From an uncultured Pelolinea sp. (GTDB lineage: Bacteria; Chloroflexota; Anaerolineae; Anaerolineales; Anaerolineaceae): a stretch of DNA of 64,000 bases. A model generated the notes under the pieces. The model ran no database searches. It was not told the DNA's origin and saw nothing but the letters and a program-made list of their open reading frames with translations. The translations under genes were made by a program, and so were the position numbers. The stretch is taken from positions 392,885-456,884 of the forward strand of contig CAZTCV010000001.1 of assembly GCA_964612815.1 (NCBI GenBank). The letters run 5' to 3'. Within the stretch, counting starts at the first letter, position 1. Each line of letters starts with the position of its first letter. This document shows positions 1 through 64,000 of the stretch, in pieces.

Positions 1-1
1 G

Positions 2-592
2 GGGGATACACTGGTATCTCAGGCAACCATTATCGCACGGGAAGAGGCGTTAGCAGAGAAGATCCAGAGAGATTTAGCAGGTATGCACCCGATCTTTTTG
101 TGCGTGAAGGAAGGGGCGCGCTTTTTCTTTGATGATCTGTGCGCGCTGCTGGAAGCGGCGGAATATCCATTCCAGCGGGCGTATGTGAAAACGAGCAGTT
201 ACGCCGGCAACCTGAGCAGCGGCAAGGTGATGATTGACGGGTATCGCGGGCCAAGTGTGTACGGGCGCACGGTGGTGATCGTGGAGGATATTATCGACAC
301 CGCACTGACGGTGACAGCACTGGCGAATCATCTGCGGGAACAGGGCGCGGTGCGGGTGGAGACATGCGTGCTGCTTTTCAAGAAGCGGCCGATGAACCTG
401 TTGTGGCGCATGACCGGGCTGCGAAAGCGGTTTGGTTACCCACGCATCCGTTATGTGGGGAGTTTTATCGATAACCATTTTGTGGTGGGCAAGGGGCTGG
501 ATTATGATGATTATGGGCGGACGCATGAGGCGGTGTATAAACTGTTGACACAAGGCCAGGAATGGGTTGACCAGCAGAACAAGAAGGCGTAG
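2..592 (+). CDS. hpt: hypoxanthine/guanine phosphoribosyltransferase (5' end runs off the window)
   Basis: PRPP-binding motif VVIVEDIIDTALT. The frame stays open upstream of the listed Met back to nt 2 (…LVSQATIIAREEALAEKIQRDLAG-MHPIFLCVKEGARFF), matching the HPRT N-terminal region. Confidence 0.85.
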   Translation, partial: GDTLVSQATIIAREEALAEKIQRDLAGMHPIFLCVKEGARFFFDDLCALLEAAEYPFQRAYVKTSSYAGNLSSGKVMIDGYRGPSVYGRTVVIVEDIIDTALTVTALANHLREQGAVRVETCVLLFKKRPMNLLWRMTGLRKRFGYPRIRYVGSFIDNHFVVGKGLDYDDYGRTHEAVYKLLTQGQEWVDQQNKKA

Positions 593-593
593 A

Positions 594-1940
594 TCAGCTT
601 AATTGATCGGCAAGACCGATGTAATTGATGGGGGTTAAGGCGAGGAGTTCCTCTTTCACATCCTGATGGATGTCTAAACCATGAATGAACTGCATGATAT
701 CCTGGCTGGTGATCTGTTTTCCGCGGGAGAGCGCGAGCAGCTGTTCGTAAGCGTCGGGGATGCCTTCGCGGCGCAGGATGGTCTGGATGGCTTCTGTGAC
801 AACCTGCGGGTGCTGACTGAGGATGTGCGCGCACTTTTCTGAGTCCAATTGAATGATCGAAAGCCCTTTTTGCAGTGATTGAAATGCCAGCAGGGTATGA
901 CCCAGGGCAACGCCGATGTTGCGCATGAGGGTGCTGCCGGAGAGATCGCGCTGCAGGCGGGAAATGGGCAGGGTTTGCGAGAAGTGCATCAGGAGCGCGC
1001 TGGCGAGGCCAAGGTTGCCTTCGGCGTTCTCGAAGTGGATGGGGTTGACCTTATGGGGCATGGTGGAGGAGCCGATCTCGCCGGATTGCGCCGACTGCAC
1101 CAGCCAGCCATCGCTGATGTAACGCCAGATGTCACGGCAGAGATCAAGCAGGATGTTGTTCACTCCACGCAGATCATCGAAGAGATCCACGAGGGATTCG
1201 GGCGGATTGATCTGGGTGGTGAGAAGACTGGCGCGGAGGGGGATGGGGCGGTTGTGGTTGAAAGATGTGATGAAATCCTGTGAGAAGCGCACCCAATCCA
1301 CATGCGGATACGCAGTAGCAAGCGCACTGTAATTCCCCGTGGCTCCATTGAGTTTGGCGGTGAGCGAAGAGCGCTGCAGGGATTCGATGCGGTGCTGCAG
1401 GCGGGCATGAAAGACGCGCATTTCCTTGCCAAAGGTGGTGGGGGACGCGGGCTGGCCATGCGTGCGGGCGAGGATGGGCGCGGCACGGTATTGGCCAGAT
1501 AAATTTAACAATCGCTCATGGATGGCGTTTAGCGCGGGGAGAATGACCTGGGTGAGGGCATCCGAGAGCATGAGGGCATAGGCGATGTTGCTGGTGTCTT
1601 CTGAGGTGAGGCCAAAATGAATGAAAGGCGTGAGGCGGGAATCATTCAATTTTTCAATCAGGAAATATTCAAGCGCTTTGAGATCGTGGCTGGTTTTCTG
1701 CTCGATGGTTTTGATGCGCAAATAATCCTGCTGCGAGAGAAGGGCGGCGCTGTGGATGGTTTGCACTTCCCGGGCAGTGAGGGTGAAAGGTTTGACCGTT
1801 TCGATCAGCGCTGTGAGGTAACGCAGTTCAACTTCGGCGCGGTAGCTGAAGAAAGCGTGTTCGGAAAAGTAAGGCAGCAAGCCGCGGGTGGCATGGCGGT
1901 AGCGGTCATCCAGGGGGGAGAGCGCGTCTAAATATTCCAT
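594..1940 (-). CDS. purB: adenylosuccinate lyase
   Basis: 448 aa with the fumarate-lyase superfamily signature GSSTMPHKVNPIHFENAEGN. Length and N-terminus (LSPLDDRY) are typical of PurB. Confidence 0.95.
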   Translation of the reverse strand: MEYLDALSPLDDRYRHATRGLLPYFSEHAFFSYRAEVELRYLTALIETVKPFTLTAREVQTIHSAALLSQQDYLRIKTIEQKTSHDLKALEYFLIEKLNDSRLTPFIHFGLTSEDTSNIAYALMLSDALTQVILPALNAIHERLLNLSGQYRAAPILARTHGQPASPTTFGKEMRVFHARLQHRIESLQRSSLTAKLNGATGNYSALATAYPHVDWVRFSQDFITSFNHNRPIPLRASLLTTQINPPESLVDLFDDLRGVNNILLDLCRDIWRYISDGWLVQSAQSGEIGSSTMPHKVNPIHFENAEGNLGLASALLMHFSQTLPISRLQRDLSGSTLMRNIGVALGHTLLAFQSLQKGLSIIQLDSEKCAHILSQHPQVVTEAIQTILRREGIPDAYEQLLALSRGKQITSQDIMQFIHGLDIHQDVKEELLALTPINYIGLADQLS

Positions 1941-3394
1941 TTGATGTAATCCTCAATATCCGGGCCGGTGGTGACCATAACGAGCGGGGCGATGGCGTGA
2001 GAGAGGAATTGGATATAGCGCTGCGCCGCTTGCGGCAGGTCATCGATATTTTTGATGGATTTGACAGCCTGACCATCCCAGCCATCAAAGGCATGGGCAT
2101 GGGCGGATAAGCGGTCGAGATGGTCCTGATAGGGCATATAGGGCAGCTCTTCACCGGAAGCATGGTCGGTATAACGGGTGATGACGGAGATGGGCGTATC
2201 TGTGCGGGAGGCATCGAGGTGGGTGGCGACGGCAAAGCGATAGCCGGCGGCGCGGCGTAGGTATTGCGCGATGGGAATGGAGATGGGATAGATATCGCGC
2301 ACACGGCCGGTGGAGCGGCCCTTCTCATCGAAGGCCTGCTGAATCCATTGTTCTGTTTCGGCATCCTGATCGGCGGGGAGGCGGCGGGTGCCAACGCTGG
2401 ACATATAGGTGGCTTTGAGGACGGCAACACGGTAGTAGATATCTTCCGCGCGAATGATGTTATAAGTGGCATCGTTGATGTTATGCGACATGGGGCGGCT
2501 GGCGGTGACATCGGGATAGACGCCGTGGTACGGATCGAGGCCGGCACCCTGGGCGCCTTCGAAGGTGATGGGGACGGCAGGGTCATTCCAGGCGTCCTGC
2601 AGCAGCTGATAGACATGCGAAGAGGCGAAAGGGCGGATGCGCTCGCGCACACGCGCCAGGCGCTGGATGAAGGTGTTGACATCACCCACCGGCCGGGTCT
2701 TGCCCATTTCGGCGGATAAGGTGGTGACGTGCGTGGATGCGAGGGAGCGATCGGGAAAGCCGGCGATGAGGGCGTCGAAGAGGCGGTAGTGGTCGCGCAG
2801 AATATTTTCCCAATCATCGCTCAGCAAGTCACGCAGCATGATGGGGATACGCAGATAGTAACTGGCATAGGCGGTGGCAATGCCGCGTTTGGTCGCGCCA
2901 TGTCCGCCGGTTGAAAGGTCGTTGAGGGCGGATTCAAGCGCGCGGTGGGTATCGAGGGAGAGAACGACACGGTCATCGATCATGAGACGCGCAGGAAGCG
3001 CATCGTTGAATTGCGATTGGATGGTGTCGAGTTCAAAGAGGAGGTCTTCGGGATGGATGACCATGGCGCGGGAGATGAGGGCGGTGGCACCCGGGCAGAT
3101 GATGCCGGTGGGGACCTGGTGGGTGACGATGAGCTTGCCATGGAGATAGGTCTCGTGGCCCGCGTTGGCGCCGCCGTTGAAGCGGATCGAAAGCAGGTTG
3201 CGGTCCTGATTGAGAAGAACGTTGAATTTGGCAGTAACAGCACCTTTGCCGCTATCGCCGAAAAACGCGTCTTCGACCGCGATGACATTGGGGCGGAAGT
3301 TGTCGGGTGGATTGGAGAGAGCGTATTTTTGTGCATCGATTCGCCCGGCGGGCGCGGTTTGCGCTAAGATGTGTTGCAGCTGGTGTTCGTCCAT
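1928..3394 (-). CDS. purA: adenylosuccinate synthetase family protein, divergent long form (488 aa)
   Basis: P-loop-like FGDSGKGA (canonical GDEGKGK), GGANAGHE (GGxNAGHT), TKRGIATAY (TGRGIGPAY) and FEGAQGAGLDPYHGVYPDVTAS (FEGAQGxLLDxDxGTYPFVTSS). AAGGAG RBS before the ATG. Overlaps the purB start by 13 nt. Confidence 0.75.
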   Translation of the reverse strand: MDEHQLQHILAQTAPAGRIDAQKYALSNPPDNFRPNVIAVEDAFFGDSGKGAVTAKFNVLLNQDRNLLSIRFNGGANAGHETYLHGKLIVTHQVPTGIICPGATALISRAMVIHPEDLLFELDTIQSQFNDALPARLMIDDRVVLSLDTHRALESALNDLSTGGHGATKRGIATAYASYYLRIPIMLRDLLSDDWENILRDHYRLFDALIAGFPDRSLASTHVTTLSAEMGKTRPVGDVNTFIQRLARVRERIRPFASSHVYQLLQDAWNDPAVPITFEGAQGAGLDPYHGVYPDVTASRPMSHNINDATYNIIRAEDIYYRVAVLKATYMSSVGTRRLPADQDAETEQWIQQAFDEKGRSTGRVRDIYPISIPIAQYLRRAAGYRFAVATHLDASRTDTPISVITRYTDHASGEELPYMPYQDHLDRLSAHAHAFDGWDGQAVKSIKNIDDLPQAAQRYIQFLSHAIAPLVMVTTGPDIEDYIKWNI

Positions 3395-3445
3395 GGGTTC
3401 TCCTTGCTGATTGAATTGTACGATAAATCGCGTGAGTATTGGGAA

Positions 3446-3588
3446 GAAGGTGTTTAGATGATGGCTATTGTTGGGTTTCGTGCCTCAACCCAACCTACGA
3501 TAATGCGGTTGATAATCGTGGAGGGAGGAAGGTGTTTAGTTGATGGGTTGTTGTTGGGTTTCGTGTCTCAACCCAACCCAAGATAGTG
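3446..3588. repeat. two copies of a ~60 bp unit (3446-3505 and 3528-3588), each with a perfect 8-bp-stem hairpin GTTGGGTT-N9-AACCCAAC
   Basis: Direct comparison of GGAAGGTGTTTAG(A/T)TGATGG…TTGTTGGGTTTCGTG(C/T)CTCAACCCAACC…GATA(A/G)TG. Hairpins lie at 3470-3494 and 3553-3577. The element sits in the divergent intergenic region between the purA-like gene and a lipoprotein gene. Confidence 0.8.
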
Positions 3589-3747
3589 ATGGTACTGTCT
3601 GGAAAAACGGTGTTGTAAAAGAAAAAATTTATGCGATAATGGAAATTATTCAGCATCAATATCGTCAAATCAGATAGTAATTGTCAGATATATAACATTG
3701 ACGAAGGCATGCATAAAAAAAGAATTGTAGAAAAAAGAGGAGAAAAC

Positions 3748-4848
3748 ATGAAAGAGAAACGTAATTTGATTATCACCATTGTTGGCATTCTCTTAATGGT
3801 CACTGTCGCGTGCAATTTCAGTGCCAGCACTGCCAACGTCAAGAGCGCGTACACTGCCCGCATGGATAATGGCGAGGTGCAGCAGACCACTGTCTTTACA
3901 CAGGAAGATGTGTTCCTGAGTATCGTGGATGTTGCCAACGCGCCGGATGACACTATTACCAAAGCGATGTGGTACGCGGTGGACGCGGAAGGCGTTGAAC
4001 CCAACTTTTTCCTGGCTGAGGCACAGGTAGAGGGCGGGGGAGAACTAACCTTTGATCTATCCAATAATGATTTACTCTGGCCAGCTGGAAAATATAAAGT
4101 TGAGATCTACCTGAATGACGAACTCAACCAGACATTGCAATTCACTGTCGTTGGCAGCGTCAGCGCGGCACCAGTCGTTGACATGGCTGTTGCGGAAGAG
4201 ACGGATCCTGAAGTTATGGAAGACGATTATGATTTTTATTGCGGGGTTGAATCAGAATTTAAACCAGAATGGTCAACCATCGTGTGTGAGACATTTGATG
4301 ATAATTTCTACGGCTGGTACGAGGGTTATGACGATTCAGATCTTGCATCGGTAGAAGTTGGTCTACAGGATGGCAGATATGTTGTGGATGTGGTTGGCAA
4401 GGCAACCTCGGGTTATACCGGCGGGGTAATCAATTGGTTTGACCTGGCATACGCCACAAATTTTGTCGCGTCGGTTGATGGGCGCATTGTCAGCAAGAAC
4501 CGCGACGTGACCTGGGGATTCAATTTCTGGGGTGATGGGGATAATTTTTACTCATTCACGATCGGGAAAGAAGGACAGTATTTTATGGATGTCCTCCAGG
4601 ATGGCAGCTGGAAGCGGGTGATGAACGTGAAGACCAACAAGGCCATCGATTGGGATGACGCGACCAATAATCTAAGCATTGTGGCTGAAGATGGAGCCCT
4701 GACCTTCTATGTCAATGGAACGCGCGTTGATACCTATAAAAGCGAGCAGCAATATGGAAATTTGGTCTCCCTCTTTTTCAATGTGGCTGAGGGCGCCAGC
4801 GCGAAGTTCTATTTTGACAACGTACTGGTAAGGACGAACGACTTTTAG
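3748..4848 (+). CDS. putative secreted lipoprotein with a possible ConA/DUF1080-like C-terminal domain
   Basis: GGAG RBS then ATG at 3748, in frame with the listed 3709 start. Signal peptide plus lipobox (LLMVTVAC). The C-terminal part (…FYFDNVLVRTNDF) resembles lectin/glucanase-fold domains. Function unknown. Confidence 0.6.
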   Translation: MKEKRNLIITIVGILLMVTVACNFSASTANVKSAYTARMDNGEVQQTTVFTQEDVFLSIVDVANAPDDTITKAMWYAVDAEGVEPNFFLAEAQVEGGGELTFDLSNNDLLWPAGKYKVEIYLNDELNQTLQFTVVGSVSAAPVVDMAVAEETDPEVMEDDYDFYCGVESEFKPEWSTIVCETFDDNFYGWYEGYDDSDLASVEVGLQDGRYVVDVVGKATSGYTGGVINWFDLAYATNFVASVDGRIVSKNRDVTWGFNFWGDGDNFYSFTIGKEGQYFMDVLQDGSWKRVMNVKTNKAIDWDDATNNLSIVAEDGALTFYVNGTRVDTYKSEQQYGNLVSLFFNVAEGASAKFYFDNVLVRTNDF

Positions 4849-4957
4849 ATTCGGGTGAAAAATCAAGGAAAAAAAGCAACTGACCTTCAAGTCAGGATAT
4901 GATTGTATTTAAACGCGCTTGTCATGCCGCGCGGAATAAAAAAATCAGGAGAAGAAG

Positions 4958-5893
4958 ATGCAACCAAAACCTGTGATCATCGACTGTGATACCGGCACGG
5001 ATGACGCGATCGCGATCATCGCGGCGCTGTACAGCCCGGAACTGGACGTGCGCGCGTTCACGACTGTGGCGGGCAACGTGGATTTGGAATTCACCAGCCG
5101 CAACACGCTCAACCTGGTGCGTGAGCTGGGATTTGAGACGCCAGTGGCGGTAGGCGCAGAACGGCCGATCATCCGCGAAACGATCATCCATTCGGGTGAT
5201 CACACGCATGGAGATGAGGGGATGGGATGGCTGACGCTGAAAAAGACTGACGCGCCTTTTGACAGCCGGAACGCGGTGGAAACGATCTATGCCGAGGCGG
5301 TGGCGTGCGGAGGCGCGCTGGAACTGATACCGATCGGACCGCTGACGAATATCGCGCAGGCGATCATGGTCTATCCACAGCTAAAACAGCTGATCAAGCA
5401 GATCACATTCATGGGCGGGGCGATGTGGGGCGGGAACCTGACGACGACGGCGGAATTCAACATCTGGGCGGATCCGGAAGCGGCCAGGGTGGTGCTGGCG
5501 GCAGGGATCCCGCTGACGATGGTGGGGCTGGATGTGACGCTGAAGGCGGCGCTGAATCGCGAAGATACGGATGAGATCCGCGCGATGGGGACACGGGCGA
5601 GCGAGATCACAGCGGATATCCTGGAATTTATGCTGGAGCGCGTAAGCAAAGGGGGAGAGGACCTGCTGATGCATGACGCGCTGGCAGTGGGGGTGGCCAT
5701 CAACCCGGCGCTGGTGACGATGAATAAGTATTTCGTGGACTGTGAGATCCATGGGGAATATACATGCGGGCATACGTTTGTAGCGAACCGAAAATTATTC
5801 CGCAAGGAACCCAACTGCTGGGTGTGTGAAGAAATAGACCTACCGGCGTTCAAGGATTGGCTGAAGGGAGTGATCGGGCGCAGCAGGCGATAA
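4958..5893 (+). CDS. inosine/uridine-preferring nucleoside hydrolase family protein
   Basis: N-terminal signature IIDCDTGTDDAIAI (DxDxxxDD) and 311 aa length. AGGAG RBS. Confidence 0.9.
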   Translation: MQPKPVIIDCDTGTDDAIAIIAALYSPELDVRAFTTVAGNVDLEFTSRNTLNLVRELGFETPVAVGAERPIIRETIIHSGDHTHGDEGMGWLTLKKTDAPFDSRNAVETIYAEAVACGGALELIPIGPLTNIAQAIMVYPQLKQLIKQITFMGGAMWGGNLTTTAEFNIWADPEAARVVLAAGIPLTMVGLDVTLKAALNREDTDEIRAMGTRASEITADILEFMLERVSKGGEDLLMHDALAVGVAINPALVTMNKYFVDCEIHGEYTCGHTFVANRKLFRKEPNCWVCEEIDLPAFKDWLKGVIGRSRR

Positions 5894-5944
5894 ATATTAG
5901 TTTCACCTTGCGTGATGGATAGTGAGAGATTTTTGGAGGACGAG

Positions 5945-6649
5945 ATGGCCGATAAGGTTCCAACTTTCAACCGAAAAATGATCGTTTTCCGTTTTATATT
6001 TACCCTGGTTCTGATGGGGGTGGTATTGTTCCTATCCGCCGGCACGATTAACTGGTGGGAGGGCTGGGTATATATGGTCATCAGCCTTGCGATGCTTCTG
6101 GGGAGCCGACTTTTATTAATCATAAAGTTTCCTGAGGTCGCTGCGGAGAGAATGGAAGCCGGGCAGAAGGAAGACACGAAAGCATGGGACAAGGTGCTGG
6201 TGCCGCTGGTAGCGATCTACCTGCCGATGGCGGTGTGGGTTGTGGCTGGATTGGAAAAGCGTTTCGGGGTGCGGACGGGATTGCCGATATGGGCGCAAAT
6301 TCTTGCGTTTGCGGCGGCAGTGGCAGGCAGCATGTTCAGCAACTGGGCGATGTTCCATAATAAATTCTTTTCCTCGCATGTGCGCATCCAAAAAGACAGG
6401 GGGCACGCAGTGGTGAAGGATGGCCCATACGCTATCGTGCGGCACCCGGGTTATGCTGGAGGATTCGTGCATTTCCTCGCAACACCACTGGCGTTCAATT
6501 CTGTGTGGACATGGATCCCGATCGTCATTCTGATCACTGCATATGTGATCCGCATCATCAAAGAAGAAGCAACGCTGGTGGCAGAGTTGCCCGGTTATGA
6601 AGCATACACTGAGGAAGTCAAATACCGGTTGGTTCCAGGGGTGTGGTAG
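5945..6649 (+). CDS. isoprenylcysteine carboxyl methyltransferase (ICMT/PEMT-like) family membrane protein
   Basis: Multi-TM protein with VKDGPYAIVRHPGYAGGF, the characteristic ICMT-family motif. Start placed at the ATG behind GGAGG; the listed ORF starts at GTG 5912. Confidence 0.8.
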   Translation: MADKVPTFNRKMIVFRFIFTLVLMGVVLFLSAGTINWWEGWVYMVISLAMLLGSRLLLIIKFPEVAAERMEAGQKEDTKAWDKVLVPLVAIYLPMAVWVVAGLEKRFGVRTGLPIWAQILAFAAAVAGSMFSNWAMFHNKFFSSHVRIQKDRGHAVVKDGPYAIVRHPGYAGGFVHFLATPLAFNSVWTWIPIVILITAYVIRIIKEEATLVAELPGYEAYTEEVKYRLVPGVW

Positions 6650-6683
6650 ACGGAACACAACATCAGAATCTAAAGGAAAATAG

Positions 6684-6712
6684 AACGCGGCAGATTTCTC
6701 TGCCGCGTTTTT
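6684..6712. terminator. bidirectional intrinsic terminator between convergent genes
   Basis: AACGCGGCAGA-tttc-TCTGCCGCGTT: perfect 11 bp stem followed by a T-run. Confidence 0.75.
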
Positions 6713-6776
6713 GAACCATTGCGCCTCCTGCCGCATTACGCGTCCGCAATCCGGGGACCAGCGCGTTAGATGTATG

Positions 6777-8201
6777 CTATTTTTGCACGAGAACGAAGAG
6801 GGCACCTTCCGCGATGATGGTGGAGATGACGCCGTCTTCAACAACCACCTGTTGCTCGATCCACTGCCCATTCTGCCAGACGAGGATGGCGAGGTTCGCG
6901 GTATCCTGGTCTGCATCGAGATAGAAACCAACTTCGATCTCCTCACCAGCGGCAACATAAGTCTCGAAGGTCAGGCCATCGACAATATTGAGGGTGGATG
7001 CTTTGAGCAAGGTGGCGCCATCCGGAAGCGCGAAAGGAATTGTTTCCAGCGCTTCGAGGACGAGTGATGCCTCCTGGCCGCACAGGGCGGGGATGATGGC
7101 ATAGACTTCGCCTTCGATATTCAGTTTGGACTGTACTTCGCAGCTGAGGGGATAGAGCACGGAACCGGTGACGGGGATGATGGTGATGGTATCGCCAGTT
7201 TGAACGGCGGTCACAGGAATTGCCACAGCAGCGCTGCTGGAAGAAGATTTTTTGGCCTGATCGATGACATCGTCGACGACCGCTTTGTCGATCACAAGGT
7301 TGCGGATCTCGTGGATGTTGGTGGCGCTGGCAGTGGAAGCGGTGAAGCCAAATTTGACGGTCGCGGGGATGATGCCGGGGAGAAGAAGGTCTTTGAAGAG
7401 CTGTTCCGGTTCGGTATCCGCGCCAAACTGCATGGTGAGCGTGAGCGAGAATTGCTGCTCAACGGGGGTGAACATGATGGAGACGTTGCGATAATCTGAT
7501 CCAGTCTGATCCGGGCGTTCATTGGCATTGCGAATGTCGATCCCTTGCAGCAGCCGATTCGTTCCATCGATAAACTCGTATCCATCAAAACCATCGCCTG
7601 CGCCGCGGATAGAGACTGAATCCTGGGTGCGGCCATGTCCGCCATTGCGGCCTTCGCCTGCGTTAGAGAAATTTCCAAATTCGTCCAGTCCAATCCCGAC
7701 GACAGCATTGCTGAGGCCTTTGGTCACTTTGTGGCGGGGAGCGTAGCCAAGGGAGCCGCCATAACCACCGGGGTTGAATTCATCCATGGTGGTTTCGCCA
7801 TCCATGAGGAAGAAAGTGATGCCATCGGCACCGGACCCGCCCCATGAGGTGTAATCAAATGTAAAGGCGAGTCCATTGGCCGTATCGAGAGCTTTATCAT
7901 AGACCGCATAGCCGATCTCGTAGCTTTCATTATCTGTCAGGCGCAGCCAGCCATCGCCTTCGGGATCGGTCTGGCCATCGCCGGTCATTTCAGCATCACC
8001 GCCGAGGACCCAATCTTCGGGCGCCTGCGGGCCACTGAAATCCACTGTTTCGGTGTTTTCGTTATTCTGGAAGAGCTCGATCTGCGGTTCAGCAGGTGTG
8101 CCACCGGGAGCGTCATCCGCGAAAACGGCGGACAAGTTTGAGACCAATAATGCCAGGGTGATGATGAGGGTAAAAATTGTGTTCTTTTTCATTTTATTCA
8201 T
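6777..8201 (-). CDS. secreted protein with an N-terminal L-type (legume-like) lectin domain
   Basis: Signal peptide (TLIITLALLVSNLSAVFA). GLAFTFDYTSWGGSGADGITFFLMDG and GGSLGYA are typical of bacterial L-type lectin domains. The C-terminal ~170 aa are uncharacterised. Confidence 0.65.
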   Translation of the reverse strand: MNKMKKNTIFTLIITLALLVSNLSAVFADDAPGGTPAEPQIELFQNNENTETVDFSGPQAPEDWVLGGDAEMTGDGQTDPEGDGWLRLTDNESYEIGYAVYDKALDTANGLAFTFDYTSWGGSGADGITFFLMDGETTMDEFNPGGYGGSLGYAPRHKVTKGLSNAVVGIGLDEFGNFSNAGEGRNGGHGRTQDSVSIRGAGDGFDGYEFIDGTNRLLQGIDIRNANERPDQTGSDYRNVSIMFTPVEQQFSLTLTMQFGADTEPEQLFKDLLLPGIIPATVKFGFTASTASATNIHEIRNLVIDKAVVDDVIDQAKKSSSSSAAVAIPVTAVQTGDTITIIPVTGSVLYPLSCEVQSKLNIEGEVYAIIPALCGQEASLVLEALETIPFALPDGATLLKASTLNIVDGLTFETYVAAGEEIEVGFYLDADQDTANLAILVWQNGQWIEQQVVVEDGVISTIIAEGALFVLVQK

Positions 8202-8312
8202 ATTTCCTTTGGTTATTTGTATTTTTCTCCATCAGTTTATGAAATGAGCGTTAATTCATCGTTAAAAAAATCACTCCGTATGTATAATTATTGGCATTGA
8301 CAGGAGGAAGAG

Positions 8313-11171
8313 ATGGCTGCTGATTATTCAATCCAGGTATTAGGCGGGCTTTCAATCATTGACAGCAGCGGTGAGCTGATCGAACTTTCATCACGCAAGG
8401 CGGAAGCGATCATTGTCTATTTGCTATACTCAGACAAGCCATCGGTAGAACGCGAAGAGCTGGCGACCCTATTCTGGGCGGATATGCCGGAATCCAACGC
8501 GCTGACGAACCTGCGGGTAACACTGGCAGGCATCAAAAAGCAATGCGGGGATGTATTGATGGTGACGCGGCGGCGGATATCAATCCACCCGGATATTGTG
8601 ATCACAAGTGACCGGAAAGCACTGGAAGAGCGGATGGATGCCGCGCTGGCAGACGGGCAGGATAAGAAAGAAATGCCACTGGACCAAGCGCAGGCATTAT
8701 CCAGAAAGATGGAATTGTATCGCGGAGATTTTCTGCAAGGATTTTTCATCCGTAATGCCATCGCTTTTGAGGATTGGGCTGCTTATGAAAGGGAATCACT
8801 GCGAAGGCGGATCATTGACGTTAGCCAGATGCTGATCCATACCTATAAGAAGAACCGCATGCTGCGCGAGGGAATTGAAGCGGCAAACCAGCTGCTGTAT
8901 ATCGACTCTTTCAATGACGCTGCATACCAGTGGCTGATCGAGCTATACGCCCTGAATGGAGAACGGGACAAGGCGCTGGAGAAATATACGGATTATTGTC
9001 AATTCCTGGACGAGGAAATTGGCGTTGAACCCACGGAGGAGGTGGCGGCGCTGGCAGAAGCGATACGCGACGGGAGCCTGGCGCCAGAAACGCCAACGGT
9101 CATCAGCGTGGAAAAAAGCGCGCTGCCGGTGCCGAATAATATCCCAATGGAATTATCTCCTTTCTTTGGGCGGCGGGCAGAGCTGGCGCAGCTGCGGGAT
9201 TATTTACATAACCCGCACCTGCGGCTGGTGACGATGATTGGGCAAGGCGGCACGGGAAAAACGCGGCTGGCGATTGAAGCAGCACGGCAAAACCTGCGGC
9301 TATTTCCGGATGGCGTGTGGTTTGTGAAACTTGAAGGGGTGGTCTCGGCGGACCTGGTGCTGCCGGAGATCTATAAGGTGCTTGGGATCACCTATCCGCA
9401 GCGCGAGAAAGCGCAGGATGGGCTGGTTGAATATATGAACGGGCACCATATTCTGATGGTGCTGGATAATTTTGAGCAACTGCTGGATGCGAGCGCGATC
9501 ATCGCAGATGTGATCCAGCGCACAGAGAACTCCAAAGTGATCGTTACCTCGCGCGAGATGACGGGACTGCCAGAAGAGACGAACATGTACCTGGATGGTC
9601 TGGATGGGGGGCGTGAAACGATCCAAAAAGAAAAGCGCAGCGCGGAAAACCTTTCTGACGCAGGAAGGATGTTTGTGGAACGGGCAAAGCGGATCTTGCC
9701 GGAGTTCCAACCCAAGGAGAAAGATGTGACGCTGATCGAAGCGATCTGCGACCTGGTGGCTCGGCTGCCGCTAGGGATCGAGCTGGCAGCGGGGGGAATC
9801 AAGAATAAATCCCTGCAGGCCCTGCATGACCACATCGCGCAGGACATTATGACACTTGAGAGTGACCAACCCGAACTGCCAGAACGGCAGCGCAGCCTGA
9901 TGTCGGTGTTTAACACCTTCTGGGCGCAGCTGGCAGAGGACGAGCAGATGATGATCTGCCGCCTATCGGCATTTTGCGGGGTGGTGACACAGGACGCAGC
10001 CAGACAGGTGGCGGGCGTATCAGTGTTCTTCCTGAGCAGCCTGGTATCGCGCGGGTTCCTGAAGCGGGTGGGATCGTATGGCTACCGGGCACACTCAATG
10101 CACCGCCAGTATGTCCGCAAGCAATTGAAAGAGAATCCGAAAGAGTATCAAGAGGTCTCAAGCAAACACCGCGATTATTATTTTGATATGTTGCAGCGGA
10201 TCGTGCGTTCACTGCGCGACAGTCCGCAGAAGGGGATGCTGGATGAGCTGGAAGAAGAATTGTGCAATCTGCGATTGGCATTACATTTCACGATCGAGAG
10301 CGGTGAGAAACAGAAAGCGCTGACATTGTGTGAATTGCTGATGCCATTTTGGAAGATACGCGGATATTACCAGGAAGGGTATCACTGGCTGGACCTGGTG
10401 TTCGCGATGGAGGGAGAGGCAAACCCGGTGATGGAATCTTCTGCATTATGCGCTGCAGCAAAGCTGGTGAGCGTATTGGGCGACCACGCGACGGCCGAAG
10501 CATACAGCCGGAAGAGCTTGCAGATCGCCACTGAGACTGGCGACCAGCACGGCATCGCGCGGGCGCTGAATTCGCTGGGAGCCGCGCTGGCAGAAAAGGG
10601 AGAACCAAAGCAAGCAGAAGAGATCTATGGTGAAAGCCTGGAAATTTACCGCAACCTGCGGGTGCAGCAGGCGATCGCCGGGACGCTGGTGAACCTGGCA
10701 CATATGGAAATTAAAAGCGGGAAAACCAATAATGCGAGCGCGATGCTGGATGAAGCAATGCAATCATTTAAGTTGGTTGGTGATTCTGTGGGGGTGACGC
10801 ATGTGCTGCTGGTGGCAGCGCGAATCGCATTAATGCAGGATGACCACGAAAAAGCAATGGTGACGCTGCGGGAAGCGCTGGAGAAGGCATGGAATCTATC
10901 GGCGCGTGAAGAATTGATGCGCGCGTATGTTCTGCTGGCACAGGCGTATGCCCAGAAGGGGTCATGGCCTGAGAGCACACAGCTGCTGGCGGTGGTACGG
11001 CTGGCGGTCAGGCGGCATAAATTGCCGCTGCCGGCGAGTGAGGAGCGGATCGAAAAAGCGACTGAAGAACAGGTGAAAAAAGCGATGGGAGAGAAGGCGT
11101 TCCTGGCTGCCTGGCGGAGCGGTGAACTGGCGGGGGAAGCGGGGATTGTCAATCAAATTTTACAAAAATGA
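8313..11171 (+). CDS. SARP/BTAD-family transcriptional regulator with NB-ARC-type ATPase and TPR repeats (AfsR-like)
   Basis: Winged-helix plus BTAD N-terminus (LYRGDFLQGF), Walker A GQGGTGKTRLA, and C-terminal TPR-like repeats (ALNSLGAALAEKGEPKQAEEIY…). 952 aa. Confidence 0.85.
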   Translation: MAADYSIQVLGGLSIIDSSGELIELSSRKAEAIIVYLLYSDKPSVEREELATLFWADMPESNALTNLRVTLAGIKKQCGDVLMVTRRRISIHPDIVITSDRKALEERMDAALADGQDKKEMPLDQAQALSRKMELYRGDFLQGFFIRNAIAFEDWAAYERESLRRRIIDVSQMLIHTYKKNRMLREGIEAANQLLYIDSFNDAAYQWLIELYALNGERDKALEKYTDYCQFLDEEIGVEPTEEVAALAEAIRDGSLAPETPTVISVEKSALPVPNNIPMELSPFFGRRAELAQLRDYLHNPHLRLVTMIGQGGTGKTRLAIEAARQNLRLFPDGVWFVKLEGVVSADLVLPEIYKVLGITYPQREKAQDGLVEYMNGHHILMVLDNFEQLLDASAIIADVIQRTENSKVIVTSREMTGLPEETNMYLDGLDGGRETIQKEKRSAENLSDAGRMFVERAKRILPEFQPKEKDVTLIEAICDLVARLPLGIELAAGGIKNKSLQALHDHIAQDIMTLESDQPELPERQRSLMSVFNTFWAQLAEDEQMMICRLSAFCGVVTQDAARQVAGVSVFFLSSLVSRGFLKRVGSYGYRAHSMHRQYVRKQLKENPKEYQEVSSKHRDYYFDMLQRIVRSLRDSPQKGMLDELEEELCNLRLALHFTIESGEKQKALTLCELLMPFWKIRGYYQEGYHWLDLVFAMEGEANPVMESSALCAAAKLVSVLGDHATAEAYSRKSLQIATETGDQHGIARALNSLGAALAEKGEPKQAEEIYGESLEIYRNLRVQQAIAGTLVNLAHMEIKSGKTNNASAMLDEAMQSFKLVGDSVGVTHVLLVAARIALMQDDHEKAMVTLREALEKAWNLSAREELMRAYVLLAQAYAQKGSWPESTQLLAVVRLAVRRHKLPLPASEERIEKATEEQVKKAMGEKAFLAAWRSGELAGEAGIVNQILQK

Positions 11172-11305
11172 ATTTATTTTTAAGAACCTCACAGCGCGGT
11201 TGTGATATCCAGCGGTGTTTATTCATTTACGTTATATATAAAGCTCTAATAAAAATCAGAGTGATGAAAAGGTACCATCATTAGCAACAATATCAATAAA
11301 ATAAG

Positions 11306-11758
11306 ATGAATGCTAAACAAAAGACAAGAACATGGATCGTGATCGCTTCTGCGGTTACGATCGTCATAGCTGGCGTGGTATATCTGGCATTGACGACAGA
11401 CCCGAACGCGATATCGCCTGTGAATGACGGATATGACCAATACCGCGATTCACTGGCAAACGCGAAGGGAGCGTTTGACCTGGGAGAAGCGTTATTCCTG
11501 GATGTTCGCACGAGCGAGGAATATGCAGACGCGCATATCAGCGGTGCGGTATCGATTCCGCTGGGGGAGCTCGCTGAAAACGCGCCGAACGTGGATAAGG
11601 GCGCGCTGATCTACACATACTGCACCTGACCAAGCGAAGCCACAAGCGCCCGTGCGGCGGAAATATTGAGTTCGATGGGATATACGAATGTGTACGCGAT
11701 CGTGGGCGGTTTTCGCGCCTGGATTGATGCGGGATATCCGGTGGTAAGCGGGAATTAG
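11306..11758 (+). CDS. membrane-anchored rhodanese-domain protein interrupted by an in-frame TGA (11627-11629) at the catalytic-Cys position; candidate selenoprotein or disrupted gene
   Basis: The 107 aa ORF ends …LIYTYCT-TGA. The same frame continues PSEATSARAAEILSSMGYTNVYAIVGGFRAWIDAGYPVVSGN-TAG, which is the missing C-terminal half of a rhodanese domain. A strong terminator follows 11758, not 11629. Confidence 0.7.
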
Positions 11759-11781
11759 GCGAAAACCAAGAATAGATGGTC

Positions 11782-11816
11782 AATAGAACGGCCTAATGAC
11801 CGTTCTATTTTATTTT
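11782..11816 (+). terminator. intrinsic terminator after the full-length rhodanese reading frame
   Basis: AATAGAACGG-cctaatga-CCGTTCTATT followed by TTATTTT. Confidence 0.75.
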
Positions 11817-11893
11817 AAGGACAGATAAAGGGGAGTTTTTCAGGAGTTGTTTTTAATACTCAGCCGCTGTATGATTAAAATAAAGAGAACGAT

Positions 11894-12367
11894 ATGCGTA
11901 AAAATACCCTGATTATTTTAATCGTTTCTATGGTAATAAGTGGATGCGCCGGGTTTTTGCCAGTGATGGCGACTGAAACTGCGCTGATCCCGGAGCCTGA
12001 AATACCCGCAAGAGCGACGATGATTGAAGCAGCGACCGCAATCGCGGCACAAGCGCCGGAAGGTTGGCTGACGTATGACAACGATGCATACGGTTTTTAT
12101 TTTCACTATCCGCCACAATATGAAGTGTTGACTGATGAGACCAACCTGTATGGTTGGGAAAACGGGATCGTACTGCTTTATAACGGCGGGCAGTCGTATG
12201 ACATTGCGGTGCAGGTGTGGGAATCAGCAGAGGAGATGGGCGCGTTCTATGGCGGGGAGGATGAGCGCTTACATGTCTATCCGGTCGGGGTGCAGATCAT
12301 TTCTGTAATGAACATCACCAACGAAGCGGAAAGTGATGCGATCATTGAGAGCTTTACGATCTATTAA
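11894..12367 (+). CDS. hypothetical lipoprotein
   Basis: Signal peptide with lipobox (VSMVISGC). No recognisable catalytic motif. Confidence 0.55.
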   Translation: MRKNTLIILIVSMVISGCAGFLPVMATETALIPEPEIPARATMIEAATAIAAQAPEGWLTYDNDAYGFYFHYPPQYEVLTDETNLYGWENGIVLLYNGGQSYDIAVQVWESAEEMGAFYGGEDERLHVYPVGVQIISVMNITNEAESDAIIESFTIY

Positions 12368-12524
12368 TCCTTTCTTTCCACGCAAGTGATGACAGCGATG
12401 TGATTGCTGTAATGCCGCAATCGATTTTCGTGAACGCATCCCATCCAAAAAAGAAAAAATAAAGTAAGATATAGACGGTCGCCCTGGACGGCGATTAATT
12501 TCAATTTTTTCAAAAGGAGACGGC

Positions 12525-13286
12525 ATGAATAAAGAAGCAGTACACCGCATGCATCACATCGATCTGTTGCCCGGTGAAATAGCACCAACCGTGCTGGTCC
12601 CGGGAGATCCGGGGCGGGTTGAGCTGTTCGCGGAGATGATGGATGATGCCAAAAAGATCGCGCACAAACGCGAATACCTGACATATAGCGGCACAAAGGA
12701 CGGGGTGGAGATCAGCTGCACCAGTTCCGGCATTGGCCCATCGCCGACGGCGATCGGTGTCGAAGAAATGATCCGCGCAGGGGCAAAAAACATTATCCGC
12801 ATGGGAACATGCGGTGCATTACAACCGAATATGAAAGCGGGCGATATGATCATCGCCACCGCGGCAGTACGGGGCGAACGCTGCACTGAAGAATTTATCT
12901 CGATCGATTATCCGGCCATCGCGGATTACCGCATTGTGCGGGCAGCGATTGACGCCTGTGAACGGCTGGGGATGACCTATCACCTGGGCATCATCCGCAC
13001 GCATGACGCGTTCTACCTGGAATCACCATGGGCATTTGGCGACTACAAAGCGCGATTGCAGAAGTGGATCGATCTGGGTGTACTGGCTGTTGAAAATGAA
13101 TCATCGACAATGTTTGTGATCGCCAGCATGCAGGGTGTGAGAGCGGGAACGATTTTGCTGAGCGGCGATCCGATCTTTGGAGAGGGTGAAGACGACCCGA
13201 AACTGGAAGAGCACAAACGCGACCTGGTGCGGGTTGGCATCGAGACGGCGAAGATCCTGCACGAGATGGGATTGGACAAGGAGTAA
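12525..13286 (+). CDS. nucleoside phosphorylase, PNP/UDP family 1 (uridine/purine nucleoside phosphorylase-like)
   Basis: HHIDLLPGEIAPTVLVPGDPGRV…SSGIGPSPTAIGVEEMIRAGAKNIIRMGTCGAL is the typical PNP_UDP_1 core. AAGGAG RBS. Confidence 0.85.
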   Translation: MNKEAVHRMHHIDLLPGEIAPTVLVPGDPGRVELFAEMMDDAKKIAHKREYLTYSGTKDGVEISCTSSGIGPSPTAIGVEEMIRAGAKNIIRMGTCGALQPNMKAGDMIIATAAVRGERCTEEFISIDYPAIADYRIVRAAIDACERLGMTYHLGIIRTHDAFYLESPWAFGDYKARLQKWIDLGVLAVENESSTMFVIASMQGVRAGTILLSGDPIFGEGEDDPKLEEHKRDLVRVGIETAKILHEMGLDKE

Positions 13287-13290
13287 GGAG

Positions 13291-14046
13291 ATGGCAATGG
13301 AAAAACAACATCATATACAACTGGTGCCGGGAGATATCGGCGAGACGGTTTTCCTGCCAGGCGACGTGAGCAGGGCGGAGGTGATCGCCAAGCATTTTGA
13401 CGACTATGAACTGGTTGCCAGCAACCGGCAATACAACACATTTACCGGCACTTATAAGGGTGTGAAAGTCAGCACGACCTCAACCGGTGTCGGCGGCGCG
13501 GCAGCAGCGATCGCGATGGAAGAATTGATCAAAGTGGGCGCGAAGAACCTGATCCGCATTGGCACGGGCGGGATGATGCAGACCTGGCTGCCAAGGCCAT
13601 CAGTGCTGATCATCACCGGCGCAGTGCGCGGTGACGGCACAACACGGGAATATTTCCCACCCGAGTTTCCCGCAGTCGCTGATTTTTATGTGGTTGAAAA
13701 TATGCTGAAATCCGCTGAAGAGCTGGGGATCGAAGTGAACGCCGGGTATGAATGGTCGCATGACGCATTTTATGCCGGATCGGTGTTCTCCAAGCTGGAT
13801 ATCCTTGAGATCGAAAAGCCGTGGATCGATGCGGGTGTGCTGATCGCCTCACAGGAAGCATCGACGATTTTCACGATCGCCACAGCACGCAAGGTGCGGG
13901 GCGGGGTGATCCTGTGTTCTGCTGGATGCCACCAATATCCGGACAAGATGGCGAGCGAAGAAGAGATGGTGACAGCGATCTCGAACGCAACCAAGATAGG
14001 GTTGGAGACCGCGCGCAAACTGCACGCGATGGACCACGAAAAATAG
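13291..14046 (+). CDS. nucleoside phosphorylase, PNP/UDP family 1 (paralog of the upstream gene)
   Basis: Same fold motifs (HHIQLVPGDIGETVFLPGDVSRA…STGVGGAAAAIAMEELIKVGAKNLIRIGTGG). Start moved to ATG 13291 behind AAGGAG; the listed 13177 start overlaps the upstream gene. Confidence 0.85.
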   Translation: MAMEKQHHIQLVPGDIGETVFLPGDVSRAEVIAKHFDDYELVASNRQYNTFTGTYKGVKVSTTSTGVGGAAAAIAMEELIKVGAKNLIRIGTGGMMQTWLPRPSVLIITGAVRGDGTTREYFPPEFPAVADFYVVENMLKSAEELGIEVNAGYEWSHDAFYAGSVFSKLDILEIEKPWIDAGVLIASQEASTIFTIATARKVRGGVILCSAGCHQYPDKMASEEEMVTAISNATKIGLETARKLHAMDHEK

Positions 14047-14066
14047 ATTAGATCCGCACTGGAAAC

Positions 14067-14104
14067 AAGCACTGATGGCTGTGTTTGCCGTCAGCGCTTG
14101 TTTT
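14067..14104 (+). terminator. intrinsic terminator after the phosphorylase pair
   Basis: AAGCACTGATGGC-tgtgtt-GCCGTCAGCGCTT (13 bp stem with G-U pairs) followed by GTTTT. Confidence 0.7.
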
Positions 14105-14170
14105 GGTTAAATCTGACAATACAGTGGTTTTTTTACATGGATTCAAGTTATATAAATCAATGAATTGTTG

Positions 14171-14554
14171 TTATCTTTTCTTCCGGTTTCTTGTTTGATG
14201 ATTTGCATCAAGAGCAAGTATATAACAACGCCTAGTAGAATTATCAAGCCCAAATAATAGCCTATATGGAATATTTCCATAATCAACTCGGTAAACTTTG
14301 CTTTCTACCCATCCAAGTTTTTGACAAAGTTCTTTATCACTTTTATTCCCATTAGGATCAATTTGTTGTATTCCACCTTTTGCCTGAATGGCTTTATTCA
14401 ATTCACGAATATTTGGAGATTCAATAATTTCATATAAAAATTTCTTTAATTTACTAACAAAAGCTTTATTACCGTAAAAGGCATTTGGGTCAAATTCTTT
14501 ATCTTTATGTTTTGAAAAGCAAGGAAGATACCCTTTCGTTTCCTTACCACTCAT
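14171..14554 (-). CDS. RelE/ParE-superfamily-like toxin (putative)
   Basis: C-terminal …VYRVDYGNIPYRLLFGLDNSTRRCYILALDANHQT fits the RelE/HigB/Gp49-type pattern (YRxxF…x-ILxxxxH). The ATG at 14552-14554 overlaps the upstream stop by 11 nt; the listed ORF starts at TTG 14590. Confidence 0.5.
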   Translation of the reverse strand: MSGKETKGYLPCFSKHKDKEFDPNAFYGNKAFVSKLKKFLYEIIESPNIRELNKAIQAKGGIQQIDPNGNKSDKELCQKLGWVESKVYRVDYGNIPYRLLFGLDNSTRRCYILALDANHQTRNRKKR

Positions 14555-15020
14555 CGTGTAATTTAACAGATCCAAGATTAGAAGGGTCAATTACTGTATT
14601 TGGGCGGTTGATGTATGCTTCATGCCAAGGCCCATTGGGATCATGTGTCTTTTCAACAAGGTATGAAGCAGAATATTTTGAATATTTTTCCCATATTTCA
14701 TCAAGAAATTTCTGAATTTTATCTGTAATGCCGCTATAGTCAATTTCAACATCAAAAGATGAGATTGTATAAGCACCACAACCTCTTAACCATTGATAAA
14801 CATTATAAACAACCGGGCCTAATTCCCACGCTTCAATTGAATCAATGAATAAAGGCTCATTGTTTTTCTTATAGAATTCAGCTTGGGCAAAATACAACAT
14901 CTTCTGAATTTTTAAATTTGTTAGGTCATTTTCAGATTCAGAATCCGATTTCTTGATAAAGTAAGAAGCTATTTGTTTTGCTTGATAAGATTTCATAAGA
15001 CCTCCAAGATGATTACACAT
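14544..15020 (-). CDS. Panacea (DUF4065, SocA/GepA-like) domain protein, putative antitoxin
   Basis: KIQKMLYFAQAEFYKKNNEPLFIDSIEAWELGPVVYNVY matches the DUF4065 core (KLQKLLYxAQ…AWxxGPV). Confidence 0.7.
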   Translation of the reverse strand: MCNHLGGLMKSYQAKQIASYFIKKSDSESENDLTNLKIQKMLYFAQAEFYKKNNEPLFIDSIEAWELGPVVYNVYQWLRGCGAYTISSFDVEIDYSGITDKIQKFLDEIWEKYSKYSASYLVEKTHDPNGPWHEAYINRPNTVIDPSNLGSVKLHDEW

Positions 15021-15073
15021 CTCAAGCGTTTATTATAACAACTGTCAATGCAATTATCAAGTTATTTATAGTA

Positions 15074-15973
15074 TTAATGTTCTATCAGAATGTTTTCATC
15101 ATCATAGAATTCAAAAGATCGTTGTTTGCTTTCCATCCGATTAAAATTGTCTTTGAACCTTCTTCTACTAGGGCTAATTTGTAGTAATGCTGTTATTTTG
15201 CCTATTCGATTTCTCAGTATCTGAATCCCCTTTTCCTCATTTAGAAATTGATGTAGCCTCATCTTTCTTGCCCCTTTTTCATCCGCAGGATTTAATTCGT
15301 TTAATTTTTCTAATACAAATCCATCTTCAATTGGTTTATAAATATACTGGTTTATAAACCTCCCGTAATATTTTGGCCGTTTTTGTGGTGTAGTTGTTGG
15401 GTTGTTGTAAATTCGATCTAATTCCTCAAAAAACTCGTCTGGGAATTCTTTCATCCATTGTCTTGCTTCTTCAATGATATAACTCTGAACCAATAAGCGG
15501 AGCGCATCTTTTTTACGATATTTTTGATAGCCTGTTGCCTCGTCAATAACTGCGATCACACCTGTTTTAGCAAAGGCATTGACGATTATTTGCGCTTTTT
15601 TGGCAAGAGGTAATTGTGATTTTAGAAGAACATCTCCGGCATTATTTGCTTCTATATACATATTACATATATCAATAAGATCTTCTGCCTCGAATCCGTG
15701 TGCTTCTCTGGCATTGTACTGAAATTTGATAATACCTTGGTCCCATATTTCGCCTTTATACTTTTCTGGTACGAAAGGCTGAAGGTTTGGGGCACTTAAA
15801 TATCGTTCTAAACCACCTTTTTTGTTGCCCGTTAATGCACCGACCACTTCTCTTTGAAAAAATACCCGCCTTTCATCACTTAGAACCGCACATTTAATTG
15901 TGATTTCCCCAATTTTTATTTCTCCAACATATTTTGCTTCAAGGCCACTCCGTGATACAGATATATTTTTCAC
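15074..15973 (-). CDS. P63C domain-containing phage-derived protein
   Basis: IGEITIKCAVLSDERRVFFQREV…, GVIAVIDEATGYQKYRKKDAL and FPDEFFEEL are hallmark P63C (phage Mx8 p63 C-terminal) motifs. Confidence 0.7.
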   Translation of the reverse strand: MKNISVSRSGLEAKYVGEIKIGEITIKCAVLSDERRVFFQREVVGALTGNKKGGLERYLSAPNLQPFVPEKYKGEIWDQGIIKFQYNAREAHGFEAEDLIDICNMYIEANNAGDVLLKSQLPLAKKAQIIVNAFAKTGVIAVIDEATGYQKYRKKDALRLLVQSYIIEEARQWMKEFPDEFFEELDRIYNNPTTTPQKRPKYYGRFINQYIYKPIEDGFVLEKLNELNPADEKGARKMRLHQFLNEEKGIQILRNRIGKITALLQISPSRRRFKDNFNRMESKQRSFEFYDDENILIEH

Positions 15974-16203
15974 AATTAACTCCTAATCCAATACTAATTA
16001 CTAATCCAAATACTTTTTTTATCACCCCAATAGATATATTAATAAAAAACCTCAATTTTGTATAAATTACCAATTTGATGTGCGATCACCTCAATTTTCT
16101 CTTATCGTCCCACTCTATTGAATTGTTTCAAGATTGGTTTGCTTATCATCTCCAGCTATGTCTTGAATACCTCAAGTTTTCTTCATTTTGAGGATTGTTG
16201 TTT

Positions 16204-16596
16204 TTATACCAACGTAGTTTCATCAGATTCAACATTGCTAAATTCGTGGATAGCTTGTCTAATCTGTGTTGAAATTCTCAATGCAGTATCTTTTGTTACT
16301 TGGATTTCTTTACCAAGTTGGCGGGCAGAAATTCCCTTTTCAGCCTTTAGAATAATCGAGATGGCTAAAAACCACTTTTGTAGAGGAATTTTCGTGCCAT
16401 GAAAGATTGTGCCAACCGTTACTCTAAAGGAAGTGTTACAGGTATTGCAATGATAGCGATTCTCTTTCTGCATTAAGGTGCAACTTTTAGAATAGCAATA
16501 AGGACAAATAGGTTTGTTTCCCCACTTTACTGCTTCGAGGTGATTTAAGCAATCTTTTTGTGTCGGGTATTTCTCAAAGACTTCATTGATATTCAT
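16204..16596 (-). pseudogene. IS1595-family transposase N-terminal fragment (Zn-ribbon plus HTH only; DDE domain missing)
   Basis: CPYCYS…YHCNTCNTSFRVTVGTIFHGTKIPLQKWFLAISI is the IS1595 Zn-ribbon/HTH. The ORF stops at …VESDETTLV, exactly where the DDE domain (VExDETYIGG) normally begins. Only 230 nt of AT-rich DNA follow. Confidence 0.7.
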
Positions 16597-16617
16597 TTAG
16601 CACTTTCATGATCTACG

Positions 16618-16643
16618 ATTAAAGTATATCACGATACTTTAAT
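16618..16643. promoter_or_regulatory. perfect 10-bp inverted repeat just upstream of the IS1595-fragment gene (possible operator or IS end remnant)
   Basis: ATTAAAGTAT-atcacg-ATACTTTAAT, 22 nt upstream of the start codon at 16596. Confidence 0.35.
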
Positions 16644-16695
16644 ATTTGCGACTACCAATAACTATGACAAAACTCTTTCTATATCTTTTCTGTGT

Positions 16696-16725
16696 TTGGG
16701 AAAATATCTCGGAATACCGTATAAT
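16696..16725 (+). promoter_or_regulatory. candidate sigma-70-type promoter for the EamA transporter gene
   Basis: TTGGGA, 18 nt spacer, TATAAT, about 35 nt upstream of the TTG start. Confidence 0.35.
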
Positions 16726-16760
16726 GCGTGACGATAAAACGCTAAAGGAGAATTCATTCA

Positions 16761-17669
16761 TTGGTCACAATTGCAGGGGCATCGGCGGCACTCACTGCCG
16801 CAGTTTTTTGGGCATTTTCTGCGATCTTGTTTGAGGACATCTCGCTGAGATTGCAACCGGCACGATTGAATTTATATAAAGGCGCGGTCGCGATCGTTTT
16901 GCTGGCGGCGACATCGGTTGTGCTGGGCGAAAGTATCCCGGCTGTGACGCAAACCGAGATGATCGTCCTGATGGTGAGCGGCGTGATCGGGATCGCGCTG
17001 GGTGACACCGCCTACTTCCAATCGGTGCAGAAGCTGGGGGCAAGGCGGGCGTTGATGCTGTTCACACTGGCACCGCCGATGGCGGCGCTGATCGCGCTGG
17101 TGTTTCTGGGGGAACGGCTGGACCTGATCACATGGGTGGGCATCCTGCTGACAGCGGGGGGTGTGATGTGGGTTGTGACGGAAAACGCACAGGGCGGGGA
17201 AAAGGTGCAGATCAAAAAAGAGGACCTGATCCCGGGTATTTTATTCGGCGCATTCGCGGCGCTGTGCCAGGCGAGCGGGGTGGTGATGACACGTTCGGTG
17301 TTGACGAACACCGCATTGACAACGCTGCAAAGCACGATCGTGCGGCTGGCACCGGCCCTGCTGGCGCTGGTGGTGATCATCCGCATATCGGGAAACCGCA
17401 CGGACCGGCTGGCGGTTATCATACAAGATAAAAAGCTGACGCGATTGGTGTTCCTGTCATCCTTCATTGGCGCGTATATCTGCCTGTGGCTGCAGCAGAT
17501 CGCGATCGAGAATGCCCCAGCAGGGATCGCGCAAACGATGCTTTCGACCAGCCCGATCTTCATTCTGCCGATGATGGCGCTGAGGGGCGAGAAGGTGAGC
17601 CTGCGGGCGGCGACCGGCGCAGCCGCGGCCATATTCGGGATCACACTGGTGTTTGGCCTGATCGGATAA
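16761..17669 (+). CDS. EamA/DMT-family transporter
   Basis: 302 aa, about 10 TM segments, two EamA-like halves. TTG start 9 nt after AAAGGAG. Confidence 0.8.
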   Translation: MVTIAGASAALTAAVFWAFSAILFEDISLRLQPARLNLYKGAVAIVLLAATSVVLGESIPAVTQTEMIVLMVSGVIGIALGDTAYFQSVQKLGARRALMLFTLAPPMAALIALVFLGERLDLITWVGILLTAGGVMWVVTENAQGGEKVQIKKEDLIPGILFGAFAALCQASGVVMTRSVLTNTALTTLQSTIVRLAPALLALVVIIRISGNRTDRLAVIIQDKKLTRLVFLSSFIGAYICLWLQQIAIENAPAGIAQTMLSTSPIFILPMMALRGEKVSLRAATGAAAAIFGITLVFGLIG

Positions 17670-17708
17670 TCATTCGCTGATTCCATCATGATGTTATAGA
17701 ATCAGCGT

Positions 17709-18482
17709 ATGGGCAAAAAGTCATTCTTATTCATCTCACCGCATCTGGATGATGCGGTGTTTTCGTGCGGGGGGTACATTGGCAAATTGTGCGCCCTGGG
17801 TCACCCGGTCATGGTTTTGACGCTATTCAGCGGATCGCCGGCAGGTAAGCTCTCTCTGCTAGCACGCGCGTTGCATGTGGATTGGAACCTGCCAAAGGAC
17901 GCAGCGGCCATCCGGCGCGAGGAAGACAAGCAGGCGCTTGGCGCGCTGGGGGCTGAAGCGCTGCACGCTGGTTTTTTGGACTGTATCTACCGCAGGGACA
18001 GGATGAGCGGCAAGCCAGTATACTCCCGGCTGGGGCAGATCCTGAGACAGGAATCGGTTGAAGAAACGCAGCTAATCGAAGAAGTTGCGGAATATTTAGG
18101 AGACGTTCTGCAAGAGGGAAGATATCAGCACACCTTTGCACCGTTGGGGCTGGGCGGGCACGTGGACCATTTGATCACGCATGCTGCTGCGCGGCTGGCG
18201 CAAAGCAAATGTCCGCGAACGCGCTTCTTTTTCTATGAAGACCTGCCCTACGCGATCAGCGATGCACCGGGTGATGAGCGGACGCGGGGGATGCGCAGTT
18301 TTAGCTGTATCCGCAGAGATGGCAGTGCGCAAAAATGCGCCGCGATGAATCAGTACGTTTCGCAGGTGAAGAGTCCGCACTATTCAGGCGGTATCGATAT
18401 TGCGGCGATCGCGCGGTATGGCATGGATTTCAAAAATAAGCCAGGAGCCCTGACAGAACGTGTTTGGTATTCAATACACTGA
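17709..18482 (+). CDS. PIG-L/LmbE-family N-acetylglucosaminyl deacetylase
   Basis: N-terminal FISPHLDDAVFSCGG (PHxDD motif) and a later HVDH motif. Confidence 0.8.
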   Translation: MGKKSFLFISPHLDDAVFSCGGYIGKLCALGHPVMVLTLFSGSPAGKLSLLARALHVDWNLPKDAAAIRREEDKQALGALGAEALHAGFLDCIYRRDRMSGKPVYSRLGQILRQESVEETQLIEEVAEYLGDVLQEGRYQHTFAPLGLGGHVDHLITHAAARLAQSKCPRTRFFFYEDLPYAISDAPGDERTRGMRSFSCIRRDGSAQKCAAMNQYVSQVKSPHYSGGIDIAAIARYGMDFKNKPGALTERVWYSIH

Positions 18483-18545
18483 AAAGAACTGGCGCGGAAG
18501 GTGGGTTATGATAGAATCGCGCGAGGCAACAACAGGAGAATTTTT

Positions 18546-20036
18546 GTGAAACGAATAATCTGGTTCTTATCCATTTGTTTACTTGTCATCACATCTTTGC
18601 AAACCGTATCGGCCGCACCCAACCCCGATGCGCCATTTGCGGCAGAAGCGTTGGACACATTTATTGAAGCACAGATGCGGCGGCACAACCTGCCCGGGGT
18701 GGCGGTGGCAGTGACAGAGGGGGATGAGATCGTGTATATGAAGGGATTTGGAATGGCGGCCAAAGGGCAGGCAATGACAGCGGACACACCGATGTATATT
18801 GGCTCGCTGAGCAAATCATTCACCGCGCTGGCAATCATGCAGCTGCACGAGCAAGGGAAGCTGGATATCGATAAGCCGGTAAAAACCTACCTGCCGGAAT
18901 TTGTGATCGCAGACGAAGCGGCGATGCGCAGCATCACGATCCGCAACCTGTTGAACCACGCCAGCGGACTTTCTGATTTTAGTTACATCCCGCAGCACGG
19001 GAATGATGTCAGCATCATGGACGGCATCAAAGAAATGGGCGGGGCAGAATTAACTACTCCAATCGGAAGCACATTCCAATATTTCAACAGCAATTACGCA
19101 ATCCTGGGGGCGGTGATCGAAAAAGTGAGCGGAATGCCGTACGGGGAATTCATTCAGGAGAGTATCTACGCACCGCTGGGAATGGAAAACAGTTACACGG
19201 ACCAGTCTGAAGCGGAAAGCGCAGGGCTGCCGAGCGGGTACACAAATGTGTTCGGATTTTCGCTGGCGCGCAAGCAGCCATTCCGGCGATACGACCTGCC
19301 GGGCGGATACCTGATGATGAGCGTGCGTGACCTGAGCAAATACCTGCGGATGCAGGTGAACAATGGAACTTTCAATGGCGTGTCGATTCTGGCACCAGAA
19401 TGGGTTGAGGAGATGCATACGCCGCAAGCGGGGTTGGACGTGCCGTACGGGATGGGGTGGTTCAGTTATGATGATTTTGGGACGCGGCTGATCGAGCACG
19501 GGGGGACGAATGAGAACTTTCATACGTCGGGCATGATATTCCCTGAAAAGGAGATGACGATCGCGATCCTGGTGAACAAGAACAACATCCTGCATGCTTT
19601 ATTCAGCCACCAGAACCTGAATTACGGGGTGAAGGGGATCGCGACCGGGCTGCCGATGCCGAGGGAGGCCATTCCTTTGCGGCTGGTGGGGTATGTGATG
19701 CTGGCGGGGTTCCTGATCAATATAGCAACCTCGGTACGCGTGTTTTTCAAGATGGATGGCTGGATGCAGTCTTTCAAAAAGAAGAAAACGATCGGCCAGG
19801 TGTGGGATATCGGATCGCATTTCATTATCCCCGCGGCCCTGGTTGTGCTTTTGCCAAAGGGCATTGAATTATTCCTGAATCGCGGGTTCACCTGGCAGGC
19901 GGCGTGGTCGCAAGCCCCGGACGGGATGCTGTGGTTGTGGACAGGCATTGTGCTTGACCTTGTGACCGGCACATTAAAGATGATAACGACCACGCGAAAC
20001 AAGCAAGACCTGCCTGATGTGATTGTTGAAAACTGA
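18546..20036 (+). CDS. serine hydrolase (class C beta-lactamase / PBP-like) with C-terminal membrane segments
   Basis: SxxK motif GSLSKSF and YSN-like FNSNYA. Signal peptide after GTG 18546 behind AGGAG. TM helices near the C-terminus. Confidence 0.8.
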   Translation: MKRIIWFLSICLLVITSLQTVSAAPNPDAPFAAEALDTFIEAQMRRHNLPGVAVAVTEGDEIVYMKGFGMAAKGQAMTADTPMYIGSLSKSFTALAIMQLHEQGKLDIDKPVKTYLPEFVIADEAAMRSITIRNLLNHASGLSDFSYIPQHGNDVSIMDGIKEMGGAELTTPIGSTFQYFNSNYAILGAVIEKVSGMPYGEFIQESIYAPLGMENSYTDQSEAESAGLPSGYTNVFGFSLARKQPFRRYDLPGGYLMMSVRDLSKYLRMQVNNGTFNGVSILAPEWVEEMHTPQAGLDVPYGMGWFSYDDFGTRLIEHGGTNENFHTSGMIFPEKEMTIAILVNKNNILHALFSHQNLNYGVKGIATGLPMPREAIPLRLVGYVMLAGFLINIATSVRVFFKMDGWMQSFKKKKTIGQVWDIGSHFIIPAALVVLLPKGIELFLNRGFTWQAAWSQAPDGMLWLWTGIVLDLVTGTLKMITTTRNKQDLPDVIVEN

Positions 20037-20063
20037 AAAAGAAGTGATGATCGAGGAGATGTG

Positions 20064-20705
20064 ATGATGAATAAAGAGAATAATATTTTTACAGCCACAG
20101 CCCAGCATGTTTTGCAGGATGAGATCGCGTCAATGCAAAACCTTGCAGGGGCGATCGGTGATGATTTTGCAGCTGCGTGTGAAGCCGTGATGGGCTGCGG
20201 GGGACGGGTGGTATTCAGCGGTGTGGGACATTCCGGGCATGTGGGCAACAAATCCGCCGCCAGCATGTCGAGCCTGTGCAAGCCGGCCTATTTCCTGCAC
20301 GCCGGCGAAGCGACGCATGGCGACCTGGGGCTGGTGCAGGCGGATGATGTGGTGATATTGATCTCGAACAGCGGGGAGACGAGCGAGGTGCTGCAGATAT
20401 TACCGCGTTTGGAAGCACTGGGCGTGACCATGATCGCGGTGGTTGGCAAAACAGATTCGACGCTGGCAAAACGCTGCCAGATCGTACTGCCGATCGCCGC
20501 GGGCGAGGAAGCGGGTCCATTTAAATTCGCGGGGTCCAGCTCGGCGCTGAACACAATGGCGCTGTGTGACGCGCTGATCATGGCTGTGGCGGCCGCTCAG
20601 GGGCTGACGGAGGAGCAATACCTGCAAGGGCATCCGGGCGGGGCGGTTGGGAAGAAGTTAAAAGATCACATTGAAAGAAAAGGCAACCAGAATTCTATCC
20701 ATTAG
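20064..20705 (+). CDS. SIS-domain sugar-phosphate isomerase (KpsF/KdsD-like, SIS-only, no CBS pair)
   Basis: GVGHSGHVGNKSAASMSSLCKPAYFLHAGEATHGDLGLV, ISNSGETSE and HPGGAVGKKL are typical of arabinose-5-phosphate isomerase SIS domains. Confidence 0.75.
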   Translation: MMNKENNIFTATAQHVLQDEIASMQNLAGAIGDDFAAACEAVMGCGGRVVFSGVGHSGHVGNKSAASMSSLCKPAYFLHAGEATHGDLGLVQADDVVILISNSGETSEVLQILPRLEALGVTMIAVVGKTDSTLAKRCQIVLPIAAGEEAGPFKFAGSSSALNTMALCDALIMAVAAAQGLTEEQYLQGHPGGAVGKKLKDHIERKGNQNSIH

Positions 20706-20728
20706 ATCTAACTACAGGGTGGCCCAAA

Positions 20729-23700
20729 TCAGGGGTTGACAACGCGGGTTTGGACCGCCCTGACAGCGACGCGCCATTGATATTGATCGGTTGATTCCTG
20801 ATATCCTTTGCAGGTGATCAAGGTGAGATTGGCGTAGGGCTGGTCATCAAGGACTGACAGATCGGCAGGGTCAACCCAATGATCGACATCTCGCACCTCA
20901 TAGATATAATCCTGACCCCAGGCATGCAGGATGATGAGATCACCCCAGCGCAAGTTTTCGAGGTTGACAAATGGGCCTGGCTGGCCGTTGGCATCATACA
21001 CATGCGCGGTGATGGCCGTGTTACCCACCCAGGTAGGAAAGGCCGTGCCCTCGAGCCATCCGGCCTGGCCAAACAGCCAGGAAATATCCCATGATCCGCG
21101 ACCATCAGAGGGAATCCCAACGACAGGAAGCTGGACACCCAGAGAAGGGATCTCCAATGACAGATTGGAAAAGTCTGAATACTGATAATTGAATGGCTGC
21201 ACAGGCAGGACGGTGGTTTTACCGGGCGCGAAACCTGTTTCTGGCAGATCGGACGGACGGATATCCCAGGCCATACGCGCCTGTTGGACATTCAACTCGC
21301 CCGGATCATCCACATCCCCATCCCCATTGCGGTCTATGCTGATCGAGGCGATATTGTTTGCGTAGCGTGTACCATCATCAAGCAGAACATTGAAAGTGAT
21401 CAGCATGGCATTCAGCGCAAGATCGGGATCGGTCACGCCAAAATCCGGACCGATCGAGCCTTCCCAAACGATGCGCCCGAGCGGATAATCGATGGTTGGA
21501 CCCTCGTAATAACAGTAAGTGGTTGAAGACGCTGGAGACGATGTGCAGCTAACGCCCCGGGAGGTTGAGCCGATGGGAGCACCAGCAGGCAGGGGGTAGC
21601 CGCTATCAATGCCGTTATCATAGAAGGTTGTGTTATTGGGTATCGGGTCGGACACAACCGCATTGACGCCGACGATATTGGTATCGTTGATCCAAACCAT
21701 GTTCCATTCCAGAATTGGGCGGCCAGCCGCGTCAAAATATTTTTCACCATATGGCGGGTCAAATATTTCAGCGCCAAAATTGGATGGGGTCGGGTCCTGA
21801 TTGTCCGCAGGACTGCCGTTGCCATCGGGATCAGGATCATCACCATTTTGTGAGAGATCGCTCACCGGCCCTTCAATGGGATGGACCGCACTAGCGAGGA
21901 CAGAATTTTCATGCGGGCCGCTGGATGTGGGAATCACACGCACAACGATCGTGAGTGATTTTTCTTCAAACGCGGCCAATGTGTTCCCGGCTGCAAGTAA
22001 ATCCTGGTCCAAATTCCCATCGAAAGAATCATTGACGGAGAGATCCAAACTTTCGATCGATTCAACGGTGAAAGCTGCTGGTGATGGATAGGCCGCATTG
22101 AGATCGTCCTGGGCCTGTAGGTCCTGCAGGGTAACATTGCCATAGTTCTTTAGCCGAATGGTGTAGGTGACATCATAGGTACCAGCACTGACCTTTTCGA
22201 TGCGCATCATTTCTTTCGCGGCGCCGATAACCGGCACCTGGTCAGCAAAAATGGTTTCTTCTGCTGTGTTTGAGGTGGTAGTATCGCCATCGGGATCTCT
22301 TGCAGTCAGGCTGGCACGGTTGGTGATACTTCCATAATCGAGATCTTCCAGGGTGACATTATCAGTTCCGGTACAGGTGAATTGCGCAGATGGCGCGAGC
22401 GATGCCGGATAGGAACAGGATACAGAAGCACGATCATCAGAGAGGACAAAAGGCGCAGTGAGGGTGGATGTGCCGGTATTGGTGATGGTATAGGTGTAAT
22501 TGACAACCTGATCAAACGTGTCATAAATCTCGGACGCAGCAGATTTCTCGATGGTGAGCAGATTGAGGAGGTCTGTGTCGGTTGCGATGTTATTATCGTA
22601 ATCCGGATCGATCAGTCCGGCTGGCGGAACAACGGTCGCTGAATTGATGATGCTGGTCTGCGCGTCCATTGCGATGGCGGCCGTGATGGTGTATGTCACA
22701 TTGACACCAGCGGGAATTGATACAGTGTCGGCAATGTTACCTGTGCCGGAGGCAGTACAGGAAGCGCCAGCGCCCGGGGTGCAGGCCCAGGAGGCGTCTG
22801 TGAGGGATGAAGGCAGGTTGTCATACACTGACGCGTTGATGACGTTTGCCGGGCCATTGTTTGATACAACAACAGTGTAAGTAACCGTTTCACCACGATC
22901 TACTGCTGATACGCCATCATCTTTTGTGACTGAAAGGTCTGCTGCCATATTGACGGTGAGGGTGGCTGTATTGGATGCGACCCCCGTACCGCCATTGGTT
23001 GAAGAAACCGGATCTGTGGTGTTATTAAACACACCGGCATCGGCGGTAACTGGTACAGTGATGACGCAAGCGCCACCGACAGGGATCGTGCCACCGCTGA
23101 ATGAGAGCGTTGTGTCTGCCGGTGACGGGGCAAAAGCCGGAGATCCGCAACCGGAGATTGAAACAGAACCCGCATCCGATACGCGCATACCGGCAGGGAA
23201 AGAATCTGAAAATGCCACACCGACCAGCTCGGTTGTGTTCGCGAGCGGATTTCGAATAGTGATGGTGAGGGTTGTGCTCTCACCCTGGGTCAATGTGGCG
23301 GGAGAAAATGATTTGGTGATGGTGGGGGCGGAAACGACATTAAGTGTATCCTGCGCTGTGTTACCCGTACCGGCATTGCTTGAGGTGACCGCATTGCTGG
23401 TGTTGAGATGGCTTCCGGGCGTTGAGGACGTTACAACCAGGGAAACTGTACAACTGCCTTCAGGAATGATGGACCCATTGGCCAAGGTGAGGCGGTTATT
23501 ACCACTATCATAAGTTACCTGCCCGCCGCACTGGTTTGGCTGAGGCGCATAGGCCGGGGTGACAGCAGCCGGAAGGTTATCTACAAACCCGACACCGGTC
23601 AGTGAAACCACATTGGGATTGGTGATCGTGAATGTGAGGGTTGAGAGCCCGCCGGTTTGGATGGTGTCCGCTGAAAACTCCTTTGCGATGACAGGCGCAA

Positions 23701-26700
23701 TCACTTTATAAACCGTGACGCTATCCTGATTCGAAGTAACAAGATCTCCACCTGAAGCCGCATCCGAGGCCGTGGCGGTGGCGAGGTTGGTGACCAAACC
23801 AGCTGTTACATCGCCCGCAGTGACGGTGTAATTCTGGCTGCATTCAACCACGCCGCCGGGCTGGATGGAGGTAGCAGATCCACAATTCAAAGGATTAAGG
23901 AAATGATCATCGGTGACGGAGAATGGCGCAAATAATGGAACGCTGCCGGCATTGGTCAGTGTATAGGTGTAGCGGATGGTGTTTCCCGCATTGAGGAAGG
24001 ACAGGGTGGTTGTGGATTTTCTTAAGTTCAAAGCCGCCAGTTTTACTGTCACGCTGCTTTCATTTGAAGTGACCAGGTTACTGGATTCATCCCGGGCAGA
24101 AGCGGTGGCAAGGTTGGTGACTGATTTTGCTGTGAAGTCTGCAGCGGTTACTGTGTAATCGGCAGAGCACGCGATGGAGGCCCCTGGATTGAGGTCTGCA
24201 GCAGCGCTACAGGTAATATCTGCGGGGAAGCGGTTATCTGAGACAAGGAAAGGTGCATACAGGACGGCGTCACCGGTGTTGGTGAGCTGGTAATTGTATG
24301 TGATCAGATCGCCAACTTGCTTGTAGTTAGGCGTATTTGTTGATTTAAGCAGCGATAATCCGACGCCATTTACTTCCAGTGTACTTGTTGCTGATCCACC
24401 GCTGCCGCCATTGGAGGAGGTGACCGCATTGGAGGTATTCAAGTAGGACCCAGCATTTGGCGCTGTGACTTCTATTTCCACTGTACAAGACGCACCGACC
24501 GCGATCGTTCCGCCAGAAAGTGACACAGAATTGAGTGTGCTTGATACTGTACCACCGCATTGGGAGGGGAGTGGTTCGGAAGCCCGCAGAACCCCGGTGG
24601 GAAAAATATCACTGAACGCAACGCCAGCCAAAGCAAGCGTGTTCTCAGCCGGGTTAGTCAGTGTAAAAGTCAGGACAGACACACCACCGGCTGTGATGGG
24701 ATTGGGAGTGAATGATTTTTCGATCAGAGGCGGGGCAATTGCCCTTAGAGTCGCTGAAGCTGTATTGCCTGTTCCGCCATTTGTTGAAGACACAGAATCA
24801 CTGGTGTTTTCGAAATCGCCCCCTGCATCTGTTTTAACCGAGATAGTCACCTGGCATGAACTGTTGGCAGCGATCGTGCCGGCTGTGAGGGAGACTGAGT
24901 CCACAGTACTTGAAACGCTGCCACCGCATTGTGAAACGTTTGGAATACTGGCGCGCGTCATGCCTGATGGGAAGGTATCGGTGAAAGCGACACCGGAGAG
25001 GGGCGCATTATTAGGGTTGGTGATCGTAAAGGTTAGCGCAGATGACTGCCCAAGCCGGACCGGGTTAGGTGAAAAAGCTTTGGTGATCTGAGGAGGGTTG
25101 AGGGATTCCTCGACGATGAGCGTATCACAGGTGGGGTCTGCGTTGGTGGCATCCTGCTCGCTATGCAGCTCTCCGGCAGCGATACAGTTCTGATAACTGC
25201 CTGCCGCGGCGGCAACGACATCGACAAGGATGGTGCACTCCTGGCCCGCAGGCAGAACACCATCAGCGAGCGTAAATGTGGCCTCAGTATAAGTTACTGT
25301 GCCTCCGCACTGCACTGATTCTGGCGGGGTTGGGATGGTCAGGCCGGCAGGGAGGGTATCTATAAACCCTAACCCGCTCAGATCGACATTGCCCGTGTTT
25401 TTTATCACAACGGCGACCTGTGAGGTGTTTCCCCCGCCTGATTCGACAGGATTGGTGGTGAAATATTTTGTGAGACTGGCACCGGCTAAATTGGTGAGGG
25501 TGGCGGAAGCGCTTTGCGGATTGTAGGCACCGTTGGCAGATGTAATTCCTGAGGCAGGGATCGTATTCGTCAGGTTTCCGCTGACATCCATTGTGACTTT
25601 AATGGATAATTCGCAATTACTGTTGGCGCTGATGCTGCCACCGCTAAAGGAGAAGGAATTCTGCCCCGCGACTGCGGTGATCGTACCGCCACAGGTGCCG
25701 GTTGATGCCTGGGCGGGCGAAGCAATATGCATGCCTCCCAAGTTTTCCGGATCTGTACTTTGCGGCAGATCGTCGGTAAACGCGATACCATTAATCGCGG
25801 AATTATTCGGATTTGTGAGGCGAATGGTCATGGTGGATGCGGCTCCACCAAATACTGTGAGAGGATTGAATGTTTTCACGACTTGAATGAGTAATTCGTT
25901 TACGGATAAGGTCGCATCGGCACGGGCAGGATTGGTGATAGTAATACCCAAACCCTGTAGAACACCAGAAACCTGACCGATGTTAATACGGTTGAGATGA
26001 TTTCCAACCGTGATCCCTTTGACATCCACATTTACAGTGCAAATACCCGGGACACTACCGATCTGTGAAGGAATTTTTGCATCTGTCATTGAGATGGATG
26101 TGCCGAGCGATGGCGCAGTGATGATGCCATCGACGCAGGTGGTGGAGATGTTGGGAGTATCCGCGATGACGATTCCGGCCGGGAGATTATCGGTCAGAGA
26201 AACATTTTCCAGCTGGCGGTCATTGGTATTCTGCAACACGATTGAAAGGGTGGAAATGCCCTGAATATTGACAGATCCGGGGAAGAAAGATTTGCTGACG
26301 GAGATACCGCTGACGGTTAATGTACGGGAAAAGCTTGAAGATGTGGTCTGGTTCTGGTCGTTGGTGATGTTGGCAGGGGAAATGATGTTGTTATAGGTTC
26401 CTGCCGTGTCGGATGTGACGTATACATACAATATGCATTGCCTGCCAGCAGCAATCGAACCGCCCGAATAGGTTACGATCGTGTCTCCCGCAGAAGGCGC
26501 GAAAGTACCACCGAGACAATTCGCATTCTTTGTGGCTGCAGGAGGAGAAGCGACCCTGACACCGGCCGGCAGCGCGTCGGTGATGCTGAAGTTGGTGAGG
26601 TTTTGATCGGCAGGCGCTGTAATATTGATGGAAAGACGCGACTCCCCTTCCACAGGAATTGTGCTGGGACTGAAATTCTTCGAGGCAGAAACGCCTTTGC

Positions 26701-28042
26701 CCTGACCGTAGACAGCGAGATTGCTTGTTACGGCGGTGACATTGGTCGCGCCCTGAACGGTTTCCAGAGCACCTGCAGGAATGGTGTTGGTAAAACTACC
26801 GGGGATGGACCCGGTTACGGTGGCAGTGATGGTGCATGTTCCCGGACTTGTAGGGCTGCCGGAAGGGACGGTGCCTCCTACGAGGGTAAGGGAGGTGGCT
26901 GTGTATGAAACAGTCCCGCCGCACTGGGCCAATTCGGGCGGAGAAAAAATTGACAACCCAGCCGGGAGGTTATCAGTGAATCCTACGCCGGTATAATCGG
27001 AGGCGGATGGGTTCTGCAATGTGATGGTGAGCGTGGTGGTGCCGCCGGCCTCGATCGAAGTGGGTGAAAAGGCTTTCATCATCCCGATCGATTGAAAATT
27101 GATGGGGGCTGAAGCTGCTGCCTGATTGGTAACCCCCTGATTGGATGTGATCGCGAGGGCGGGGATGGTGTTCACATATACGCCTGTTGTCAGCGATGTA
27201 ATGTTCAGGTTGACCACGCAGGTCGTATTGGCGGGCACATTGGCCTGGTTGATGGTGACCGCATTTTGGCCCGCGGCGAGCGGGGCTCCGCCCGGGCCGG
27301 TGATGGTTGCACTCGGGCCACAATTCGAGAAAGTGACCGTATTATTTGCAACGGTAATCCCGGAAGGCAGATTATCAGTCACCGAGACGCCAGAAAGTGG
27401 GTAATTAAGGTCATTGTTGCGGATGCGAATCGATAACACCGAATTCAGCCCAACCCACTGGGTATTTGGCGAAAAAGTTTTACTGAGGGATGGCGGCTGA
27501 ATCGCGTTGACCTGCAGTGTGTGCGTTGCGGGCGTGGTGTTTGTGATCGAGAGCGTTCCGGAAGGGTCGGTCGATTTGAGATTATTGGCCGGGATGACGT
27601 TATCATGATTGCCGGGTGTGACAGAAGTAACATTGACCGTCACCGTACACACACCAGGATTATCCCCGACCTGTGCCGGCACTAATCCACCGATGAGGGA
27701 GAGGGTCTGGCCGATCATTGATACCGTACCTCCGCATGTGGAGACGGCGTTGGCGGGATTTGCAAATACTACACCTGCCGGAAGATTATCAACCCAGGCG
27801 GCTGGAACGGTTGAGAGGGTTAATGGAAAGACATTTGGGTTGTAGATATTGACACTTAAGACAGAGACGCCGCCAGCAGGAATGATATCTGGCGAGAATT
27901 GTTTATTCATCTGTGCCGGGAGACTTATTCCCTCATCAGCGCGCGCCGGAAGAGTTATGTTCGTAATCAAAGAAAGCGTTGCCAGAACGACAACGCAAAC
28001 CCGGTAAAGATGAAATTTCAATGAATTATCCTCTCTTCCCAC
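20729..28042 (-). CDS. giant (2437 aa) secreted surface protein: ~16 DUF11/TIGR01451-type Ig-like repeats, an LPETG motif and a C-terminal sortase catalytic domain
   Basis: Signal peptide, then repeated ~95 aa units (K-FSPNPI…LTFTITNP…GVAFTDxLPxG…QCGGTVS…C-V). LPETG is encoded at 21233-21247. The sortase motifs follow: LEIPSLGVQLPVVG, GNTAITAHV, NLTLITCKGY, WRVAVRAV. The start may instead be TTG 28021 behind GGAAGAGAGG. Confidence 0.9.
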   Translation of the reverse strand: MGREDNSLKFHLYRVCVVVLATLSLITNITLPARADEGISLPAQMNKQFSPDIIPAGGVSVLSVNIYNPNVFPLTLSTVPAAWVDNLPAGVVFANPANAVSTCGGTVSMIGQTLSLIGGLVPAQVGDNPGVCTVTVNVTSVTPGNHDNVIPANNLKSTDPSGTLSITNTTPATHTLQVNAIQPPSLSKTFSPNTQWVGLNSVLSIRIRNNDLNYPLSGVSVTDNLPSGITVANNTVTFSNCGPSATITGPGGAPLAAGQNAVTINQANVPANTTCVVNLNITSLTTGVYVNTIPALAITSNQGVTNQAAASAPINFQSIGMMKAFSPTSIEAGGTTTLTITLQNPSASDYTGVGFTDNLPAGLSIFSPPELAQCGGTVSYTATSLTLVGGTVPSGSPTSPGTCTITATVTGSIPGSFTNTIPAGALETVQGATNVTAVTSNLAVYGQGKGVSASKNFSPSTIPVEGESRLSINITAPADQNLTNFSITDALPAGVRVASPPAATKNANCLGGTFAPSAGDTIVTYSGGSIAAGRQCILYVYVTSDTAGTYNNIISPANITNDQNQTTSSSFSRTLTVSGISVSKSFFPGSVNIQGISTLSIVLQNTNDRQLENVSLTDNLPAGIVIADTPNISTTCVDGIITAPSLGTSISMTDAKIPSQIGSVPGICTVNVDVKGITVGNHLNRINIGQVSGVLQGLGITITNPARADATLSVNELLIQVVKTFNPLTVFGGAASTMTIRLTNPNNSAINGIAFTDDLPQSTDPENLGGMHIASPAQASTGTCGGTITAVAGQNSFSFSGGSISANSNCELSIKVTMDVSGNLTNTIPASGITSANGAYNPQSASATLTNLAGASLTKYFTTNPVESGGGNTSQVAVVIKNTGNVDLSGLGFIDTLPAGLTIPTPPESVQCGGTVTYTEATFTLADGVLPAGQECTILVDVVAAAAGSYQNCIAAGELHSEQDATNADPTCDTLIVEESLNPPQITKAFSPNPVRLGQSSALTFTITNPNNAPLSGVAFTDTFPSGMTRASIPNVSQCGGSVSSTVDSVSLTAGTIAANSSCQVTISVKTDAGGDFENTSDSVSSTNGGTGNTASATLRAIAPPLIEKSFTPNPITAGGVSVLTFTLTNPAENTLALAGVAFSDIFPTGVLRASEPLPSQCGGTVSSTLNSVSLSGGTIAVGASCTVEIEVTAPNAGSYLNTSNAVTSSNGGSGGSATSTLEVNGVGLSLLKSTNTPNYKQVGDLITYNYQLTNTGDAVLYAPFLVSDNRFPADITCSAAADLNPGASIACSADYTVTAADFTAKSVTNLATASARDESSNLVTSNESSVTVKLAALNLRKSTTTLSFLNAGNTIRYTYTLTNAGSVPLFAPFSVTDDHFLNPLNCGSATSIQPGGVVECSQNYTVTAGDVTAGLVTNLATATASDAASGGDLVTSNQDSVTVYKVIAPVIAKEFSADTIQTGGLSTLTFTITNPNVVSLTGVGFVDNLPAAVTPAYAPQPNQCGGQVTYDSGNNRLTLANGSIIPEGSCTVSLVVTSSTPGSHLNTSNAVTSSNAGTGNTAQDTLNVVSAPTITKSFSPATLTQGESTTLTITIRNPLANTTELVGVAFSDSFPAGMRVSDAGSVSISGCGSPAFAPSPADTTLSFSGGTIPVGGACVITVPVTADAGVFNNTTDPVSSTNGGTGVASNTATLTVNMAADLSVTKDDGVSAVDRGETVTYTVVVSNNGPANVINASVYDNLPSSLTDASWACTPGAGASCTASGTGNIADTVSIPAGVNVTYTITAAIAMDAQTSIINSATVVPPAGLIDPDYDNNIATDTDLLNLLTIEKSAASEIYDTFDQVVNYTYTITNTGTSTLTAPFVLSDDRASVSCSYPASLAPSAQFTCTGTDNVTLEDLDYGSITNRASLTARDPDGDTTTSNTAEETIFADQVPVIGAAKEMMRIEKVSAGTYDVTYTIRLKNYGNVTLQDLQAQDDLNAAYPSPAAFTVESIESLDLSVNDSFDGNLDQDLLAAGNTLAAFEEKSLTIVVRVIPTSSGPHENSVLASAVHPIEGPVSDLSQNGDDPDPDGNGSPADNQDPTPSNFGAEIFDPPYGEKYFDAAGRPILEWNMVWINDTNIVGVNAVVSDPIPNNTTFYDNGIDSGYPLPAGAPIGSTSRGVSCTSSPASSTTYCYYEGPTIDYPLGRIVWEGSIGPDFGVTDPDLALNAMLITFNVLLDDGTRYANNIASISIDRNGDGDVDDPGELNVQQARMAWDIRPSDLPETGFAPGKTTVLPVQPFNYQYSDFSNLSLEIPSLGVQLPVVGIPSDGRGSWDISWLFGQAGWLEGTAFPTWVGNTAITAHVYDANGQPGPFVNLENLRWGDLIILHAWGQDYIYEVRDVDHWVDPADLSVLDDQPYANLTLITCKGYQESTDQYQWRVAVRAVQTRVVNP

Positions 28043-28181
28043 AGCAATGATTTTCCTCTATATTAAAGAGATAATTATTTCTTTTTACATTATAGATTAT
28101 ATATGAACAAATTACGGATTTTTCTAATTGGAGTTGATGGGCAAGTACAATATAAAAAAACTCGATCAAGGAGCTTTATAT

Positions 28182-29972
28182 ATGACGCATTTATTGGTAA
28201 TCGGAAGCCCGTCACTGGATAAGATCCATATTGACGGCAAGACCCACCACGCGATGGGGGGCGCGGGGATGTACATGAGCATGGCAGCCAGACGGGCCGG
28301 GGTGGATGTGAGCATGTTTGGGCCAAAGCCTGACCCGATGCCTGACGCGCTGCAAGCGCTGGACCAACGGCTGGCGGAGTGGATCGGGCCGGCAATTGAC
28401 CCGGCGCTGGTGCCGCGCTTTGAGATATCGCATGATGGTGATATTGCTGATTACCTGGTGGCGAACATCGAAAGTGAACAGGAGATCGATCCGGACGGGT
28501 TCCCACAGTATCTTTCGAAATATGATGGTATTCACATTACCGCGATGGGCGACGCAGAAGTGCAGAAGGTGTTCCTGGATATGTGCCTGGCGCGGGGCGC
28601 GAAATTCATCTCGATCGGCACGTGGCGGCACAATGTGGAAGAACAGGCGGAGACAACGCGCTATCTGATCCGACATTCACAGGCATCTTTTATGAATGAG
28701 GAAGAAGCGATCACGCTGTTCGGGTCGATTGACGCGGCGGAGGTACATGCCGGACATACGCTATTCATCACGCTGGCGGACAAAGGCGCGCTGGTGATCC
28801 AGGGCAGCCACCGCAACCGCATAGCAGCAAAGGAGATAGCCGCCAAAGACCCGACCGGCGCAGGTGAAGCATTCTGCGGATCGGTTGTTGCCAACTTGCT
28901 GCTGGAAGAACACCCGGTGAAAGCAGCAATGCGCGCGGTGTTGCTGGCAGCGGAGAAGATCGAGGGGATCGGACCTGAGGCGCTGCTGCTGGATGCAGCC
29001 CCACCTGTGATCCCGCTGGACGCGCGCATCAGCCTGGACGCGGCGCAAATCGAGAAGATCGCCGCTGTGGTGAAGGATCTTTCCGATGCGGATCCATTTG
29101 GATTTGTGAGTGATTATCTACCGCCGGAGGGACACCCGGCCGCACTGAATTTCCTGTTTGCTGTGACGTTCCAGCAGTTCAGTTTCTGGACGGATAAGGA
29201 CGGAAAATATGAGGCACCGCTGATCGCGGAGATCGAAGGGGTAAGCCGTAAAGGATCGGCATATATGTATGCCGCATATAACCGCCTGATCGACCGTGAC
29301 CCGGATTTTTTCCTGCCAGCGCGGCAGGCGAAGGTGACGGCCGCGGAAATGAAGCATGTATTTCGCGCAGATGACGGCAGCGATCCGATGCCGGCATTGG
29401 ACCTGCATGTGGAGATGGCGAACGCGTATGGCCGAGATATGCTGGCGCTGGGGCTGACCCCGGCCATGTTTGTGGCAAAGGCAATGGGCGCAGAGAAACC
29501 GCTGAAGACATTTGTGGAGATGCTGGATCATGTGGGCGGGTACAAGGAAGACCCGATCCGCAAGAAAAGCAACCTGTTAGCGCTGAGCGTGAGCCAGCGG
29601 CCGGAGAAATTTTTGCGCTTTGGAGATGACGAGATAGTGGCGCCGGTGGTGGATTATCACTGTATGCGGGCGATCCTGCGCCAGGGGCTGGTGAATGTGC
29701 TGGATGAGGACCTGAAGAACAAGCTGGCACAGCGCATGCTACTGAGCGAGGATGAGGAATGGGCGATCCGTTTTGCGGGCTACCGCATCCAGGAGAAGGT
29801 TGAAGCGCTTTCCGGAAAACCGATCGGGGCGGTGGACTGGTTCTTTTTCAATTACACGCGCAGCCACTGCCCGGAGATGACGGACCCGGTGTGCGCGCAA
29901 TGCGCGGTGGATAAGGTGTGCATGAAACGCAAGGAAATGTTCCAGCCGGTGCTGAGAACGACGTATTATTAG
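28182..29972 (+). CDS. fusion protein: PfkB-family carbohydrate/nucleoside kinase (N-terminal) plus DUF2419/QNG1 queuosine-salvage domain (C-terminal)
   Basis: N-terminal LLVIGSPSLD and DPTGAGEAFCG (PfkB signatures). C-terminal FLFAVTFQQFSFWT, VVDYHCMRAILRQGLV, VDWFFFNYT and the ending …LRTTYY parallel human QNG1 (TLNFSFWS, FADYRLPQVL, LDYYLWDY, …RCIYY). Start set at ATG 28182 behind AAGGAG. Confidence 0.8.
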   Translation: MTHLLVIGSPSLDKIHIDGKTHHAMGGAGMYMSMAARRAGVDVSMFGPKPDPMPDALQALDQRLAEWIGPAIDPALVPRFEISHDGDIADYLVANIESEQEIDPDGFPQYLSKYDGIHITAMGDAEVQKVFLDMCLARGAKFISIGTWRHNVEEQAETTRYLIRHSQASFMNEEEAITLFGSIDAAEVHAGHTLFITLADKGALVIQGSHRNRIAAKEIAAKDPTGAGEAFCGSVVANLLLEEHPVKAAMRAVLLAAEKIEGIGPEALLLDAAPPVIPLDARISLDAAQIEKIAAVVKDLSDADPFGFVSDYLPPEGHPAALNFLFAVTFQQFSFWTDKDGKYEAPLIAEIEGVSRKGSAYMYAAYNRLIDRDPDFFLPARQAKVTAAEMKHVFRADDGSDPMPALDLHVEMANAYGRDMLALGLTPAMFVAKAMGAEKPLKTFVEMLDHVGGYKEDPIRKKSNLLALSVSQRPEKFLRFGDDEIVAPVVDYHCMRAILRQGLVNVLDEDLKNKLAQRMLLSEDEEWAIRFAGYRIQEKVEALSGKPIGAVDWFFFNYTRSHCPEMTDPVCAQCAVDKVCMKRKEMFQPVLRTTYY

Positions 29973-29983
29973 ATGAAAGCAAG

Positions 29984-30013
29984 GAGGCTGTCCAAAAAGG
30001 GCAGTCTCGTTTT
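29984..30013. terminator. bidirectional intrinsic terminator between convergent genes
   Basis: GAGGCTGTCC-aaaaa-GGGCAGTCTC (10 bp, two G-U pairs) followed by GTTTT. Confidence 0.65.
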
Positions 30014-30019
30014 GACCAA

Positions 30020-31747
30020 CTATTCAGGAGAAATAGTCAGGCGGATGTGTGAAGGATGCCCGGTATCCATAAAGATGGATTGATGGGCAATCACCGTCTG
30101 TGATGAATCCCCGTTATTGTTGAGGTTGCGGTCCCAGCGCGGAAAATTGGAGCTGGTGATACGCACTGCAAGGCGATGGCCAGGCAGAAATGCATAGCCA
30201 GCGGACCAAAGGTCGATCGAGACGCAAACCGGTTCGCCGGGCGTTAAGTTCTGGGACGGTACACCGTCGCGATAGCGAGCACGAATGATGCCATCGGTGA
30301 TGTTATAGGACTTTCCATCGGGATGGATGTCGAGCAAAGTAGCGACAAAATCGGTATCGATCGCGGAGGAGGCAGCAAAGAGACTTACTGAAACGGGTCC
30401 AGTGATAGTGAGCGGATGTGAGAGTGGTTCGCTTGAAAAAACAAGACAATCTTCGCGTGTGTTAAATAGTTGTTGATCCCGTGGACCGGGAATGAAATAA
30501 GGGTGCATGAGGATGGAACCACCGTGGGTTGGGAAGGGATGAGCGGGATCAAAAGAGAATTGCATACTATGATGCAATTGATCCGGTTTCTTCTGAGACA
30601 ATCCTTTTTCGGAATCTAAATACCATTCAACCAGCTTTGAATCATGCGGGGGCCATTGATCCGCAGTAATCCAACGATTCTTGCCTCCGATAAAGACCTT
30701 AACTGGCGGCTCATCCATGATGCCATTTTGCCCATCACTGAGCCAATGACTGAACCATTTCAGCAGGAGCGCAACATGGTCGTATTCTTTATTGATTAAG
30801 GCGGTGTTGGCGGCCATGCCGTAATCCAATTCTCCGATGGTGTTGGTGTAGTTGAGATGTGACCAGGGACCGATGAGTAATTTGGCCGGGTTGCCGCGCG
30901 ATTGCTGGATGGTGAAAGCATCGATCGTATCCTGCAGGAAGATATCATTCCAACCGGCGATGTTTAAAGAGGGGATTTTTACCTGGGCGATGCGGTCTTT
31001 TAGACCGAGCGGAAAATTGGTCAGGGTGGGGAGGAGATAATTATTCAGCACCTTGTTAAGATAATCGATACCAACACCAGTGTTGTTGAATGTATCCAAC
31101 TGATGGAGATTGAAAGCATCCAAACCACCAAAGGGGATTCGGTCAACCTCATGAATAAAAGTACTCAAGGCTGGCCCAAGCTTTTCGGGATGTGAGGAAA
31201 ATTTTCTAAAGATGTCTTCCATTCCAAGTGAGTTGATGAGTAAATGTGTCATAATACCCAGCTCAAGTGCGCCGCCACGCCAGAAAACACCGTTGGTGAA
31301 ATCGAGGGGCGTGAAGGTGGGCGCGATGGCTTTGAGCGCAGGTGGCTGCGTGATGGCGGCAGCCCACTGGGTGTAAGCGAGATAGGAAAAACCCCACATG
31401 CCGACGTTGCCGTTGGAGCCCGGCAAATCTGCCGCCCACTGGACAGCATCGAACCCATCTTCAGTCTCATTGACAAAAAGATCCCACTCACCTTGCGATG
31501 CTCCACGACCACGGACATCCTGCAAAACCACGATAAAGCCAGATTTGGCAAGGCGGACGACATCCATATAGGGAAATCCGGTCATATAGTCTTTACCGTA
31601 TGGGGTGCGTGTGAGAAGAACCGGGTATTCCCCGTTTGTGTCAGGGCGGAAGACATTGGCCATCAGCGTCGTGCCATCCCGTAATTGGCAGGGAACGTTG
31701 TATGCGATTTTGAGCGCATTGATCATAAGTTTATCCTTCACTGTCAT
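30020..31747 (-). CDS. CocE/NonD-family hydrolase (X-Pro dipeptidyl-peptidase S15 / alpha-amino-acid ester hydrolase family)
   Basis: YPVLLTRTPYGK N-terminal motif, 575 aa and a C-terminal jelly-roll region typical of the family. The start overlaps the upstream permease stop by 17 nt. Confidence 0.85.
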   Translation of the reverse strand: MTVKDKLMINALKIAYNVPCQLRDGTTLMANVFRPDTNGEYPVLLTRTPYGKDYMTGFPYMDVVRLAKSGFIVVLQDVRGRGASQGEWDLFVNETEDGFDAVQWAADLPGSNGNVGMWGFSYLAYTQWAAAITQPPALKAIAPTFTPLDFTNGVFWRGGALELGIMTHLLINSLGMEDIFRKFSSHPEKLGPALSTFIHEVDRIPFGGLDAFNLHQLDTFNNTGVGIDYLNKVLNNYLLPTLTNFPLGLKDRIAQVKIPSLNIAGWNDIFLQDTIDAFTIQQSRGNPAKLLIGPWSHLNYTNTIGELDYGMAANTALINKEYDHVALLLKWFSHWLSDGQNGIMDEPPVKVFIGGKNRWITADQWPPHDSKLVEWYLDSEKGLSQKKPDQLHHSMQFSFDPAHPFPTHGGSILMHPYFIPGPRDQQLFNTREDCLVFSSEPLSHPLTITGPVSVSLFAASSAIDTDFVATLLDIHPDGKSYNITDGIIRARYRDGVPSQNLTPGEPVCVSIDLWSAGYAFLPGHRLAVRITSSNFPRWDRNLNNNGDSSQTVIAHQSIFMDTGHPSHIRLTISPE

Positions 31748-33032
31748 AGGGTTGGCCGTCGGCAGCCGGCGCGGTCACTTTGCCGATCACACCGACAAGA
31801 ATGATGATAGTGGCGAGGTATGGAGCCATACCGAGGATCTGGGACGGGATGGGCGCTTGAAGAATTGAGATCTTGCTTTCCAACGAACTGGAGAAGCCAA
31901 AGATGAGACTGGCGCCGAGCGCGCCAAAGGGTTTCCAGTTACCGAAGATCATAGCTGCCAACCCGATATAACCGCGTCCCGCTGTCATGAGACGATTGAA
32001 TCGGCCGACAGCACCGAGAGTGAGATAAGCACCACCGAAACCAGCAAGGATACCGCTGAGGATGACCGCAACATAGCGTTTACGGTGTACATTGATGCCA
32101 AGCGTATCTGCTGCACGCGGGTGTTCGCCCACCATGCGTGTGCGCAATCCCCAGGGAGTACGGAAGAGGACAAATTGCATTAAGACGAGCATAAAGAAGG
32201 CGAGATAGAAGAAGATATTCTGATTGAAAAAGATCGGGCCGAGGATCGGGATCTGTGAGAGAACGGGTATCGCGAAATTGGGATAAAGCGCTGATAGATT
32301 GAGATTGGGAAAATCGATCAGAAATTTAATGCCGATGTAACTGGTGATACCAGTGGCAAAAATGTTGATAACCATACCGGAAATGATCTGGTCGACCTTA
32401 TAGTGAATGGAGAGAATAGCATGCAACAAGGCGGTGAGACCGCTTGCGACCAGAGCAGCCAGAAGCCCGAGATGAATATTCCCAGTCGCGCTGGAAACGA
32501 TCACACCGACCATGGCGGAGATAAGCATGAGACCCTCAATGGCAATATTGACCACCCCGGCACGTTCGCTCATGATGCCTGAAAGCGCGCCGAAGATGAG
32601 CGGAATTGCCTGGACAACAGAGAGGCGCAGCATACCGGTGAGATTGGTGCTTTTCCCGGCTGTTGCCCAGATCATGAATGAAAAAACCCACATGAGGATG
32701 GAGAGGCCAAGTACCATATTAGACCGTTTACCAAAGCTCTTAACGAGTTGGTAGATACCCAAGAGCGTATTAACTGATGAAAGTACGATGATGGATAGGT
32801 GTGACGGAAGTACAAGATCGGCAATCTCGGTCTCAACAAGGCCGGGAGACTTGAGAGCAAAAGTGCTGACGAGCTGTGGATCCATGCCGCGTGCAAAGAG
32901 AACAACCGAGAGGATCGCCATCAGAATCATGACCGAGCCAATTGTGCGGTACCGCCTGCGCTCAGCGAGGAAAACCAGATCAGATTTGGTCATAGATGAA
33001 TGTGGTTGATTTGTCATTGTTGTGTCTCCCAT
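31731..33032 (-). CDS. ABC transporter permease (BMP/nucleoside-type, NupQ/RnsD-like)
   Basis: Polytopic membrane protein of the branched-chain/ribose permease fold. Translationally coupled (ATG/TAA overlap) to the upstream permease within a BMP operon. Confidence 0.85.
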   Translation of the reverse strand: MGDTTMTNQPHSSMTKSDLVFLAERRRYRTIGSVMILMAILSVVLFARGMDPQLVSTFALKSPGLVETEIADLVLPSHLSIIVLSSVNTLLGIYQLVKSFGKRSNMVLGLSILMWVFSFMIWATAGKSTNLTGMLRLSVVQAIPLIFGALSGIMSERAGVVNIAIEGLMLISAMVGVIVSSATGNIHLGLLAALVASGLTALLHAILSIHYKVDQIISGMVINIFATGITSYIGIKFLIDFPNLNLSALYPNFAIPVLSQIPILGPIFFNQNIFFYLAFFMLVLMQFVLFRTPWGLRTRMVGEHPRAADTLGINVHRKRYVAVILSGILAGFGGAYLTLGAVGRFNRLMTAGRGYIGLAAMIFGNWKPFGALGASLIFGFSSSLESKISILQAPIPSQILGMAPYLATIIILVGVIGKVTAPAADGQPYDSEG

Positions 33033-34459
33033 TATTTACCCCATCCGCGTGTGACGACCATGCGCTCGTTTTTTTCCTGTTTTAGCTTAAAGAGTTTCTG
33101 AATGATAGTTGGGGCAGCGATGAAACCGATGATGAGCGCCTGCATGATGGTGATGATCTCGATCGGGACACGCGCGAGATTCTGCATGCGGGTGCTGCCA
33201 TTGCGCAGGAATCCGAACATGAGCGAGGTGAAGATGACCCCGATGGGATGATTATTGCCAAGGATAGAGAGTGAGATGGAGTCCCAACCATAACCAGGTG
33301 AGATAGTGCCAGAGAGATAATGATTGACTCCGAGAACTTCATTTGCGCCAGCGAGCCCGGCCATAGCACCGGAAATCAGGAATGCCAGGATGTATTTATT
33401 CTTGATATTGATACCGGCATATTTAGAGGCATTAGGATTGCGACCTACCAGGCGGATCTCCAACCCTGTGGGTGTTTTGAAGAGCAGCCAGAACATGAAG
33501 ATGGCGACTGCGATTGCGACGAAAAAGCCGATATGGAAACGGTTAGGATAAGGCAAGAAACGCGGAAGTACCGCCGTGGGTTGGATGTAAGAGCTGAAGG
33601 GTTCGGGCGCATTCGGGCGCCGGATAGGCCCGATCAACATCCATTCGACAAATTTAAAGGCAATGTAGTTAAGCATGATGGTGTTGATGACCTCGTTGGA
33701 ATCAAAGCGGGTTTTAAGGATGGCGGGGATGCCAGCCCAGAATGCGCCAGCCAGGGCACCAGCACCCATGGAAAGGGTGATATGGAGCCATGCGGGTAAT
33801 CCGACGAGATAGACACCAACGATGGTGGAAGCCAGCGCGCCGATGTAGATCTGACCTTCAGTACCGATATTGAAGATGCCACATCGCAGGGCGACAGCGA
33901 CGGAAAGCGCACCAAAAATATAGGGCGTGGCAGCTACGAGACTTTCAGAGAAGGGATTAATCGCTTCTGTGATGAGCGTAATATCACCACTATTGAAAGC
34001 TGCAGCAATCCGCTGCAGGTTACCGATAGACCCCTCGAAGAGAGCGTAGTACGCTGTATAACCGATCTTGACAGCGGCGGCCAAGAAAGGGCCAAAACCA
34101 GCAGCTATGATGAGGACCAGCGCGGTTGCAATGCTGACGACAATGGCAGCCACATGAATAAAGTGAGCCAAAAACGGATTCAGATCCTTTCTTTGAAGAA
34201 GATCCTTTAATAGCCGTGATTTAATGAACCAGGCAGCTAACGGAATAGACGCCAGTCCAAAGACGAGAGCGACTATCCTGGGAGCGTTAAGACGAGCAAA
34301 GGCTTCGTCTAAAGTGGCATAGATACTCAGATCAGTGATGATGATGAGAATGGCGCCGGCAACAAACGCAGCCAAAAAAGCCAGGACAGGCAGACGAATA
34401 GACTTCCAAAAAGTAAGTAAGTGTTTGTGATTATTGTGGTTCAATGTTTCTTTTCGCAT
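33032..34459 (-). CDS. ABC transporter permease (BMP/nucleoside-type, NupP/RnsC-like)
   Basis: Polytopic membrane protein coupled to the ATPase gene by a start/stop overlap. Confidence 0.85.
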   Translation of the reverse strand: MRKETLNHNNHKHLLTFWKSIRLPVLAFLAAFVAGAILIIITDLSIYATLDEAFARLNAPRIVALVFGLASIPLAAWFIKSRLLKDLLQRKDLNPFLAHFIHVAAIVVSIATALVLIIAAGFGPFLAAAVKIGYTAYYALFEGSIGNLQRIAAAFNSGDITLITEAINPFSESLVAATPYIFGALSVAVALRCGIFNIGTEGQIYIGALASTIVGVYLVGLPAWLHITLSMGAGALAGAFWAGIPAILKTRFDSNEVINTIMLNYIAFKFVEWMLIGPIRRPNAPEPFSSYIQPTAVLPRFLPYPNRFHIGFFVAIAVAIFMFWLLFKTPTGLEIRLVGRNPNASKYAGINIKNKYILAFLISGAMAGLAGANEVLGVNHYLSGTISPGYGWDSISLSILGNNHPIGVIFTSLMFGFLRNGSTRMQNLARVPIEIITIMQALIIGFIAAPTIIQKLFKLKQEKNERMVVTRGWGK

Positions 34460-36009
34460 TAGATAGCCTCGTTGACGATATACTTCTGATCCAAATTCTC
34501 TGGAATGACCCCTGCCATCAACAGCCCAATTTGTTCACGCAGCGCATGTTGCGCATCGATGATAGCCACGATCTTACCGCGGAAGATAACCGCGATGCGG
34601 TCTGACATGGACATAATCTCGTCCAATTCAGTCGACACGAGTAATACGGCTGCGCCATCGTCGCGTTTATTGATGATCTGTTTATGGACATATTCAATCG
34701 AGCCGACATCCAGGCCGCGCGTAGGTTGAGAGGCGACCAATAATTTAAGGTCGCGGGAGAACTCACGTGCGATGATGACCTTTTGCTGGTTGCCGCCGGA
34801 GAGTGACTCGACAGAATTACGCACATCGGGTGTACGCACATCAAAATCGCCTGCCCGCTTTTGGGAGTATTCAAGAATGGCCTGCTCCTGTAGTTCCAAC
34901 CCTTTTGTGAATGGGGGTTTGTAATAGGAGCAAAGGACGAGATTGGTTGAAATGGGTGAAGAGAGGATGAGCCCATCCCGCTGACGATCTTCAGGGATAT
35001 GGCCAACGCCGCGTTCGATGATGCGGCGGCGGGGGAGGTTGGTGGTTTCGATGCCGTCAATGAAGACCTGCCCGAGAAGTGGAGGGCGCAATCCGGTGAC
35101 GGATTCGACCAACTCGGTCTGACCATTACCCTGGACGCCAGCGATACCGAGGATCTCACCACAGTGAACATCGAAGGAAACACCGTCGACTACAAGGTTG
35201 AGTAAATCATCGAGGATTTCAAGGTTTCGTACGCTGAGCATCACGCTATCGGCTTTGGCTGGAGATTTTTGGGCGGTGAGAGAGACACCACGCCCGACCA
35301 TCAATGCTGCCAGCTTGTTCTCGTCGACTTGTGATGGTGTGCGGGTGGCGACAAGTTCACCATTACGCAAGACGGAGATATCATCCGCGATTTCCATGAC
35401 TTCTTTTAGTTTGTGGGTGATGAAAATAATAGTATGCCCTCTGGAGGCAAGCGATTTGAGCACTTTAAAGAGGTTGGTAGTCTCCTGCGGGGTGAGGACA
35501 GCGGTGGGTTCGTCCATGATGAGGATGTCTGCGCTACGGTAGAGTAGCTTAAGAATCTCAACGCGTTGCTGGACTCCCACCGGTAGGTCCTTAATAATGG
35601 CATCTGGATCGACTTCAAGCCCGAACTGATCAGAAATATTCAATATTTTCTCTCGTGCGGCAGCGCGGTCGGTAATGAAACCGAATCTGGTAGGTTCAAG
35701 ACCGGTGATAACATTCTCGAGTACTGATAGTTCACCAGCCAGCATAAAGTGCTGGTGGACCATACCGATACCGTGTTGAATGGCGATACGCGGATTGGTG
35801 ATCTCGATTGGTTTTCCATCAAGATGGATCTCGCCGCTATCCGGACGAACGAGGCCGTAGAGGATGTTCATAAGGGTGGATTTTCCCGCGCCGTTTTCGC
35901 CAAGGATTGCGTGGATATTTCCTTTTTCAAATGTAAGAGAGAGATTTTGATTGGCCTGGACCGGGCCAAAGGATTTGGAAATATTGAATACTGCTAATTT
36001 TGCTGGCAT
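34459..36009 (-). CDS. ABC transporter ATP-binding protein with duplicated ATPase domains
   Basis: Walker A GENGAGKST, signature LSGGNQQK, and a second degenerate NBD (GVQGNGQTEL). 516 aa is typical of RnsB/NupO/MglA-type ATPases. Confidence 0.9.
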   Translation of the reverse strand: MPAKLAVFNISKSFGPVQANQNLSLTFEKGNIHAILGENGAGKSTLMNILYGLVRPDSGEIHLDGKPIEITNPRIAIQHGIGMVHQHFMLAGELSVLENVITGLEPTRFGFITDRAAAREKILNISDQFGLEVDPDAIIKDLPVGVQQRVEILKLLYRSADILIMDEPTAVLTPQETTNLFKVLKSLASRGHTIIFITHKLKEVMEIADDISVLRNGELVATRTPSQVDENKLAALMVGRGVSLTAQKSPAKADSVMLSVRNLEILDDLLNLVVDGVSFDVHCGEILGIAGVQGNGQTELVESVTGLRPPLLGQVFIDGIETTNLPRRRIIERGVGHIPEDRQRDGLILSSPISTNLVLCSYYKPPFTKGLELQEQAILEYSQKRAGDFDVRTPDVRNSVESLSGGNQQKVIIAREFSRDLKLLVASQPTRGLDVGSIEYVHKQIINKRDDGAAVLLVSTELDEIMSMSDRIAVIFRGKIVAIIDAQHALREQIGLLMAGVIPENLDQKYIVNEAI

Positions 36010-36032
36010 ACTGATCCTTATTTTATAAGAAA

Positions 36033-36071
36033 AGCCCTCGCCGAGTTACCATTGCGGCACTGGAGAGGGCT
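36033..36071 (-). other. intercistronic stem-loop between the binding-protein and ATPase genes
   Basis: AGCCCTC…GAGGGCT with inner GCCG/CGGC pairing. A common arrangement for differential expression of SBP versus membrane components. Confidence 0.4.
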
Positions 36072-36102
36072 CTTATTAAACTGGAATGCGACGAATGCCT
36101 TC

Positions 36103-37215
36103 CTACTGGGAGGAAAGGGCGAACCAGTTATTGACAACAATTTCGCCGTCAACAATCATCCGTTGCACTTCTGCAAGTTCTGCTTTGAGGTCTGCGGGGA
36201 CTGCACCATCATAATCGTGGAAAGGCGCTAAACCGAGGCCACCACTGGCGAGATCGGCTACGTAGATCCCCGATTTAAAAGTGCCATTGGCTACGGAATT
36301 AGCTGCGTCGATAATAGCCAAGCCGAGGTTTTTCATGATGGTGGTGAGGTAAACTTCACCGCTGGCCTCGTCCGCCAGGAACTGATCAGCATCCGCACCA
36401 ATAGCCATGACACCACCGCGCTGTTTCATGGCAGCGGCTGCGGCGAGGGCTTCCACGCCGGATTGCGGGAGGATGATATCCGCACCTTCATCCATCATGG
36501 ATTCGGTGAAGCGGCGGGCGCCTTCGGTATCGATAAAGGAACCGACAAAATTACCATCGAGCGTTTCATTGCTCCAACCGAGCATCTTGACATCGGTGCC
36601 TTTCTGGGCGTTAAAGTAATCTACACCCTCGAGGAAACCAACAAAGAAATCTGCAACTGGCGGGATGTTCATACCACCAAAACCACCAACGATACCGGTT
36701 TTTGTCATACCAGCCGCGAGATAACCAGCAAGGAAGGACCCCTCTTCCATTTTGTAGAGCTGGGCCCAAACATTCTCAGGGAGGGGATCAACAACTGAGT
36801 CGATCAGCTGGAAGTACTGGTCAGGATTTGATTCCGCGGCAACTTTGAGGGCATCACCACCAACGAAACCAACAGCAACGATAAGCGAGCAATCGGAATC
36901 GAGGAATTCATTGATATTCTTTTCCCAATCGGTTTGCTGGTTAGCTACGAGGTAGACTGCATCCCAACCGAGATCCGCAGCAGCCTGCTGACCGCCATCC
37001 CAGGCGGACTGGTTATAGCCTTTGTCATCAACGCCACCGCTATCGAGACCGATGCAGATTTTCCCGGTCGGTTCTGCTACCGGTTCTTCAGCCGCTGTTT
37101 CATCAGCGGGGGCTGCTACTTCTTCGGCAGGTGCTGCTTCCGGGGCGCTGCATGCGGTCAGCAAAAGCGCGAACACCAGAAGGAAGGCAAATGCGAATTT
37201 TGTGTATCTTTTCAT
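36103..37215 (-). CDS. BMP-family (Med/PnrA-like) ABC substrate-binding lipoprotein, probably nucleoside-binding
   Basis: Lipobox LLLTAC after ATG 37213-37215 behind GGAG. BMP-type periplasmic binding fold (GLDSGGVDDKGYNQSAWDG…). Confidence 0.85.
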   Translation of the reverse strand: MKRYTKFAFAFLLVFALLLTACSAPEAAPAEEVAAPADETAAEEPVAEPTGKICIGLDSGGVDDKGYNQSAWDGGQQAAADLGWDAVYLVANQQTDWEKNINEFLDSDCSLIVAVGFVGGDALKVAAESNPDQYFQLIDSVVDPLPENVWAQLYKMEEGSFLAGYLAAGMTKTGIVGGFGGMNIPPVADFFVGFLEGVDYFNAQKGTDVKMLGWSNETLDGNFVGSFIDTEGARRFTESMMDEGADIILPQSGVEALAAAAAMKQRGGVMAIGADADQFLADEASGEVYLTTIMKNLGLAIIDAANSVANGTFKSGIYVADLASGGLGLAPFHDYDGAVPADLKAELAEVQRMIVDGEIVVNNWFALSSQ

Positions 37216-37230
37216 CTCAATTTCTCCTAT

Positions 37231-37260
37231 TTGATATTTTTGTTTGATCGTTAATGTCAA
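37231..37260 (-). promoter_or_regulatory. candidate sigma-70-type promoter of the BMP ABC operon
   Basis: On the minus strand: TTGACA, 18 nt spacer, TATCAA, just upstream of the RBS. Confidence 0.35.
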
Positions 37261-37410
37261 AAACAATTTTTCCTATATGCACCTCCTCGACCAGGATTAA
37301 TGAGTCCATCACTAAAGAAGAATAATAGAGATAATCCATTGATTCGGCAACCGTTTAACGCTGGAAAAACCAGTAAAAAACCCAACATAATGTGAGGTTT
37401 TGATGATGGA

Positions 37411-38079
37411 TTAGTCCGGTTGATCCAAATCTGCCAGGCCGGTGCGCAAAGCATACAACGCAACCTGTGTTCGGTTTTGCAATCCTAACTTGGAATATAT
37501 GTTGGAAAGATGGAAGCGGACGGTGCTTTCATTGATGCCCTGACTTGCGGCGATATCTGGGTTTGATAAGCCCCGCGCGACGAGGGCAACAACCTGGCGT
37601 TCCCTTTTCGTGAGTATATCCAATTCGGAAGCACGATTTTCTGGGTGAATTAGTGATGCAAGAAGATCTGTCATCAGGTTGGGATAAATCCACATTTCAC
37701 CGCGCATGACGGCGTTTATCGCCTGGATCAATTCTTCGGGAGAGGTTTCTTTGAGAATATAACCGTTTGCGCCGGAACGCATGGTTTTCATGACCATAGA
37801 TTCCTCGGAATAGCTGGTGAGAACAAGGATCTTGATATCCGGAAATTGGCTTCTGATGATACGGATGGCTTCAGCTCCATCCATCAAAGGCATCAGCATA
37901 TCGAGAATGATGAGGTCGGGTTGTTGATTGGCAACCAACTCGAGCAACTCTTTTCCATTCCTGGCCTCACCGATGAGGCGATATTCAGGTTTGGGCTCAA
38001 GCATGATACGCAATCCCTGGCGCACTACGGTATGGTCATCCGCGATAATGATTCGGATCGTTCCTGTCATGGTTTGCAC
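37411..38079 (-). CDS. response regulator, NarL/LuxR family
   Basis: REC domain (IIADDH…DLIILDMLMP) plus a C-terminal LuxR HTH (LTKRERQVVALVARGLSNPDIA). Confidence 0.9.
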   Translation of the reverse strand: MQTMTGTIRIIIADDHTVVRQGLRIMLEPKPEYRLIGEARNGKELLELVANQQPDLIILDMLMPLMDGAEAIRIIRSQFPDIKILVLTSYSEESMVMKTMRSGANGYILKETSPEELIQAINAVMRGEMWIYPNLMTDLLASLIHPENRASELDILTKRERQVVALVARGLSNPDIAASQGINESTVRFHLSNIYSKLGLQNRTQVALYALRTGLADLDQPD

Positions 38080-39911
38080 CTATCAGGATTGATTGGAAGC
38101 GGGATAGCTACATGAACGTTGGTTCCGTGGTCAGGGGATGAGCGAATAGAAAGAAAGCCGCCAATTTTCTGCGCGCGTTCGCTCATACTTGCCAATCCAA
38201 ATCCTGCCAAAGCAGGGTCGGCAGGATGATCAAACCCGGTACCATCGTCGGCCACTTCCATGATGATTTTATCCTCCTGATTTTTGACTGTCAAAGATAC
38301 AGTGCCAGCATGGGAGTGTTTGAGGACATTATTAAGCGCTTCGCGCGCGATGCCAAACAGTTCTGTTTCAAGATCTGCTGGCAGCCGAAAATCCAGCGTG
38401 TATTGGATCGATGTTTTTATCCCCGCTCTTTTTTCAACCGTATTGAGGCGATGGCGCAAAGCGCCTTCGAGCCCCGCATTGGAAAGGATGGATGGGCGCA
38501 GTTCGTAGATCAACAAGCGCATCTCTTTTAACGATTGCCGGATGGTGCTTTTGATACTAGCGAAAATCTCACGTGTTTTTTCGATATCCCCCTGGCGGGC
38601 ATAGTCCTGACCACCATCCGCGGTGAGTAAAACGCTATAAAGCGATTGTGAGAGTGAGTCATGTAACTCGCGGGCGAGGCGCTGGCGTTCACGGTCCACC
38701 TCCGCCACTCGGGCGATCTCTCGCAGGCGTTCGCGTTCAATCATCTCAGAAAGCTGGTTAGTCGCCGCGGCGGCAATTTCCAGTTCAAGATCAGGTATCG
38801 GTTGTTCTTTTTCCCAGAGGATCAGTATTGCACCAAAATCAGCTCCCCTGGCTTTGAGCGGAAAAGCCAGCGCAACCGTAGAGTTGCATTGTGCGATCAG
38901 GCGCGGCAGCGTACCTTTCTCGCTGCTATGAATCACGGTTGCAGACCGCGTCATTTCCAATTCAAGCGAATAGGGAAACTGATCAAGAAGGATACCAGTC
39001 GATGGATCTGACACAAAAGATACAGTAAGGCGATCATCATCCTGACCACCACCATAGCGCAGGATAACACCTGCATCGGCGAATAGACCTGTGACGATCT
39101 CGCGCAATCCATTCTCGAGTTTGGTGGTGAGCGGGGAGAATTCGTTGGAGATGGCTGTGATGGCATAAAGCACCTGCAACTGACGCTGGGCCTGTTTCTG
39201 ATCAGTTACATCCTGGTGCGACCCAATGAAGTGCAAGGGATTTCCGTTCTCATCGGAATCCTTAACCAATCCACGCGCGCGAATCCATTTCCAGCGATCA
39301 GTTTTGGTTCTTATACGGTAATCAACCGCATAAAAGGGGACTTCACCAGCGATATGTTTATTCCATACATCCCAGAGATTTTGAATATCCACCGGATGCA
39401 CGAGGTTGATCCAGCTGCCAGTTTCAAACTCCTCGAAAGTGTAATCGAGCATGGTGGCATAGTAACTATTGATGGAGGTGGTATTGGTCTTGAACTGGTG
39501 ATCCCAGAGACCCAGCTGTGTGGCTTCAATGGCCAGGTTCAGACGGTTAATGATATCAAACTGGCGGGTGACATCCTGCAGAATAGCGAGGATGTAGGTT
39601 TTACTGGAAATCCTGATCGGGCTGGTGCGAAGCTCAATGATCTTCTGGGTTTGGTCAATATCGAGGGCGTGGATGAGATTAGCGTTTTCGTTGAGGCCCT
39701 CGATATCGATGACGGCACCAATCAGATTAACCTCCTGCTGGCCCAAGATCTTTCCTGCCTGGGCATTGGCAAAGACGACGGTGAAATCCGGCTGGAGAAT
39801 GAGAATGCCATCTGGAAAGCGCTCCTTTTCGACGGTCATAGCTGCCGGCCCTTCAAAGGGCAGGATCTTTTCTGAAAGCAGCTTGATGAAAGGGATCTCA
39901 GGTGTTGGCAT
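38067..39911 (-). CDS. sensor histidine kinase (PAS-PAS-GAF-HisKA_3-HATPase), cytoplasmic
   Basis: HisKA_3 H-box RLARELHDSLSQ, an HATPase_c C-terminus and PAS/GAF-like N-terminal regions. Overlaps the cognate RR by 13 nt. Confidence 0.85.
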   Translation of the reverse strand: MPTPEIPFIKLLSEKILPFEGPAAMTVEKERFPDGILILQPDFTVVFANAQAGKILGQQEVNLIGAVIDIEGLNENANLIHALDIDQTQKIIELRTSPIRISSKTYILAILQDVTRQFDIINRLNLAIEATQLGLWDHQFKTNTTSINSYYATMLDYTFEEFETGSWINLVHPVDIQNLWDVWNKHIAGEVPFYAVDYRIRTKTDRWKWIRARGLVKDSDENGNPLHFIGSHQDVTDQKQAQRQLQVLYAITAISNEFSPLTTKLENGLREIVTGLFADAGVILRYGGGQDDDRLTVSFVSDPSTGILLDQFPYSLELEMTRSATVIHSSEKGTLPRLIAQCNSTVALAFPLKARGADFGAILILWEKEQPIPDLELEIAAAATNQLSEMIERERLREIARVAEVDRERQRLARELHDSLSQSLYSVLLTADGGQDYARQGDIEKTREIFASIKSTIRQSLKEMRLLIYELRPSILSNAGLEGALRHRLNTVEKRAGIKTSIQYTLDFRLPADLETELFGIAREALNNVLKHSHAGTVSLTVKNQEDKIIMEVADDGTGFDHPADPALAGFGLASMSERAQKIGGFLSIRSSPDHGTNVHVAIPLPINPDRCKP

Positions 39912-40109
39912 AATTATCTTTGAGTAGAATACTTTTCCCTCGAAATCGGAGGTTCATTTTGATTGTAAAAGATGTAAAGAGTCTTACTAGATTTTATATC
40001 ATGATAACAGTTCATTTAATCGATTTATGTTTTGATTATGTGAAATATTTAAAGAGATTGAACTGTTAACGAAAACATGCGGTGCTGAGAACTACGTATT
40101 ACTAAACAG

Positions 40110-40136
40110 AAAAGCGCTGGCATTGCCAGCGCTTTT
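40110..40136. terminator. bidirectional intrinsic terminator downstream of the fasciclin gene
   Basis: AAAAGCGCTGGCA-tt-GCCAGCGCTTTT. Confidence 0.75.
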
Positions 40137-40165
40137 GCTATCTGTGAATATTGATTATATGTTTA

Positions 40166-41509
40166 TTATGCTGGCGGCAGGATCACGGTGTCAATGACAT
40201 GGATCACGCCATTGGAAGCCCGGATATCTGTCGCGGTGATGAGCGCGCCGTTGATGGCGGGGACGCCATTGCTGTGGATAGCGAAGGAGACGGTGGAACC
40301 CTGGAGGGTTGCCGCTTCGAGACCATCGCTCACGTCGGCTGCCATCACTTTGCCATCGATGACATGGTAGAGCAGAATATTTGCCAGCGCTTCGGGGTCA
40401 GCCAGTAACGCTTCCACGGTGCCCGCGGGCAGTTTTGCGAACGCTGCATCGGTGGGGGCGAAGACCGTGAATGGTCCCTCGCCACGCAATGCTTCTTCCA
40501 GCCCTGCTGCCTGGACAGCGGCAACCAGTGTCTCGAAGCTGCCGGCCGCGATCGCGGTATCGACGATGTCAGCGGGGGGCAGGATCACCGTGTCGATGAC
40601 GTGGATGACACCATTGAACGCTTCGATGTCGGTGGCGGTGATGAGCGCGTCGTTGATGGCGGGCGCACCGTCACTGTGAATGGCGAAGGAAACTGTGGAA
40701 CCCTGAGCGGTTTCCGCTTCCAATCCATCGGATACATCCGCTGCCATGACCTTACCGGGAACGACATGGTAGAGGAGAATGTCAGCTAATGCTTCCGGAT
40801 CTGCCAAGAGCGCTTCCACGGTGCCTTCCGGCAACTTGGCAAATGCTTCGTCGGTGGGGGCGAAGACCGTGAAGGGGCCCTTGCCGCGCAGTGTTTCTTC
40901 CAGGCCGGCGGCCTGTACGGCTGCGACGAGGGTATTGAACGAACCTGCGCCAACTGCTACGTCAACGATATCTGCCGGAGGCAGAATGACAGAATCAATG
41001 ACATGGATCACGCCATTGGACGTCTCGATATCGGTTGCGACGATCTCTGCATCGTTGATCATGACCTTGCCATCAGACACGGAGAAGGACACTTCCGCGC
41101 CGCGCAGGGTCTCGGCGACCAAACCGTCAGACACGTCGGCAGCCATAACCTTGCCTGGTACCACATGGTAGAGCAGGATGCGGGCTAACTGACCGGTTGG
41201 ATCTTCGAGCAGTGATTCAACGGTTCCTTCGGGAAGTTTCGCGAACGCTTCGTCAGAAGGCGCGAATACCGTGAAGGGGCCTTCGCCTTTGAGGGCTTCG
41301 GCTAATTCTGCTGCCGTGACAGCGGCGACGAGGGTTTCAAAAGAACCCGCCGCGATGGCTGTATCCACGATATCGGGCAGCACTTCCTCCATAACCTCTT
41401 CTTCCATTTCAGGCATGGGGGTTGGTACAACTTCCTGCTCTGCGGCGGGGGCCGCGCAGGCTGTGATGAGTAGAGCTAAAACTACTGATGCGACTATAAC
41501 CTTTTTCAT
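40166..41509 (-). CDS. lipoprotein with three tandem fasciclin (FAS1) domains
   Basis: Lipobox LLITAC. Three ~134 aa units carry [38 protein letters not shown] and [14 protein letters not shown]. Confidence 0.9.
40169..41374 (-). repeat. three tandem ~403 bp intragenic repeats encoding the FAS1 domains
   Basis: Near-identical DNA blocks recur at 40176, 40578 and 40981 (ggcaggatcac(g/c)gtgtc(a/g)atgac(a/g)tggat…). Confidence 0.85.
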
Positions 41510-41636
41510 GATTTACTCCTTTTTTTATTATTAATTTGGTTATGCACATATGATAGAAGAGCAATCACCATGAAAAAGACGGGATACGATAGAAACAGGT
41601 TGGGAATGGATTGAAACGGTTGGAAATTGGTTGGGG

Positions 41637-42362
41637 TCAGCTGGTTTCGGCAGGCGGGATGAAGCGGTAGCCGCCTTCACGGATGTTTTGGACGAGAGTT
41701 GGATCGGAGGGATCTTCTTCGATCTTCTGGCGCAACTGGTGGATGTACCATTTAATGTAGTTGCGCGCTTCGTGGCTGCTTTCGGGCGAAAAGCCGCCCA
41801 CCTCTCTGGCAAGTTCTTTGGGCGGGACAACGCGGTGGGTGTTTTGCATCAGGTAAACAAGGAGGCCAAACTCGCGACTGGTTAGATCCACTTCCTGATC
41901 ATTCTTTTTAACAATCAGTTTATCCTTATGCACGTAGACCGGGCCGACACGCAACTCAATCTGCTCGGCTTGCTCCTGTTTGAGGGAGAAATACTGTTTG
42001 CGCTTTTCGATCGCTTCCTGGGCAGCATCACGGATCTGATCCGGCCCGACTGGCTTGAGCAGATAAATATCGACACCCTCGCGGATGGCCTGCATGGCGG
42101 ATTCGAGCGAGCCATGCCCGGTAAGAATGATGACGGCCGTATCCGGCCAACGCCAGCGGATGGCTTCGAGGACGCGCAAGCCATCGACCTTGCCGCCCAG
42201 ATTGAGATCCAGAAAAACTAGATCGTAATGTTTATCGCGGATCAGATCGAGCGCCTGTTTGCCATCTGCTGCCAGCTCGATTTCATACCCGACCAATTCG
42301 AGGGCGCGCCCAATGAAAGTGCGGATATTTTGTTCATCATCGACAATGAGTGTTTGATACAT
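41637..42362 (-). CDS. response regulator, OmpR/PhoB family
   Basis: REC domain (DLVFLDLNLGG) plus a winged-helix output domain (LTSREFGLLVYLMQN…GGYRF). Confidence 0.9.
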   Translation of the reverse strand: MYQTLIVDDEQNIRTFIGRALELVGYEIELAADGKQALDLIRDKHYDLVFLDLNLGGKVDGLRVLEAIRWRWPDTAVIILTGHGSLESAMQAIREGVDIYLLKPVGPDQIRDAAQEAIEKRKQYFSLKQEQAEQIELRVGPVYVHKDKLIVKKNDQEVDLTSREFGLLVYLMQNTHRVVPPKELAREVGGFSPESSHEARNYIKWYIHQLRQKIEEDPSDPTLVQNIREGGYRFIPPAETS

Positions 42363-42401
42363 GATTGACCTATATTGATTGTATAGTAATCGATGAAAAA
42401 A

Positions 42402-44012
42402 TCAAGCGATGGGTAACGCGACTGTGAAGACCGCACCACCGTTTTGCCTGTTTTCGGCGCTGATCTGCCCGTGATGGGCATCGATGATGGCCTTGCTGAG
42501 ATGCAGGCCAAGACCAAGCCCTTCCTTTTTGGTGGTGAAGAATGGCTGAAAAAGGTTATTGATCTGTTCCGGCTTGATGCCAGGGCCATCGTCAGCGACA
42601 ATGATGTTGACCATTTTTTTGTCCTGTGATTGCGTTACGGAAAGATCGACCTGGCCATGCTCGCAAATCGCCTCGATGCTGTTGATGACCAGATTGAGGA
42701 TGACCTGGTGAATTTGTTCGGTATCCATGAGGACGAGCGGCAGTTTGTCCGCCGGGTGATAGACCAGGCCGATATGTTTCTCATCTGCTTTTTTGCGGGT
42801 GAGATTGATGACGCGATGAATAACATGATCCAAATCAGCGGGCTTTTTTTCTTTTAACTGGGGCTTTCGGCTGGCAGCCCGTAATTCGGCAACGATATTC
42901 TTGATGCGGTCTAATTCCTGGGCGGCAATATCGAGGTATTCGTTGAGCGGGCTGCCTGGATCGAGCGATTCAGATGCCAACCCGAGATAACCGATGATCG
43001 ATTGGAGCGGATTATTGATCTCATGAGCGAGAGAGGCAGCCACTTTCCCTACCGCAGAGAGTTTTTCTGACTGCAGAAGCGCTTGCTCGTTCAATTTGCG
43101 ATCGGTTATATCTTCAATGATATAGATAATGTTGGGCTGGTCCGCATCAGGCAATTGCAGTAGATAGATATTGATATTGACCCAGCTGTTTTGATTACCG
43201 GATTGGCTGATCGTCTTTTCCATTTCTTTTGTGGTGAATTTTTTCTGCAAAAAATCCGCCATGATTTTTGAAAAAGAAGCGAGATCTTCCTTAAAGAACA
43301 ATTCCGGCATTGAGAACTGGCAGATCTTTTCTTTGCTCAACCCGATGATATTCATAAGAGCATTGTTGCAGGTGATGATGCTGCCGCCGGTATCCGTGAT
43401 CGCGATACCAAGGGACGAATTTTCAAAAATACCTCTGAATTTTGCCTCGCTGGCGCTCAGTTCTCTCGTTTTTTCCCGCACCATATCTTCCAGGTTGGCA
43501 GCATAATCATTGATGATTTGATTGGATTTCTCCAGCTCGACCTGTTTTTTGGTCAATTCGCGCTGGAGGGTGGCCATCTCGGCGTAAAGCACACCGATAT
43601 CATCAAACAATTCCTGATCGGGGTGTGAAACTGGCGCTGATTCTGGAAGGGCCTGTTCTTCTGCTGTGCGGGAAATGCTTGTTGTTTGATCAGGGGCACC
43701 ACAAAATTTCTCCGTGAGCAGTTGGAGGTCCTCTTGATTTTGAGCAGCGACGATACACAGGGCGTCACCCAGGAGAACGCCATTCAGAATGAAATAATGC
43801 GCCTCGTCATTCAGCTCGAAGAAAATTTCCCAATTCTTTGCCTGCCCCTCCTGCCAGCCTGACTGGATGAAACGCGTGAATTTTTCACGGCTGCCTTTCT
43901 CCAGCAGGCCAAATAGATCGATGCCTGGTTGAAGCATTTCGGCCCATTCGCGTGAGGCGTGGGAGATGGAAAGCAGGTGGGCGCTTGCATCTGAATTGAT
44001 AACGAAGTCCAT
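42402..44012 (-). CDS. soluble sensor histidine kinase (unknown N-terminal domain, coiled coil, PAS, HisKA, HATPase)
   Basis: H-box AASLAHEINNPLQ, N/G boxes (NLVINSIEA, DDGPGI, GLGLGL) and no TM segments. Confidence 0.85.
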   Translation of the reverse strand: MDFVINSDASAHLLSISHASREWAEMLQPGIDLFGLLEKGSREKFTRFIQSGWQEGQAKNWEIFFELNDEAHYFILNGVLLGDALCIVAAQNQEDLQLLTEKFCGAPDQTTSISRTAEEQALPESAPVSHPDQELFDDIGVLYAEMATLQRELTKKQVELEKSNQIINDYAANLEDMVREKTRELSASEAKFRGIFENSSLGIAITDTGGSIITCNNALMNIIGLSKEKICQFSMPELFFKEDLASFSKIMADFLQKKFTTKEMEKTISQSGNQNSWVNINIYLLQLPDADQPNIIYIIEDITDRKLNEQALLQSEKLSAVGKVAASLAHEINNPLQSIIGYLGLASESLDPGSPLNEYLDIAAQELDRIKNIVAELRAASRKPQLKEKKPADLDHVIHRVINLTRKKADEKHIGLVYHPADKLPLVLMDTEQIHQVILNLVINSIEAICEHGQVDLSVTQSQDKKMVNIIVADDGPGIKPEQINNLFQPFFTTKKEGLGLGLHLSKAIIDAHHGQISAENRQNGGAVFTVALPIA

Positions 44013-44017
44013 TACGG

Positions 44018-44980
44018 CTATCCACCCAAACCGAATAAACGATTGGCAAGGGAAACAGCTTCATCGGCTGATGTGGCAAACCCGTCGCTGCCCACTTTTT
44101 TCCACAAATTATCAGAGATATTAAAAGGCGGACCGCCCACGATCACTTTGACCCGATTGGCCTGATCGCGTTCCCGTACGCCCTGGATGACCTGCTCGAT
44201 AATCGGGATCTGTTTGGATATGGTGGCTGACAGCGCGAGGAGATGGGGGCTGGTTTCATCTAAGGCCTGCAGGATGGCCTGTGACGGCGCATTGCCGCCG
44301 AGATAATATGTATCCCACCCGTCCATCTCGAAAAAGTCCGCCACCATGCGGATGCCGATGTCGTGCATATTAGAGTCGACACTGGCGGCGATCATGCGCA
44401 AGCCATTCTTTTGATTCGCGAAGATATAGGGGTAAAGCTGAGACATGATCATCTGGGTGGCGGCGGTGAAAAAATGTTCCTGGGCGATGGTGATCTGATT
44501 GGTCTGCCAGAGGCGGCCAATTTCATAGAGACTATTCTGGAACACATGCAGGTAGATATCGCGGACAGGGACGCCGGAAGCGGCGCTATCCAGAATCAAT
44601 GTTGAGGCTTGTTTGCGATCGCCGCCCAACAAGAGGGCGCGATAATTCGCAGAGAGCTCTGAAAGAGGATCATCGGTTGAATCCGGACTTTGATTTTTAC
44701 AATCCAGGCTGCAGATAGCGTCATCAATGAATTGGGTGACCTTTTCACCTGCGGCATGGTCCATTCCATCTGAAAAGGTGGCGCGGATAGTATCGAAAAG
44801 GTCAGCCACATCCTGCTCGGTATAGCCCTGGCTCAGGAAGCGGGTGCGTTTCCAGCAGAGGAAATCCTGCAGGATGGCTATGTCGTTGGCGTTCAAAGCG
44901 ACTTCCACCTGCTCAACGAGGGAGATGCCGAGCGCGGAGGTTAATTGGTTAATTTGTGCGGATCTATCCATAGGGTTCAC
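44018..44980 (-). CDS. cobalamin (B12)-binding protein of the CarH/AerR photoreceptor type, without a DNA-binding domain
   Basis: B12-binding_2 helical bundle with W158-x9-E168-H169 (RLWQTNQITIAQEHF). Rossmann B12-binding domain with lower-ligand motif SNMHDIG (H206). The stop lies 5 nt before the HK start. Confidence 0.8.
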   Translation of the reverse strand: MNPMDRSAQINQLTSALGISLVEQVEVALNANDIAILQDFLCWKRTRFLSQGYTEQDVADLFDTIRATFSDGMDHAAGEKVTQFIDDAICSLDCKNQSPDSTDDPLSELSANYRALLLGGDRKQASTLILDSAASGVPVRDIYLHVFQNSLYEIGRLWQTNQITIAQEHFFTAATQMIMSQLYPYIFANQKNGLRMIAASVDSNMHDIGIRMVADFFEMDGWDTYYLGGNAPSQAILQALDETSPHLLALSATISKQIPIIEQVIQGVRERDQANRVKVIVGGPPFNISDNLWKKVGSDGFATSADEAVSLANRLFGLGG

Positions 44981-45126
44981 CTTGAAAATAATTGTATCAA
45001 TATCAAGCTAAAGCTTCAAACGCACGAACGATGATCACAGCCAACCATTTACCAACTAAACCCCGAATGAGGACATCATTTAATGGTGATTGGCCGGGAT
45101 ATAGTTAGATAAAAAATGGAGTCACA

Positions 45127-45762
45127 ATGAAAACTATCATGGTATATGGCGCCGCAGGCGGGATTGGCAGCGCCATCGGAAAATATTTTAAGGACAGGGG
45201 ATCCGCGGTTGTCGCGGGCGTGCGGCACGCCAATGGGAACGGACTTGTTTTCGCGGATGTGATCGTTGAAGGAGATTTTTCATCTGAACAGGATGCGGCC
45301 GCGATGGCCAGGGCTGTGGCGGAAGAGGTGGATCAGATCGATCTATGGGTCTACGCCGCAGGCGATATTCACTATGAAACAGCGCAAAACCAAAACGCAA
45401 ATGATTGGATGCGCATGTTTAATGCAAACCTGTTCGGGGCCCAACAAACACTGAAGCAGAGCCTGCCGTTATTAGCGGCGGAAGCGCACATTATGATGGT
45501 TGGCGCGTATACAGACCGGCTGACGATGCCAGGGCTTTCCGCATATACAGCGTCAAAAGCCGCGCTGGCGGCATATTCTGCTGTGATCGAAAAGGAATTG
45601 CGCGGGATGAAAGTGTCACTGATCCGCCCGTCTGCAGTAGACACACCTTTCTGGAAAAAAGTTCCGTTCAAACTGCCAGCAAACGCGCTGCTGCCTGAAG
45701 ATGTGGCCGAGAAAGTTTTTAGTGTTTATGTGCAGGGATTATCCGGGCTGGTGGACCTGTAA
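45127..45762 (+). CDS. short-chain dehydrogenase/reductase (SDR) family protein
   Basis: GAAGGIGSAIG cofactor motif and catalytic YTASK (YxxxK). Confidence 0.85.
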   Translation: MKTIMVYGAAGGIGSAIGKYFKDRGSAVVAGVRHANGNGLVFADVIVEGDFSSEQDAAAMARAVAEEVDQIDLWVYAAGDIHYETAQNQNANDWMRMFNANLFGAQQTLKQSLPLLAAEAHIMMVGAYTDRLTMPGLSAYTASKAALAAYSAVIEKELRGMKVSLIRPSAVDTPFWKKVPFKLPANALLPEDVAEKVFSVYVQGLSGLVDL

Positions 45763-46006
45763 TTCACTAAGCAAATCGAGAAAACGCATAGAAAAATCAT
45801 TGGATCGCACCTGCATATTAGTTCTCAAATTAGAGAAATCAAACGACCATATATTTATTTTCTGTTGTTAAGCGGGGTTGGAAAAGAAAAGGCCGGGCTT
45901 TTTACGCTTGCGGGGTTAACACGCATAATTAAAGTTGTCAATGATTCATCATCGCAATGGATATTGGGGTAAACTTGTCCGATATTATATTGAGCCTGAA
46001 ATCCGA

Positions 46007-47221
46007 ATGAAATTATCTGAATCACTAAAGAAATCCTTTCTTAATCCGTTAACCCCTTTGTGGGTTTGTGTATTTGTGGACATTCTGGGCTATTCGATGC
46101 TGACCCCCTATATGCCGCAGATCATGCTCGCGATGGACGTGCCAATCGGGGTGATCGGGCTGGTTCTATCGATCCCGCCATTTATCGGCTTTTTCACCAA
46201 CATCCTGTGGGGCTCGCTCTCGGATCGCATTGGGCGAAAACCAGTGATCATGATGCTGCGGATTGGGACGCTGGTCAGCTATCTGCTGCTTGTATTCGCC
46301 AAGGATATGACAATGATCATCCTGTCGCGGGTGGTCGCGGGGATTTTCAACTCGGTGGTGACGGTATCACTGACGGTTGTGAATGATGTGGTCGCTCCGG
46401 AAAGACGTTCGCTGGAACTCAGTAACGTGGGGGCTGGGTGGCTGGTGGGGAGTATCCTGGGGCCATTCCTGGGTGCGCTGGTGGCAGGGAGCGGGGCATT
46501 CGGACTGGGGATGATCAACTTCATCCTGATCGGGGCGACGATATTGATCACGCTGCTCATGCTGAAAGAAACGCACGCGGATTTCGTAGAAGGGCAGATG
46601 AAATCAATGGAAGACGAGAAAAAAGCGATCATCTCGGTCGGGCTGCTGAAGAAACCGCTACCGCGCTACTTGCTGCTGCAGAGCCTGTTCAACCGCATCC
46701 CCTATTTCATGTTCGTGACGACGACCTCGCTATTTGTAACGATCCGATATGGCTTCGGCGTAGCACAGATCGGCGCGTTCTTTACTCTGATCAGCGTGGT
46801 CAACCTGGTGATCCGCATCATCCTATTCCCGTATGTGTTACGAAAGCTGGGGGATGAGATGACGGTACGGCTGGGTTTTATCCTGTATTTGATCGCTTTT
46901 ACCTGGCTGATCTTCGCCAATAGCGTGTGGGAGTTTGCGGTGATCAACATGGTGATGAGCTTTGCCACTTCGACCGCCATTGATGTGATGACGGGGGTGA
47001 TGAGCCACGCGGTTGAGAAGCGGGAAATGGGCGAGATGATGGGACTGGCATCTGCCGCAGAAAGCCTGACGATGGTGATAGGGCCGATCATCGGAAGCAA
47101 TTTGCTGGGATTATCGAATCCTTACCTGTTTGGACTGTTTGGGACCGTATTTGCGATCATTCCTTTAGCGATGGATTTTCATCCGATCAGAAATCGGAAA
47201 ACTGAGAAAGAAAACGGCTGA
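46007..47221 (+). CDS. MFS transporter
   Basis: 12-TM pattern with GSLSDRIGRKP (MFS motif A). Start placed at MKLSESLKK; the listed ORF starts at 45935. Confidence 0.85.
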   Translation: MKLSESLKKSFLNPLTPLWVCVFVDILGYSMLTPYMPQIMLAMDVPIGVIGLVLSIPPFIGFFTNILWGSLSDRIGRKPVIMMLRIGTLVSYLLLVFAKDMTMIILSRVVAGIFNSVVTVSLTVVNDVVAPERRSLELSNVGAGWLVGSILGPFLGALVAGSGAFGLGMINFILIGATILITLLMLKETHADFVEGQMKSMEDEKKAIISVGLLKKPLPRYLLLQSLFNRIPYFMFVTTTSLFVTIRYGFGVAQIGAFFTLISVVNLVIRIILFPYVLRKLGDEMTVRLGFILYLIAFTWLIFANSVWEFAVINMVMSFATSTAIDVMTGVMSHAVEKREMGEMMGLASAAESLTMVIGPIIGSNLLGLSNPYLFGLFGTVFAIIPLAMDFHPIRNRKTEKENG

Positions 47222-47356
47222 AGTGGACGTTGCAATTTGAAATAATTGACCAGTGTGTTTCTTAGCAAATAATGGCCAATATCCATAGCTATCCCATCAC
47301 CAATTAATCCCCCATGCTGTGCCGTGAACCCAATCGAATAAATTTATAATTAGTTT

Positions 47357-47854
47357 ATGGCACGACCAAATACAAGAAAAGACCTGATAGATTTGAGCAG
47401 AACCAATTACGAAAAGATATTGAAGATGGTTGATGAGGTCACGGTCGACGTGTTATCTGAAGCGGGCGCATGTGAGCATTGGAGCATCAAAGATATCCTG
47501 GCGCACCTGCACGGTTGGCACCTGATGTACCTGCGCTGGTATGAAGAGGGGATGGCGGGCGAGAAGCCTGAGATGCCCGCGTCGGGATATACATGGGCAA
47601 ATACACCCGCGCTGAACGCGGAAATCTATGCACGCTATAAGGATGAGGCGCTTGGAGAGATTTTGATTCTACTGGATGAGACCCATCACAAAGTGATGAA
47701 AATCATCGAGAACCATTCGGATGAAGAGCTGTTCACGAAGAAAAAATATACCTGGACAGGGACGACCTCGCTCGGATCCTATACGGTGTCCGCGATGTCG
47801 AGCCATTATGATTGGGCGATCAAGCAGATCAAGACATTTTTGAAAAGCAAGTAA
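47357..47854 (+). CDS. ClbS/DfsB-family (DUF1706) four-helix-bundle protein
   Basis: MARPNTRKDL…, ILAHLHGWHLMYLRWYEEG and WTGTTSLGSYTVSAMSSHYDWAIKQIK match the ClbS/DfsB family end to end. Confidence 0.85.
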   Translation: MARPNTRKDLIDLSRTNYEKILKMVDEVTVDVLSEAGACEHWSIKDILAHLHGWHLMYLRWYEEGMAGEKPEMPASGYTWANTPALNAEIYARYKDEALGEILILLDETHHKVMKIIENHSDEELFTKKKYTWTGTTSLGSYTVSAMSSHYDWAIKQIKTFLKSK

Positions 47855-47952
47855 ACGCTTCTCATTTATTAACTCAAAATTCATCTTATTGATAATGCTT
47901 GCTGATGTATTATCATTGACTGTGCCAGGTTAGATTATCTGACAGAAGAAAA

Positions 47953-48795
47953 ATGACCAAAAAGGAACTCATCAACCTACGTGATTATGCCCTGATCGTA
48001 TTCGATATTGACGGGACGATATCCGGGCAGGATCACATCATCCATCCTTTTACACTGGAGACGTTGTCGCGATTACGGGAGGCGGGTTTCCCGTTCACGC
48101 TGGCAACCGGTAAGAGCCTGCCGGGCACAATCGCGCAGGCGGACCTGCTGCAAGCAGACCTGCCGCTGGTACTAATCAACGGGGCGATGCTGCAGACGCG
48201 GCAAGGCGAAGTGCTGGACGCGGTCACGCTGCCGGAGGCAGTTGTGCGCGAAGTGATCGCATTGTGTGAGCAGGAAGGGCGTGACCTGGTGATGTATGAC
48301 GGTGACGTGATCTATTTTAAAGAAATGACCGAAAATATGCGGCCGGTGTACGGGCACCTGACCGACGGGATGCACCCGGTTGGTGCATGGGAGAGCATCG
48401 CCGGGCGGATGGGGGATATCAATAAATGCCTGGTGGTGGATACAACCCAGCGCGCGCATTTGCTGCAGATGGGAGAGATGTTTGAAGCTGCATTTGGGGA
48501 CGCGGTTGATGTTCTGCATACCAGCGCGGTGCTGGTTGAGGTGATGCCGCGGGGGATCAATAAATTAATTGGATTGAAAAAGTTGACAGAACGAATGGGA
48601 ATCACGATGTCGAGTGTGATGGCGTTTGGGGATTTTGATAATGACGTGGAGATGTTGTTAGCCGCTGGCCTGGGCATCGCTGTCGCCAATGCATCAGCAC
48701 GCGCGAAAAAAGCAGCCGACCTGGTGATTGGCGGGGTTGACGAACAAGGTCCGGCGCGATTCCTGTCTGAACTTTTGGACCGCTTACCCGGTTAA
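47953..48795 (+). CDS. Cof-type HAD-IIB phosphatase
   Basis: IVFDIDGTI (motif I) and AFGDFDNDVEML (motif IV). Confidence 0.85.
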   Translation: MTKKELINLRDYALIVFDIDGTISGQDHIIHPFTLETLSRLREAGFPFTLATGKSLPGTIAQADLLQADLPLVLINGAMLQTRQGEVLDAVTLPEAVVREVIALCEQEGRDLVMYDGDVIYFKEMTENMRPVYGHLTDGMHPVGAWESIAGRMGDINKCLVVDTTQRAHLLQMGEMFEAAFGDAVDVLHTSAVLVEVMPRGINKLIGLKKLTERMGITMSSVMAFGDFDNDVEMLLAAGLGIAVANASARAKKAADLVIGGVDEQGPARFLSELLDRLPG

Positions 48796-48826
48796 CCAGC
48801 GCGGATAAGCGGCCCGAATTACACGT

Positions 48827-49003
48827 TTATTCGAACAATTTTAAATCGTCTTTGGATAAGAATTTATAAAGCTTTGTGCCTGTTTCAGGGTCAACCGCGC
48901 GAGCGGCTTTGCGGCCGTTCTTGAGCGTTTCGATGGTTACTTTGCTGGTATCCACAAAGACGTCTTTCTTATCCTTCAATGAATAAAATTTTAACTGCGC
49001 CAT
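48827..49003 (-). CDS. small (58 aa) lysine-rich hypothetical protein, below the ORF-track cutoff
   Basis: Manual translation: MAQLKFYSLKDKKDVFVDTSKVTIETLKNGRKAARAVDPETGTKLYKFLSKDDLKLFE. AAGGAG RBS 7 nt upstream of ATG 49001-49003. Confidence 0.55.
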   Translation of the reverse strand: MAQLKFYSLKDKKDVFVDTSKVTIETLKNGRKAARAVDPETGTKLYKFLSKDDLKLFE

Positions 49004-49193
49004 TCGTACTCCTTTCTGTTAGGTTGATGAATAATGAAGCGGTGATGAACCCCCGTTGAATGAATCATTGTTCAGTAATCATATTATACAAAGATAAAAA
49101 GGGTTTAATTCTTAAAAAACCCACGCTTGTATCTGCTGGTCATTTGAATGAAAACCCCTATAATTAGGTTTTATTTTTCAAAGGCAGCTTGAT

Positions 49194-50162
49194 TTGAGAT
49201 CCAATATTGATGAAAAGAATAAGGGGTTTGCGCTGGCGTTTGGCAGCGCGCTGGTGCTTTCGCTGACAGCGATCTTCATCCGTCATCTGACGCAAGCCTA
49301 TGCATTGCCGGCGCTGGTGCTGGCGTATTGGCGTGAAGTTTTCACGGCAGCTGGTTTATTCCTGTTTTTTCTGGTTCGAAATCCGAAACTGATCGGCGGG
49401 ATAAAAGGCCATGGCAGGCTGCTGACAGGGTATGGTCTGGTGCTGGCTGTGTTTAACGCGCTGTGGACGCTTTCCGTTTCACTGAATGGAGCTGCCGTTG
49501 CCACGGTGCTGGCTTATTCATCAGCCGGTTTCGCGGTACTTTTGGGGTGGCTGATCCTGGGTGAACTCTTAACCACAAAAAAGATCATCGCCACCGTGAT
49601 GAGCCTGGCCGGATGCGCGCTGGTGGTAGACGCGCTTAACCCAGATGTATGGGAGATCAACTTGGTGGGCATGGCGGCGGGCATTGCTGCCGGCATATTT
49701 TACGCACTTTACAGCATTATGGGACGCGCGGCGAGTGAAAAAGGCCTGAACACATGGACTACGCTGATGGTCATCTTCGCGATCGCATCGGTGTTTATGT
49801 TGTCGTTCAACGTATTCTCTTTTGGGATGATCCCGGGCGCAGCGGATACTCCCGCTGATATTTTTTGGCCGGGCGGTGACAGGACAGGCTGGTTGATCCT
49901 GATCACGCTGGCTATCGGGCCAACCCTGATAGGATATGGATTGTATAATGCGGCGCTGCAACACCTTGAATCGAGCATCACCAACCTGATCGTGACGATT
50001 GAACCGGTGTTCACTGCCGTGATCGCTTATTTTCTGTTTGGCGAACTGTTCTCCGCGACACAGATCGGCGGAGCGGTGCTGATCATGAGCGCGGTTTTGG
50101 TTTTACGGATAAAAGGAAAAGGGAAGTCGCCATTGGTTGGCGCTCATCAAAAAAGGCGCTGA
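49194..50162 (+). CDS. EamA/DMT-family transporter
   Basis: 322 aa, 10 TM segments, duplicated EamA halves, TTG start. Confidence 0.8.
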   Translation: MRSNIDEKNKGFALAFGSALVLSLTAIFIRHLTQAYALPALVLAYWREVFTAAGLFLFFLVRNPKLIGGIKGHGRLLTGYGLVLAVFNALWTLSVSLNGAAVATVLAYSSAGFAVLLGWLILGELLTTKKIIATVMSLAGCALVVDALNPDVWEINLVGMAAGIAAGIFYALYSIMGRAASEKGLNTWTTLMVIFAIASVFMLSFNVFSFGMIPGAADTPADIFWPGGDRTGWLILITLAIGPTLIGYGLYNAALQHLESSITNLIVTIEPVFTAVIAYFLFGELFSATQIGGAVLIMSAVLVLRIKGKGKSPLVGAHQKRR

Positions 50163-50174
50163 AGAGCGCCTTTT
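50151..50174. terminator. bidirectional intrinsic terminator between convergent genes
   Basis: AAAAGGCGCT-gaag-AGCGCCTTTT, overlapping the EamA stop codon. Confidence 0.75.
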
Positions 50175-50192
50175 GATAAGGAAATATTGTGA

Positions 50193-51434
50193 TCAATCCT
50201 CAAATTTCCAGATCTCGTTGAGAATGCCTTTTGCAGTGTCGAGATCAGGAACGAGATGGTTGAGCATCATTGCCCGCAAGGCTTTGTTGTAATCCCTTTC
50301 CACGATTGCTTCCACCCATAAGATTTCAAAGGTGGCGTTAAGGCGGACCATGGCTTGCAGGTCGAGCGGGGTTTCGCCTGGCTGGAGCGGAGTGAAACCA
50401 TGCGCGCTGACGAGGGTGGGTGTTTCGATGATGGCATTGGGCGGCATCCAATCGACGGTATCAGCGTTGACGACATTGATGGTGAAGACCTGGTTGGTAT
50501 TATTGGCGTGGGCGAGCATGACCGGCACAACGATATCGCGGTACCAATGGGCGCCGCGTTCTCCCAGCTTATCAGGTACTTTGCCATCGGCGTCGCGGTA
50601 GGCCTGCATGACTTCATTTTCAAACGCAAGCAGCTGTTCGGCGCGCACCTGTTCCTGCTGTGCCTGCTTTTCGTAAATGCGGTTGGCATGGTAATAGTAT
50701 TTGAAGTAGGAGGTGGGGATGCCGCCAATCGCCCTGGCGATCTCGGGATCGACCGGCAGACCGGGGACCTGGTCCAGTTTTTCAAGGATTGTGGGCATGA
50801 GGTTTTTACCCTGATAATGCACCTCGGTGATCCATCCAAAATGGTGCATGCCGACATACTGGAACCAGAGCGACTGATAGGGAATACCAAGCATGGCGGC
50901 GATGCCCTGGCCGATGCCAACAGGCGAATCACAGACACCGATCATGTTGACCTTAGAGTAGGTCACTGCCGCGTATTGGATGAAGCTATTGGGGTTGGTC
51001 AGGTTCAATACAAGCGCATGCGGCGCGTATTTTTCGATCGCCTGACAGTAATCCAGGACGACCGGGATGGTGCGCTTGGCGTTGTTCATGCCGCCCGGCC
51101 CGAAAGTTTCCTCGCCCGGGATGCCGAACTGTTTGGGGAAGCGTTCGTCATAGGCACGGGCATTGTATCCACCCACACGTATCTGATTGAGAATGTAGTC
51201 CGCTCCATCCAGGCCTTTGGACAGATCTGTCTCGTGGGTGATGGTGAGCTGAGGCTGAGCGCCCTGCACAAGCGCCGCACAGGCAGCCGCTACCTGTTCC
51301 AGTTTGGGTTTGGTGCGGCCAATCAGACAGATCTCCAATGGCGGGCGGTCTGGCCGGGCAAGCAGATCCTGCACCAACACCGGAGAGGCAATGGAACTGC
51401 CGCCCAGCACTGCTAGTTTCTTTTTTTCCTGCAT
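50193..51434 (-). CDS. glycoside hydrolase family 4 protein (paralog c)
   Basis: N-terminal Rossmann KLAVLGGSSIASP and Mn/NAD-site motifs MIGVCDSP and VGMHHFGW. Confidence 0.8.
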   Translation of the reverse strand: MQEKKKLAVLGGSSIASPVLVQDLLARPDRPPLEICLIGRTKPKLEQVAAACAALVQGAQPQLTITHETDLSKGLDGADYILNQIRVGGYNARAYDERFPKQFGIPGEETFGPGGMNNAKRTIPVVLDYCQAIEKYAPHALVLNLTNPNSFIQYAAVTYSKVNMIGVCDSPVGIGQGIAAMLGIPYQSLWFQYVGMHHFGWITEVHYQGKNLMPTILEKLDQVPGLPVDPEIARAIGGIPTSYFKYYYHANRIYEKQAQQEQVRAEQLLAFENEVMQAYRDADGKVPDKLGERGAHWYRDIVVPVMLAHANNTNQVFTINVVNADTVDWMPPNAIIETPTLVSAHGFTPLQPGETPLDLQAMVRLNATFEILWVEAIVERDYNKALRAMMLNHLVPDLDTAKGILNEIWKFED

Positions 51435-51457
51435 CAGAACCTTTCTGCTTCCTGCGA

Positions 51458-52639
51458 TCAGGCGCGGTCGTAGAAGGCGAGGATCGCTTCAGCCGTAATG
51501 ACCGCTTCTTCCTCGCTCATGGTTTCAAAGACGGGGATATTGAAAACGCGGCGCGCATACGGGCCGCCGACCGGGAAGTCGCTTTCTTTGTAACCGAGAT
51601 GTTCATAAGCTCCCTGCATGGGAACCATGATGGGATACATGGCAAAACCGCCGATATCATGGTCTGCCAAATAGATGAGCAGCTGCTTGCGCTCTTCCTC
51701 GGTAGGAGCGATGGTGGCGTAGGAATAATAGACGTGATGGCAGTAATCCTCAACATGCGGCAACTGGAGGGGCGTATCCGCGAGCATTTTGTCATAGATC
51801 GCGGCAATGTTGCGGCGGCGGTTATTCCAATCATCCAGATATTTCAGTTTGACGCTGAGCATGGCACCCTGGAGCTCATCTAGGCGGTCTTGAAAACCGA
51901 CCACTTCATGGATGAATTTGACCCGCTGGCCGACATAGCGCAACATGCGGATCTTTTCATTGAGCTCGTCGTCGCTGGTGGTGATGATGCCGCCATCGCC
52001 GTAGGCACCCATGTTCTTGCTGGGGTAGAAGGAAAAGGCGGCTGCATGGCCAAGGGAACCGGTGCGGCGGCCCTTGTAATAGGCACCATGGGCATGAGAC
52101 GCGTCTTCCATGACCCACAGGTTATGCTTTTTGGCCAATTCCATGAGCGGGTCCATATCGACGACGTGGCCATAGAGATGAACAGGGATGATGGCTTTGG
52201 TCTTCTCGGTGATGAGCGGTTCAACCAGCTCCGCGGTCATGTTGTAGGTTTTTGGATCCACATCACAGAAAACGACTTTTGCGCCGCAATATGAGGCGGC
52301 GAAAGCGGTGGCGACATAGGTGTTACAAACAGTGATGACTTCGTCACCGGGCCCGACTTCCATCGCTTCGAGGATGATATGCAGCGCTTTGGTGCCGCTG
52401 GAGACACCGATCGCGTATTTACTATCGCTATACTTAGCAAATTCCTCTTCAAATTTGCTTAGATATGGTCCGAGGGTGTATTTACCGGTCGGAAGCACTT
52501 TCTTGACGGCTTCCATCACCTCGTCACCGATCTCTTCCCACTGACGTTCCAGATGGCCGCTGCCGATCTTGGTCGGTTTTGTGAGCGCTTCCACCCAATC
52601 GGGAATTTCAATCTTTCTGCTCAGGTCAATCTTGGTCAT
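51458..52639 (-). CDS. DegT/DnrJ/EryC1/StrS-family PLP-dependent (keto-sugar) aminotransferase
   Basis: FSFYPSKNMGAYGDGG carries the PLP lysine. 393 aa, with family-typical DASHAHGA. Confidence 0.9.
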   Translation of the reverse strand: MTKIDLSRKIEIPDWVEALTKPTKIGSGHLERQWEEIGDEVMEAVKKVLPTGKYTLGPYLSKFEEEFAKYSDSKYAIGVSSGTKALHIILEAMEVGPGDEVITVCNTYVATAFAASYCGAKVVFCDVDPKTYNMTAELVEPLITEKTKAIIPVHLYGHVVDMDPLMELAKKHNLWVMEDASHAHGAYYKGRRTGSLGHAAAFSFYPSKNMGAYGDGGIITTSDDELNEKIRMLRYVGQRVKFIHEVVGFQDRLDELQGAMLSVKLKYLDDWNNRRRNIAAIYDKMLADTPLQLPHVEDYCHHVYYSYATIAPTEEERKQLLIYLADHDIGGFAMYPIMVPMQGAYEHLGYKESDFPVGGPYARRVFNIPVFETMSEEEAVITAEAILAFYDRA

Positions 52640-52654
52640 GTTCTACTCCTGTTT

Positions 52655-53947
52655 TTATTTTTTAAAAAATTGCGGAAGGAATTCTTTATGCGCTTCGAGC
52701 ATCTCATCCACCAGCGCGACGGCGGTGGGGTAATCAGGCACGAGCGGGTTTTGCAGCATTGCCAGGATGGCATCTTTGCGGGAGCCGCTGACGGCCGCTT
52801 TGACAGTGGCGGATTCCCAGGCCTTGGCCTGCTGGCAGAGTGTGCGGATGGAATCCGGCAGCTTGCCCATCACCAGCGGCGTGACGCCATGGGCGCCAAC
52901 CACGCAGGGGACTTCAACGGACGCATCCGGCGGGAGATCGGAAATGGCGTCGCCGTTACGGGCAACAACGATCTGGACATCGCGGCGGTCGAGCATGAGC
53001 GAGAGGATGAGGTTGACGGCTGCCTCTGAATAACGGGCGCCGCCACGCTGGGCAAGCTCTTCCGGTTTGACCAACACATGGGGATCCGCGTATTTTTTGA
53101 GCAGATCCTGTTCCACCGCGAGCACAGTTTCGCCGCGAGATTTTTCCGCCGCTTTGGCTTCAGCCAGGCGGGCAGGGTGGTAATAGTAGTACTGCAGATA
53201 ATAGGTGGGAATCACACCCAGCGTGCGGATCAATTCCGGCTCCAGATGGGGCATCTCCTCATTTTCCGCAAATTTCTCGAGATTATCCATCAGGCTTTGG
53301 GTCATATCCTGGCCCTTGATGAATACTTTACGGACCCAGTTGACATGGTTCAAGCCAACCCATTCCAGGAACACATCGCGCGGTTCAACATGGAAGGCTT
53401 GCGCCATACCCGCGATCATGTTGATGGGATTGTTGCAGAGACCGACCACATTCAGATCGGTGTGTTTGAGAATGGCTTCGGTCATGATGCCGGACGGGTT
53501 GGTGAAATTGATGAACCACGCGTCCGGGGCGTATTTGTGCATATCTTTGGCGATATCGAGTGTGACGGGGATGGTGCGGAAGGCCTTGAATGTGCCGCCC
53601 GGCCCGGTGGTCTCCTGGCCGATGACGTTGTATTTGAGCGGGATCTTTTCATCAAGGATGCGAGCCGCCATTTTTCCGACACGCATGGAGGAAAGGACAA
53701 ATTTTGCCCCTTCGACCGCCTGCGGTCGGTTGGTGGTGAGGGTGACTTTGGTGTCCATCTCCGCATATCGCACCATGCGCTGGGCCATGCCACCGACGAT
53801 ATCGAGGCGTTCCTGATCGATATCATACAAAGTGATCTCGCCTACCTGCAGGTTGGATTCATTCTGGATGAAGCCATCGATCAGTTCCGGGGTATAGGAA
53901 CTACCGCCCCCGATGACTGCTATTTTTTCGATGCCTGGTCTTTCCAT
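52655..53947 (-). CDS. glycoside hydrolase family 4 protein, 6-phospho-beta-glucosidase-like (paralog b)
   Basis: KIAVIGGGSSYTPELIDG, VVGLCNNP and VGLNHVNW closely resemble ChbF/CelF-type enzymes. Confidence 0.85.
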   Translation of the reverse strand: MERPGIEKIAVIGGGSSYTPELIDGFIQNESNLQVGEITLYDIDQERLDIVGGMAQRMVRYAEMDTKVTLTTNRPQAVEGAKFVLSSMRVGKMAARILDEKIPLKYNVIGQETTGPGGTFKAFRTIPVTLDIAKDMHKYAPDAWFINFTNPSGIMTEAILKHTDLNVVGLCNNPINMIAGMAQAFHVEPRDVFLEWVGLNHVNWVRKVFIKGQDMTQSLMDNLEKFAENEEMPHLEPELIRTLGVIPTYYLQYYYYHPARLAEAKAAEKSRGETVLAVEQDLLKKYADPHVLVKPEELAQRGGARYSEAAVNLILSLMLDRRDVQIVVARNGDAISDLPPDASVEVPCVVGAHGVTPLVMGKLPDSIRTLCQQAKAWESATVKAAVSGSRKDAILAMLQNPLVPDYPTAVALVDEMLEAHKEFLPQFFKK

Positions 53948-54285
53948 TCTTGTACCTCCGTTTCAAGCTGCTTTACCCGTTTTAATACCTGAATATACTG
54001 CTCGCCATAATCGATCTCGCTCCAGGCGAGCATGAGCAGATCCAGCGCGTGGATGAGCAGCACGGAGAGTTCCACATCTTCCCCGCGGGCCGCTTTGGTG
54101 ATGATGGTGGTGTTGATCTTATGCGCCTGATTTTGTTCTGCATTGGCGTCCGCAAGCGCTTTTTCAGCCGCATCCCAGTCGCCTTCTTCGGCATACTGCC
54201 CCGCTTCTTTCGCGAAACTGCGGGCGCTGCCCGCGTGGAGGATGAGTTGAAAAAGTACCTGCTCCATTTCCTGTGAGATTGCCAT
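53920..54285 (-). CDS. PTS lactose/cellobiose-family EIIA component
   Basis: 121 aa helical protein. EQVLFQLILHAGSARS and HAQD-like QNQAHKI are typical of ChbA/CelC. Confidence 0.85.
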   Translation of the reverse strand: MAISQEMEQVLFQLILHAGSARSFAKEAGQYAEEGDWDAAEKALADANAEQNQAHKINTTIITKAARGEDVELSVLLIHALDLLMLAWSEIDYGEQYIQVLKRVKQLETEVQEWKDQASKK

Positions 54286-54309
54286 TAATGCTCCTTGTAT
54301 AATTCCATT

Positions 54310-54927
54310 TTATTGTAAATGTTGTCCATTATCAAATTGAATCGGTTTCCAGGTGCCGTTGTTGTTGTGGTGATATTCGGAGATGCCGCAGGCGATCCAG
54401 GGGCCGACAGCGCGCCAAACTGAGAGGTCTTTTTCCTGCAGATGCTGGGTGAGCACGCTGAGCAGTCCCCAATGGAGGACGATGAGCACGCGTTCACCGT
54501 GATGTTTTTCAGCGATAGCGTCAAAGGTGGTGGTGACGCGGTTGACAAAATTATCAGCGCTTTCACCGGAAGCCCAAAGGGCAAATTTGACCAGCGGCAG
54601 GGTGAGCTTTGGACCGGAAAGGTCCGGCTCAAACCATTTCATTGACTGCCCTTCGAGCCAGCCATAATAACGCTCTTTCAAACCATCAACCGGAACGGGT
54701 TCCATATTGATGGCATTACCGATGATGCTGGCTGTGGTCATGGCGCGCCCAAGGGGTGAGCAGTAGAAAGCATCAAAAGATTGACCGCGAAAGTGCTGCG
54801 CTGTTTTGTGCGCGTCCTGTAAACCCCTTTCAGAAAGGGGGCCATCGGTCTGGCCGTGGATCTTCTGGCTGGTGATGGTCTGCGTTTCGGCGTGGCGAAC
54901 TAACACCACCTGTGTTGATTGTTTCAT
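54310..54927 (-). CDS. histidine phosphatase (phosphoglycerate-mutase-like) family protein
   Basis: VVLVRHAETQ (RHG-type motif) and a later H in VLIVLHWG. Start set at MKQSTQ (ATG 54925-54927); the listed Arg/Ala-rich extension overlaps the upstream gene. Confidence 0.8.
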   Translation of the reverse strand: MKQSTQVVLVRHAETQTITSQKIHGQTDGPLSERGLQDAHKTAQHFRGQSFDAFYCSPLGRAMTTASIIGNAINMEPVPVDGLKERYYGWLEGQSMKWFEPDLSGPKLTLPLVKFALWASGESADNFVNRVTTTFDAIAEKHHGERVLIVLHWGLLSVLTQHLQEKDLSVWRAVGPWIACGISEYHHNNNGTWKPIQFDNGQHLQ

Positions 54928-54941
54928 TGAAAAAACCGTTC

Positions 54942-55595
54942 TTAATTTAGCGGTTGTGCTGAATCTGCCACGCAGCGGAACCCGACGAAGGGATTCTTTC
55001 TGCGGGGGGTGTGCATGCGGATGTGAAAAGTTTGCGCTTCCTCCGGACCATCGAGCCAATCTCCGCCGCGCAGCGGCGCGCGCAGCTGGGAGGGCTGGCC
55101 GCCGCCGATCCATTCCCACACGTTGCCGGCCATATCCTGACAGCCGTAAGGGCTATCGCCCTGCGGGGAGTATTTCCCGATAGGAGTGGTATCGCCGGAA
55201 AAGACGTTGGCGTTGTCAATGCTCCACTCGTTACCCCAGGGCCAGGTGCGGCCATCGCTGCCGCGGGCGGCTTTTTCCCACTCTTCATTGGTGGGAAGGC
55301 GCTTTCCGGCCCATTCGGCGTATGCGGTAGCGCTAAACCAGTTCACTTCCACGACCGGGTGATCGGCTTTCCCTTCGGGATAGGTCACTCCGCGCCAGTG
55401 TGATGGCTGGTCATGCCCGGTGGCATCGACAAAGAGTTTGTATTCCGCGTTGGTGACCGGGGTAAGGTCAATGAAGTATTCCGCTGTCTGCTGTTTTTCC
55501 TGATCTTCGCCAAAAAGGAATTCTCCGGCGGGGATCTTAACCATTGCTTTTTCGATTTTTCCTGCCTTAAAGAGCGGGAGTTTTTTCTCTGCCAT
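54942..55595 (-). CDS. formylglycine-generating-enzyme (SUMF1/EgtB/PvdO) family protein, short cytoplasmic form
   Basis: VTNAEYKLFV, YAEWAGKRLPTNEEWEKAARG, GNVWEW and RGGDW are FGE-sulfatase domain hallmarks. No signal peptide. Confidence 0.8.
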   Translation of the reverse strand: MAEKKLPLFKAGKIEKAMVKIPAGEFLFGEDQEKQQTAEYFIDLTPVTNAEYKLFVDATGHDQPSHWRGVTYPEGKADHPVVEVNWFSATAYAEWAGKRLPTNEEWEKAARGSDGRTWPWGNEWSIDNANVFSGDTTPIGKYSPQGDSPYGCQDMAGNVWEWIGGGQPSQLRAPLRGGDWLDGPEEAQTFHIRMHTPRRKNPFVGFRCVADSAQPLN

Positions 55596-55623
55596 TTTTT
55601 TACTCCTAAGAAATCATTTCTTC

Positions 55624-56418
55624 TTAATCTTTAAACGTATTGATAAGCCAATAATAGGCAGCGATAAACGCTGCAAGATAATAAATTGCGGTAGCGATGG
55701 AGATAGGCGCGGGGGTGATACCGACTGATACCTGTCCGGCTTCGGCTCCGCCCAGAATAAGTTGGATGGAGATAACCAGCGCCATGAAGAGTGTCATGGC
55801 AAGCACAGCGATCCAAAAACGTCCTTTCTTGTGGCCAATGGATTGGGCTGTGAGGACGCCCTGGACGGCGCTGACAGCCAGAAAGGCGACGCGGAACAGA
55901 ATGAGGGCGATGATACTGGCTGAAAGGAGCAAGGCATTACTGGTAGAGATCGCTTCGACCGTGATGTTGGATGCGGTGTTGCCAAACAACACCTGGAAGC
56001 CAGCGCCAACAAGGATGATACCGGTAAAAACCTGCGCTACGAGCCCTGCGCCAAAACCAAGCGCCAAGCCGTCCGCCATGAGGGCGGGGGCAGGCTGGTC
56101 TTTACTTTTGATCCTGAGCACGATCAGCATGCCAAGCCCGATGAAAAGGGCGGCTATGAGGGCGCTGAAAAAGATAAATGAAAAATCGAGCGGCTGTCCG
56201 GTAAAACCAACTGATGCAGCGCCTTGATACATGACCTGGCGCAGAATACTGCTAAAAAATTGATTAATGAGATTGGTGACGAGCCAAAGGCCAATGCCCC
56301 AATAGACCAGGTCGCGCTTGTAGTCCGGGCTATAGCGGCTGATGAGCCCCATCGGCAGCCCGGGTGAAAAGATGAAGATAAAACCGCTGGCGATCACCAG
56401 CAAGGCACGCAAAAACAT
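55624..56418 (-). CDS. polytopic membrane protein of unknown function
   Basis: 264 aa with about 7-8 hydrophobic segments and no catalytic motif recognised. Confidence 0.6.
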   Translation of the reverse strand: MFLRALLVIASGFIFIFSPGLPMGLISRYSPDYKRDLVYWGIGLWLVTNLINQFFSSILRQVMYQGAASVGFTGQPLDFSFIFFSALIAALFIGLGMLIVLRIKSKDQPAPALMADGLALGFGAGLVAQVFTGIILVGAGFQVLFGNTASNITVEAISTSNALLLSASIIALILFRVAFLAVSAVQGVLTAQSIGHKKGRFWIAVLAMTLFMALVISIQLILGGAEAGQVSVGITPAPISIATAIYYLAAFIAAYYWLINTFKD

Positions 56419-56458
56419 AGGAGACCCTTTGTATTTAAATTGTAGTTGAGCTTAAAAT

Positions 56459-56800
56459 CTATTGTTCCTGTCCTTTGAGGGCGGTCATGATCTGTTCAAA
56501 GATCTTTTCGCCATCGATCATGCCATAAGCAACGGAATCGATATTTTCAACGACGATACCGAGCGGTTCAGCGACCTGATCGATACTGCGTTTCTTGAAA
56601 CGCGCCTGGGGGGCGATGAGGACGATATCGACCGGGTCTTCCGCGAAATTCCAGCGGCCAATCTCTGGTACGTCAATCGCTTTGATCTCAAAAGGAACGC
56701 CTGCTTCTTCGGCCACTTTGGTGGTTTTTTGCTCGATCAAGCTGGATGACATGCCAATCGCGCAAACCATTAGAACTCTGATTTTCTTTTTTTCTGCCAT
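56459..56800 (-). CDS. PTS lactose/cellobiose-family EIIB component
   Basis: KIRVLMVCAIGMSSSL carries the phospho-Cys loop. 113 aa. Confidence 0.85.
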   Translation of the reverse strand: MAEKKKIRVLMVCAIGMSSSLIEQKTTKVAEEAGVPFEIKAIDVPEIGRWNFAEDPVDIVLIAPQARFKKRSIDQVAEPLGIVVENIDSVAYGMIDGEKIFEQIMTALKGQEQ

Positions 56801-56844
56801 TTCTTCTCCGAAAATGAAAATATTTTGACTTGATGGTTAGTATA

Positions 56845-58233
56845 TCATCTAAGTTTTGGAAAATAATCACCATGCTGGTCGAGATAATCATCAAGGATCG
56901 CGCGGGCGATCTCGAATGAAGGTACGAGCGGATGGATGGTGAGCGCTTTGAGGGCCAGATCGTATGAGCGCTCAACCGCAGCCTGGATGGTGAGCTGTTC
57001 GTACGCTTTGACCGCGTTCAGCAACGCCAAATTTTCAGCGGGGATAGTTCCAACCGCAAAGGGGCGCACAACGCCATTGGAAACGAGGCAGGTCGCTTCA
57101 ACGACAGCGTCGTGATCCATGCCCGGGATAGCACCGCGGTTGGGAACGTTGAGGATCATCAGTTTAGACGCATCGGTGAGCGCTTTGATGACGTTTAAGG
57201 CAACTGCGGAATATCCTTCAGCGGATTCATCCATCGCCTGTTCCACATCCAGCTCATTGGCCGATTCCATTTTTACCTGTTCAAATGTTTTACCGGTTTC
57301 AAGCGACATGTAGGTGCCGTGGCGCTGATCGAGGTAACGCAGGTAGATGGCGTGGATCTTGGCGGGGTCGTCTTCCTCATCGCGGATGCGGGCGAGACTG
57401 CTGTAGAGCTCGTCATTAAAGGGCTGGATCTGCAAGGCGCGGCTGATACCGGATTTGACCAGATTCTCCACTGATTCGCGCGGGTGATAATAGAAGTAAT
57501 TGTATTCATTCGGCAGCGCGCCGCGCGCCGCGATTTCCGCCCGGGTGACATGGATGTGATCGAGGTATTCATCCACGGCGGGATCATCGCTGAAGATCTT
57601 TGGCAGCATATCAACGCCATCCAGATAGAGCGCGCGCATCCAGCCGAGGTGGTTGATGCCGTAATAATCGGGGAAAAGACGGTCGTAATCCACATTGAGC
57701 AGCTGGGACGCACCGCGCATCATGTTGGCGGGGTTGTCACAAATGCCGACCGTATGTTCGAAACCAGCGACGCGGGTGATGGCTTCGGTGACGATACCGG
57801 CGGGGTTGGTGAAATTGATCAGCCAGGCATGCGGCGCAAGTTCTTTGATGAGATGGACATAATCGAGAATGACCGGGATGGTGCGCAGCGCCATGGCGAA
57901 ACCGCCGGGACCGGTCGTTTCCTGGCCAAGGACACCATATTTGAGCGGCACCTGCTCATCGATGACCCGTGAGGCAATTGACCCTTCACGGAAGGTGGTG
58001 ACGATATAGTCCGCGCCCTTAATAGCTGCGCGCGCATCGGTGGTCCATTGCAAGTCGAATTTGGGCTGCTTGACCAGGCGCGGTTTACAGGCGAGCTTGA
58101 TCAGCTCGAGGCGTTCGGGGTCGATATCCATCATGCAGACTGTATCGAGTGGGAGCTGATCCTGAAAATTGAGAATACTTTGAATGACGAGCGGGGTGCG
58201 CACACCCCCTGCACCAATAAATGTTAGTTTCAT
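56845..58233 (-). CDS. glycoside hydrolase family 4 protein (paralog a)
   Basis: MKLTFIGAGGVRTP, TVGICDNP and YGINHLGW. Confidence 0.8.
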   Translation of the reverse strand: MKLTFIGAGGVRTPLVIQSILNFQDQLPLDTVCMMDIDPERLELIKLACKPRLVKQPKFDLQWTTDARAAIKGADYIVTTFREGSIASRVIDEQVPLKYGVLGQETTGPGGFAMALRTIPVILDYVHLIKELAPHAWLINFTNPAGIVTEAITRVAGFEHTVGICDNPANMMRGASQLLNVDYDRLFPDYYGINHLGWMRALYLDGVDMLPKIFSDDPAVDEYLDHIHVTRAEIAARGALPNEYNYFYYHPRESVENLVKSGISRALQIQPFNDELYSSLARIRDEEDDPAKIHAIYLRYLDQRHGTYMSLETGKTFEQVKMESANELDVEQAMDESAEGYSAVALNVIKALTDASKLMILNVPNRGAIPGMDHDAVVEATCLVSNGVVRPFAVGTIPAENLALLNAVKAYEQLTIQAAVERSYDLALKALTIHPLVPSFEIARAILDDYLDQHGDYFPKLR

Positions 58234-58300
58234 AATTCCCTTCTATAAAAAAGGGGACGCGGCACGCCGCATCCCCTGATCGAACGATGAAAAAGCGGGC

Positions 58301-59578
58301 CTAGTGCTTGACGGCTGCTTCTTCTTTTTCCATCACCTGTTTCTCCCAGGCCTTGAAGGCGGGGAACCAGATGATGCCTGGAATGACGAATTCAACAAGC
58401 AATGCAAGAATGATCGCGCGCCAGTCGTAGCCGGTGGCGAGGAACATCAGGATCGGTGTTGGCAGCGTCCAAGGCGCTGCAATGTAGGTCGGGTTGACCA
58501 ACCCAGCCGCGGTGGCGAGGTATGCAACCGTGGTGTTGAGGAAGGTGATGACGATGAAGGGGATGGCCAAAACGGGGTTGAAGATGACCGGGGCACCGAA
58601 GGTGATCGGTTCATTGATATTGAAGATACCGGGCCAAACACCCAACCAGCCGACTCTGCGGAGCCGCTCAGATTTGGAGCGGGTGAAGTAGATGGCGAGC
58701 GGCAGGGTTGCGCCGGAGCCGCCGGGAACTACGAAGGAGCGGAAGAGCTCGGTGTAGATCGCTGTTGGTTTCATACCAGCTGCCACTGCCTGCGCGTTGG
58801 CGGCGATGTTTGCCTGCCAGACGGGTTGGAGGGCGATACCGATGGTGAGGTCACCATGGATACCCATGGTCCACAGGAATGCGTGGAAGGTTTCCGCAAT
58901 GGCTGCCGCGACATAGGTGGAAGCAGCGGGAACGACCGCGCTGAGGACCTGGAACAGGCCGGCCGCGAGATCGAAGTTGAGCACGAAGCGGATCAGCCAC
59001 CAGCCGAATGCCAAAACGGCACCGGGGACGAGGGCTGCGAACGCAGCGGTGATTGCCGGGGGAACGCCATCGGGCATCTTGATGACCATGTTGCGTTTCA
59101 TGAAGAAGTTGAACACCTCAACAGAGATAACAGCAACCACGATCGCGGTAAACATACCGGAATTGTCCAGGAATGTGCCGGCTTCGCCATCCGGAAGTCC
59201 GGGGCTGGCGACGAGGATAAAGGACATGAAAGCAAAGAATACCGGCATGAGGGCATCCAAGCCACGGCGGCGGGCCAATGAATAGGACACTGAAAGAACA
59301 ACATACAGTGACAGCAGCCCGAAGGTGACGCTGAAAACGCTCCATAGTGAACCGGAGATATTCTCTGGCAGGACACTCTCAAAATAGCATGCTGCTTCAT
59401 CCCGGAAGCAAAGCGGGAATTGCAGGACGACCAATACGAGCGCGCCGACAATGATCAGCGGCATGAGGGCGACAAAACCATCACGGATGGAGGCAAGGAT
59501 TGGCTGATCGAACACGGGAGCCAATTTCTCCATAAAGCCGGTCATGGCATCTGCCCAGTTTTTCTTTTTTTCTGGCAT
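58301..59578 (-). CDS. PTS lactose/cellobiose-family EIIC permease
   Basis: 425 aa, about 10 TM segments, N-terminal MEKLAPVFDQPILASIRDGF typical of ChbC/CelB-type EIIC. Confidence 0.85.
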   Translation of the reverse strand: MPEKKKNWADAMTGFMEKLAPVFDQPILASIRDGFVALMPLIIVGALVLVVLQFPLCFRDEAACYFESVLPENISGSLWSVFSVTFGLLSLYVVLSVSYSLARRRGLDALMPVFFAFMSFILVASPGLPDGEAGTFLDNSGMFTAIVVAVISVEVFNFFMKRNMVIKMPDGVPPAITAAFAALVPGAVLAFGWWLIRFVLNFDLAAGLFQVLSAVVPAASTYVAAAIAETFHAFLWTMGIHGDLTIGIALQPVWQANIAANAQAVAAGMKPTAIYTELFRSFVVPGGSGATLPLAIYFTRSKSERLRRVGWLGVWPGIFNINEPITFGAPVIFNPVLAIPFIVITFLNTTVAYLATAAGLVNPTYIAAPWTLPTPILMFLATGYDWRAIILALLVEFVIPGIIWFPAFKAWEKQVMEKEEAAVKH

Positions 59579-59721
59579 TTGACTTACTCCTTTTTAATTA
59601 ATAAGATTGATAAGAATTGATTGGTCTACAACACGTTTATATATCGCGTCCCGAGGCACCTCCTTTTTCAGATGAATTTTTATAAAGTGTGATTATGAAA
59701 CGATAAGTGCAAACTCCCTGG

Positions 59722-59753
59722 AAAATAAAACACCCTGCTGTTGAAGCAAGGTG
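59722..59753 (-). terminator. intrinsic terminator inside the long leader upstream of the PTS operon (candidate attenuator)
   Basis: On the minus strand: CACCTTGC-ttcaaca-GCAGGGTG followed by TTTTATTTT, about 145 nt upstream of the EIIC start codon. Confidence 0.5.
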
Positions 59754-60053
59754 CTGGCATGTTGAACGGAAAGGATTCGGCGAATCCAAATAAAAGCAAA
59801 TAGAGCTGAAAGGGTTCCAGAGTATTGATCCATGTTAATCTTCCCTTTTTGTTATTATCATTATACAAGAAACCACCGAATTTTTGACCATGAAATTTGG
59901 CTTAACTTCAGTGACGGTCATCATGTACTTTTAATAAACACACTTTACGCATGGTGGTTACGACTTAACCATATCAAATTTATCGTGTGTTTTCAAGTAT
60001 TTCCAGATAAGAAAACACCCCGTGATTTCTTATTCCGGATTCGAAATTTGAAC

Positions 60054-60079
60054 AAAAAAACCCTCACAGGAGGGTTTTT
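60054..60079. terminator. intrinsic terminator immediately 3' of tRNA-Leu
   Basis: A7-CCCTC-acag-GAGGG-T5. On the minus strand the T7 run follows the stem. Confidence 0.7.
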
Positions 60080-60081
60080 GA

Positions 60082-60163
60082 TGCCGAAGGTGGGAATCGA
60101 ACCCACAATCCCAAGGGAACACGAGTTTGAGTCGTGCGCGTATGCCAGTTCCGCCACTTCGGC
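60082..60163 (-). tRNA. tRNA-Leu (anticodon CAA)
   Basis: Reverse complement GCCGAAGTGGCGGAACTGGCATACGCGCACGACTCAAACTCGTGTTCCCTTGGGATTGTGGGTTCGATTCCCACCTTCGGCA. It shows a 7-bp acceptor stem, anticodon stem CACGA/TCGTG with loop CTCAAAC, a long variable arm and T-loop TTCGATT. Confidence 0.9.
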
Positions 60164-60262
60164 TAGTGTGATGGAAGTATATCCAAGAAAATTAACGCGG
60201 TCAAGACGTGGAAAAGGCGAGATGGGCATATAATTGTTTCAAAAAACAGGAAAAATGAAATT

Positions 60263-61333
60263 ATGCGATTAGGGATCATCGGTTTGCCCCAGGCAGGAAA
60301 AACGACCATATTTAACGCGCTCACCGGCGGAGACCAACCAGTCGGCGCGTCGATCGGGCGGATGGAGGTGACCACCGCGGTGATCGATGTGCCTGACCAG
60401 CGGGTAGATGATCTTTCGGCGATGTTCAATCCGAAGAAAACGATCTATGCCAAAGTGAATTATGCTGACGTGGCCGGGCTGGGCGGGGGACAGGATAAGG
60501 GTGAGATCAGCGGCCAGCTGCTGAACCAATTGACGCAGATGGACGGATTCATTGAGGTGGTGCGCTGTTTTGAAAGCACGATGGTGCCGCATGTGCATGG
60601 CAGTGTGGACCCACTGCGCGATATCGCGCAGATGGATACAGAATTCCTGCTGAATGACCAGATCATGGTGGAACGCAAGCTGGAACGGCTGGCGGAAGAG
60701 CGCAAGAAAGGCGCGGGGCGCGACAAGGGATTGATCGAACGTGAGATCGCGTTATTTGAGCGCCTGCAGGCGTTCCTGGGAGAGGGAAAACCATTACGTG
60801 ATATCACACTGACGGATGAGGATGAGAAGATCATCTCTGGTTTTGGTTTCTTGAGCCGCAAGCCGCTGATGATCCTTTTAAATCTGGGTGACGGACAAGC
60901 GCAGCCGGATATCGTTTACGCGCACCAGCGCAGCAGCACTCTCGGATTGCAAGGGAAATTGGAGATGGAGCTGGGACGGTTATCCCGCGAAGATGCGGAG
61001 ATGTTCATGGCGGAATATGGGATCGAGGAGCTGGGGCTGAGCCGGATGATCCGTGCTTCCTATGAGCTGCTGGGATTGCTCTCGTTCTTCACTGTGGGTG
61101 AAGATGAGGTGCGGGCATGGACAGTGCGCCGAGGGGCGCTGGCACCGGAAGCAGCAGGAGAGATACACACCGACCTGGAAAAAGGATTCATCCGGGCGGA
61201 AGTGATCACGTATGATGACCTGATGGCGTGCGGCTCGATGGCAGAGGGACGGGCGAAGGGGAAGCTGCGCCTGGAGGGAAAGCAATACCCCGTTCAGGAC
61301 GGGGATATCATTTCTGTTCGTTTTAGCGCTTAG
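60263..61333 (+). CDS. ychF: redox-regulated/ribosome-binding ATPase YchF
   Basis: GIIGLPQAGKTTIFNALT P-loop and a C-terminal TGS-like end (…GKQYPVQDGDIISVRF). Confidence 0.85.
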   Translation: MRLGIIGLPQAGKTTIFNALTGGDQPVGASIGRMEVTTAVIDVPDQRVDDLSAMFNPKKTIYAKVNYADVAGLGGGQDKGEISGQLLNQLTQMDGFIEVVRCFESTMVPHVHGSVDPLRDIAQMDTEFLLNDQIMVERKLERLAEERKKGAGRDKGLIEREIALFERLQAFLGEGKPLRDITLTDEDEKIISGFGFLSRKPLMILLNLGDGQAQPDIVYAHQRSSTLGLQGKLEMELGRLSREDAEMFMAEYGIEELGLSRMIRASYELLGLLSFFTVGEDEVRAWTVRRGALAPEAAGEIHTDLEKGFIRAEVITYDDLMACGSMAEGRAKGKLRLEGKQYPVQDGDIISVRFSA

Positions 61334-61336
61334 ACA

Positions 61337-62143
61337 CTAGCTTCTTAAATATTCTTCCAGCGCGGGCAGGTCTGTCCGAGAGGTGAGGTTGATGCTGAGC
61401 GGAGTCACAGCGACCTTTTTCTCAATGCGGACGGTGTATACATCGTTGCCGGGCGTCATATCACTTTCATCCAAAATAAGGGATGGTTTTTTGTCTTTCT
61501 CTTTCTTTTGCTTAGGAATACCAAGGGAAGGGTGAAAATAGCGGACATCGGCCAGCGGGGTCACCTGCCAGGGGGTGTCGACTGTCGCGCCAACCGGCAC
61601 AACGACATTGAGGATATGCACATCATCCGGCATGCGTTTTGCAAGCATCAATTCCGCAAACAGCCTGGTGAAGTGGGCAGCGATGGTGAAATCAACCTCG
61701 TCATGGTATTCGTCCCAGGTTTCAAAAAGAATCTGCTGGGACATTGCCAATCCCGGGATTCCAAGTGAAGCCGCTTCGATGGTAGCACCGACAGTGCCGG
61801 AATAGGTAATATCGGTTGCGAAGTTTTCGCCAAAGTTGATGCCGCTGACAACCAGATCGGGTTTTTGCGGCGCGATCTCAAAAATGCCATGGGCGACAGA
61901 CTGGGAGGGAGAGCCGCCGACGGCGTAAATATCCCACTCTTTACCGTTGACGGTGAGTTTTTTCGGGGTGATGACACGGTCTGCGTTCTTTAATACGCCG
62001 CGGCCGGTGGCTGACATGTGGTCGCGCGGGGCGGCAACGGTGACATAGCCGAGATCATCGAGCGCTTCGGCGGCGGCCCACAGGCCGGGAGAATCGATTC
62101 CATCGTCATTGGATAAGAGAATGTGGATGTCTGAGTTTTTCAT
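61337..62143 (-). CDS. surE: 5'/3'-nucleotidase SurE
   Basis: ILLSNDDGIDSPG N-terminal signature and GINFGEN. Confidence 0.9.
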   Translation of the reverse strand: MKNSDIHILLSNDDGIDSPGLWAAAEALDDLGYVTVAAPRDHMSATGRGVLKNADRVITPKKLTVNGKEWDIYAVGGSPSQSVAHGIFEIAPQKPDLVVSGINFGENFATDITYSGTVGATIEAASLGIPGLAMSQQILFETWDEYHDEVDFTIAAHFTRLFAELMLAKRMPDDVHILNVVVPVGATVDTPWQVTPLADVRYFHPSLGIPKQKKEKDKKPSLILDESDMTPGNDVYTVRIEKKVAVTPLSINLTSRTDLPALEEYLRS

Positions 62144-62159
62144 GATTTACCTTTTCTAT

Positions 62160-62187
62160 AAAGAACACGGAGCGGTTGATCCGCTCC
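62160..62187 (-). terminator. stem-loop 3' of tRNA-Arg (possible partial terminator)
   Basis: GGAGCGG-atcaa-CCGCTCC followed by GTGTTCTTT on the minus strand. It lies only ~17 nt before the surE start, so read-through is likely. Confidence 0.35.
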
Positions 62188-62198
62188 GGATTGATGAG

Positions 62199-62272
62199 TG
62201 CCCCCGGCAGAATTCGAATCTGCAGCCTTTTGCTCCGCAAGCAAACGCTCTATCCAATTGAGCTACGAGGGC
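62199..62272 (-). tRNA. tRNA-Arg (anticodon GCG)
   Basis: Reverse complement GCCCTCGTAGCTCAATTGGATAGAGCGTTTGCTTGCGGAGCAAAAGGCTGCAGATTCGAATTCTGCCGGGGGCA. It folds as a cloverleaf with anticodon stem TTTGC/GCAAA and loop TTGCGGA. Confidence 0.85.
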
Positions 62273-62361
62273 ATGGGAACCATTCAACCATACTATACCG
62301 CAGGGGCCAAAAACCGTCAAGCAAGAGAAGAAAAGCCAGGCCAGGCGGCTGTTTTTGCGGC

Positions 62362-63915
62362 TTATTCCTGCGGGAGGGTGATGTTTTGCAGGGAACGGTA
62401 GAATGGGCGCAAGCGCTTGTACATTTTCAGATAGACCTCACGATAGAGTTGGTCGTAGACGGCATGGGCGTTTGGCTGGGGCTGGAAGGTATCTCCTAGG
62501 CGGGTCATAGCCGCAATGGCGCTGGGATAATCGGGATGCAGCCCGACCCCAACCGCGGCATTGATAGCCGCGCCCAAGCCAGACGCTTCATAGATATGAG
62601 GGCGTGAGACCGGCAGGCCAAACACATCCGCGGTGAGCTGCATGGCGGCATCGCTCTGGCTGCCGCCGCCAGCCACGCGCAGCTGATCGATGGGGACTTT
62701 TGATCGTTTTTCAGTGCGTTCCTTGCCATCGCGCAGGGCATAGGCAAGCCCCTCCAGAATGGCGCGGTAGACGTGGGCGCGGGTGTGGGAATCGTTGAAA
62801 CCGATGATGGCGCCGCGCGCTTCCGGGCCGGGATAGCGCAAACCGGGCGACCAGAACGGCTGCAGGACGAGCCCCTGAGAACCGGGCGGCACCTGCTTGA
62901 CAAGATCTTCAAATAGATTTTCCGGTTCCACGCCGCTCTCTTCCGCCATGCTGCGCTCGCGCAAGCCAAACTCCTGTTTGAACCAGCTGACCATCCAGTA
63001 GCCGCGGTAGATCTGCAATTCCATGTTATAGGCGTGCGGCACGGCGGCGGGATAGGGCGGGATGAGAGGGATGATCTCGATATAGTTCTTGTGGGTGGTG
63101 TTGATGGTGGCGGTGGTGCCATAGCTGAGGCAGGCCACATTTGGTTCGAGACTGCCGGCACCAAGCACCTCGCAGGCTTTATCGGCAGCGGAGGCGATCA
63201 ACGGTAGGCCAGCCGGCAACCCTGTTTCCTGCGCTGCTGCGCGGGTGATCTCGCCCAGGGTCTGACCGACCGGAACGATGGTGACCAGTTTTTCGGGTTC
63301 GATGGCAAGCGCCTGCCAATACCAATGCGATGGGGCGGCCCAGGCCTGTTTCTTATAATCGAGCGGCATGTACCCGACCTGGCTGCCAACCGAATCGATG
63401 AACTGGCTGGTGAGCTGATGGATCAGGTATCCGGAGAGATAGGTGAATTTATGGGTTTGCTTCCAGATATCAGGCTGGTTCTTGGCGAGCCAATTGACTT
63501 CCGCTTCCGCCTGAAGGTAATTGACGGTGGGGCGCATTCCGATCAGATCGAATGCCAACCCCCATAAACCGCGCACAGGTTTGAAACCTTCCTCCCGGCG
63601 CTGGTCGAGCCAGACAATGGCGGGGCGCAGGGGTTTGCCGTTTTTATCCAGATTGACCACTGTCGCGCGCTGGGCGGTGAGGGAGACGGCAGCGATCTGT
63701 TTGCTATCGACACCATCTTTGGCGAGCAAGCCGCGGCAGGCCTGGCAGAGCGCGTCCCAATAGACCCGCGGATCCTGCTCAGCCAAACCTGGCCGAGTAG
63801 AGTAATAAGGCTCGATTGGAACGCGCTGCTTGGCGATCAGGTCGCCGCGCAGGTTGAAAAGAAGCGCACGAACGGATTGGGTTCCGCAGTCGATCGCCAG
63901 TAAGTGTTCTGCCAT
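62362..63915 (-). CDS. FGGY-family carbohydrate kinase
   Basis: LAIDCGTQSVRALLF (phosphate-1 motif), GGGSQSDAAMQ (FGGY signature 2 region), 517 aa, GGAGG RBS. Confidence 0.85.
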   Translation of the reverse strand: MAEHLLAIDCGTQSVRALLFNLRGDLIAKQRVPIEPYYSTRPGLAEQDPRVYWDALCQACRGLLAKDGVDSKQIAAVSLTAQRATVVNLDKNGKPLRPAIVWLDQRREEGFKPVRGLWGLAFDLIGMRPTVNYLQAEAEVNWLAKNQPDIWKQTHKFTYLSGYLIHQLTSQFIDSVGSQVGYMPLDYKKQAWAAPSHWYWQALAIEPEKLVTIVPVGQTLGEITRAAAQETGLPAGLPLIASAADKACEVLGAGSLEPNVACLSYGTTATINTTHKNYIEIIPLIPPYPAAVPHAYNMELQIYRGYWMVSWFKQEFGLRERSMAEESGVEPENLFEDLVKQVPPGSQGLVLQPFWSPGLRYPGPEARGAIIGFNDSHTRAHVYRAILEGLAYALRDGKERTEKRSKVPIDQLRVAGGGSQSDAAMQLTADVFGLPVSRPHIYEASGLGAAINAAVGVGLHPDYPSAIAAMTRLGDTFQPQPNAHAVYDQLYREVYLKMYKRLRPFYRSLQNITLPQE

Positions 63916-63933
63916 AGGTCCTCCGATATTATT

Positions 63934-64000
63934 CTATTTGATGAAACCCCAGCGTTTCGATTTTTGCACACGGTCCATATCGAGAGCGAGTGTTCCGCCT
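63934..64000 (-). CDS. 3' end of an upstream minus-strand gene (partial, function unknown)
   Basis: The open frame to the window edge ends …GGTLALDMDRVQKSKRWGFIK-TAG, 18 nt before the FGGY start. Too short to identify. Confidence 0.3.
   Translation of the reverse strand, partial: GGTLALDMDRVQKSKRWGFIK

Follow-up and report, generated by a model that had tools for sequence, protein, structure and literature searches.

Replacement of Cys by selenocysteine (Sec) in rhodanese loops and the presence of SECIS hairpins within coding regions are both established. The first prediction of a rhodanese selenoprotein of this kind was reportedly made by Zhang and Gladyshev in 2005, and the consensus model of the bacterial SECIS (bSECIS) is said to come from the same authors in the same year. 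A 2026 review distinguishes five rhodanese selenoprotein forms, one of which is listed as 'form 3, NF041203, CxU' (PMC13188914), while the name given in a 2022 review is 'COG0607 form 2 (CxU)' (PMC9312934). The NCBIfam family NF041203 (rhodanese_LYCAU), named 'rhodanese-related (seleno)protein', is catalogued in both reviews (PMC13188914, PMC9312934). A preliminary description of the DNA studied here had counted rhodanese-related sulfurtransferases among the recognized selenoprotein families of prokaryotes, and these catalogues, together with NF041203 as the closest family of the gene described below, bear it out.

In the window (the whole 64-kb stretch of DNA analyzed in this study), an annotated ORF of 107 residues (11306-11629) is closed by TGA, and past this codon frame 0 reads PSEATSARAAEILSSMGYTNVYAIVGGFRAWIDAGYPVVSGN, that is, 42 further codons followed by TAG (for coordinates see Table 1). 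The earlier observation that a rhodanese domain continues in frame beyond the annotated end was confirmed by the translation and by the Pfam match across the TGA: PF00581 gave 63.6 bits (E 2.5e-17, residues 54-141; gathering score 22.2) for the read-through product, compared with 36.7 bits for the 107-residue product, which covers profile positions 6-68 of 102 only. The strong terminator was likewise found after the second stop and not after the first, as previously noted, since the sole terminator-like site between 11100 and 11950 (stem 11782-11809 plus T-run) lies beyond the TAG. The '107-residue' gene is, with high probability, a membrane-anchored rhodanese of 150 residues, of which codon 108, UGA, would be read as Sec. 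This main reading, a Sec-containing rhodanese, had been put forward in the preliminary description and is supported by the conserved UGA, the purifying selection downstream, the Cys homologues, the hairpin and the closest family.

Table 1. Features of the candidate selenoprotein gene and its surroundings (positions in the window)
Feature	Position	Strand	Description	Basis
Full selenoprotein gene (candidate)	11306..11758	+	150 codons, Sec at codon 108, then TAG 11756-11758	Translation, Pfam, dN/dS, AF2
N-terminal signal-anchor helix, residues 3-30	11312..11395	+	Basic K4, K6, R8	AF2 helix
Rhodanese domain, residues 54-141	11465..11728	+		PF00581 E 2.5e-17; Foldseek PDB matches
Cys106 (TGC), invariant 'YC'	11621..11623	+		HMMER vs PDB rhodaneses, MAFFT, DSSP of AF2 model
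Proposed bacterial SECIS element	11625..11679	+	Lower helix 11625-27/11677-79, middle 11635-38/11665-68, apical 11647-50/11656-59	RNAalifold consensus
In-frame UGA, proposed Sec codon (residue 108)	11627..11629	+		TGA in 14/14 distinct orthologous sequences; TGC in Cys homologue L018
Apical SECIS hairpin CGCC-CGUGC-GGCG	11647..11659	+	Loop from 21 nt past UGA, G-U at loop positions 2-3	
Intrinsic terminator	11782..11819	+	10-bp stem 11782-11809, then T-run; 3' of second stop	

Among the NCBIfam families, NF041203 ranked first for all the Sec and Cys forms examined, with 67.9 bits for the window protein carrying X at residue 108 and 74.8 bits for that carrying C, 61-75 bits for the orthologues and 94.4 bits for a Cys homologue. 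The curated cut-off of 115 bits was reached by none of the Sec or Cys forms, so that they are not members of NF041203 by the NCBI rule. The window protein agrees with this family in having a single rhodanese domain of ~125-150 residues, in the coexistence of Cys and Sec forms, and in the location of Sec two residues past Y-C (Y-C-T-U here and L-Y-C-A-U in the family, the register being taken from the motif name alone). In contrast, the loop is C-T-U-P-[SA]-E instead of C-A-U, and the clade of the window protein carries a long signal-anchor helix and a conserved NDGYDQYR linker. As judged from sequence, the gene represents a divergent new branch of the known, still only predicted, CxU rhodanese selenoproteins, and NF041203 is its nearest relative.

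Codon 108 was compared among 14 distinct relatives of ~40-99% amino acid identity, consisting of 12 sequences of the close clade (54-99% identity) and two distant Sec forms, L017 (48%) and L104, and it was TGA in all 14 and never TGY, TAA or TAG. The protein search yielded ten clusters of 97-109 residues with 58-99% identity, every one ending with ...DKGALIYTYCT; the contigs of these clusters plus further metagenome loci constitute the close-clade DNA set, and in 12 out of 12 of its distinct sequences the TGA is followed by Pro and then by an intact C-terminus of 41-43 codons. An orthologue with 85% identity belongs to the MAG GCA_964388625.1 (contig CAYMBH010000220.1). For the distant Sec form L104, the protein P0176 ends with ...VMYCT, after which the DNA continues with TGA and then LNEHSSAGAAQIL. 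A search of representative proteins gave mostly multi-domain rhodaneses with summed scores, P0122 and P0124 alone being informative, and no orthologue was detected by a contig scan of 185,579 GTDB species genomes with a rhodanese alignment. A second scan of GTDB species genomes, with the PurB-like protein of the window as query, gave no close relative either, its best matches showing just 55% identity and belonging to MAGs of Patescibacteria, DPANN and Elusimicrobia. In Logan, the contigs of two sludge metagenomes, with word depths of 12.7 and 27.2, were identical to 11300-11800, and a strain variant from freshwater sediment showed 5 differences within one 341-nt contig, none of them at the TGA. 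The read support at 11627-11629, which the preliminary description had marked for inspection, thus turned out favorable, the TGA being reproduced by independent assemblies.

Pairwise Nei-Gojobori estimates among the orthologues gave nearly the same median dN/dS on the two sides of the UGA, namely 0.112 over the 66 upstream codons and 0.108 over the 39 downstream ones (dS ~1.5). Past the UGA, frame 0 is open in every orthologue, in contrast to the other two frames, which are interrupted by stops. The equal level of purifying selection on both sides of the UGA, together with the open frame, indicates that the downstream frame is translated. Genuine termination at the TGA (the 107-residue fragment being the product, the locus a pseudogene, or the TGA due to recent mutation from TGY or to a base-call error) would agree with the public gene calls of the close clade, all of which end at this codon, and with the unremarkable fold of the single RNA sequence described below, but is very improbable in view of the 14 distinct sequences, obtained from independent samples and assemblies, that share the TGA, the dN/dS of 0.108 downstream in the only stop-free frame, the short product being devoid of the active-site loop and of the final third of the fold, and the terminator 3' of the second stop. 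Sequencing error, pseudogene and recent mutation are effectively refuted by these comparative data; the reservation in the preliminary description that a TGC/TGT-to-TGA mutation or a base-call error might be involved is contradicted by the independent assemblies, the 14 TGA sequences and the downstream selection.

Translation of the downstream frame could also be achieved by a split gene, in which re-initiation after the UGA gives a second polypeptide and the two polypeptides assemble into a single rhodanese fold. A TTG at 11666 indeed starts a 30-codon ORF in the same frame, but this start codon is unconserved, every second orthologue having TTA instead. Moreover, the segment separating the UGA from the TTG is conserved as protein, and the active-site loop would be cut. 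A split gene is therefore hardly credible and was rejected.

The public protein P0124, derived from L017, shows Trp at the position where the DNA carries TGA, because the gene caller switched to genetic code 4. This translation by one public gene caller is what would be expected if the code were reassigned (table 4 or 25), with TGA as a sense codon (Trp or Gly) throughout the organism. The stops of 51 long ORFs in the window were TAA in 21, TAG in 16 and TGA in 14 cases, and the genes closed by TGA show full-length Pfam architectures and the lengths of their relatives; one example is the 952-aa regulator gene just upstream, which ends with TGA at the same length as its orthologues. In addition, no other plausible gene of the window is broken by TGA, and the GC content is 52%. 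Since TGA serves as a normal stop in the rest of the window, codes 4 and 25 are refuted for it, and we regard code reassignment as next to impossible. Likewise, no other credible TGA-interrupted gene was found in the window or in L104, and thus no second selenoprotein on either.

The alignment of orthologues, proposed earlier as a check of the Sec reading, gave TGA in all 14 orthologous sequences and Cys in other homologues. Full-length homologues with Cys at the position of the UGA include P0122 (44% identity), P0161, P0164-P0168, P0170 and P0173, all of which share the motif (I/V)TYC-S-C-PAEQT, while P0163 carries Y-C-A-C. For P0122, the DNA (L018) contains the codon TGC at the position of UGA. 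The motif Y-C106-T107-U108 (CxU) is common to all Sec forms, and the Cys homologues carry CxC.

For the region downstream of the UGA, RNAalifold was run on an alignment of 10 sequences (75 nt starting at Cys106), and three stacked helices with the apical loop CGUGC were predicted. In these 10 sequences 97.3% of the cells were paired, compared with 93.0% in shuffles (0/500; phylogeny uncorrected) and 30-55% when the pairing partners were slid; after inclusion of L017 and L104 (12 sequences), the values were 88.9% against 85.3% in shuffles (0/500; phylogeny uncorrected) and 30-51% after sliding. The covariation score of the 12 sequences was 0.216, as compared with 0.146 in shuffles (0/500; phylogeny uncorrected), and compensatory changes were found at pair 27/39 (C-G in 8 sequences, U-A in 4) and at pair 15/48 (C-G in 5 sequences, U-A in 4). 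The synonymous sites of the 10 sequences were analyzed as well: among 44 degenerate codon columns with an invariant residue, 40 employ at least two codons and only 4 a single codon, these four being the ACC directly before the UGA and the GCC-CGT-GCG that makes up the hairpin. The Thr codon preceding the UGA was ACC in 10 out of 10 sequences compared, and within the close clade both this codon and the base after the UGA are invariant (ACC-UGA-C context).

The two distant Sec forms carry the hairpins GUGCC-CGGGG-GGCAC (L017) and GUGCC-GGUGC-GGCAC (L104), each with the 21-nt spacing retained even though the encoded residues differ; in both, conservation of the lower and middle helices is weak. 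The hairpin is missing from the Cys homologue L018, for which the consensus structure has an energy of +19 kcal/mol. The published bSECIS rules are a loop of 3-9 nt, an upper stem of at least 4 bp, a spacing of 16-37 nt, an MFE of at most −7.5 kcal/mol, and a G at loop position 1 or 2 that precedes G or U (PMC13188914). When applied by hand, all of these rules agree with the element, which has a loop of 5 nt, a stem of 4-5 bp, a spacing of 21 nt, U or G after a G at loop position 2, and an MFE of −9.2 to −17.4 kcal/mol (−12.1 kcal/mol for the 55-nt element of the window).

The fold of the single 80-nt sequence 11621-11700 (MFE −15 kcal/mol, z +1.7) was no better than that of shuffles. Being small, and with an unremarkable single-sequence fold, the hairpin is visible in comparative analysis only, so that the RNA folding suggested in the preliminary description failed for the single sequence and succeeded for the RNAalifold consensus, with its three helices and covariation. 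The same description had pointed out a 'weak' SECIS candidate; its CGCC/GGCG stem, GU-containing loop and distance of 21 nt stand, but the term 'weak' does not, considering the freeze of synonymous sites, the compensatory changes and the agreement with the bSECIS rules. Compared with the bSECIS of the E. coli fdhF/fdnG type, the element is alike in being a stem-loop of the coding region right 3' of the UGA, with a small apical loop, a G followed by U or G, and a spacing within 16-37 nt, but differs in its unrelated sequence, in the apical stem of just 4-5 bp and in the weak and variable helices beneath.

The proposed pathway of expression is as follows. The mRNA segment 11625-11679 would fold into the small stem-loop, with the apical hairpin CGCC-CGUGC-GGCG and its loop starting 21 nt past the UGA. 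This hairpin may serve as the bacterial SECIS element to be bound by SelB·GTP·Sec-tRNA(Sec), and the SelB complex would then bring Sec to the ribosome, where release factor 2 would be its competitor. After insertion of Sec, translation would proceed to the TAG at 11756, and transcription would stop at the terminator 11782-11819.

Such decoding depends on SelB and tRNA-Sec, and we infer that this machinery is present in the host organism. The earlier statement that no sel genes lie in the window holds after both searches: Rfam at gathering thresholds gave two tRNAs only and no tRNA-Sec in the 64 kb, and no SelA, SelB or SelD domain was found in the window ORFs scanned. Neither selA, selB, selD nor tRNA-Sec was found in any fetched contig of the relatives, and a search for RNA-seq runs holding this sequence found none. 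Most of the probability outside Sec decoding falls to SECIS-independent read-through, in which a near-cognate or suppressor tRNA would decode the UGA as Trp, Cys, Arg or Gly, with the ACC-UGA-C context and the hairpin as stimulator. The clear translation of the downstream frame, the lack of sel genes and tRNA-Sec on the window and the fetched contigs, and the invariance of the codon before and the base after the UGA in the close clade are all in line with such read-through. Nevertheless we consider it unlikely: the corresponding residue of homologues is Cys, located beside another Cys in an active-site loop, which is the classic Sec/Cys pairing; the hairpin fits the bSECIS spacing and the loop G[G/U] in three lineages; and among curated families the nearest is one of selenoproteins. 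To our knowledge, no bacterial system is known in which read-through of this kind takes place at a residue of a catalytic loop. A more radical version would be a lineage devoid of SelB, in which the hairpin itself drives SECIS-independent read-through. For the reading of UGA as Sec, the comparative evidence reaches the usual standard for calling a bacterial selenoprotein.

The AlphaFold model of the read-through protein (X at 108) showed a pLDDT of 91.6. Its N-terminal helix covers residues 3-30; the central strand (101-105) leads into a loop (106-110), and a further helix begins at residue 111. All the top matches of Foldseek against PDB were rhodanese domains (probability 1.00, rmsd 1.1-2.4 Å), and one of them, 3tp9, gave an rmsd of 1.1 over 100 columns. 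With respect to the active site, HMMER against PDB rhodaneses paired Y-C106 with the catalytic Y-C and opened a two-residue gap, MAFFT with diverse rhodaneses again placed Y-C106 at the catalytic position, and Cys106 is the first residue past the central strand E101-105 (DSSP of the AF2 model), as in canonical rhodaneses; the input alignment of AF2 had already paired the Y-C motifs, and the model is thus partly dependent evidence for this register. From HMMER, MAFFT and the AlphaFold model, Cys106 is probably the equivalent of the canonical catalytic Cys, with Sec108 at +2 in a loop of 8 residues. In contrast, when the residues are aligned without gaps, starting from the subsequent helix and moving backward, U108 falls on the catalytic Cys. 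The preliminary description had located the TGA at the catalytic Cys, with residue-for-residue alignment; this placement is retained in the gapless alignment from the helix side, but the three other lines favor Cys106, with U at +2. Given a model with X at 108, the Y-C pairing made beforehand and the gapless alternative, the nucleophilic chalcogen may be either Cys106 or Sec108.

The canonical single-domain rhodaneses (E. coli PspE, GlpE and YgaP; PDB 3tp9, 6mxv, 3ilm and 3nhv) share with the window protein the fold and the Y-C that closes the central strand, followed by an S-A-x-A-A helix. Their loop, C-x-x-G-x-R-(S/T), consists of 6 residues with a single Cys, whereas the loop from Cys106 to Ser114 here consists of 8 residues, lacks both Gly and Arg, and carries the second chalcogen Sec108. 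The two-Cys extended-loop rhodaneses Y-C-x-x-x-x-C-x-x-S (P0012, P0082 and P0130) also have 8 residues from Y-C to the helix-capping Ser in the MAFFT alignment, but their second Cys is located at +5, as opposed to +2 here. The TsoB rhodanese/DsbD fusion-like selenoprotein (NF045694; 31-33 bits) is similar in being a rhodanese with a loop Sec in an extracytoplasmic redox context, but it is a 572-residue fusion with the motif UxxxxU, and the score obtained here is far under its cut-off of 805.

The basic N-terminus of the window protein, together with the N-termini of Cys/Sec homologues, which (in most of the Cys forms) resemble a signal peptide or a lipoprotein (lipobox-like), suggests that the protein is oriented N-in and that its rhodanese domain lies beyond the cytoplasmic membrane; a probably extracytoplasmic domain is a feature in common with the periplasmic PspE of E. 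coli. In the proposed enzyme, Sec108 would be situated two residues past the invariant Cys106 within the active-site loop Y-C-T-U-P-S/A-E. For the chemistry of the C-x-U pair, we infer that Cys106 and Sec108 probably form a redox-active selenenylsulfide, or act as a persulfide/perselenide carrier, and the enzyme would then be a thiol/sulfur-transfer protein at the outer face of the membrane.

The rhodanese gene is always located 3' of the 952-aa BTAD/NB-ARC/TPR regulator gene on the same strand. Just downstream and on the opposite strand, some relatives carry a ferritin gene (L001/L002) or a ferritin gene plus a Fur-family gene (L005-L008), while the window and its near-identical contigs contain a 157-aa ORF in place of the ferritin/Fur genes. 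In L104, the Sec-rhodanese gene forms part of a TusA-rhodanese-DsrE_2 arrangement beside ferritin and NifU genes, and this neighborhood by itself suggests that the wider family takes part in sulfur relay. A bolder proposal is that the clade and its Cys relatives constitute a distinct extracytoplasmic 'Y-C-x-[U/C]-P-x-E' subfamily apart from NF041203, acting as a selenenylsulfide switch or an S/Se relay at the membrane surface with a tie to iron or oxidative stress, and marked by a minimal SECIS (4-5 bp apical hairpin) and the invariant ACC-UGA; we hold this to be speculative and rather doubtful.

All the public entries found for the close clade stop at the TGA, with lengths of 107-109 residues, and P0176, a distant Sec form, is truncated to 133 residues, indicating that the truncation of CxU rhodanese selenoprotein genes by gene callers is routine. 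As Sec-for-Cys rhodanese loops and SECIS elements of coding regions were established beforehand, the finding brings no new principle, but it deserves a correction of the annotation, by which the active-site loop would be regained together with the final third of the fold. It would also extend the CxU rhodanese selenoproteins, which since 2005 have been known from computational prediction only, by a divergent branch that is membrane-anchored. Furthermore, the compact and well-conserved SECIS (~55 nt with a 13-nt apical hairpin), with its natural compensatory variants, may provide a handy test case for SelB recognition beyond Enterobacteria.

The Thr codon directly 5′ of the UGA (window 11624-11626) was found to be ACC in all 10 of the 10 close-clade sequences compared, and the nearby Thr104 codon is freely variable in the same comparison. 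The sequence ACC-TGA-C is present also in two distant Sec forms of the rhodanese, L017 and L104. From this codon comparison, the invariant ACC may represent a sequence context that is required for the insertion of Sec or to counteract release factors. For L017, the public protein, P0124 (134-526), is 'full-length' and carries W at the Sec position, because genetic code 4 was chosen for this 661-nt contig and the TGA of the rhodanese orthologue was accordingly rendered as Trp. Evidently a metagenome gene caller can be pushed to a wrong genetic code by a selenoprotein gene.

No orthologue of the rhodanese was found among GTDB species genomes, and the adenylosuccinate-lyase-like gene reaches only 47-55% identity with its best-matching counterparts in this collection, which lie in MAGs of Patescibacteria, DPANN archaea and Elusimicrobia; on these gene comparisons the lineage of the window thus seems to be without a close relative among GTDB species genomes. 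The four-ORF block, all ORFs of which end in TAA, consists of a 139-aa ORF with no Pfam match, a SocA_Panacea antitoxin domain, a P63C domain and an IS1595-type zinc ribbon. Since the block is missing from L021-L023, three contigs near-identical to the window, it probably represents an insertion specific to the strain, be it a mobile element, a toxin-antitoxin module or derived from a phage. The 2437-aa ORF varies in length by strain (2437 aa versus 2329 aa), and is probably a giant surface protein, because numerous DUF7933 and CLIPPER repeats are present in the corresponding ORF of L021/L022. The three consecutive ORFs encode a B12-binding two-domain protein (320 aa), a PAS/HisKA histidine kinase (536 aa) and, judged only from its N-terminal sequence, a probable response regulator (241 aa), and may together form a predicted cobalamin- or light-linked two-component system. 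At the glycoside hydrolase/PTS locus, three family-4 glycoside hydrolase paralogues are grouped with a PTS EIIC gene, a DegT/DnrJ aminotransferase gene and short ORFs resembling PTS EIIB and EIIA (putative); the locus as a whole probably serves the utilisation of phospho-sugars.

Features in the window and at loci of its relatives
Feature	Location	Strand	Remark
Adenylosuccinate-lyase-like gene	window 594-1940	-	
157-aa ORF	window 11894-12367		in place of ferritin/Fur-family genes of relatives
Four-ORF block, about 2.7 kb	window 14171-16596	-	between second PNP_UDP_1 gene and EamA gene
2437-aa ORF	window 20729-28042	-	
Three consecutive ORFs	window 41637-44980	-	
Glycoside hydrolase/PTS locus	window 50193-59578	-	
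Public protein P0124	L017 134-526		TGA of orthologue translated as Trp
Ferritin (plus Fur-family regulator in L005-L008)	L001 10508-11059; L005 7213-8311; L008 1231-2331	opposite rhodanese	
Gene cluster of L104	L104 95-7713		distant Sec form of rhodanese among probable sulfur/metal genes

In some relatives, the rhodanese gene is directly followed by the ferritin gene, joined in loci L005-L008 by the Fur-family regulator. The 157-aa ORF that replaces them was found in the window and in L021-L023; its N-terminus resembles that of a lipoprotein, and Pfam gives no match for it. The cluster of L104 consists of genes for ferritin, NifU/FeS_assembly_P, TusA, the Sec-rhodanese, DsrE_2 and an HMA P-type ATPase, plus a methyltransferase, a CoA-transferase and a YHS domain protein. 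A check of this cluster for TGA-interrupted genes detected none besides the Sec-rhodanese, and its gene content suggests a neighbourhood devoted to sulfur relay and the handling of metals.

Follow-up and report, generated by a model that had tools for sequence, protein, structure and literature searches.

Sortase biology is a matter of two components, in which a membrane-anchored, multi-turnover enzyme acts on substrates that are held at the membrane by a hydrophobic, charged tail. One gene in the DNA analysed here (a window of 64,000 nucleotides) does not follow this scheme: an earlier note, made from the letters alone, had read in it an LPETG sorting motif and a catalytic sortase domain within a single chain. 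Is this fusion genuine and, if so, what would a giant secreted protein do with a sorting motif and an enzyme of its own side by side? The 2437-aa product ends in an LPETG sorting motif with a complete sortase domain joined to it. We propose, with a probability of roughly 0.6, that the last ~172 residues are a self-processing, single-turnover cassette, which cuts LPET|G and transfers a passenger of ~227 kDa to an amine.

The list of open reading frames and the translation give one unbroken frame on the reverse strand (20729..28042, stop codon at 20729-20731), which begins with GTG and encodes, in this order, a signal peptide, a row of about 24 stalk domains of the isopeptide type, the LPETG motif, a 24-aa conserved segment and a terminal sortase domain. 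[quoted passage not shown] Such a product could be an artefact, two genes having been joined by a frameshift, a chimeric assembly or a chance LPXTG, and a homologous locus (L050) is in fact split by a frameshift, so that sequencing errors do occur in the cassette family. However, the identical 2437-aa protein is carried by 13 independently assembled contigs, on which gene callers give the same product, and its 90%-identity cluster holds 10 members of 2329-2438 aa. The fusion was found in 79 of the 79 loci examined, which belong to different genomes, as well as in the 150 top-ranking representative clusters; all homologues (335 distinct tails) share the architecture. For these reasons we rejected the frameshift or assembly error that the earlier note had named as a refuting possibility; a chance LPXTG was rejected as well, since the motif is conserved position-specifically in the 335 distinct homologues. 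We consider an artefact extremely improbable.

At the N-terminus, residues 1-35 (27938..28042, reverse strand) form a predicted Sec signal peptide, recognised by its hydrophobicity, with the predicted cleavage site (A-R-A|D) placed by inspection. It has basic residues at R3, K9 and R14 and a hydrophobic core, VCVVVLATLSLI, and is the only strongly hydrophobic segment of the whole protein (2.06 for residues 15-33 on the Kyte-Doolittle scale with a 19-residue window); the N-termini of homologues are comparable. Behind it lies a passenger of tandem Ig-like stalk domains (residues 36-2265; 21248..27937, reverse strand), in which the Pfam scan matched DUF7933 in 11 stretches (E=1e-230), DUF11/CLIPPER in eight (E=8e-62) and DUF7507/CLIPPER_2 in five (E=2e-59). 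All three are predicted intramolecular-isopeptide domains of fibrillar-adhesin stalks (PMC12617251), and their tandem copies behind a signal peptide mark the product as a stalk protein. The mature passenger, from D36 to T2269, comprises ~2234 residues and ~227 kDa, which corrects the 2265 residues previously given for the region to be transferred. It contains 32 lysines, and many of them stand at domain starts, the site of the isopeptide lysines (positions as in PMC12617251).

The enzyme half of the fusion is a catalytic β-barrel of about residues 2295-2437 (20732..21160, reverse strand) that reaches the end of the protein and was recognised by Pfam, Foldseek and phmmer. The HMM scan that the earlier note had suggested matched the Pfam family Sortase (PF04203) to residues 2296-2430 of the whole protein (E=4.3e-19, 68.9 bits), and the last 223 aa scored 73.7 bits against a cut-off of 26.6. 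Structure prediction agreed: AlphaFold2 modelled this tail as a sortase fold, an eight-stranded β-barrel, with a mean pLDDT of 92, and all 50 PDB matches listed for the model by Foldseek were sortases with a probability of 1.00, the best being SrtE1 (5cuw, E=2.5e-10), with C. diphtheriae SrtA and SrtC-1 also among them. At the sequence level, phmmer matched class C sortases down to 6.6e-08.

The catalytic residues were all found as claimed, on the reverse strand: His2347 in NTAITAHV (codon CAT, 21002..21004), Cys2411 in LTLITC, a TLxTC signature (codon TGC, 20810..20812), and Arg2424 in QWRV (codon CGC, 20771..20773), this arginine being the first R of WRVAVRAV, 13 residues past the cysteine. 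His and Cys are invariant in 335/335 tails and Arg is conserved in 334/335, which indicates that catalysis is under selection. Cys2411 is the only cysteine in the predicted released fragment (G2270-P2437), and the chain ends 26 residues after it. As to known sortase classes, the best NCBIfam model was that of class F (NF033748; tail 45.5 bits, whole protein 40.4 bits, cut-off 166), and lower scores were obtained with class E (NF033747; 39.9 and 35.3 bits, cut-off 160) and with class C (NF033745; 34.3 bits, cut-off 160), from which the cassette departs by an LPETG in the place of the lid and by the lack of a C-terminal membrane helix. Every class score lies far under its cut-off, and assignment to class F, E or C was therefore rejected.

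The substrate half lies directly upstream. Positions 21233..21247 (reverse strand), once reverse-complemented, read CTGCCAGAAACAGGT and encode LPETG (L2266-P-E-T2269-G2270), so the motif is where it had been reported; it is the only LPxTG in the protein, and T2269|G2270 is the predicted scissile bond. Across the 335 distinct homologous tails the motif is conserved as strongly as the catalytic triad, with L in 86% (I, M or V in another 9%), P in 99.7%, T in 98.8% and G in 100%, x being variable. A free x between near-invariant P, T and G, as in genuine sorting signals, is a pattern of sequence conservation that favours self-processing.

Between the motif and strand β1 runs a conserved N-terminal extension of the sortase domain (G2270 to ~S2294, GFAPGKTTVLPVQPFNYQYSDFSNL; 21161..21235, reverse strand). 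It had been described as a non-hydrophobic linker of ~25 aa; a hydrophobic segment is indeed missing, but the stretch is a conserved segment of fixed length rather than a loose connection. In the 335 tails, F (98.5%), A (93%) and P (97%) follow right after the motif G, the later positions T(+11), L(+13), P(+14), Q(+16) and Y(+22) are kept in 89%, 80%, 82%, 78% and 77%, and the spacing from motif to catalytic His is fixed at 76-81 residues across homologues. In the AlphaFold2 model of the last 223 aa, pLDDT rises from 73 to 96 exactly at the start of LPETG and is 95-97 over the extension, compared with 78-85 in a 458-aa model built on a shallower alignment. A conserved tether of fixed length, confidently placed in the shorter model, also favours self-processing; the lower confidence in the longer one counts against it.

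This position in the chain has parallels in other sortases. In class C enzymes a loop of the N-terminal extension, the DP[FWY] lid, fills the sorting-signal groove and superimposes on the LPAT peptide, its Pro taking up the position of the substrate Pro; this lid precedes strand β1 by ~25 residues and the catalytic His by 72-73 (PMC3493515). By alignment, the Pro of the cassette motif stands similarly, at distances of ~29 residues from β1 and ~80 from the His. In SrtE1 of Streptomyces coelicolor (PDB 5CUW), a tripeptide from the linker of the enzyme itself, ~22 residues ahead of the catalytic domain, occupies the groove in a substrate-like manner (PMC5148588). Together, lid and linker peptide make a chain that passes through the groove and on to β1 structurally precedented, and LPETG may dock in the same way. 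By analogy they are also the counterpoint, as both are N-terminal segments that fill the groove uncleaved. The LPxTG could accordingly be a pseudo-substrate that stays uncleaved and autoinhibitory, while the attached sortase acts on other molecules or awaits a signal; its place in the chain is that of the class C lid and the SrtE1 self-peptide, and class C-type enzymes with a lid rank among its best structural matches. However, known lids are DP[FWY], not a full, cleavable LPxTG, and the SrtE1 peptide is a poorly conserved AQA that is no sorting motif. Retention of L, P, T and G with a varying x is the signature of a true recognition motif, separate substrates with the motif were not seen in 1.29 Mb of flanking Anaerolineae DNA, and an uncleaved protein would lack a means of cell retention. 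A permanent lid thus appears rather unlikely. In other respects, too, these enzymes differ from the cassette: class C sortases have a non-cleavable lid, a C-terminal membrane helix and separate pilins, whereas here a full LPxTG is joined to a giant passenger and no membrane helix is present; SrtE1 is membrane-anchored, multi-turnover and LAXTG-specific.

What, then, would hold the protein at the cell? In the last 200 aa the highest 19-residue Kyte-Doolittle window reaches only 1.15, so that there is no C-terminal membrane helix; the highest such value for a homologous tail is 1.75, among the 50 listed of 148 representatives. Nor does an N-terminal membrane anchor adjoin the enzyme, whose domain follows 2260 residues of soluble passenger. 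Pfam and NCBIfam HMM scans of the 2437-aa protein gave no match to Gram_pos_anchor (PF00746) or LPXTG-anchor (TIGR01167) models at E<=0.01. A canonical signal carries its helix and positive tail within ~35 residues of the C-terminus, whereas in the cassette 168 residues and a sortase domain come after the motif, and the hydrophobic anchor and charged tail are absent. The claim of motif and enzyme in one chain without a C-terminal membrane anchor therefore holds. The window and the 1.29 Mb of flanking Anaerolineae DNA contain neither a stand-alone sortase nor a canonical LPXTG-helix-tail reading frame, and separate housekeeping sortases may be encoded elsewhere in these genomes. When the reading frames flanking the 79 loci were clustered, no conserved partner gene (membrane sortase or small acceptor protein) was found among them, the recurrent families being only generic two-component and ABC-transporter genes, plus synteny within single clades. 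The absence of any other anchoring device or partner gene favours self-processing, and so does the finding that, in the DNA searched, PxTGFAP is in every case followed by a sortase domain.

Mechanistically, the cassette would be self-contained, consisting of the LPxTG, the ordered tether and the sortase domain. After export by Sec through the N-terminal signal peptide, the sortase domain would emerge last and fold with its own LPETG in the substrate groove. Cys2411 would then attack the T2269-G2270 bond, in cis or between copies, leaving the passenger (D36...DLPET) on the enzyme as a thioester. In turn, an amine nucleophile would resolve the thioester and so form a covalent bond with the C-terminus of the passenger, and a sortase fragment of 168 aa and 18.75 kDa, starting GFAPGK, would be released. 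As this fragment would be discarded after its own cleavage, each enzyme would be used once. Most likely this amine belongs to the cell wall, with a stem peptide of peptidoglycan or lipid II as the likeliest candidates, and access to lipid II is uncertain for an enzyme that lacks a membrane tether. The fusion would stand in for both the membrane anchor of a sortase and the hydrophobic, charged retention tail of its substrate, and with it each protein can probably carry out its own cleavage and attachment, no separate membrane sortase being needed.

The same first step could end in simple release, with water resolving the thioester, the cassette working as an autoprotease and the giant protein being shed to the medium or matrix. 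Sortases do hydrolyse LPXTG if a nucleophile is absent (PMC11561820), sortase-LPXTG fusions cleave spontaneously (PMC2901362), and here no membrane tether brings the enzyme to lipid II. Nevertheless, shedding would hardly require a transpeptidase scaffold whose Arg is strictly conserved and whose leaving group is held by a tether, and stalk proteins with isopeptide domains typically remain bound to the cell (PMC12617251); on these grounds of plausibility, we regard mere release as unlikely.

For self-processing with transfer to an amine, engineered proteins offer a parallel. STEPL is a protein-LPETG-linker-SrtA-His construct with the same order of parts as the natural cassette; its fused sortase cuts the LPETG of the construct, stays behind, and joins the passenger to an amine that has been added (PMC11561820). 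The Mao/BISOP self-cleaving tags and a sortase autocyclase are further engineered fusions (PMC2901362, PMC10804404). STEPL, through this order of parts, and the sortase-LPXTG fusions, through their spontaneous cleavage, lend self-processing support by analogy. They are man-made, however, and use S. aureus SrtA and flexible Gly/Ser linkers without a natural model, whereas the tether of the cassette is conserved and ordered. In the literature searched, which covered few subscription journals, only engineered systems were described and no natural fusion of substrate and sortase; such an absence is not proof, but it agrees with the earlier note, and the natural LPxTG-sortase cassette is apparently undescribed so far.

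With canonical class A, E and F sorting, cassette proteins share the Sec signal peptide, the LPxTG with a free x and the large Ig-like stalk passengers, and their enzyme has the β-barrel and His-Cys-Arg triad of canonical sortases. They differ in that enzyme and substrate are one polypeptide, and in that the enzyme is without an N-terminal membrane anchor and would be single-turnover if the proposal holds. In Hedgehog/HINT proteins, the domain at the C-terminus works a single time and in cis: a thioester arises where it joins the passenger, which is passed to a nucleophile, and the domain is discarded. The likeness to the proposed cassette is one of working logic only, not of family membership, since the fold is unrelated and an N-to-S acyl shift with a cholesterol acceptor contrasts with sortase transpeptidation.

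The cassette is no one-off. The survey for LPXTG-GFAPG-sortase fusions yielded 335 distinct tails from a large family, which at 50% identity comprises at least 1677 clusters (E<=1e-30), is essentially confined to the Anaerolineae (Chloroflexota) and includes the cultured Ornatilinea apprima P3M-1, whose homologue (L017, 2603-10663) measures 2686 aa and carries LPLTGFAPGK. The cassette always forms the very C-terminal end of its protein; these proteins have signal peptides, lengths of 346-6026 aa and varied passengers, as would fit a portable sorting module. Three loci in the 1.29 Mb of related DNA have tandem paralogues that share the cassette, as might be expected if an amine on another copy or surface protein, from a lysine side chain or the N-terminus, attacked the thioester and so built covalent, pilus-like fibres or a sheath. 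Anaerolineae are filamentous, a habit that would suit such polymers, and pilus-type class C sortases are the closest matches in sequence and structure. On the other hand, passengers and N-termini differ widely among members, and therefore a pilin-like lysine motif common to all of them is not evident; the 2234-aa passenger is poor in lysines, many of which are at the isopeptide positions described above, and the 79 loci lack a conserved partner gene. We find polymerisation distinctly unlikely.

On a bolder reading, to which we tentatively give somewhat less than even odds, Anaerolineae would use a natural auto-sortase, a portable single-turnover cassette for covalent self-anchoring without a membrane sortase or a membrane-retention signal. 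Among sortase-type routes of anchoring, these bacteria may rely on it mainly or even exclusively. This would represent a second solution to anchoring, with a disposable cis-acting enzyme and a logic analogous to Hedgehog autoprocessing, and it would account for the attachment of giant stalk proteins in Anaerolineae, a group with a poorly understood envelope that abounds in digesters, sediments and activated sludge. The tethered LPxTG would be the functional counterpart, and possibly an evolutionary relative, of the pilus sortase lid, and the cassette suggests in concrete terms how the N-terminal lids and appendages of class C, class E and B. anthracis-type sortases may have arisen and what they may do. 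In protein engineering, such cassettes could be used directly as self-ligating tags, as a natural STEPL whose tether has evolved.

Finally, the region just upstream of LPETG, about residues 2098-2260 (21263..21751, reverse strand), is an unannotated β-sandwich domain with the motifs FDPPYGEK, C...CYYEGP and DRNGDGDVDDPGE. The Pfam scan gives no family there at E<=1, and AlphaFold2 models it as all-β with pLDDT 85-98 in the 458-aa construct; sortase matches dominate the Foldseek search with this model. Most of the 22 homologues found for the domain have a sortase domain downstream, and other subfamilies place a different domain directly upstream of the sorting motif.

The giant surface protein is encoded in a single frame of 2437 codons with a GTG start (20729..28042, -), and carries at its 3' end the cassette, formed by the LPxTG motif, a tether reaching to strand β1 and a sortase domain. 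Residues 15–33 are the sole strongly hydrophobic stretch in the protein and precede A-R-A|D, which by inspection reads as a Sec signal peptide. The stalk presents 11 stretches of DUF7933, eight of DUF11/CLIPPER and five of DUF7507/CLIPPER_2 (Pfam), domains that a 2025 survey placed in isopeptide-stabilised fibrillar-adhesin stalks (PMC12617251). Re-reading the codons confirmed the positions that the earlier note had given for LPETG (L2266–G2270, 21233-21247, -), the catalytic His2347 (21002-21004, -) and Cys2411 (20810-20812, -), while homologue alignment located the family-invariant Arg at R2424 (20771-20773, -). Only 26 residues separate the catalytic Cys from the protein end, the final 200 residues are free of hydrophobic segments (Kyte-Doolittle means over 19 residues peak at 1.15) and LPXTG-anchor models gave no match to the protein in HMM scans, in agreement with the proposed lack of a C-terminal membrane anchor. 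LPETG has the pentapeptide of a canonical sorting signal but not its helix and tail, and the sortase domain lacks the membrane anchors that define known sortases.

Pfam places Sortase PF04203 at residues 2296–2430 (E=4.3e-19). AlphaFold2, run on the last 223 residues with a 107-sequence alignment, gave a model of mean pLDDT 92 and pTM 0.81, and all 50 PDB matches listed for it were sortases, headed by SrtE1 (5cuw), C. diphtheriae SrtA (5k9a) and its lid mutant (6bwe), with A. oris SrtC-1 (2xwg) next. HMM, fold and catalytic triad place the domain in the sortase superfamily, so both the sortase identity and the complete domain closing the protein, as first read from the sequence, hold. It scores below the curated cut-off of every class A–F sortase model, class F being the best (45.5 bits vs a cut-off of 166).

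Conservation was assessed on 335 distinct C-terminal ends of homologous cassette proteins aligned to the family profile. Within the motif, L is found in 86% (I/M/V in a further 9%), P in 99.7%, T in 98.8% and G in 100%, followed by F (98.5%), A (93%) and P (97%); catalytic His and Cys are each present in 100% and Arg in 99.7%, and the motif is therefore as conserved as the active site. The x position is free (A, D, E, S, K, G and others), a variability typical of real sorting signals. The motif Pro lies 76–81 residues before His, at 79 residues in 66% of the sequences, and T(+11), L(+13), P(+14), Q(+16) and Y(+22) are conserved along the tether. In the 223-residue model, pLDDT jumps from 73 to 96 precisely where the motif begins and remains 95–97 along the tether; in a longer construct of 458 residues, modelled on a shallower alignment, both scored 78–85. 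The ~25-residue segment noted after LPETG is thus present, but its fixed length and conserved residues do not fit a loose linker.

Class C sortase alignments (phmmer) begin at strand β1, LEIPSLGV, placing the motif Pro ~29 residues before β1 and 80 before His. [quoted passage not shown] SrtE1, the best structural match of the cassette model, has a tripeptide of its own N-terminal linker bound in the groove like a substrate, with ~22 disordered residues between peptide and domain (PMC5148588). Both offer a structural precedent for a polypeptide threading the groove in the same direction as a substrate before it enters β1. LPETG lies at this position along the chain, and model confidence together with spacing points to its docking in the groove of its own sortase. 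A motif so placed might instead be an uncleaved lid, with the sortase domain acting elsewhere, which we regard as improbable.

Gene calls on 13 contigs, each assembled independently, from ENA, Logan and NCBI data yield exactly this 2437-residue product, and its 90%-identity cluster has 10 members of 2329–2438 residues, named in IMG, automatically only, "LPXTG-site transpeptidase (sortase) family protein" or "mucin-19". This identity, with family-wide conservation, leads us to reject an assembly artefact as next to impossible; the single frame contains no frameshift or mis-joined genes. The suggested survey for similar fusions was productive: the last 223 residues retrieved 241 homologues, the family profile, run against 1.84 billion representative proteins, gave 1677 clusters (E<=1e-30), and screening one genome per species gave 546 loci. 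In each of the best 150 clusters, no more than ~25 residues follow the match, and protein length ranges from 346 to 6026 residues. Besides the cultured Ornatilinea apprima P3M-1, the best 79 loci come almost entirely from metagenome-assembled genomes of Anaerolineae. In 79/79, [LIV]PxTGF lies 70–75 residues before the His motif, the start of which is 90–106 residues from the end of the ORF. The cassette is real, strongly conserved and widespread in one bacterial class. Three loci on contigs of 1.9–3.8 kb are filed as Methanomicrobiales (L018), Desulfurococcales (L035) and Acidithiobacillus (L071); given this shortness and 47–55% identity to Anaerolineae sequences, binning contamination is suggested over true archaeal or proteobacterial occurrence. 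In a Microflora Danica genome (locus L050, 6858-10591) the gene is split, the end of a 1087-residue ORF overlapping, in another frame, a 181-residue ORF that starts just before LPSTGFAPN: a frameshift, by sequencing error or in a pseudogene.

Passengers, the stalk parts preceding the predicted scissile bond, vary among members (DUF11, Big_5, SdrD_B, SpaA, FG-GAP and others), and most full-length cassette proteins have signal peptides; the cassette thus behaves as a portable C-terminal sorting module. Neither a second sortase nor a further LPxTGF motif was found in the 64,000-nt window, where unrelated housekeeping genes (SIS, β-lactamase-family, PIG-L, EamA, PfkB/Q_salvage) flank that of the giant protein, and clustering all flanking ORFs of the 79 loci revealed no conserved partner gene. 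In 1.29 Mb of Anaerolineae DNA around the loci, PxTGFAP always has a sortase domain behind it, with no stand-alone sortase and no canonical LPXTG-helix-charged-tail ORF. At three loci, tandem paralogues with the same cassette adjoin the primary match (L046 10820-20497, L067 99-3191, L073 11004-13730). In the L073 paralogue the motif has degenerated to APAAGFAPG (Thr to Ala), with the His/Cys/Arg triad intact, possibly a natural non-cleavable variant.

These data lead to the hypothesis, to which we give a probability of about 0.6, that the cassette cleaves itself and passes its passenger to an amine. Mechanistically, after Sec export the sortase domain would fold around its own LPETG, Cys2411 would cut T2269|G2270 and the passenger (2234 residues, ~227 kDa) would be held as a thioester until an amine resolves it, releasing a 168-residue, 18.75 kDa fragment. 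As predicted, this fragment (20732-21235, -) starts GFAPGK; its sole Cys is that of the active site, and Lys occurs only twice. Hydrolysis of the thioester would shed the passenger, an outcome we consider rather unlikely, and pilus-like polymerisation seems more doubtful still. For transfer to an amine, the cell wall would be the most parsimonious acceptor, because the passengers share no common acceptor feature and because the C-terminus leaves the translocon last and is thus near membrane and wall at the moment the reaction becomes possible. More speculatively, the N-terminal Gly of the fragment, held by the ordered tether, could favour religation, in which case the intact protein would act as a latent and reversible reserve of thioester. 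As far as sequence analysis reaches, the earlier note's proposal of substrate and self-acting sortase in one chain is supported.

Hedgehog-type C-terminal autoprocessing follows a similar logic. Closest in way of working is STEPL, an engineered fusion with the same order protein-LPETG-linker-sortase, in which, according to PMC11561820, the ligated protein is released and the sortase stays behind; self-cleaving sortase tags (PMC2901362) and a sortase autocyclase (cited in PMC10804404) also resemble the cassette. No description of a natural substrate-sortase fusion was found in the literature searched, which leaves out most subscription journals, and strict priority is accordingly not claimed; as far as can be told, the family is uncharacterised. 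The isopeptide-domain survey checked sortase motifs in the last 50 residues only, and would have missed it (PMC12617251).

Directly upstream of LPETG lies a ~160-residue all-β domain (residues ~2098–2260, 21263-21751, -) with no Pfam family at E<=1, modelled by AlphaFold2 with pLDDT 85–98. Its sequence includes FDPPYGEK, two paired Cys (C...CYYEGP) and the acidic motif DRNGDGDVDDPGE, which resembles a calcium-binding site. Of the 22 homologues detected for this domain, most are followed by the sortase cassette, and other cassette subfamilies have a different pre-motif domain (...SLPGDVSxPQSxYNxLSTERYYDP...).

Elsewhere in the window, a small mobile-element or defence-type gene cluster (14171-16596, -) sits between housekeeping genes and comprises Zn_ribbon_IS1595 (16204-16596, -), a P63C-domain protein (15074-15973, -), SocA_Panacea (about 14544-14996, -) and an unannotated 127-residue ORF (-). 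The 952-residue protein at 8313-11171 (+), with BTAD, NB-ARC/AAA_16 and TPR repeats (precomputed Pfam matches, identical contig), reads as a STAND-type NTPase regulator. Upstream of the giant-protein gene and divergently transcribed, a ~600-residue neighbour (28128-29972, +) appears to fuse a partial PfkB-type kinase domain to a queuosine-salvage (Q_salvage) domain.

Follow-up and report, generated by a model that had tools for sequence, protein, structure and literature searches.

A predicted photoglobin-B12 sensor operon with a soluble histidine kinase and an OmpR-family regulator in an uncultured Pelolinea species

Three co-directional minus-strand genes (ORF calling: 44980..44018, 44012..42402 and 42362..41637) lie in the window analysed here, a 64,000-nucleotide stretch of DNA from an uncultured Pelolinea sp. 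They encode a B12-binding protein of 320 amino acids (counted from a GTG), a histidine kinase of 536 amino acids and a response regulator of 241 amino acids. An earlier note on this DNA had placed the stop codon of the B12 gene 5 nt before the kinase and an OmpR-type regulator after it; the gap from that stop codon to the kinase ATG is indeed 5 nt, and the third ORF encodes a protein with REC and Trans_reg_C domains. A search against Rfam matched nothing at the locus, riboswitch or otherwise; its only matches in the window are two tRNAs elsewhere.

44018..44980, minus strand: predicted photoglobin-B12 sensor gene (ORF; Pfam B12-binding_2 and B12-binding; AF2 model)
42402..44012, minus strand: soluble sensor histidine kinase, 536 aa (ORF, Pfam, catalytic motifs)
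41637..42362, minus strand: OmpR-family response regulator (Pfam, residue check)
44991..45019, minus strand: promoter-like site before the B12 gene, TTGAAG, 17 nt, TACAAT, with extended TG (consensus match only)

The length of 320 amino acids given in the earlier note is correct for the ORF that opens at GTG 44980, but the likely start is the ATG at 44971, which has an AAGGTGA ribosome-binding site 5 nt upstream and yields a protein of 317 amino acids. This is the length found in the public cluster, and orthologs also begin at this position. The true residue numbers would therefore be 3 lower than the GTG-based ones given here. Two Pfam domains, proposed earlier as a check, are matched in the protein: PF02607 with E 5e-13 (residues 113-182) and PF02310 with E 1.5e-21 (residues 195-309).

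44435..44644, minus strand: four-helix-bundle cap (B12-binding_2), residues 113-182 (Pfam, alignment, motif mapping)
44054..44398, minus strand: Rossmann-type B12-binding domain, residues 195-309 (Pfam, alignment, motif mapping)

The cap carries a GxxW element (G155-R-L-W158) and the motif W158-x9-E168-H169 at nt 44474-44518. W158, E168 and H169 (nt 44474-44509) and H206 (nt 44363-44365) all fall where the earlier note had them; H206, in the loop SNMHDIG, is the predicted lower axial ligand, and residues 228-232 (nt 44285-44299) read GGNAP. In an alignment of 40 relatives W158, E168, H169, H206, G209, G228 and P232 are invariant, and W158 and E168-H169 align with Trp61 and Glu71-His72 of the photocobilin SasPcob, the roles of whose pocket residues are described in PMC10979010. 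A signature of four elements, GxxW/EH/GxxH/GxxxP, divides light-responsive cobalamin-binding domains from others (PMC11796333). The GxxW and EH elements are present and invariant in the 40 relatives, as is GxxxP (G228-G-N-A-P232, with G228 and P232 invariant). The GxxH element with its E/DxH is not found: the loop is D-S-N-M-H-D-I-G, in which S203-N204-M205-H206 gives SxxH and NxH, a departure that the alignment shows across the whole subfamily, whereas long-form relatives read GGELH.

The AF2 model of the B12 protein (pLDDT 90, pTM 0.88) has as its best solved-structure matches the photocobilins 8J2W, 8J2X and 8J2Y and the cobalamin-binding domain of CtMerR (8JBS), which is light-responsive; the best PDB sequence and fold matches reach E 1e-20 and an rmsd of 1.8 Å over 206 columns. 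Cofactor binding and photoactivity are thus predicted from homology to characterised proteins at about 25-28% identity. Chance is excluded as the source of the motif: Wx9EH is absent from the three other B12-binding proteins that the genome encodes.

The same two-domain B12 module and adenosyl-pocket motif occur in the CarH/LitR proteins, and the spacing is nearly identical to that of Thermus thermophilus CarH (PDB 5C8A/5C8D), as the earlier note pointed out: W131/E141/H142/H177 in CarH against W158/E168/H169/H206 here. That note's description of a CarH-type adenosylcobalamin signature lacking a DNA-binding head also stands. The sequence match to CarH is nevertheless weak (E 7e-4), the NCBIfam CarH model, whose cut-off is 400 bits, reaches 38.7 over the B12 part alone, and Pfam gives no match to a MerR-type helix-turn-helix. 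CarH proper was rejected because this head is absent; here a separate kinase and regulator would convey the output, in place of direct operator binding.

It is hardly credible that the protein is an ordinary corrinoid methyl carrier of the MtbC/MtgC type that happens to lie beside an unrelated two-component system. The best NCBIfam matches are to MtgC, MtbC and pyl_corrinoid, and JGI calls many relatives 'methanogenic corrinoid protein MtbC1', but these matches fall 5-6 times below the family cut-offs (62 bits against 370). A methyltransferase gene is adjacent neither here nor in any ortholog locus, and the kinase is a conserved partner, only a few nucleotides away and in some species fused. 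The genome's other corrinoid proteins are encoded elsewhere, by separate genes; they are about 215 amino acids long, carry GDxHDIGK, are without Wx9EH, and at least one adjoins an MTTB gene. The methyl-carrier identity was rejected on the scores, the missing neighbour and the separate location of these proteins.

The remainder of the protein had been described as an unrelated N-terminus of some 130 amino acids. This has to be corrected: it is a truncated photoglobin of about 105 amino acids.

44669..44980, minus strand: truncated photoglobin (phycobiliprotein-like globin), residues 1-104, five helices (alignment, profile search, AF2 helices)

A profile of this domain matches allophycocyanin (E 9e-10) and residues 254-320 of SasPcob, in its globin (E 1e-6). 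Long-form relatives exceed the Pfam PF00502 cut-off over residues 7-123, and those that pass are about 45% identical along roughly 90% of the length; by alignment the window's protein is without their first ~38 residues (globin helices 1-2). Foldseek with the whole model aligned the B12 half alone, because the domain order is permuted, and the globin was identified by the profile search. [quoted passage not shown]

The adenosylcobalamin photochemistry of photocobilins has been shown, and a stand-alone photocobilin can regulate an enzyme in trans by protein contact (Zhang et al. 2024; PMC10979010). Like SasPcob and AbDPcob (PDB 8J2W, 8J2X, 8J2Y), the window's protein has a CarH-like module with Wx9EH and a predicted His lower ligand, is joined to a phycobiliprotein-like globin and lacks a DNA-binding domain; the stand-alone photocobilin acts on its partner enzyme by contact, as is proposed here for the kinase. 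It differs from them in that the globin is N-terminal rather than C-terminal, two helices shorter and without the bilin-binding Asp, in that the His loop is SNMH rather than GxxH with E/DxH, and in that it is paired with a histidine kinase carrying a dedicated PAS-like domain, not with a diguanylate cyclase.

The missing Asp bears on the possibility that this is a two-chromophore photocobilin, the globin binding a bilin such as biliverdin beside the corrin and adding a red-light response like that of SasPcob. The N-terminal domain shares ancestry with phycobiliproteins and with the globin by which photocobilins bind bilin, long-form relatives keep the bilin-pocket motif CXQD/SXRD (PMC10151467), and the compact model (pTM 0.88) would fit a globin-B12 hub. 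In the window's protein, however, the position equivalent to Asp270 of SasPcob is N11 or Q12; close orthologs have D, N or E there, against C/S-x-x-D in the long forms, and in AbPcob a His at the equivalent position weakens biliverdin binding (PMC10979010). The window's subfamily also lacks the first two globin helices, the first helix of the model is of low confidence (pLDDT 55-66) and a search for PF01126 heme oxygenase in the genome, which is 95% complete, found none. We regard two chromophores as quite improbable: bilin binding has probably been lost in the window's clade, which would leave a B12-only (UV-to-green) sensor.

The kinase matches PAS (residues 190-305), HisKA (322-383) and HATPase_c (430-535) in Pfam and has intact catalytic motifs, namely the H-box His330 (nt 43023-43025), a G1 box DDGPG at 474 and a G2 box GLGLG at 498. 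It is membrane-less, as had been noted, the hydropathy maximum of 1.63 falling in a confidently folded PAS strand.

43698..44012, minus strand: family-specific PAS-like domain, residues 1-105, the proposed docking domain for the B12 protein (AF2, Foldseek, loci survey)
43458..43619, minus strand: long coiled-coil linker, residues 132-185, after a disordered segment, residues 110-130 (AF2 model)
43098..43445, minus strand: second, canonical PAS, residues 190-305 (Pfam)
42408..43049, minus strand: HisKA (322-383) and HATPase_c (430-535) catalytic core (Pfam)

The first ~150 amino acids of the kinase had been left unassigned. So far as Pfam goes this holds: across 37 members the N-terminus gave no PAS model, only coiled-coil noise and HisKA. 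The AF2 model, however, predicts a PAS fold for residues 1-105 (pLDDT ~97), with strands at 3-7, 12-19, 57-67, 70-81 and 84-90 and helices between them, forming a five-stranded antiparallel sheet in PAS order, and Foldseek aligns it with many PAS domains (TM 0.65-0.72, rmsd 2.1-2.8 Å). Most partner kinases have about 400 amino acids, and by comparison with these the canonical PAS at 190-305 is inserted. In the regulator, the receiver domain (residues 5-114) has D8, D9, D52 and K103 and a winged helix follows at 155-234 (Pfam Response_reg and Trans_reg_C), so that the pair has the H-box, G1 and G2 boxes, receiver Asp and Lys and winged-helix output of a classical two-component system.

The earlier note's proposal that the B12 module is functionally tied to the kinase is upheld by tight, conserved coupling across phyla and by natural fusions. 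Among 76 species-level loci drawn from many phyla, 61 have the PAS-like domain starting a median of ~11 nt past the B12 stop codon, and the 849 kb of these loci contain it in no other place. In a set of 68 species-level loci, 55 have a kinase core beside the B12 gene or fused to it. The fusions P0081 and L021 carry the B12 module immediately before the kinase coiled coil, in place of the PAS-like domain, and L027 has B12-kinase fusions too. A sample of 200 genomes from the phylum has the PAS-like domain in two genomes, in both adjoining a cobalamin-binding-domain gene. The pair is present in at least 594 species-level genomes of bacteria and archaea. Orthologs of the window's protein have a patchy distribution, with none in 4 genomes of the same family and no full-length one in the 200-genome sample.

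Photoreception by B12 is proven by experiment for the CarH/LitR transcription factors, AerR-type antirepressors and one diguanylate cyclase; B12-controlled histidine kinases are, to our knowledge, predicted only. Photoglobin-B12 sensors in operons with two-component systems were predicted computationally by Schneider et al. (2021; PMC8717448). In that paper the photoglobin stands before or after B12-binding_2 and B12-binding, as it does here before them, in histidine-kinase/response-regulator operons with an occasional kinase fusion, and the globin alignment includes an Anaerolinea sequence. The treatment there is general and computational, and the sections consulted single out neither a Pfam-invisible PAS-like domain nor a truncated-globin subfamily, nor the conserved SDR/FAS1 module and repeat operator described below. 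The earlier note's view that a dedicated kinase partner is uncharacterised thus stands for experiment, our literature search having found no experimentally characterised kinase-coupled member of the family, whilst the arrangement itself had been predicted. Its interpretation as a whole holds for the motifs, the tie to the kinase and conservation, and fails for the 'unrelated' N-terminus and the claim to an undescribed arrangement. The operon is a member of a predicted, widespread kind that pairs photoglobin-B12 proteins with kinases and would, on sequence grounds, sense light.

The same relay could instead carry a chemical signal, the B12 protein reporting cobalamin availability, upper-ligand type or redox state. 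Many carriers of the family are anaerobes or methanogens, which may receive little light, and it is common in anaerobes and archaea of possibly dark habitats; the change in the His loop (NxH, SxxH) might affect which ligand is preferred; and this organism runs several corrinoid-dependent methyltransferase systems, so its cobalamin status matters. The AerR/PpaA antirepressors (PDB 7TE2), which use cobalamin as a ligand, likewise bind B12, lack a DNA-binding domain and act through a partner protein, although that partner is the CrtJ/PpsR repressor rather than a kinase, they have no globin and AerR is a distant fold match (rank 31). Against a chemical signal, the adenosyl-pocket signature (GxxW, Wx9EH) that marks light-responsive domains in PMC11796333 is complete and invariant, and the nearest characterised relatives are all photoreceptors. 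The genome also encodes a PduO-type adenosyltransferase, a microbial rhodopsin and a photolyase, which makes light plausible as a signal; a rhodopsin gene follows one ortholog module, and the FAS1 and SDR genes considered next have no evident link to cobalamin metabolism. We think a chemical signal unlikely.

The gene trio and two further genes are conserved in the window's own clade, a co-occurrence that the earlier note had asked about; its suggestion that a trio not conserved elsewhere would count against the idea therefore no longer applies. The five genes are an SDR gene and, divergent from it, those for the B12 protein, the kinase, the OmpR regulator and a FAS1 lipoprotein, and they stay together in orthologs (43-89% identity) with different outer flanks. 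The SDR gene adjoins the module in every orthologous locus that has upstream sequence. A terminator-like hairpin lies after the FAS1 gene at 40110-40136, and the lipoprotein is the predicted output of the module.

40166..41509, minus strand: lipoprotein with three FAS1 (fasciclin) domains and lipobox LITAC, conserved fourth gene (Pfam, motif, synteny)
45127..45762, plus strand: short-chain dehydrogenase (SDR), 211 aa, divergent (Pfam, synteny)
41598..41634, minus strand: candidate operator, three direct CCAACC repeats (conservation, enrichment)
45041..45057, plus strand: second repeat copy, CCAACCATTTACCAACT, in the divergent SDR/B12 spacer (motif search)

The CCAACC repeats lie at 41634-41629, 41623-41618 and 41603-41598, the first of them 3 nt past the regulator stop codon, and the FAS1 ATG follows the set at a distance of ~90 nt. 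In six orthologous loci they stay unchanged amid diverged flanking sequence. The second copy is 70 nt from each start codon and oriented towards the SDR gene. Across 67 kb of orthologous loci, 13 of 14 matches fall in the two promoter spacers, against a background of 4 in 849 kb. A genome-wide search allowing one mismatch was not informative as to a regulon (18 matches, against 18 for the reversed control), and the two exact matches in the genome are the only ones worth a look. Position and conservation thus make CCAACC-N5-CCAACC before the FAS1 and SDR genes a candidate operator.

Taken together, these features favour, with fair though far from complete confidence, a stand-alone photoglobin-B12 (photocobilin-type) photoreceptor subunit that relays light to the kinase, the regulator and targets marked by the CCAACC repeats. 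In the dark, the protein would hold adenosylcobalamin, with W158, E168 and H169 over the adenosyl group and H206 as the lower cobalt ligand. Near-UV to green light would break the Co-C bond, and photolysis would shift the E-H helix of the four-helix bundle and alter an oligomeric or contact surface. The N-terminal PAS-like domain of the co-translated kinase may then read the change by physical contact, altering autophosphorylation at H330 upwards or downwards; the kinase would phosphorylate D52 of the regulator, which would bind the CCAACC-N5-CCAACC direct repeats and control the FAS1 surface lipoprotein and the divergent SDR gene, with its own operon a probable further target. The more specific version, in which a separate B12 photoreceptor subunit, its bilin pocket lost in this Anaerolineae clade, docks on the Pfam-invisible PAS-like domain and the output runs through the CCAACC operator to the FAS1 and SDR genes, is put forward tentatively, and we are a little more inclined to doubt than to accept it in full.

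The locus would make a compact system to test, with two soluble proteins, a delimited docking domain (as proposed), an OmpR regulator, a candidate operator and two candidate targets. Family members are mislabelled by annotation pipelines as 'MtbC1' or 'MerR' and, as the pair occurs so widely, one biochemical demonstration would annotate a large mislabelled family; it might also provide a green-light two-component switch for synthetic biology. If the proposal is true, a filamentous bacterium of the Chloroflexota would have its surface or adhesion properties under the control of light.

Three minus-strand genes of the window are central to the analysis:

44980..44018, minus strand: B12 protein, 320 amino acids counted from GTG
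44012..42402, minus strand: histidine kinase, 536 amino acids
42362..41637, minus strand: regulator, 241 amino acids, with REC and OmpR-type winged helix domains (Pfam)

Pfam places a B12-binding_2 domain at residues 113-182 of the B12 protein and a B12-binding domain at residues 195-309. W158-x9-E168-H169 and H206 sit where the earlier note had placed them, GRLW (155-158) and GGNAP (228-232) are also present, and the residues of these motifs do not vary across 40 aligned relatives. In phmmer alignments, W158 and E168-H169 fall on Trp61 and Glu71-His72, adenosyl-pocket residues of the photocobilin SasPcob (PMC10979010). The Wx9EH motif is informative because the three other B12-binding proteins of the same genome (~215 amino acids, with a canonical GDxHDIGK loop, at least one adjoining an MTTB methyltransferase gene) provide a within-genome control and lack it. 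The AlphaFold2 model (pLDDT 90, pTM 0.88) begins with five helices, which are followed by a four-helix bundle and a Rossmann domain. Its best Foldseek match is the dark state of SasPcob (rmsd 1.8 Å over 206 columns, 28% identity), the other best matches being the CtMerR cobalamin-binding domain and a second photocobilin, AbPcob, with CarH, MetH, corrinoid proteins and AerR ranked lower. The start of the gene suggests a product of 317 amino acids from the ATG at 44971: AAGGTGA is followed by this codon 5 nt later, the public cluster representative is 317 amino acids long and orthologues begin MDK or MDR.

The N-terminus, which the earlier note had called unrelated, proves instead to be a truncated globin. 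A protein-collection search with the B12 protein returned ~2,400 relatives, most of them ~352 amino acids long and 42-47% identical over ~90% of their length, many carrying a precomputed PF00502 (phycobilisome protein) annotation; PF00502 scores above the Pfam cut-off at residues 7-123 in seven of these long forms. When a profile was built from this domain with the window's own short form included, it matched allophycocyanin chains (E 9e-10) and the bilin-binding globin of SasPcob, residues 254-320 (E 1e-6). The domain is a truncated version of the ‘photoglobin’ of Schneider et al. 2021 (PMC8717448), who describe it as fused on either side of the two B12 domains. The crystallised photocobilins have the opposite domain order to the globin-then-B12 arrangement seen here.

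The short subfamily (the window protein and its orthologues, 316-320 amino acids) lacks the first ~38 residues, corresponding to globin helices 1 and 2. At the position of the CXQD/SXRD globin motif (PMC10151467) the long forms have KCLQD or KSVRD, whereas the window protein has AQINQ (N11 or Q12); in AbPcob, loss of the Asp at this position already weakens biliverdin binding (PMC10979010). A search of the genome, which is 95% complete, for PF01126 heme oxygenase found none. Because helices 1 and 2 are missing, the Asp position is occupied by N11 or Q12 and the genome yielded no PF01126 match, bilin binding by the window protein seems unlikely.

The light-response signature of such proteins includes GxxH and E/DxH (PMC11796333, PMC10979010). 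The His loop of the window protein is D-S-N-M-H-D-I-G, and these elements are therefore SxxH and NxH, a substitution common to the whole short subfamily. The main rival to light sensing is that the B12 protein senses cobalamin non-photically. The genome encodes a PduO-type adenosyltransferase, a microbial rhodopsin and a photolyase-type flavoprotein; the rhodopsin gene (G000:C1:207851-208405) lies away from the window's module. In one orthologous locus (L093, B12 protein 43% identical) a bacteriorhodopsin-family gene at 5209-5808 follows, on the same strand, the gene for a fasciclin-domain (FAS1) lipoprotein. Together, these genes and the orthologue's rhodopsin neighbour agree with a light-exposed lifestyle without proving that light is sensed.

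The kinase carries Pfam PAS (residues 190-305), HisKA and HATPase_c domains and has no membrane segment, as the earlier note had said. Its first part had been called unassigned, and residues 1-185 do indeed match nothing in Pfam, either in the window or in 36 homologous kinases, but residues 1-105 are predicted by AlphaFold2 to form a PAS fold (pLDDT ~97), confirmed by Foldseek (TM ~0.7), followed by a disordered segment (110-130) and then a long helix (132-184). Catalytic residues are intact in both kinase and regulator. Most partner kinases are ~400 amino acids long and consist of the PAS-like domain joined through a coiled coil to the catalytic core; compared with these, the window kinase has an extra canonical PAS domain inserted. 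The PAS-like domain has a nearly invariant Cys (listed as C7; consensus ALLCD; at least 90% of 37 sequences), occupied in the window kinase by Ser (VINSD, residue 8, nt 43990-43992) and retained in the closest relative, L001. Trp61 (FDWE) is invariant in the partner-kinase alignment.

At least 594 genomes of a one-genome-per-species collection encode a relative of the B12 protein, and 80 loci were fetched. Carriers include Chloroflexota, Heliobacteria, Paenibacillus, Acidobacteriota, Verrucomicrobiota, Bacteroidota/Balneolaeota-type genera, Desulfobacterota, Gemmatimonadota, Planctomycetota, Armatimonadota and Methanobacteriaceae. Among 68 loci whose downstream sequence was long enough, 55 have a histidine-kinase core fused or directly downstream. 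The PAS-like domain, detected by HMM, is found on the same strand in 61 of 76 loci with room for it, starting a median of 11 nt past the B12 stop codon; as 36 of the positive loci went into the HMM, 25 are independent detections. No other match to this HMM occurs in the 849 kb of these loci, and among 200 sampled genomes of the phylum only two have the domain, the window's included, in both cases adjoining a CarH-type cobalamin-binding-domain gene. In one genome of the phylum other than the window's (G108:C43:12649-14255) the order is reversed, a 314-amino-acid PAS-like open frame lying ~640 nt upstream of a 220-amino-acid cobalamin-binding-domain open frame without a globin. In two natural fusions (P0081, L021) the B12 module takes the place of the PAS-like domain, directly before the LNNEL...AAHDLRNPL coiled coil and H-box, and L027 has two more B12-kinase fusions. 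The tight gene coupling, the exclusivity of the PAS-like domain and the fusions support a direct functional coupling of B12 protein and kinase, presumably through physical contact. The Methanobacteriaceae relatives (L017, L033, L034, L049, L059, L074) lack an adjacent PAS-like kinase, the query being HisKA-type, which HisKA_2 kinases could escape; these loci have a REC-domain gene 2-3 kb away on the opposite strand.

Co-occurrence of the three genes, which the earlier note had proposed as a check, holds: B12 gene, ~536-amino-acid kinase and ~240-amino-acid OmpR regulator are kept together in all six short-subfamily orthologues (43-89% identity, different metagenomes). A divergent gene for a ~211-amino-acid short-chain dehydrogenase (SDR) is present in 5/5 orthologous loci with upstream sequence, and the ~445-amino-acid FAS1 protein follows the regulator wherever the contig continues; in L092 the FAS1 position holds an unannotated gene that the end of the contig truncates. 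Outer flanks differ among the loci. The window's SDR gene (45127-45762, 211 amino acids) received no specific NCBIfam assignment. After FAS1, the window has a second two-component system (37411-39911), comprising a 614-amino-acid PAS-HisKA_3 kinase and a LuxR/GerE-type regulator. Its synteny is limited to the closest relative (L086/L087) and absent in more distant orthologues, so it probably lies outside the module.

Alignment of the regulator-FAS1 spacers across orthologues revealed three invariant CCAACC repeats amid diverged sequence, and the SDR/B12 spacer holds the same repeat:

41634-41629, 41623-41618 and 41603-41598: candidate operator, three CCAACC repeats, regulator-FAS1 spacer
45041-45057: second copy of the repeat, SDR/B12 spacer, pointing towards the SDR gene

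The first two repeats are spaced with a period of 11 nt, the third following after another 20 nt; the first starts 3 nt past the regulator stop codon, and the set is ~90 nt upstream of the FAS1 ATG. OmpR/PhoB-family regulators usually bind direct repeats with a period of ~11 bp. The SDR/B12 copy, with the consensus GGTTGG-N5-GGTTGG on the B12 strand, precedes a promoter-like site for the B12 operon by 22 nt. Allowing up to one mismatch, 13 of 14 matches in the orthologous loci (67 kb) fall in these two spacers, against four matches in 849 kb of long-form loci. Genome-wide, the one-mismatch pattern is not commoner than a reversed control, so it is only position and conservation that support the repeat. 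Elsewhere in the 2.7-Mb genome there is a single exact CCAACC-N5-CCAACC (G000:C2:422749-422765; L097, 1501-1517), against ~0.3 expected by chance genome-wide; it is intergenic, ~55 nt upstream of the gene for a SOUL heme-binding protein (Pfam E 1e-46), towards which it points. This gene, from a tetrapyrrole-binding family, may be a further regulon member or a coincidence.

Schneider et al. 2021 (PMC8717448) predicted that photoglobin and B12 domains form a sensing bundle tied to two-component systems, and stated that none of these loci had been studied. Photocobilins bind AdoCbl and biliverdin, respond to green and red light, pass from a dimer in the dark to a monomer in the light and control a diguanylate cyclase in cis and in trans (Zhang et al. 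2024, PMC10979010). A literature search for a histidine kinase shown experimentally to be under B12 control found none. The arrangement originally observed is confirmed, with its interpretation as a B12-dependent photosensory pathway partly supported, and the locus is a member of a computationally predicted, experimentally uncharacterised kind. To this kind it adds a truncated globin with an altered His loop, a proposed PAS docking domain on the kinase that is invisible to Pfam, a conserved five-gene module and a candidate operator.
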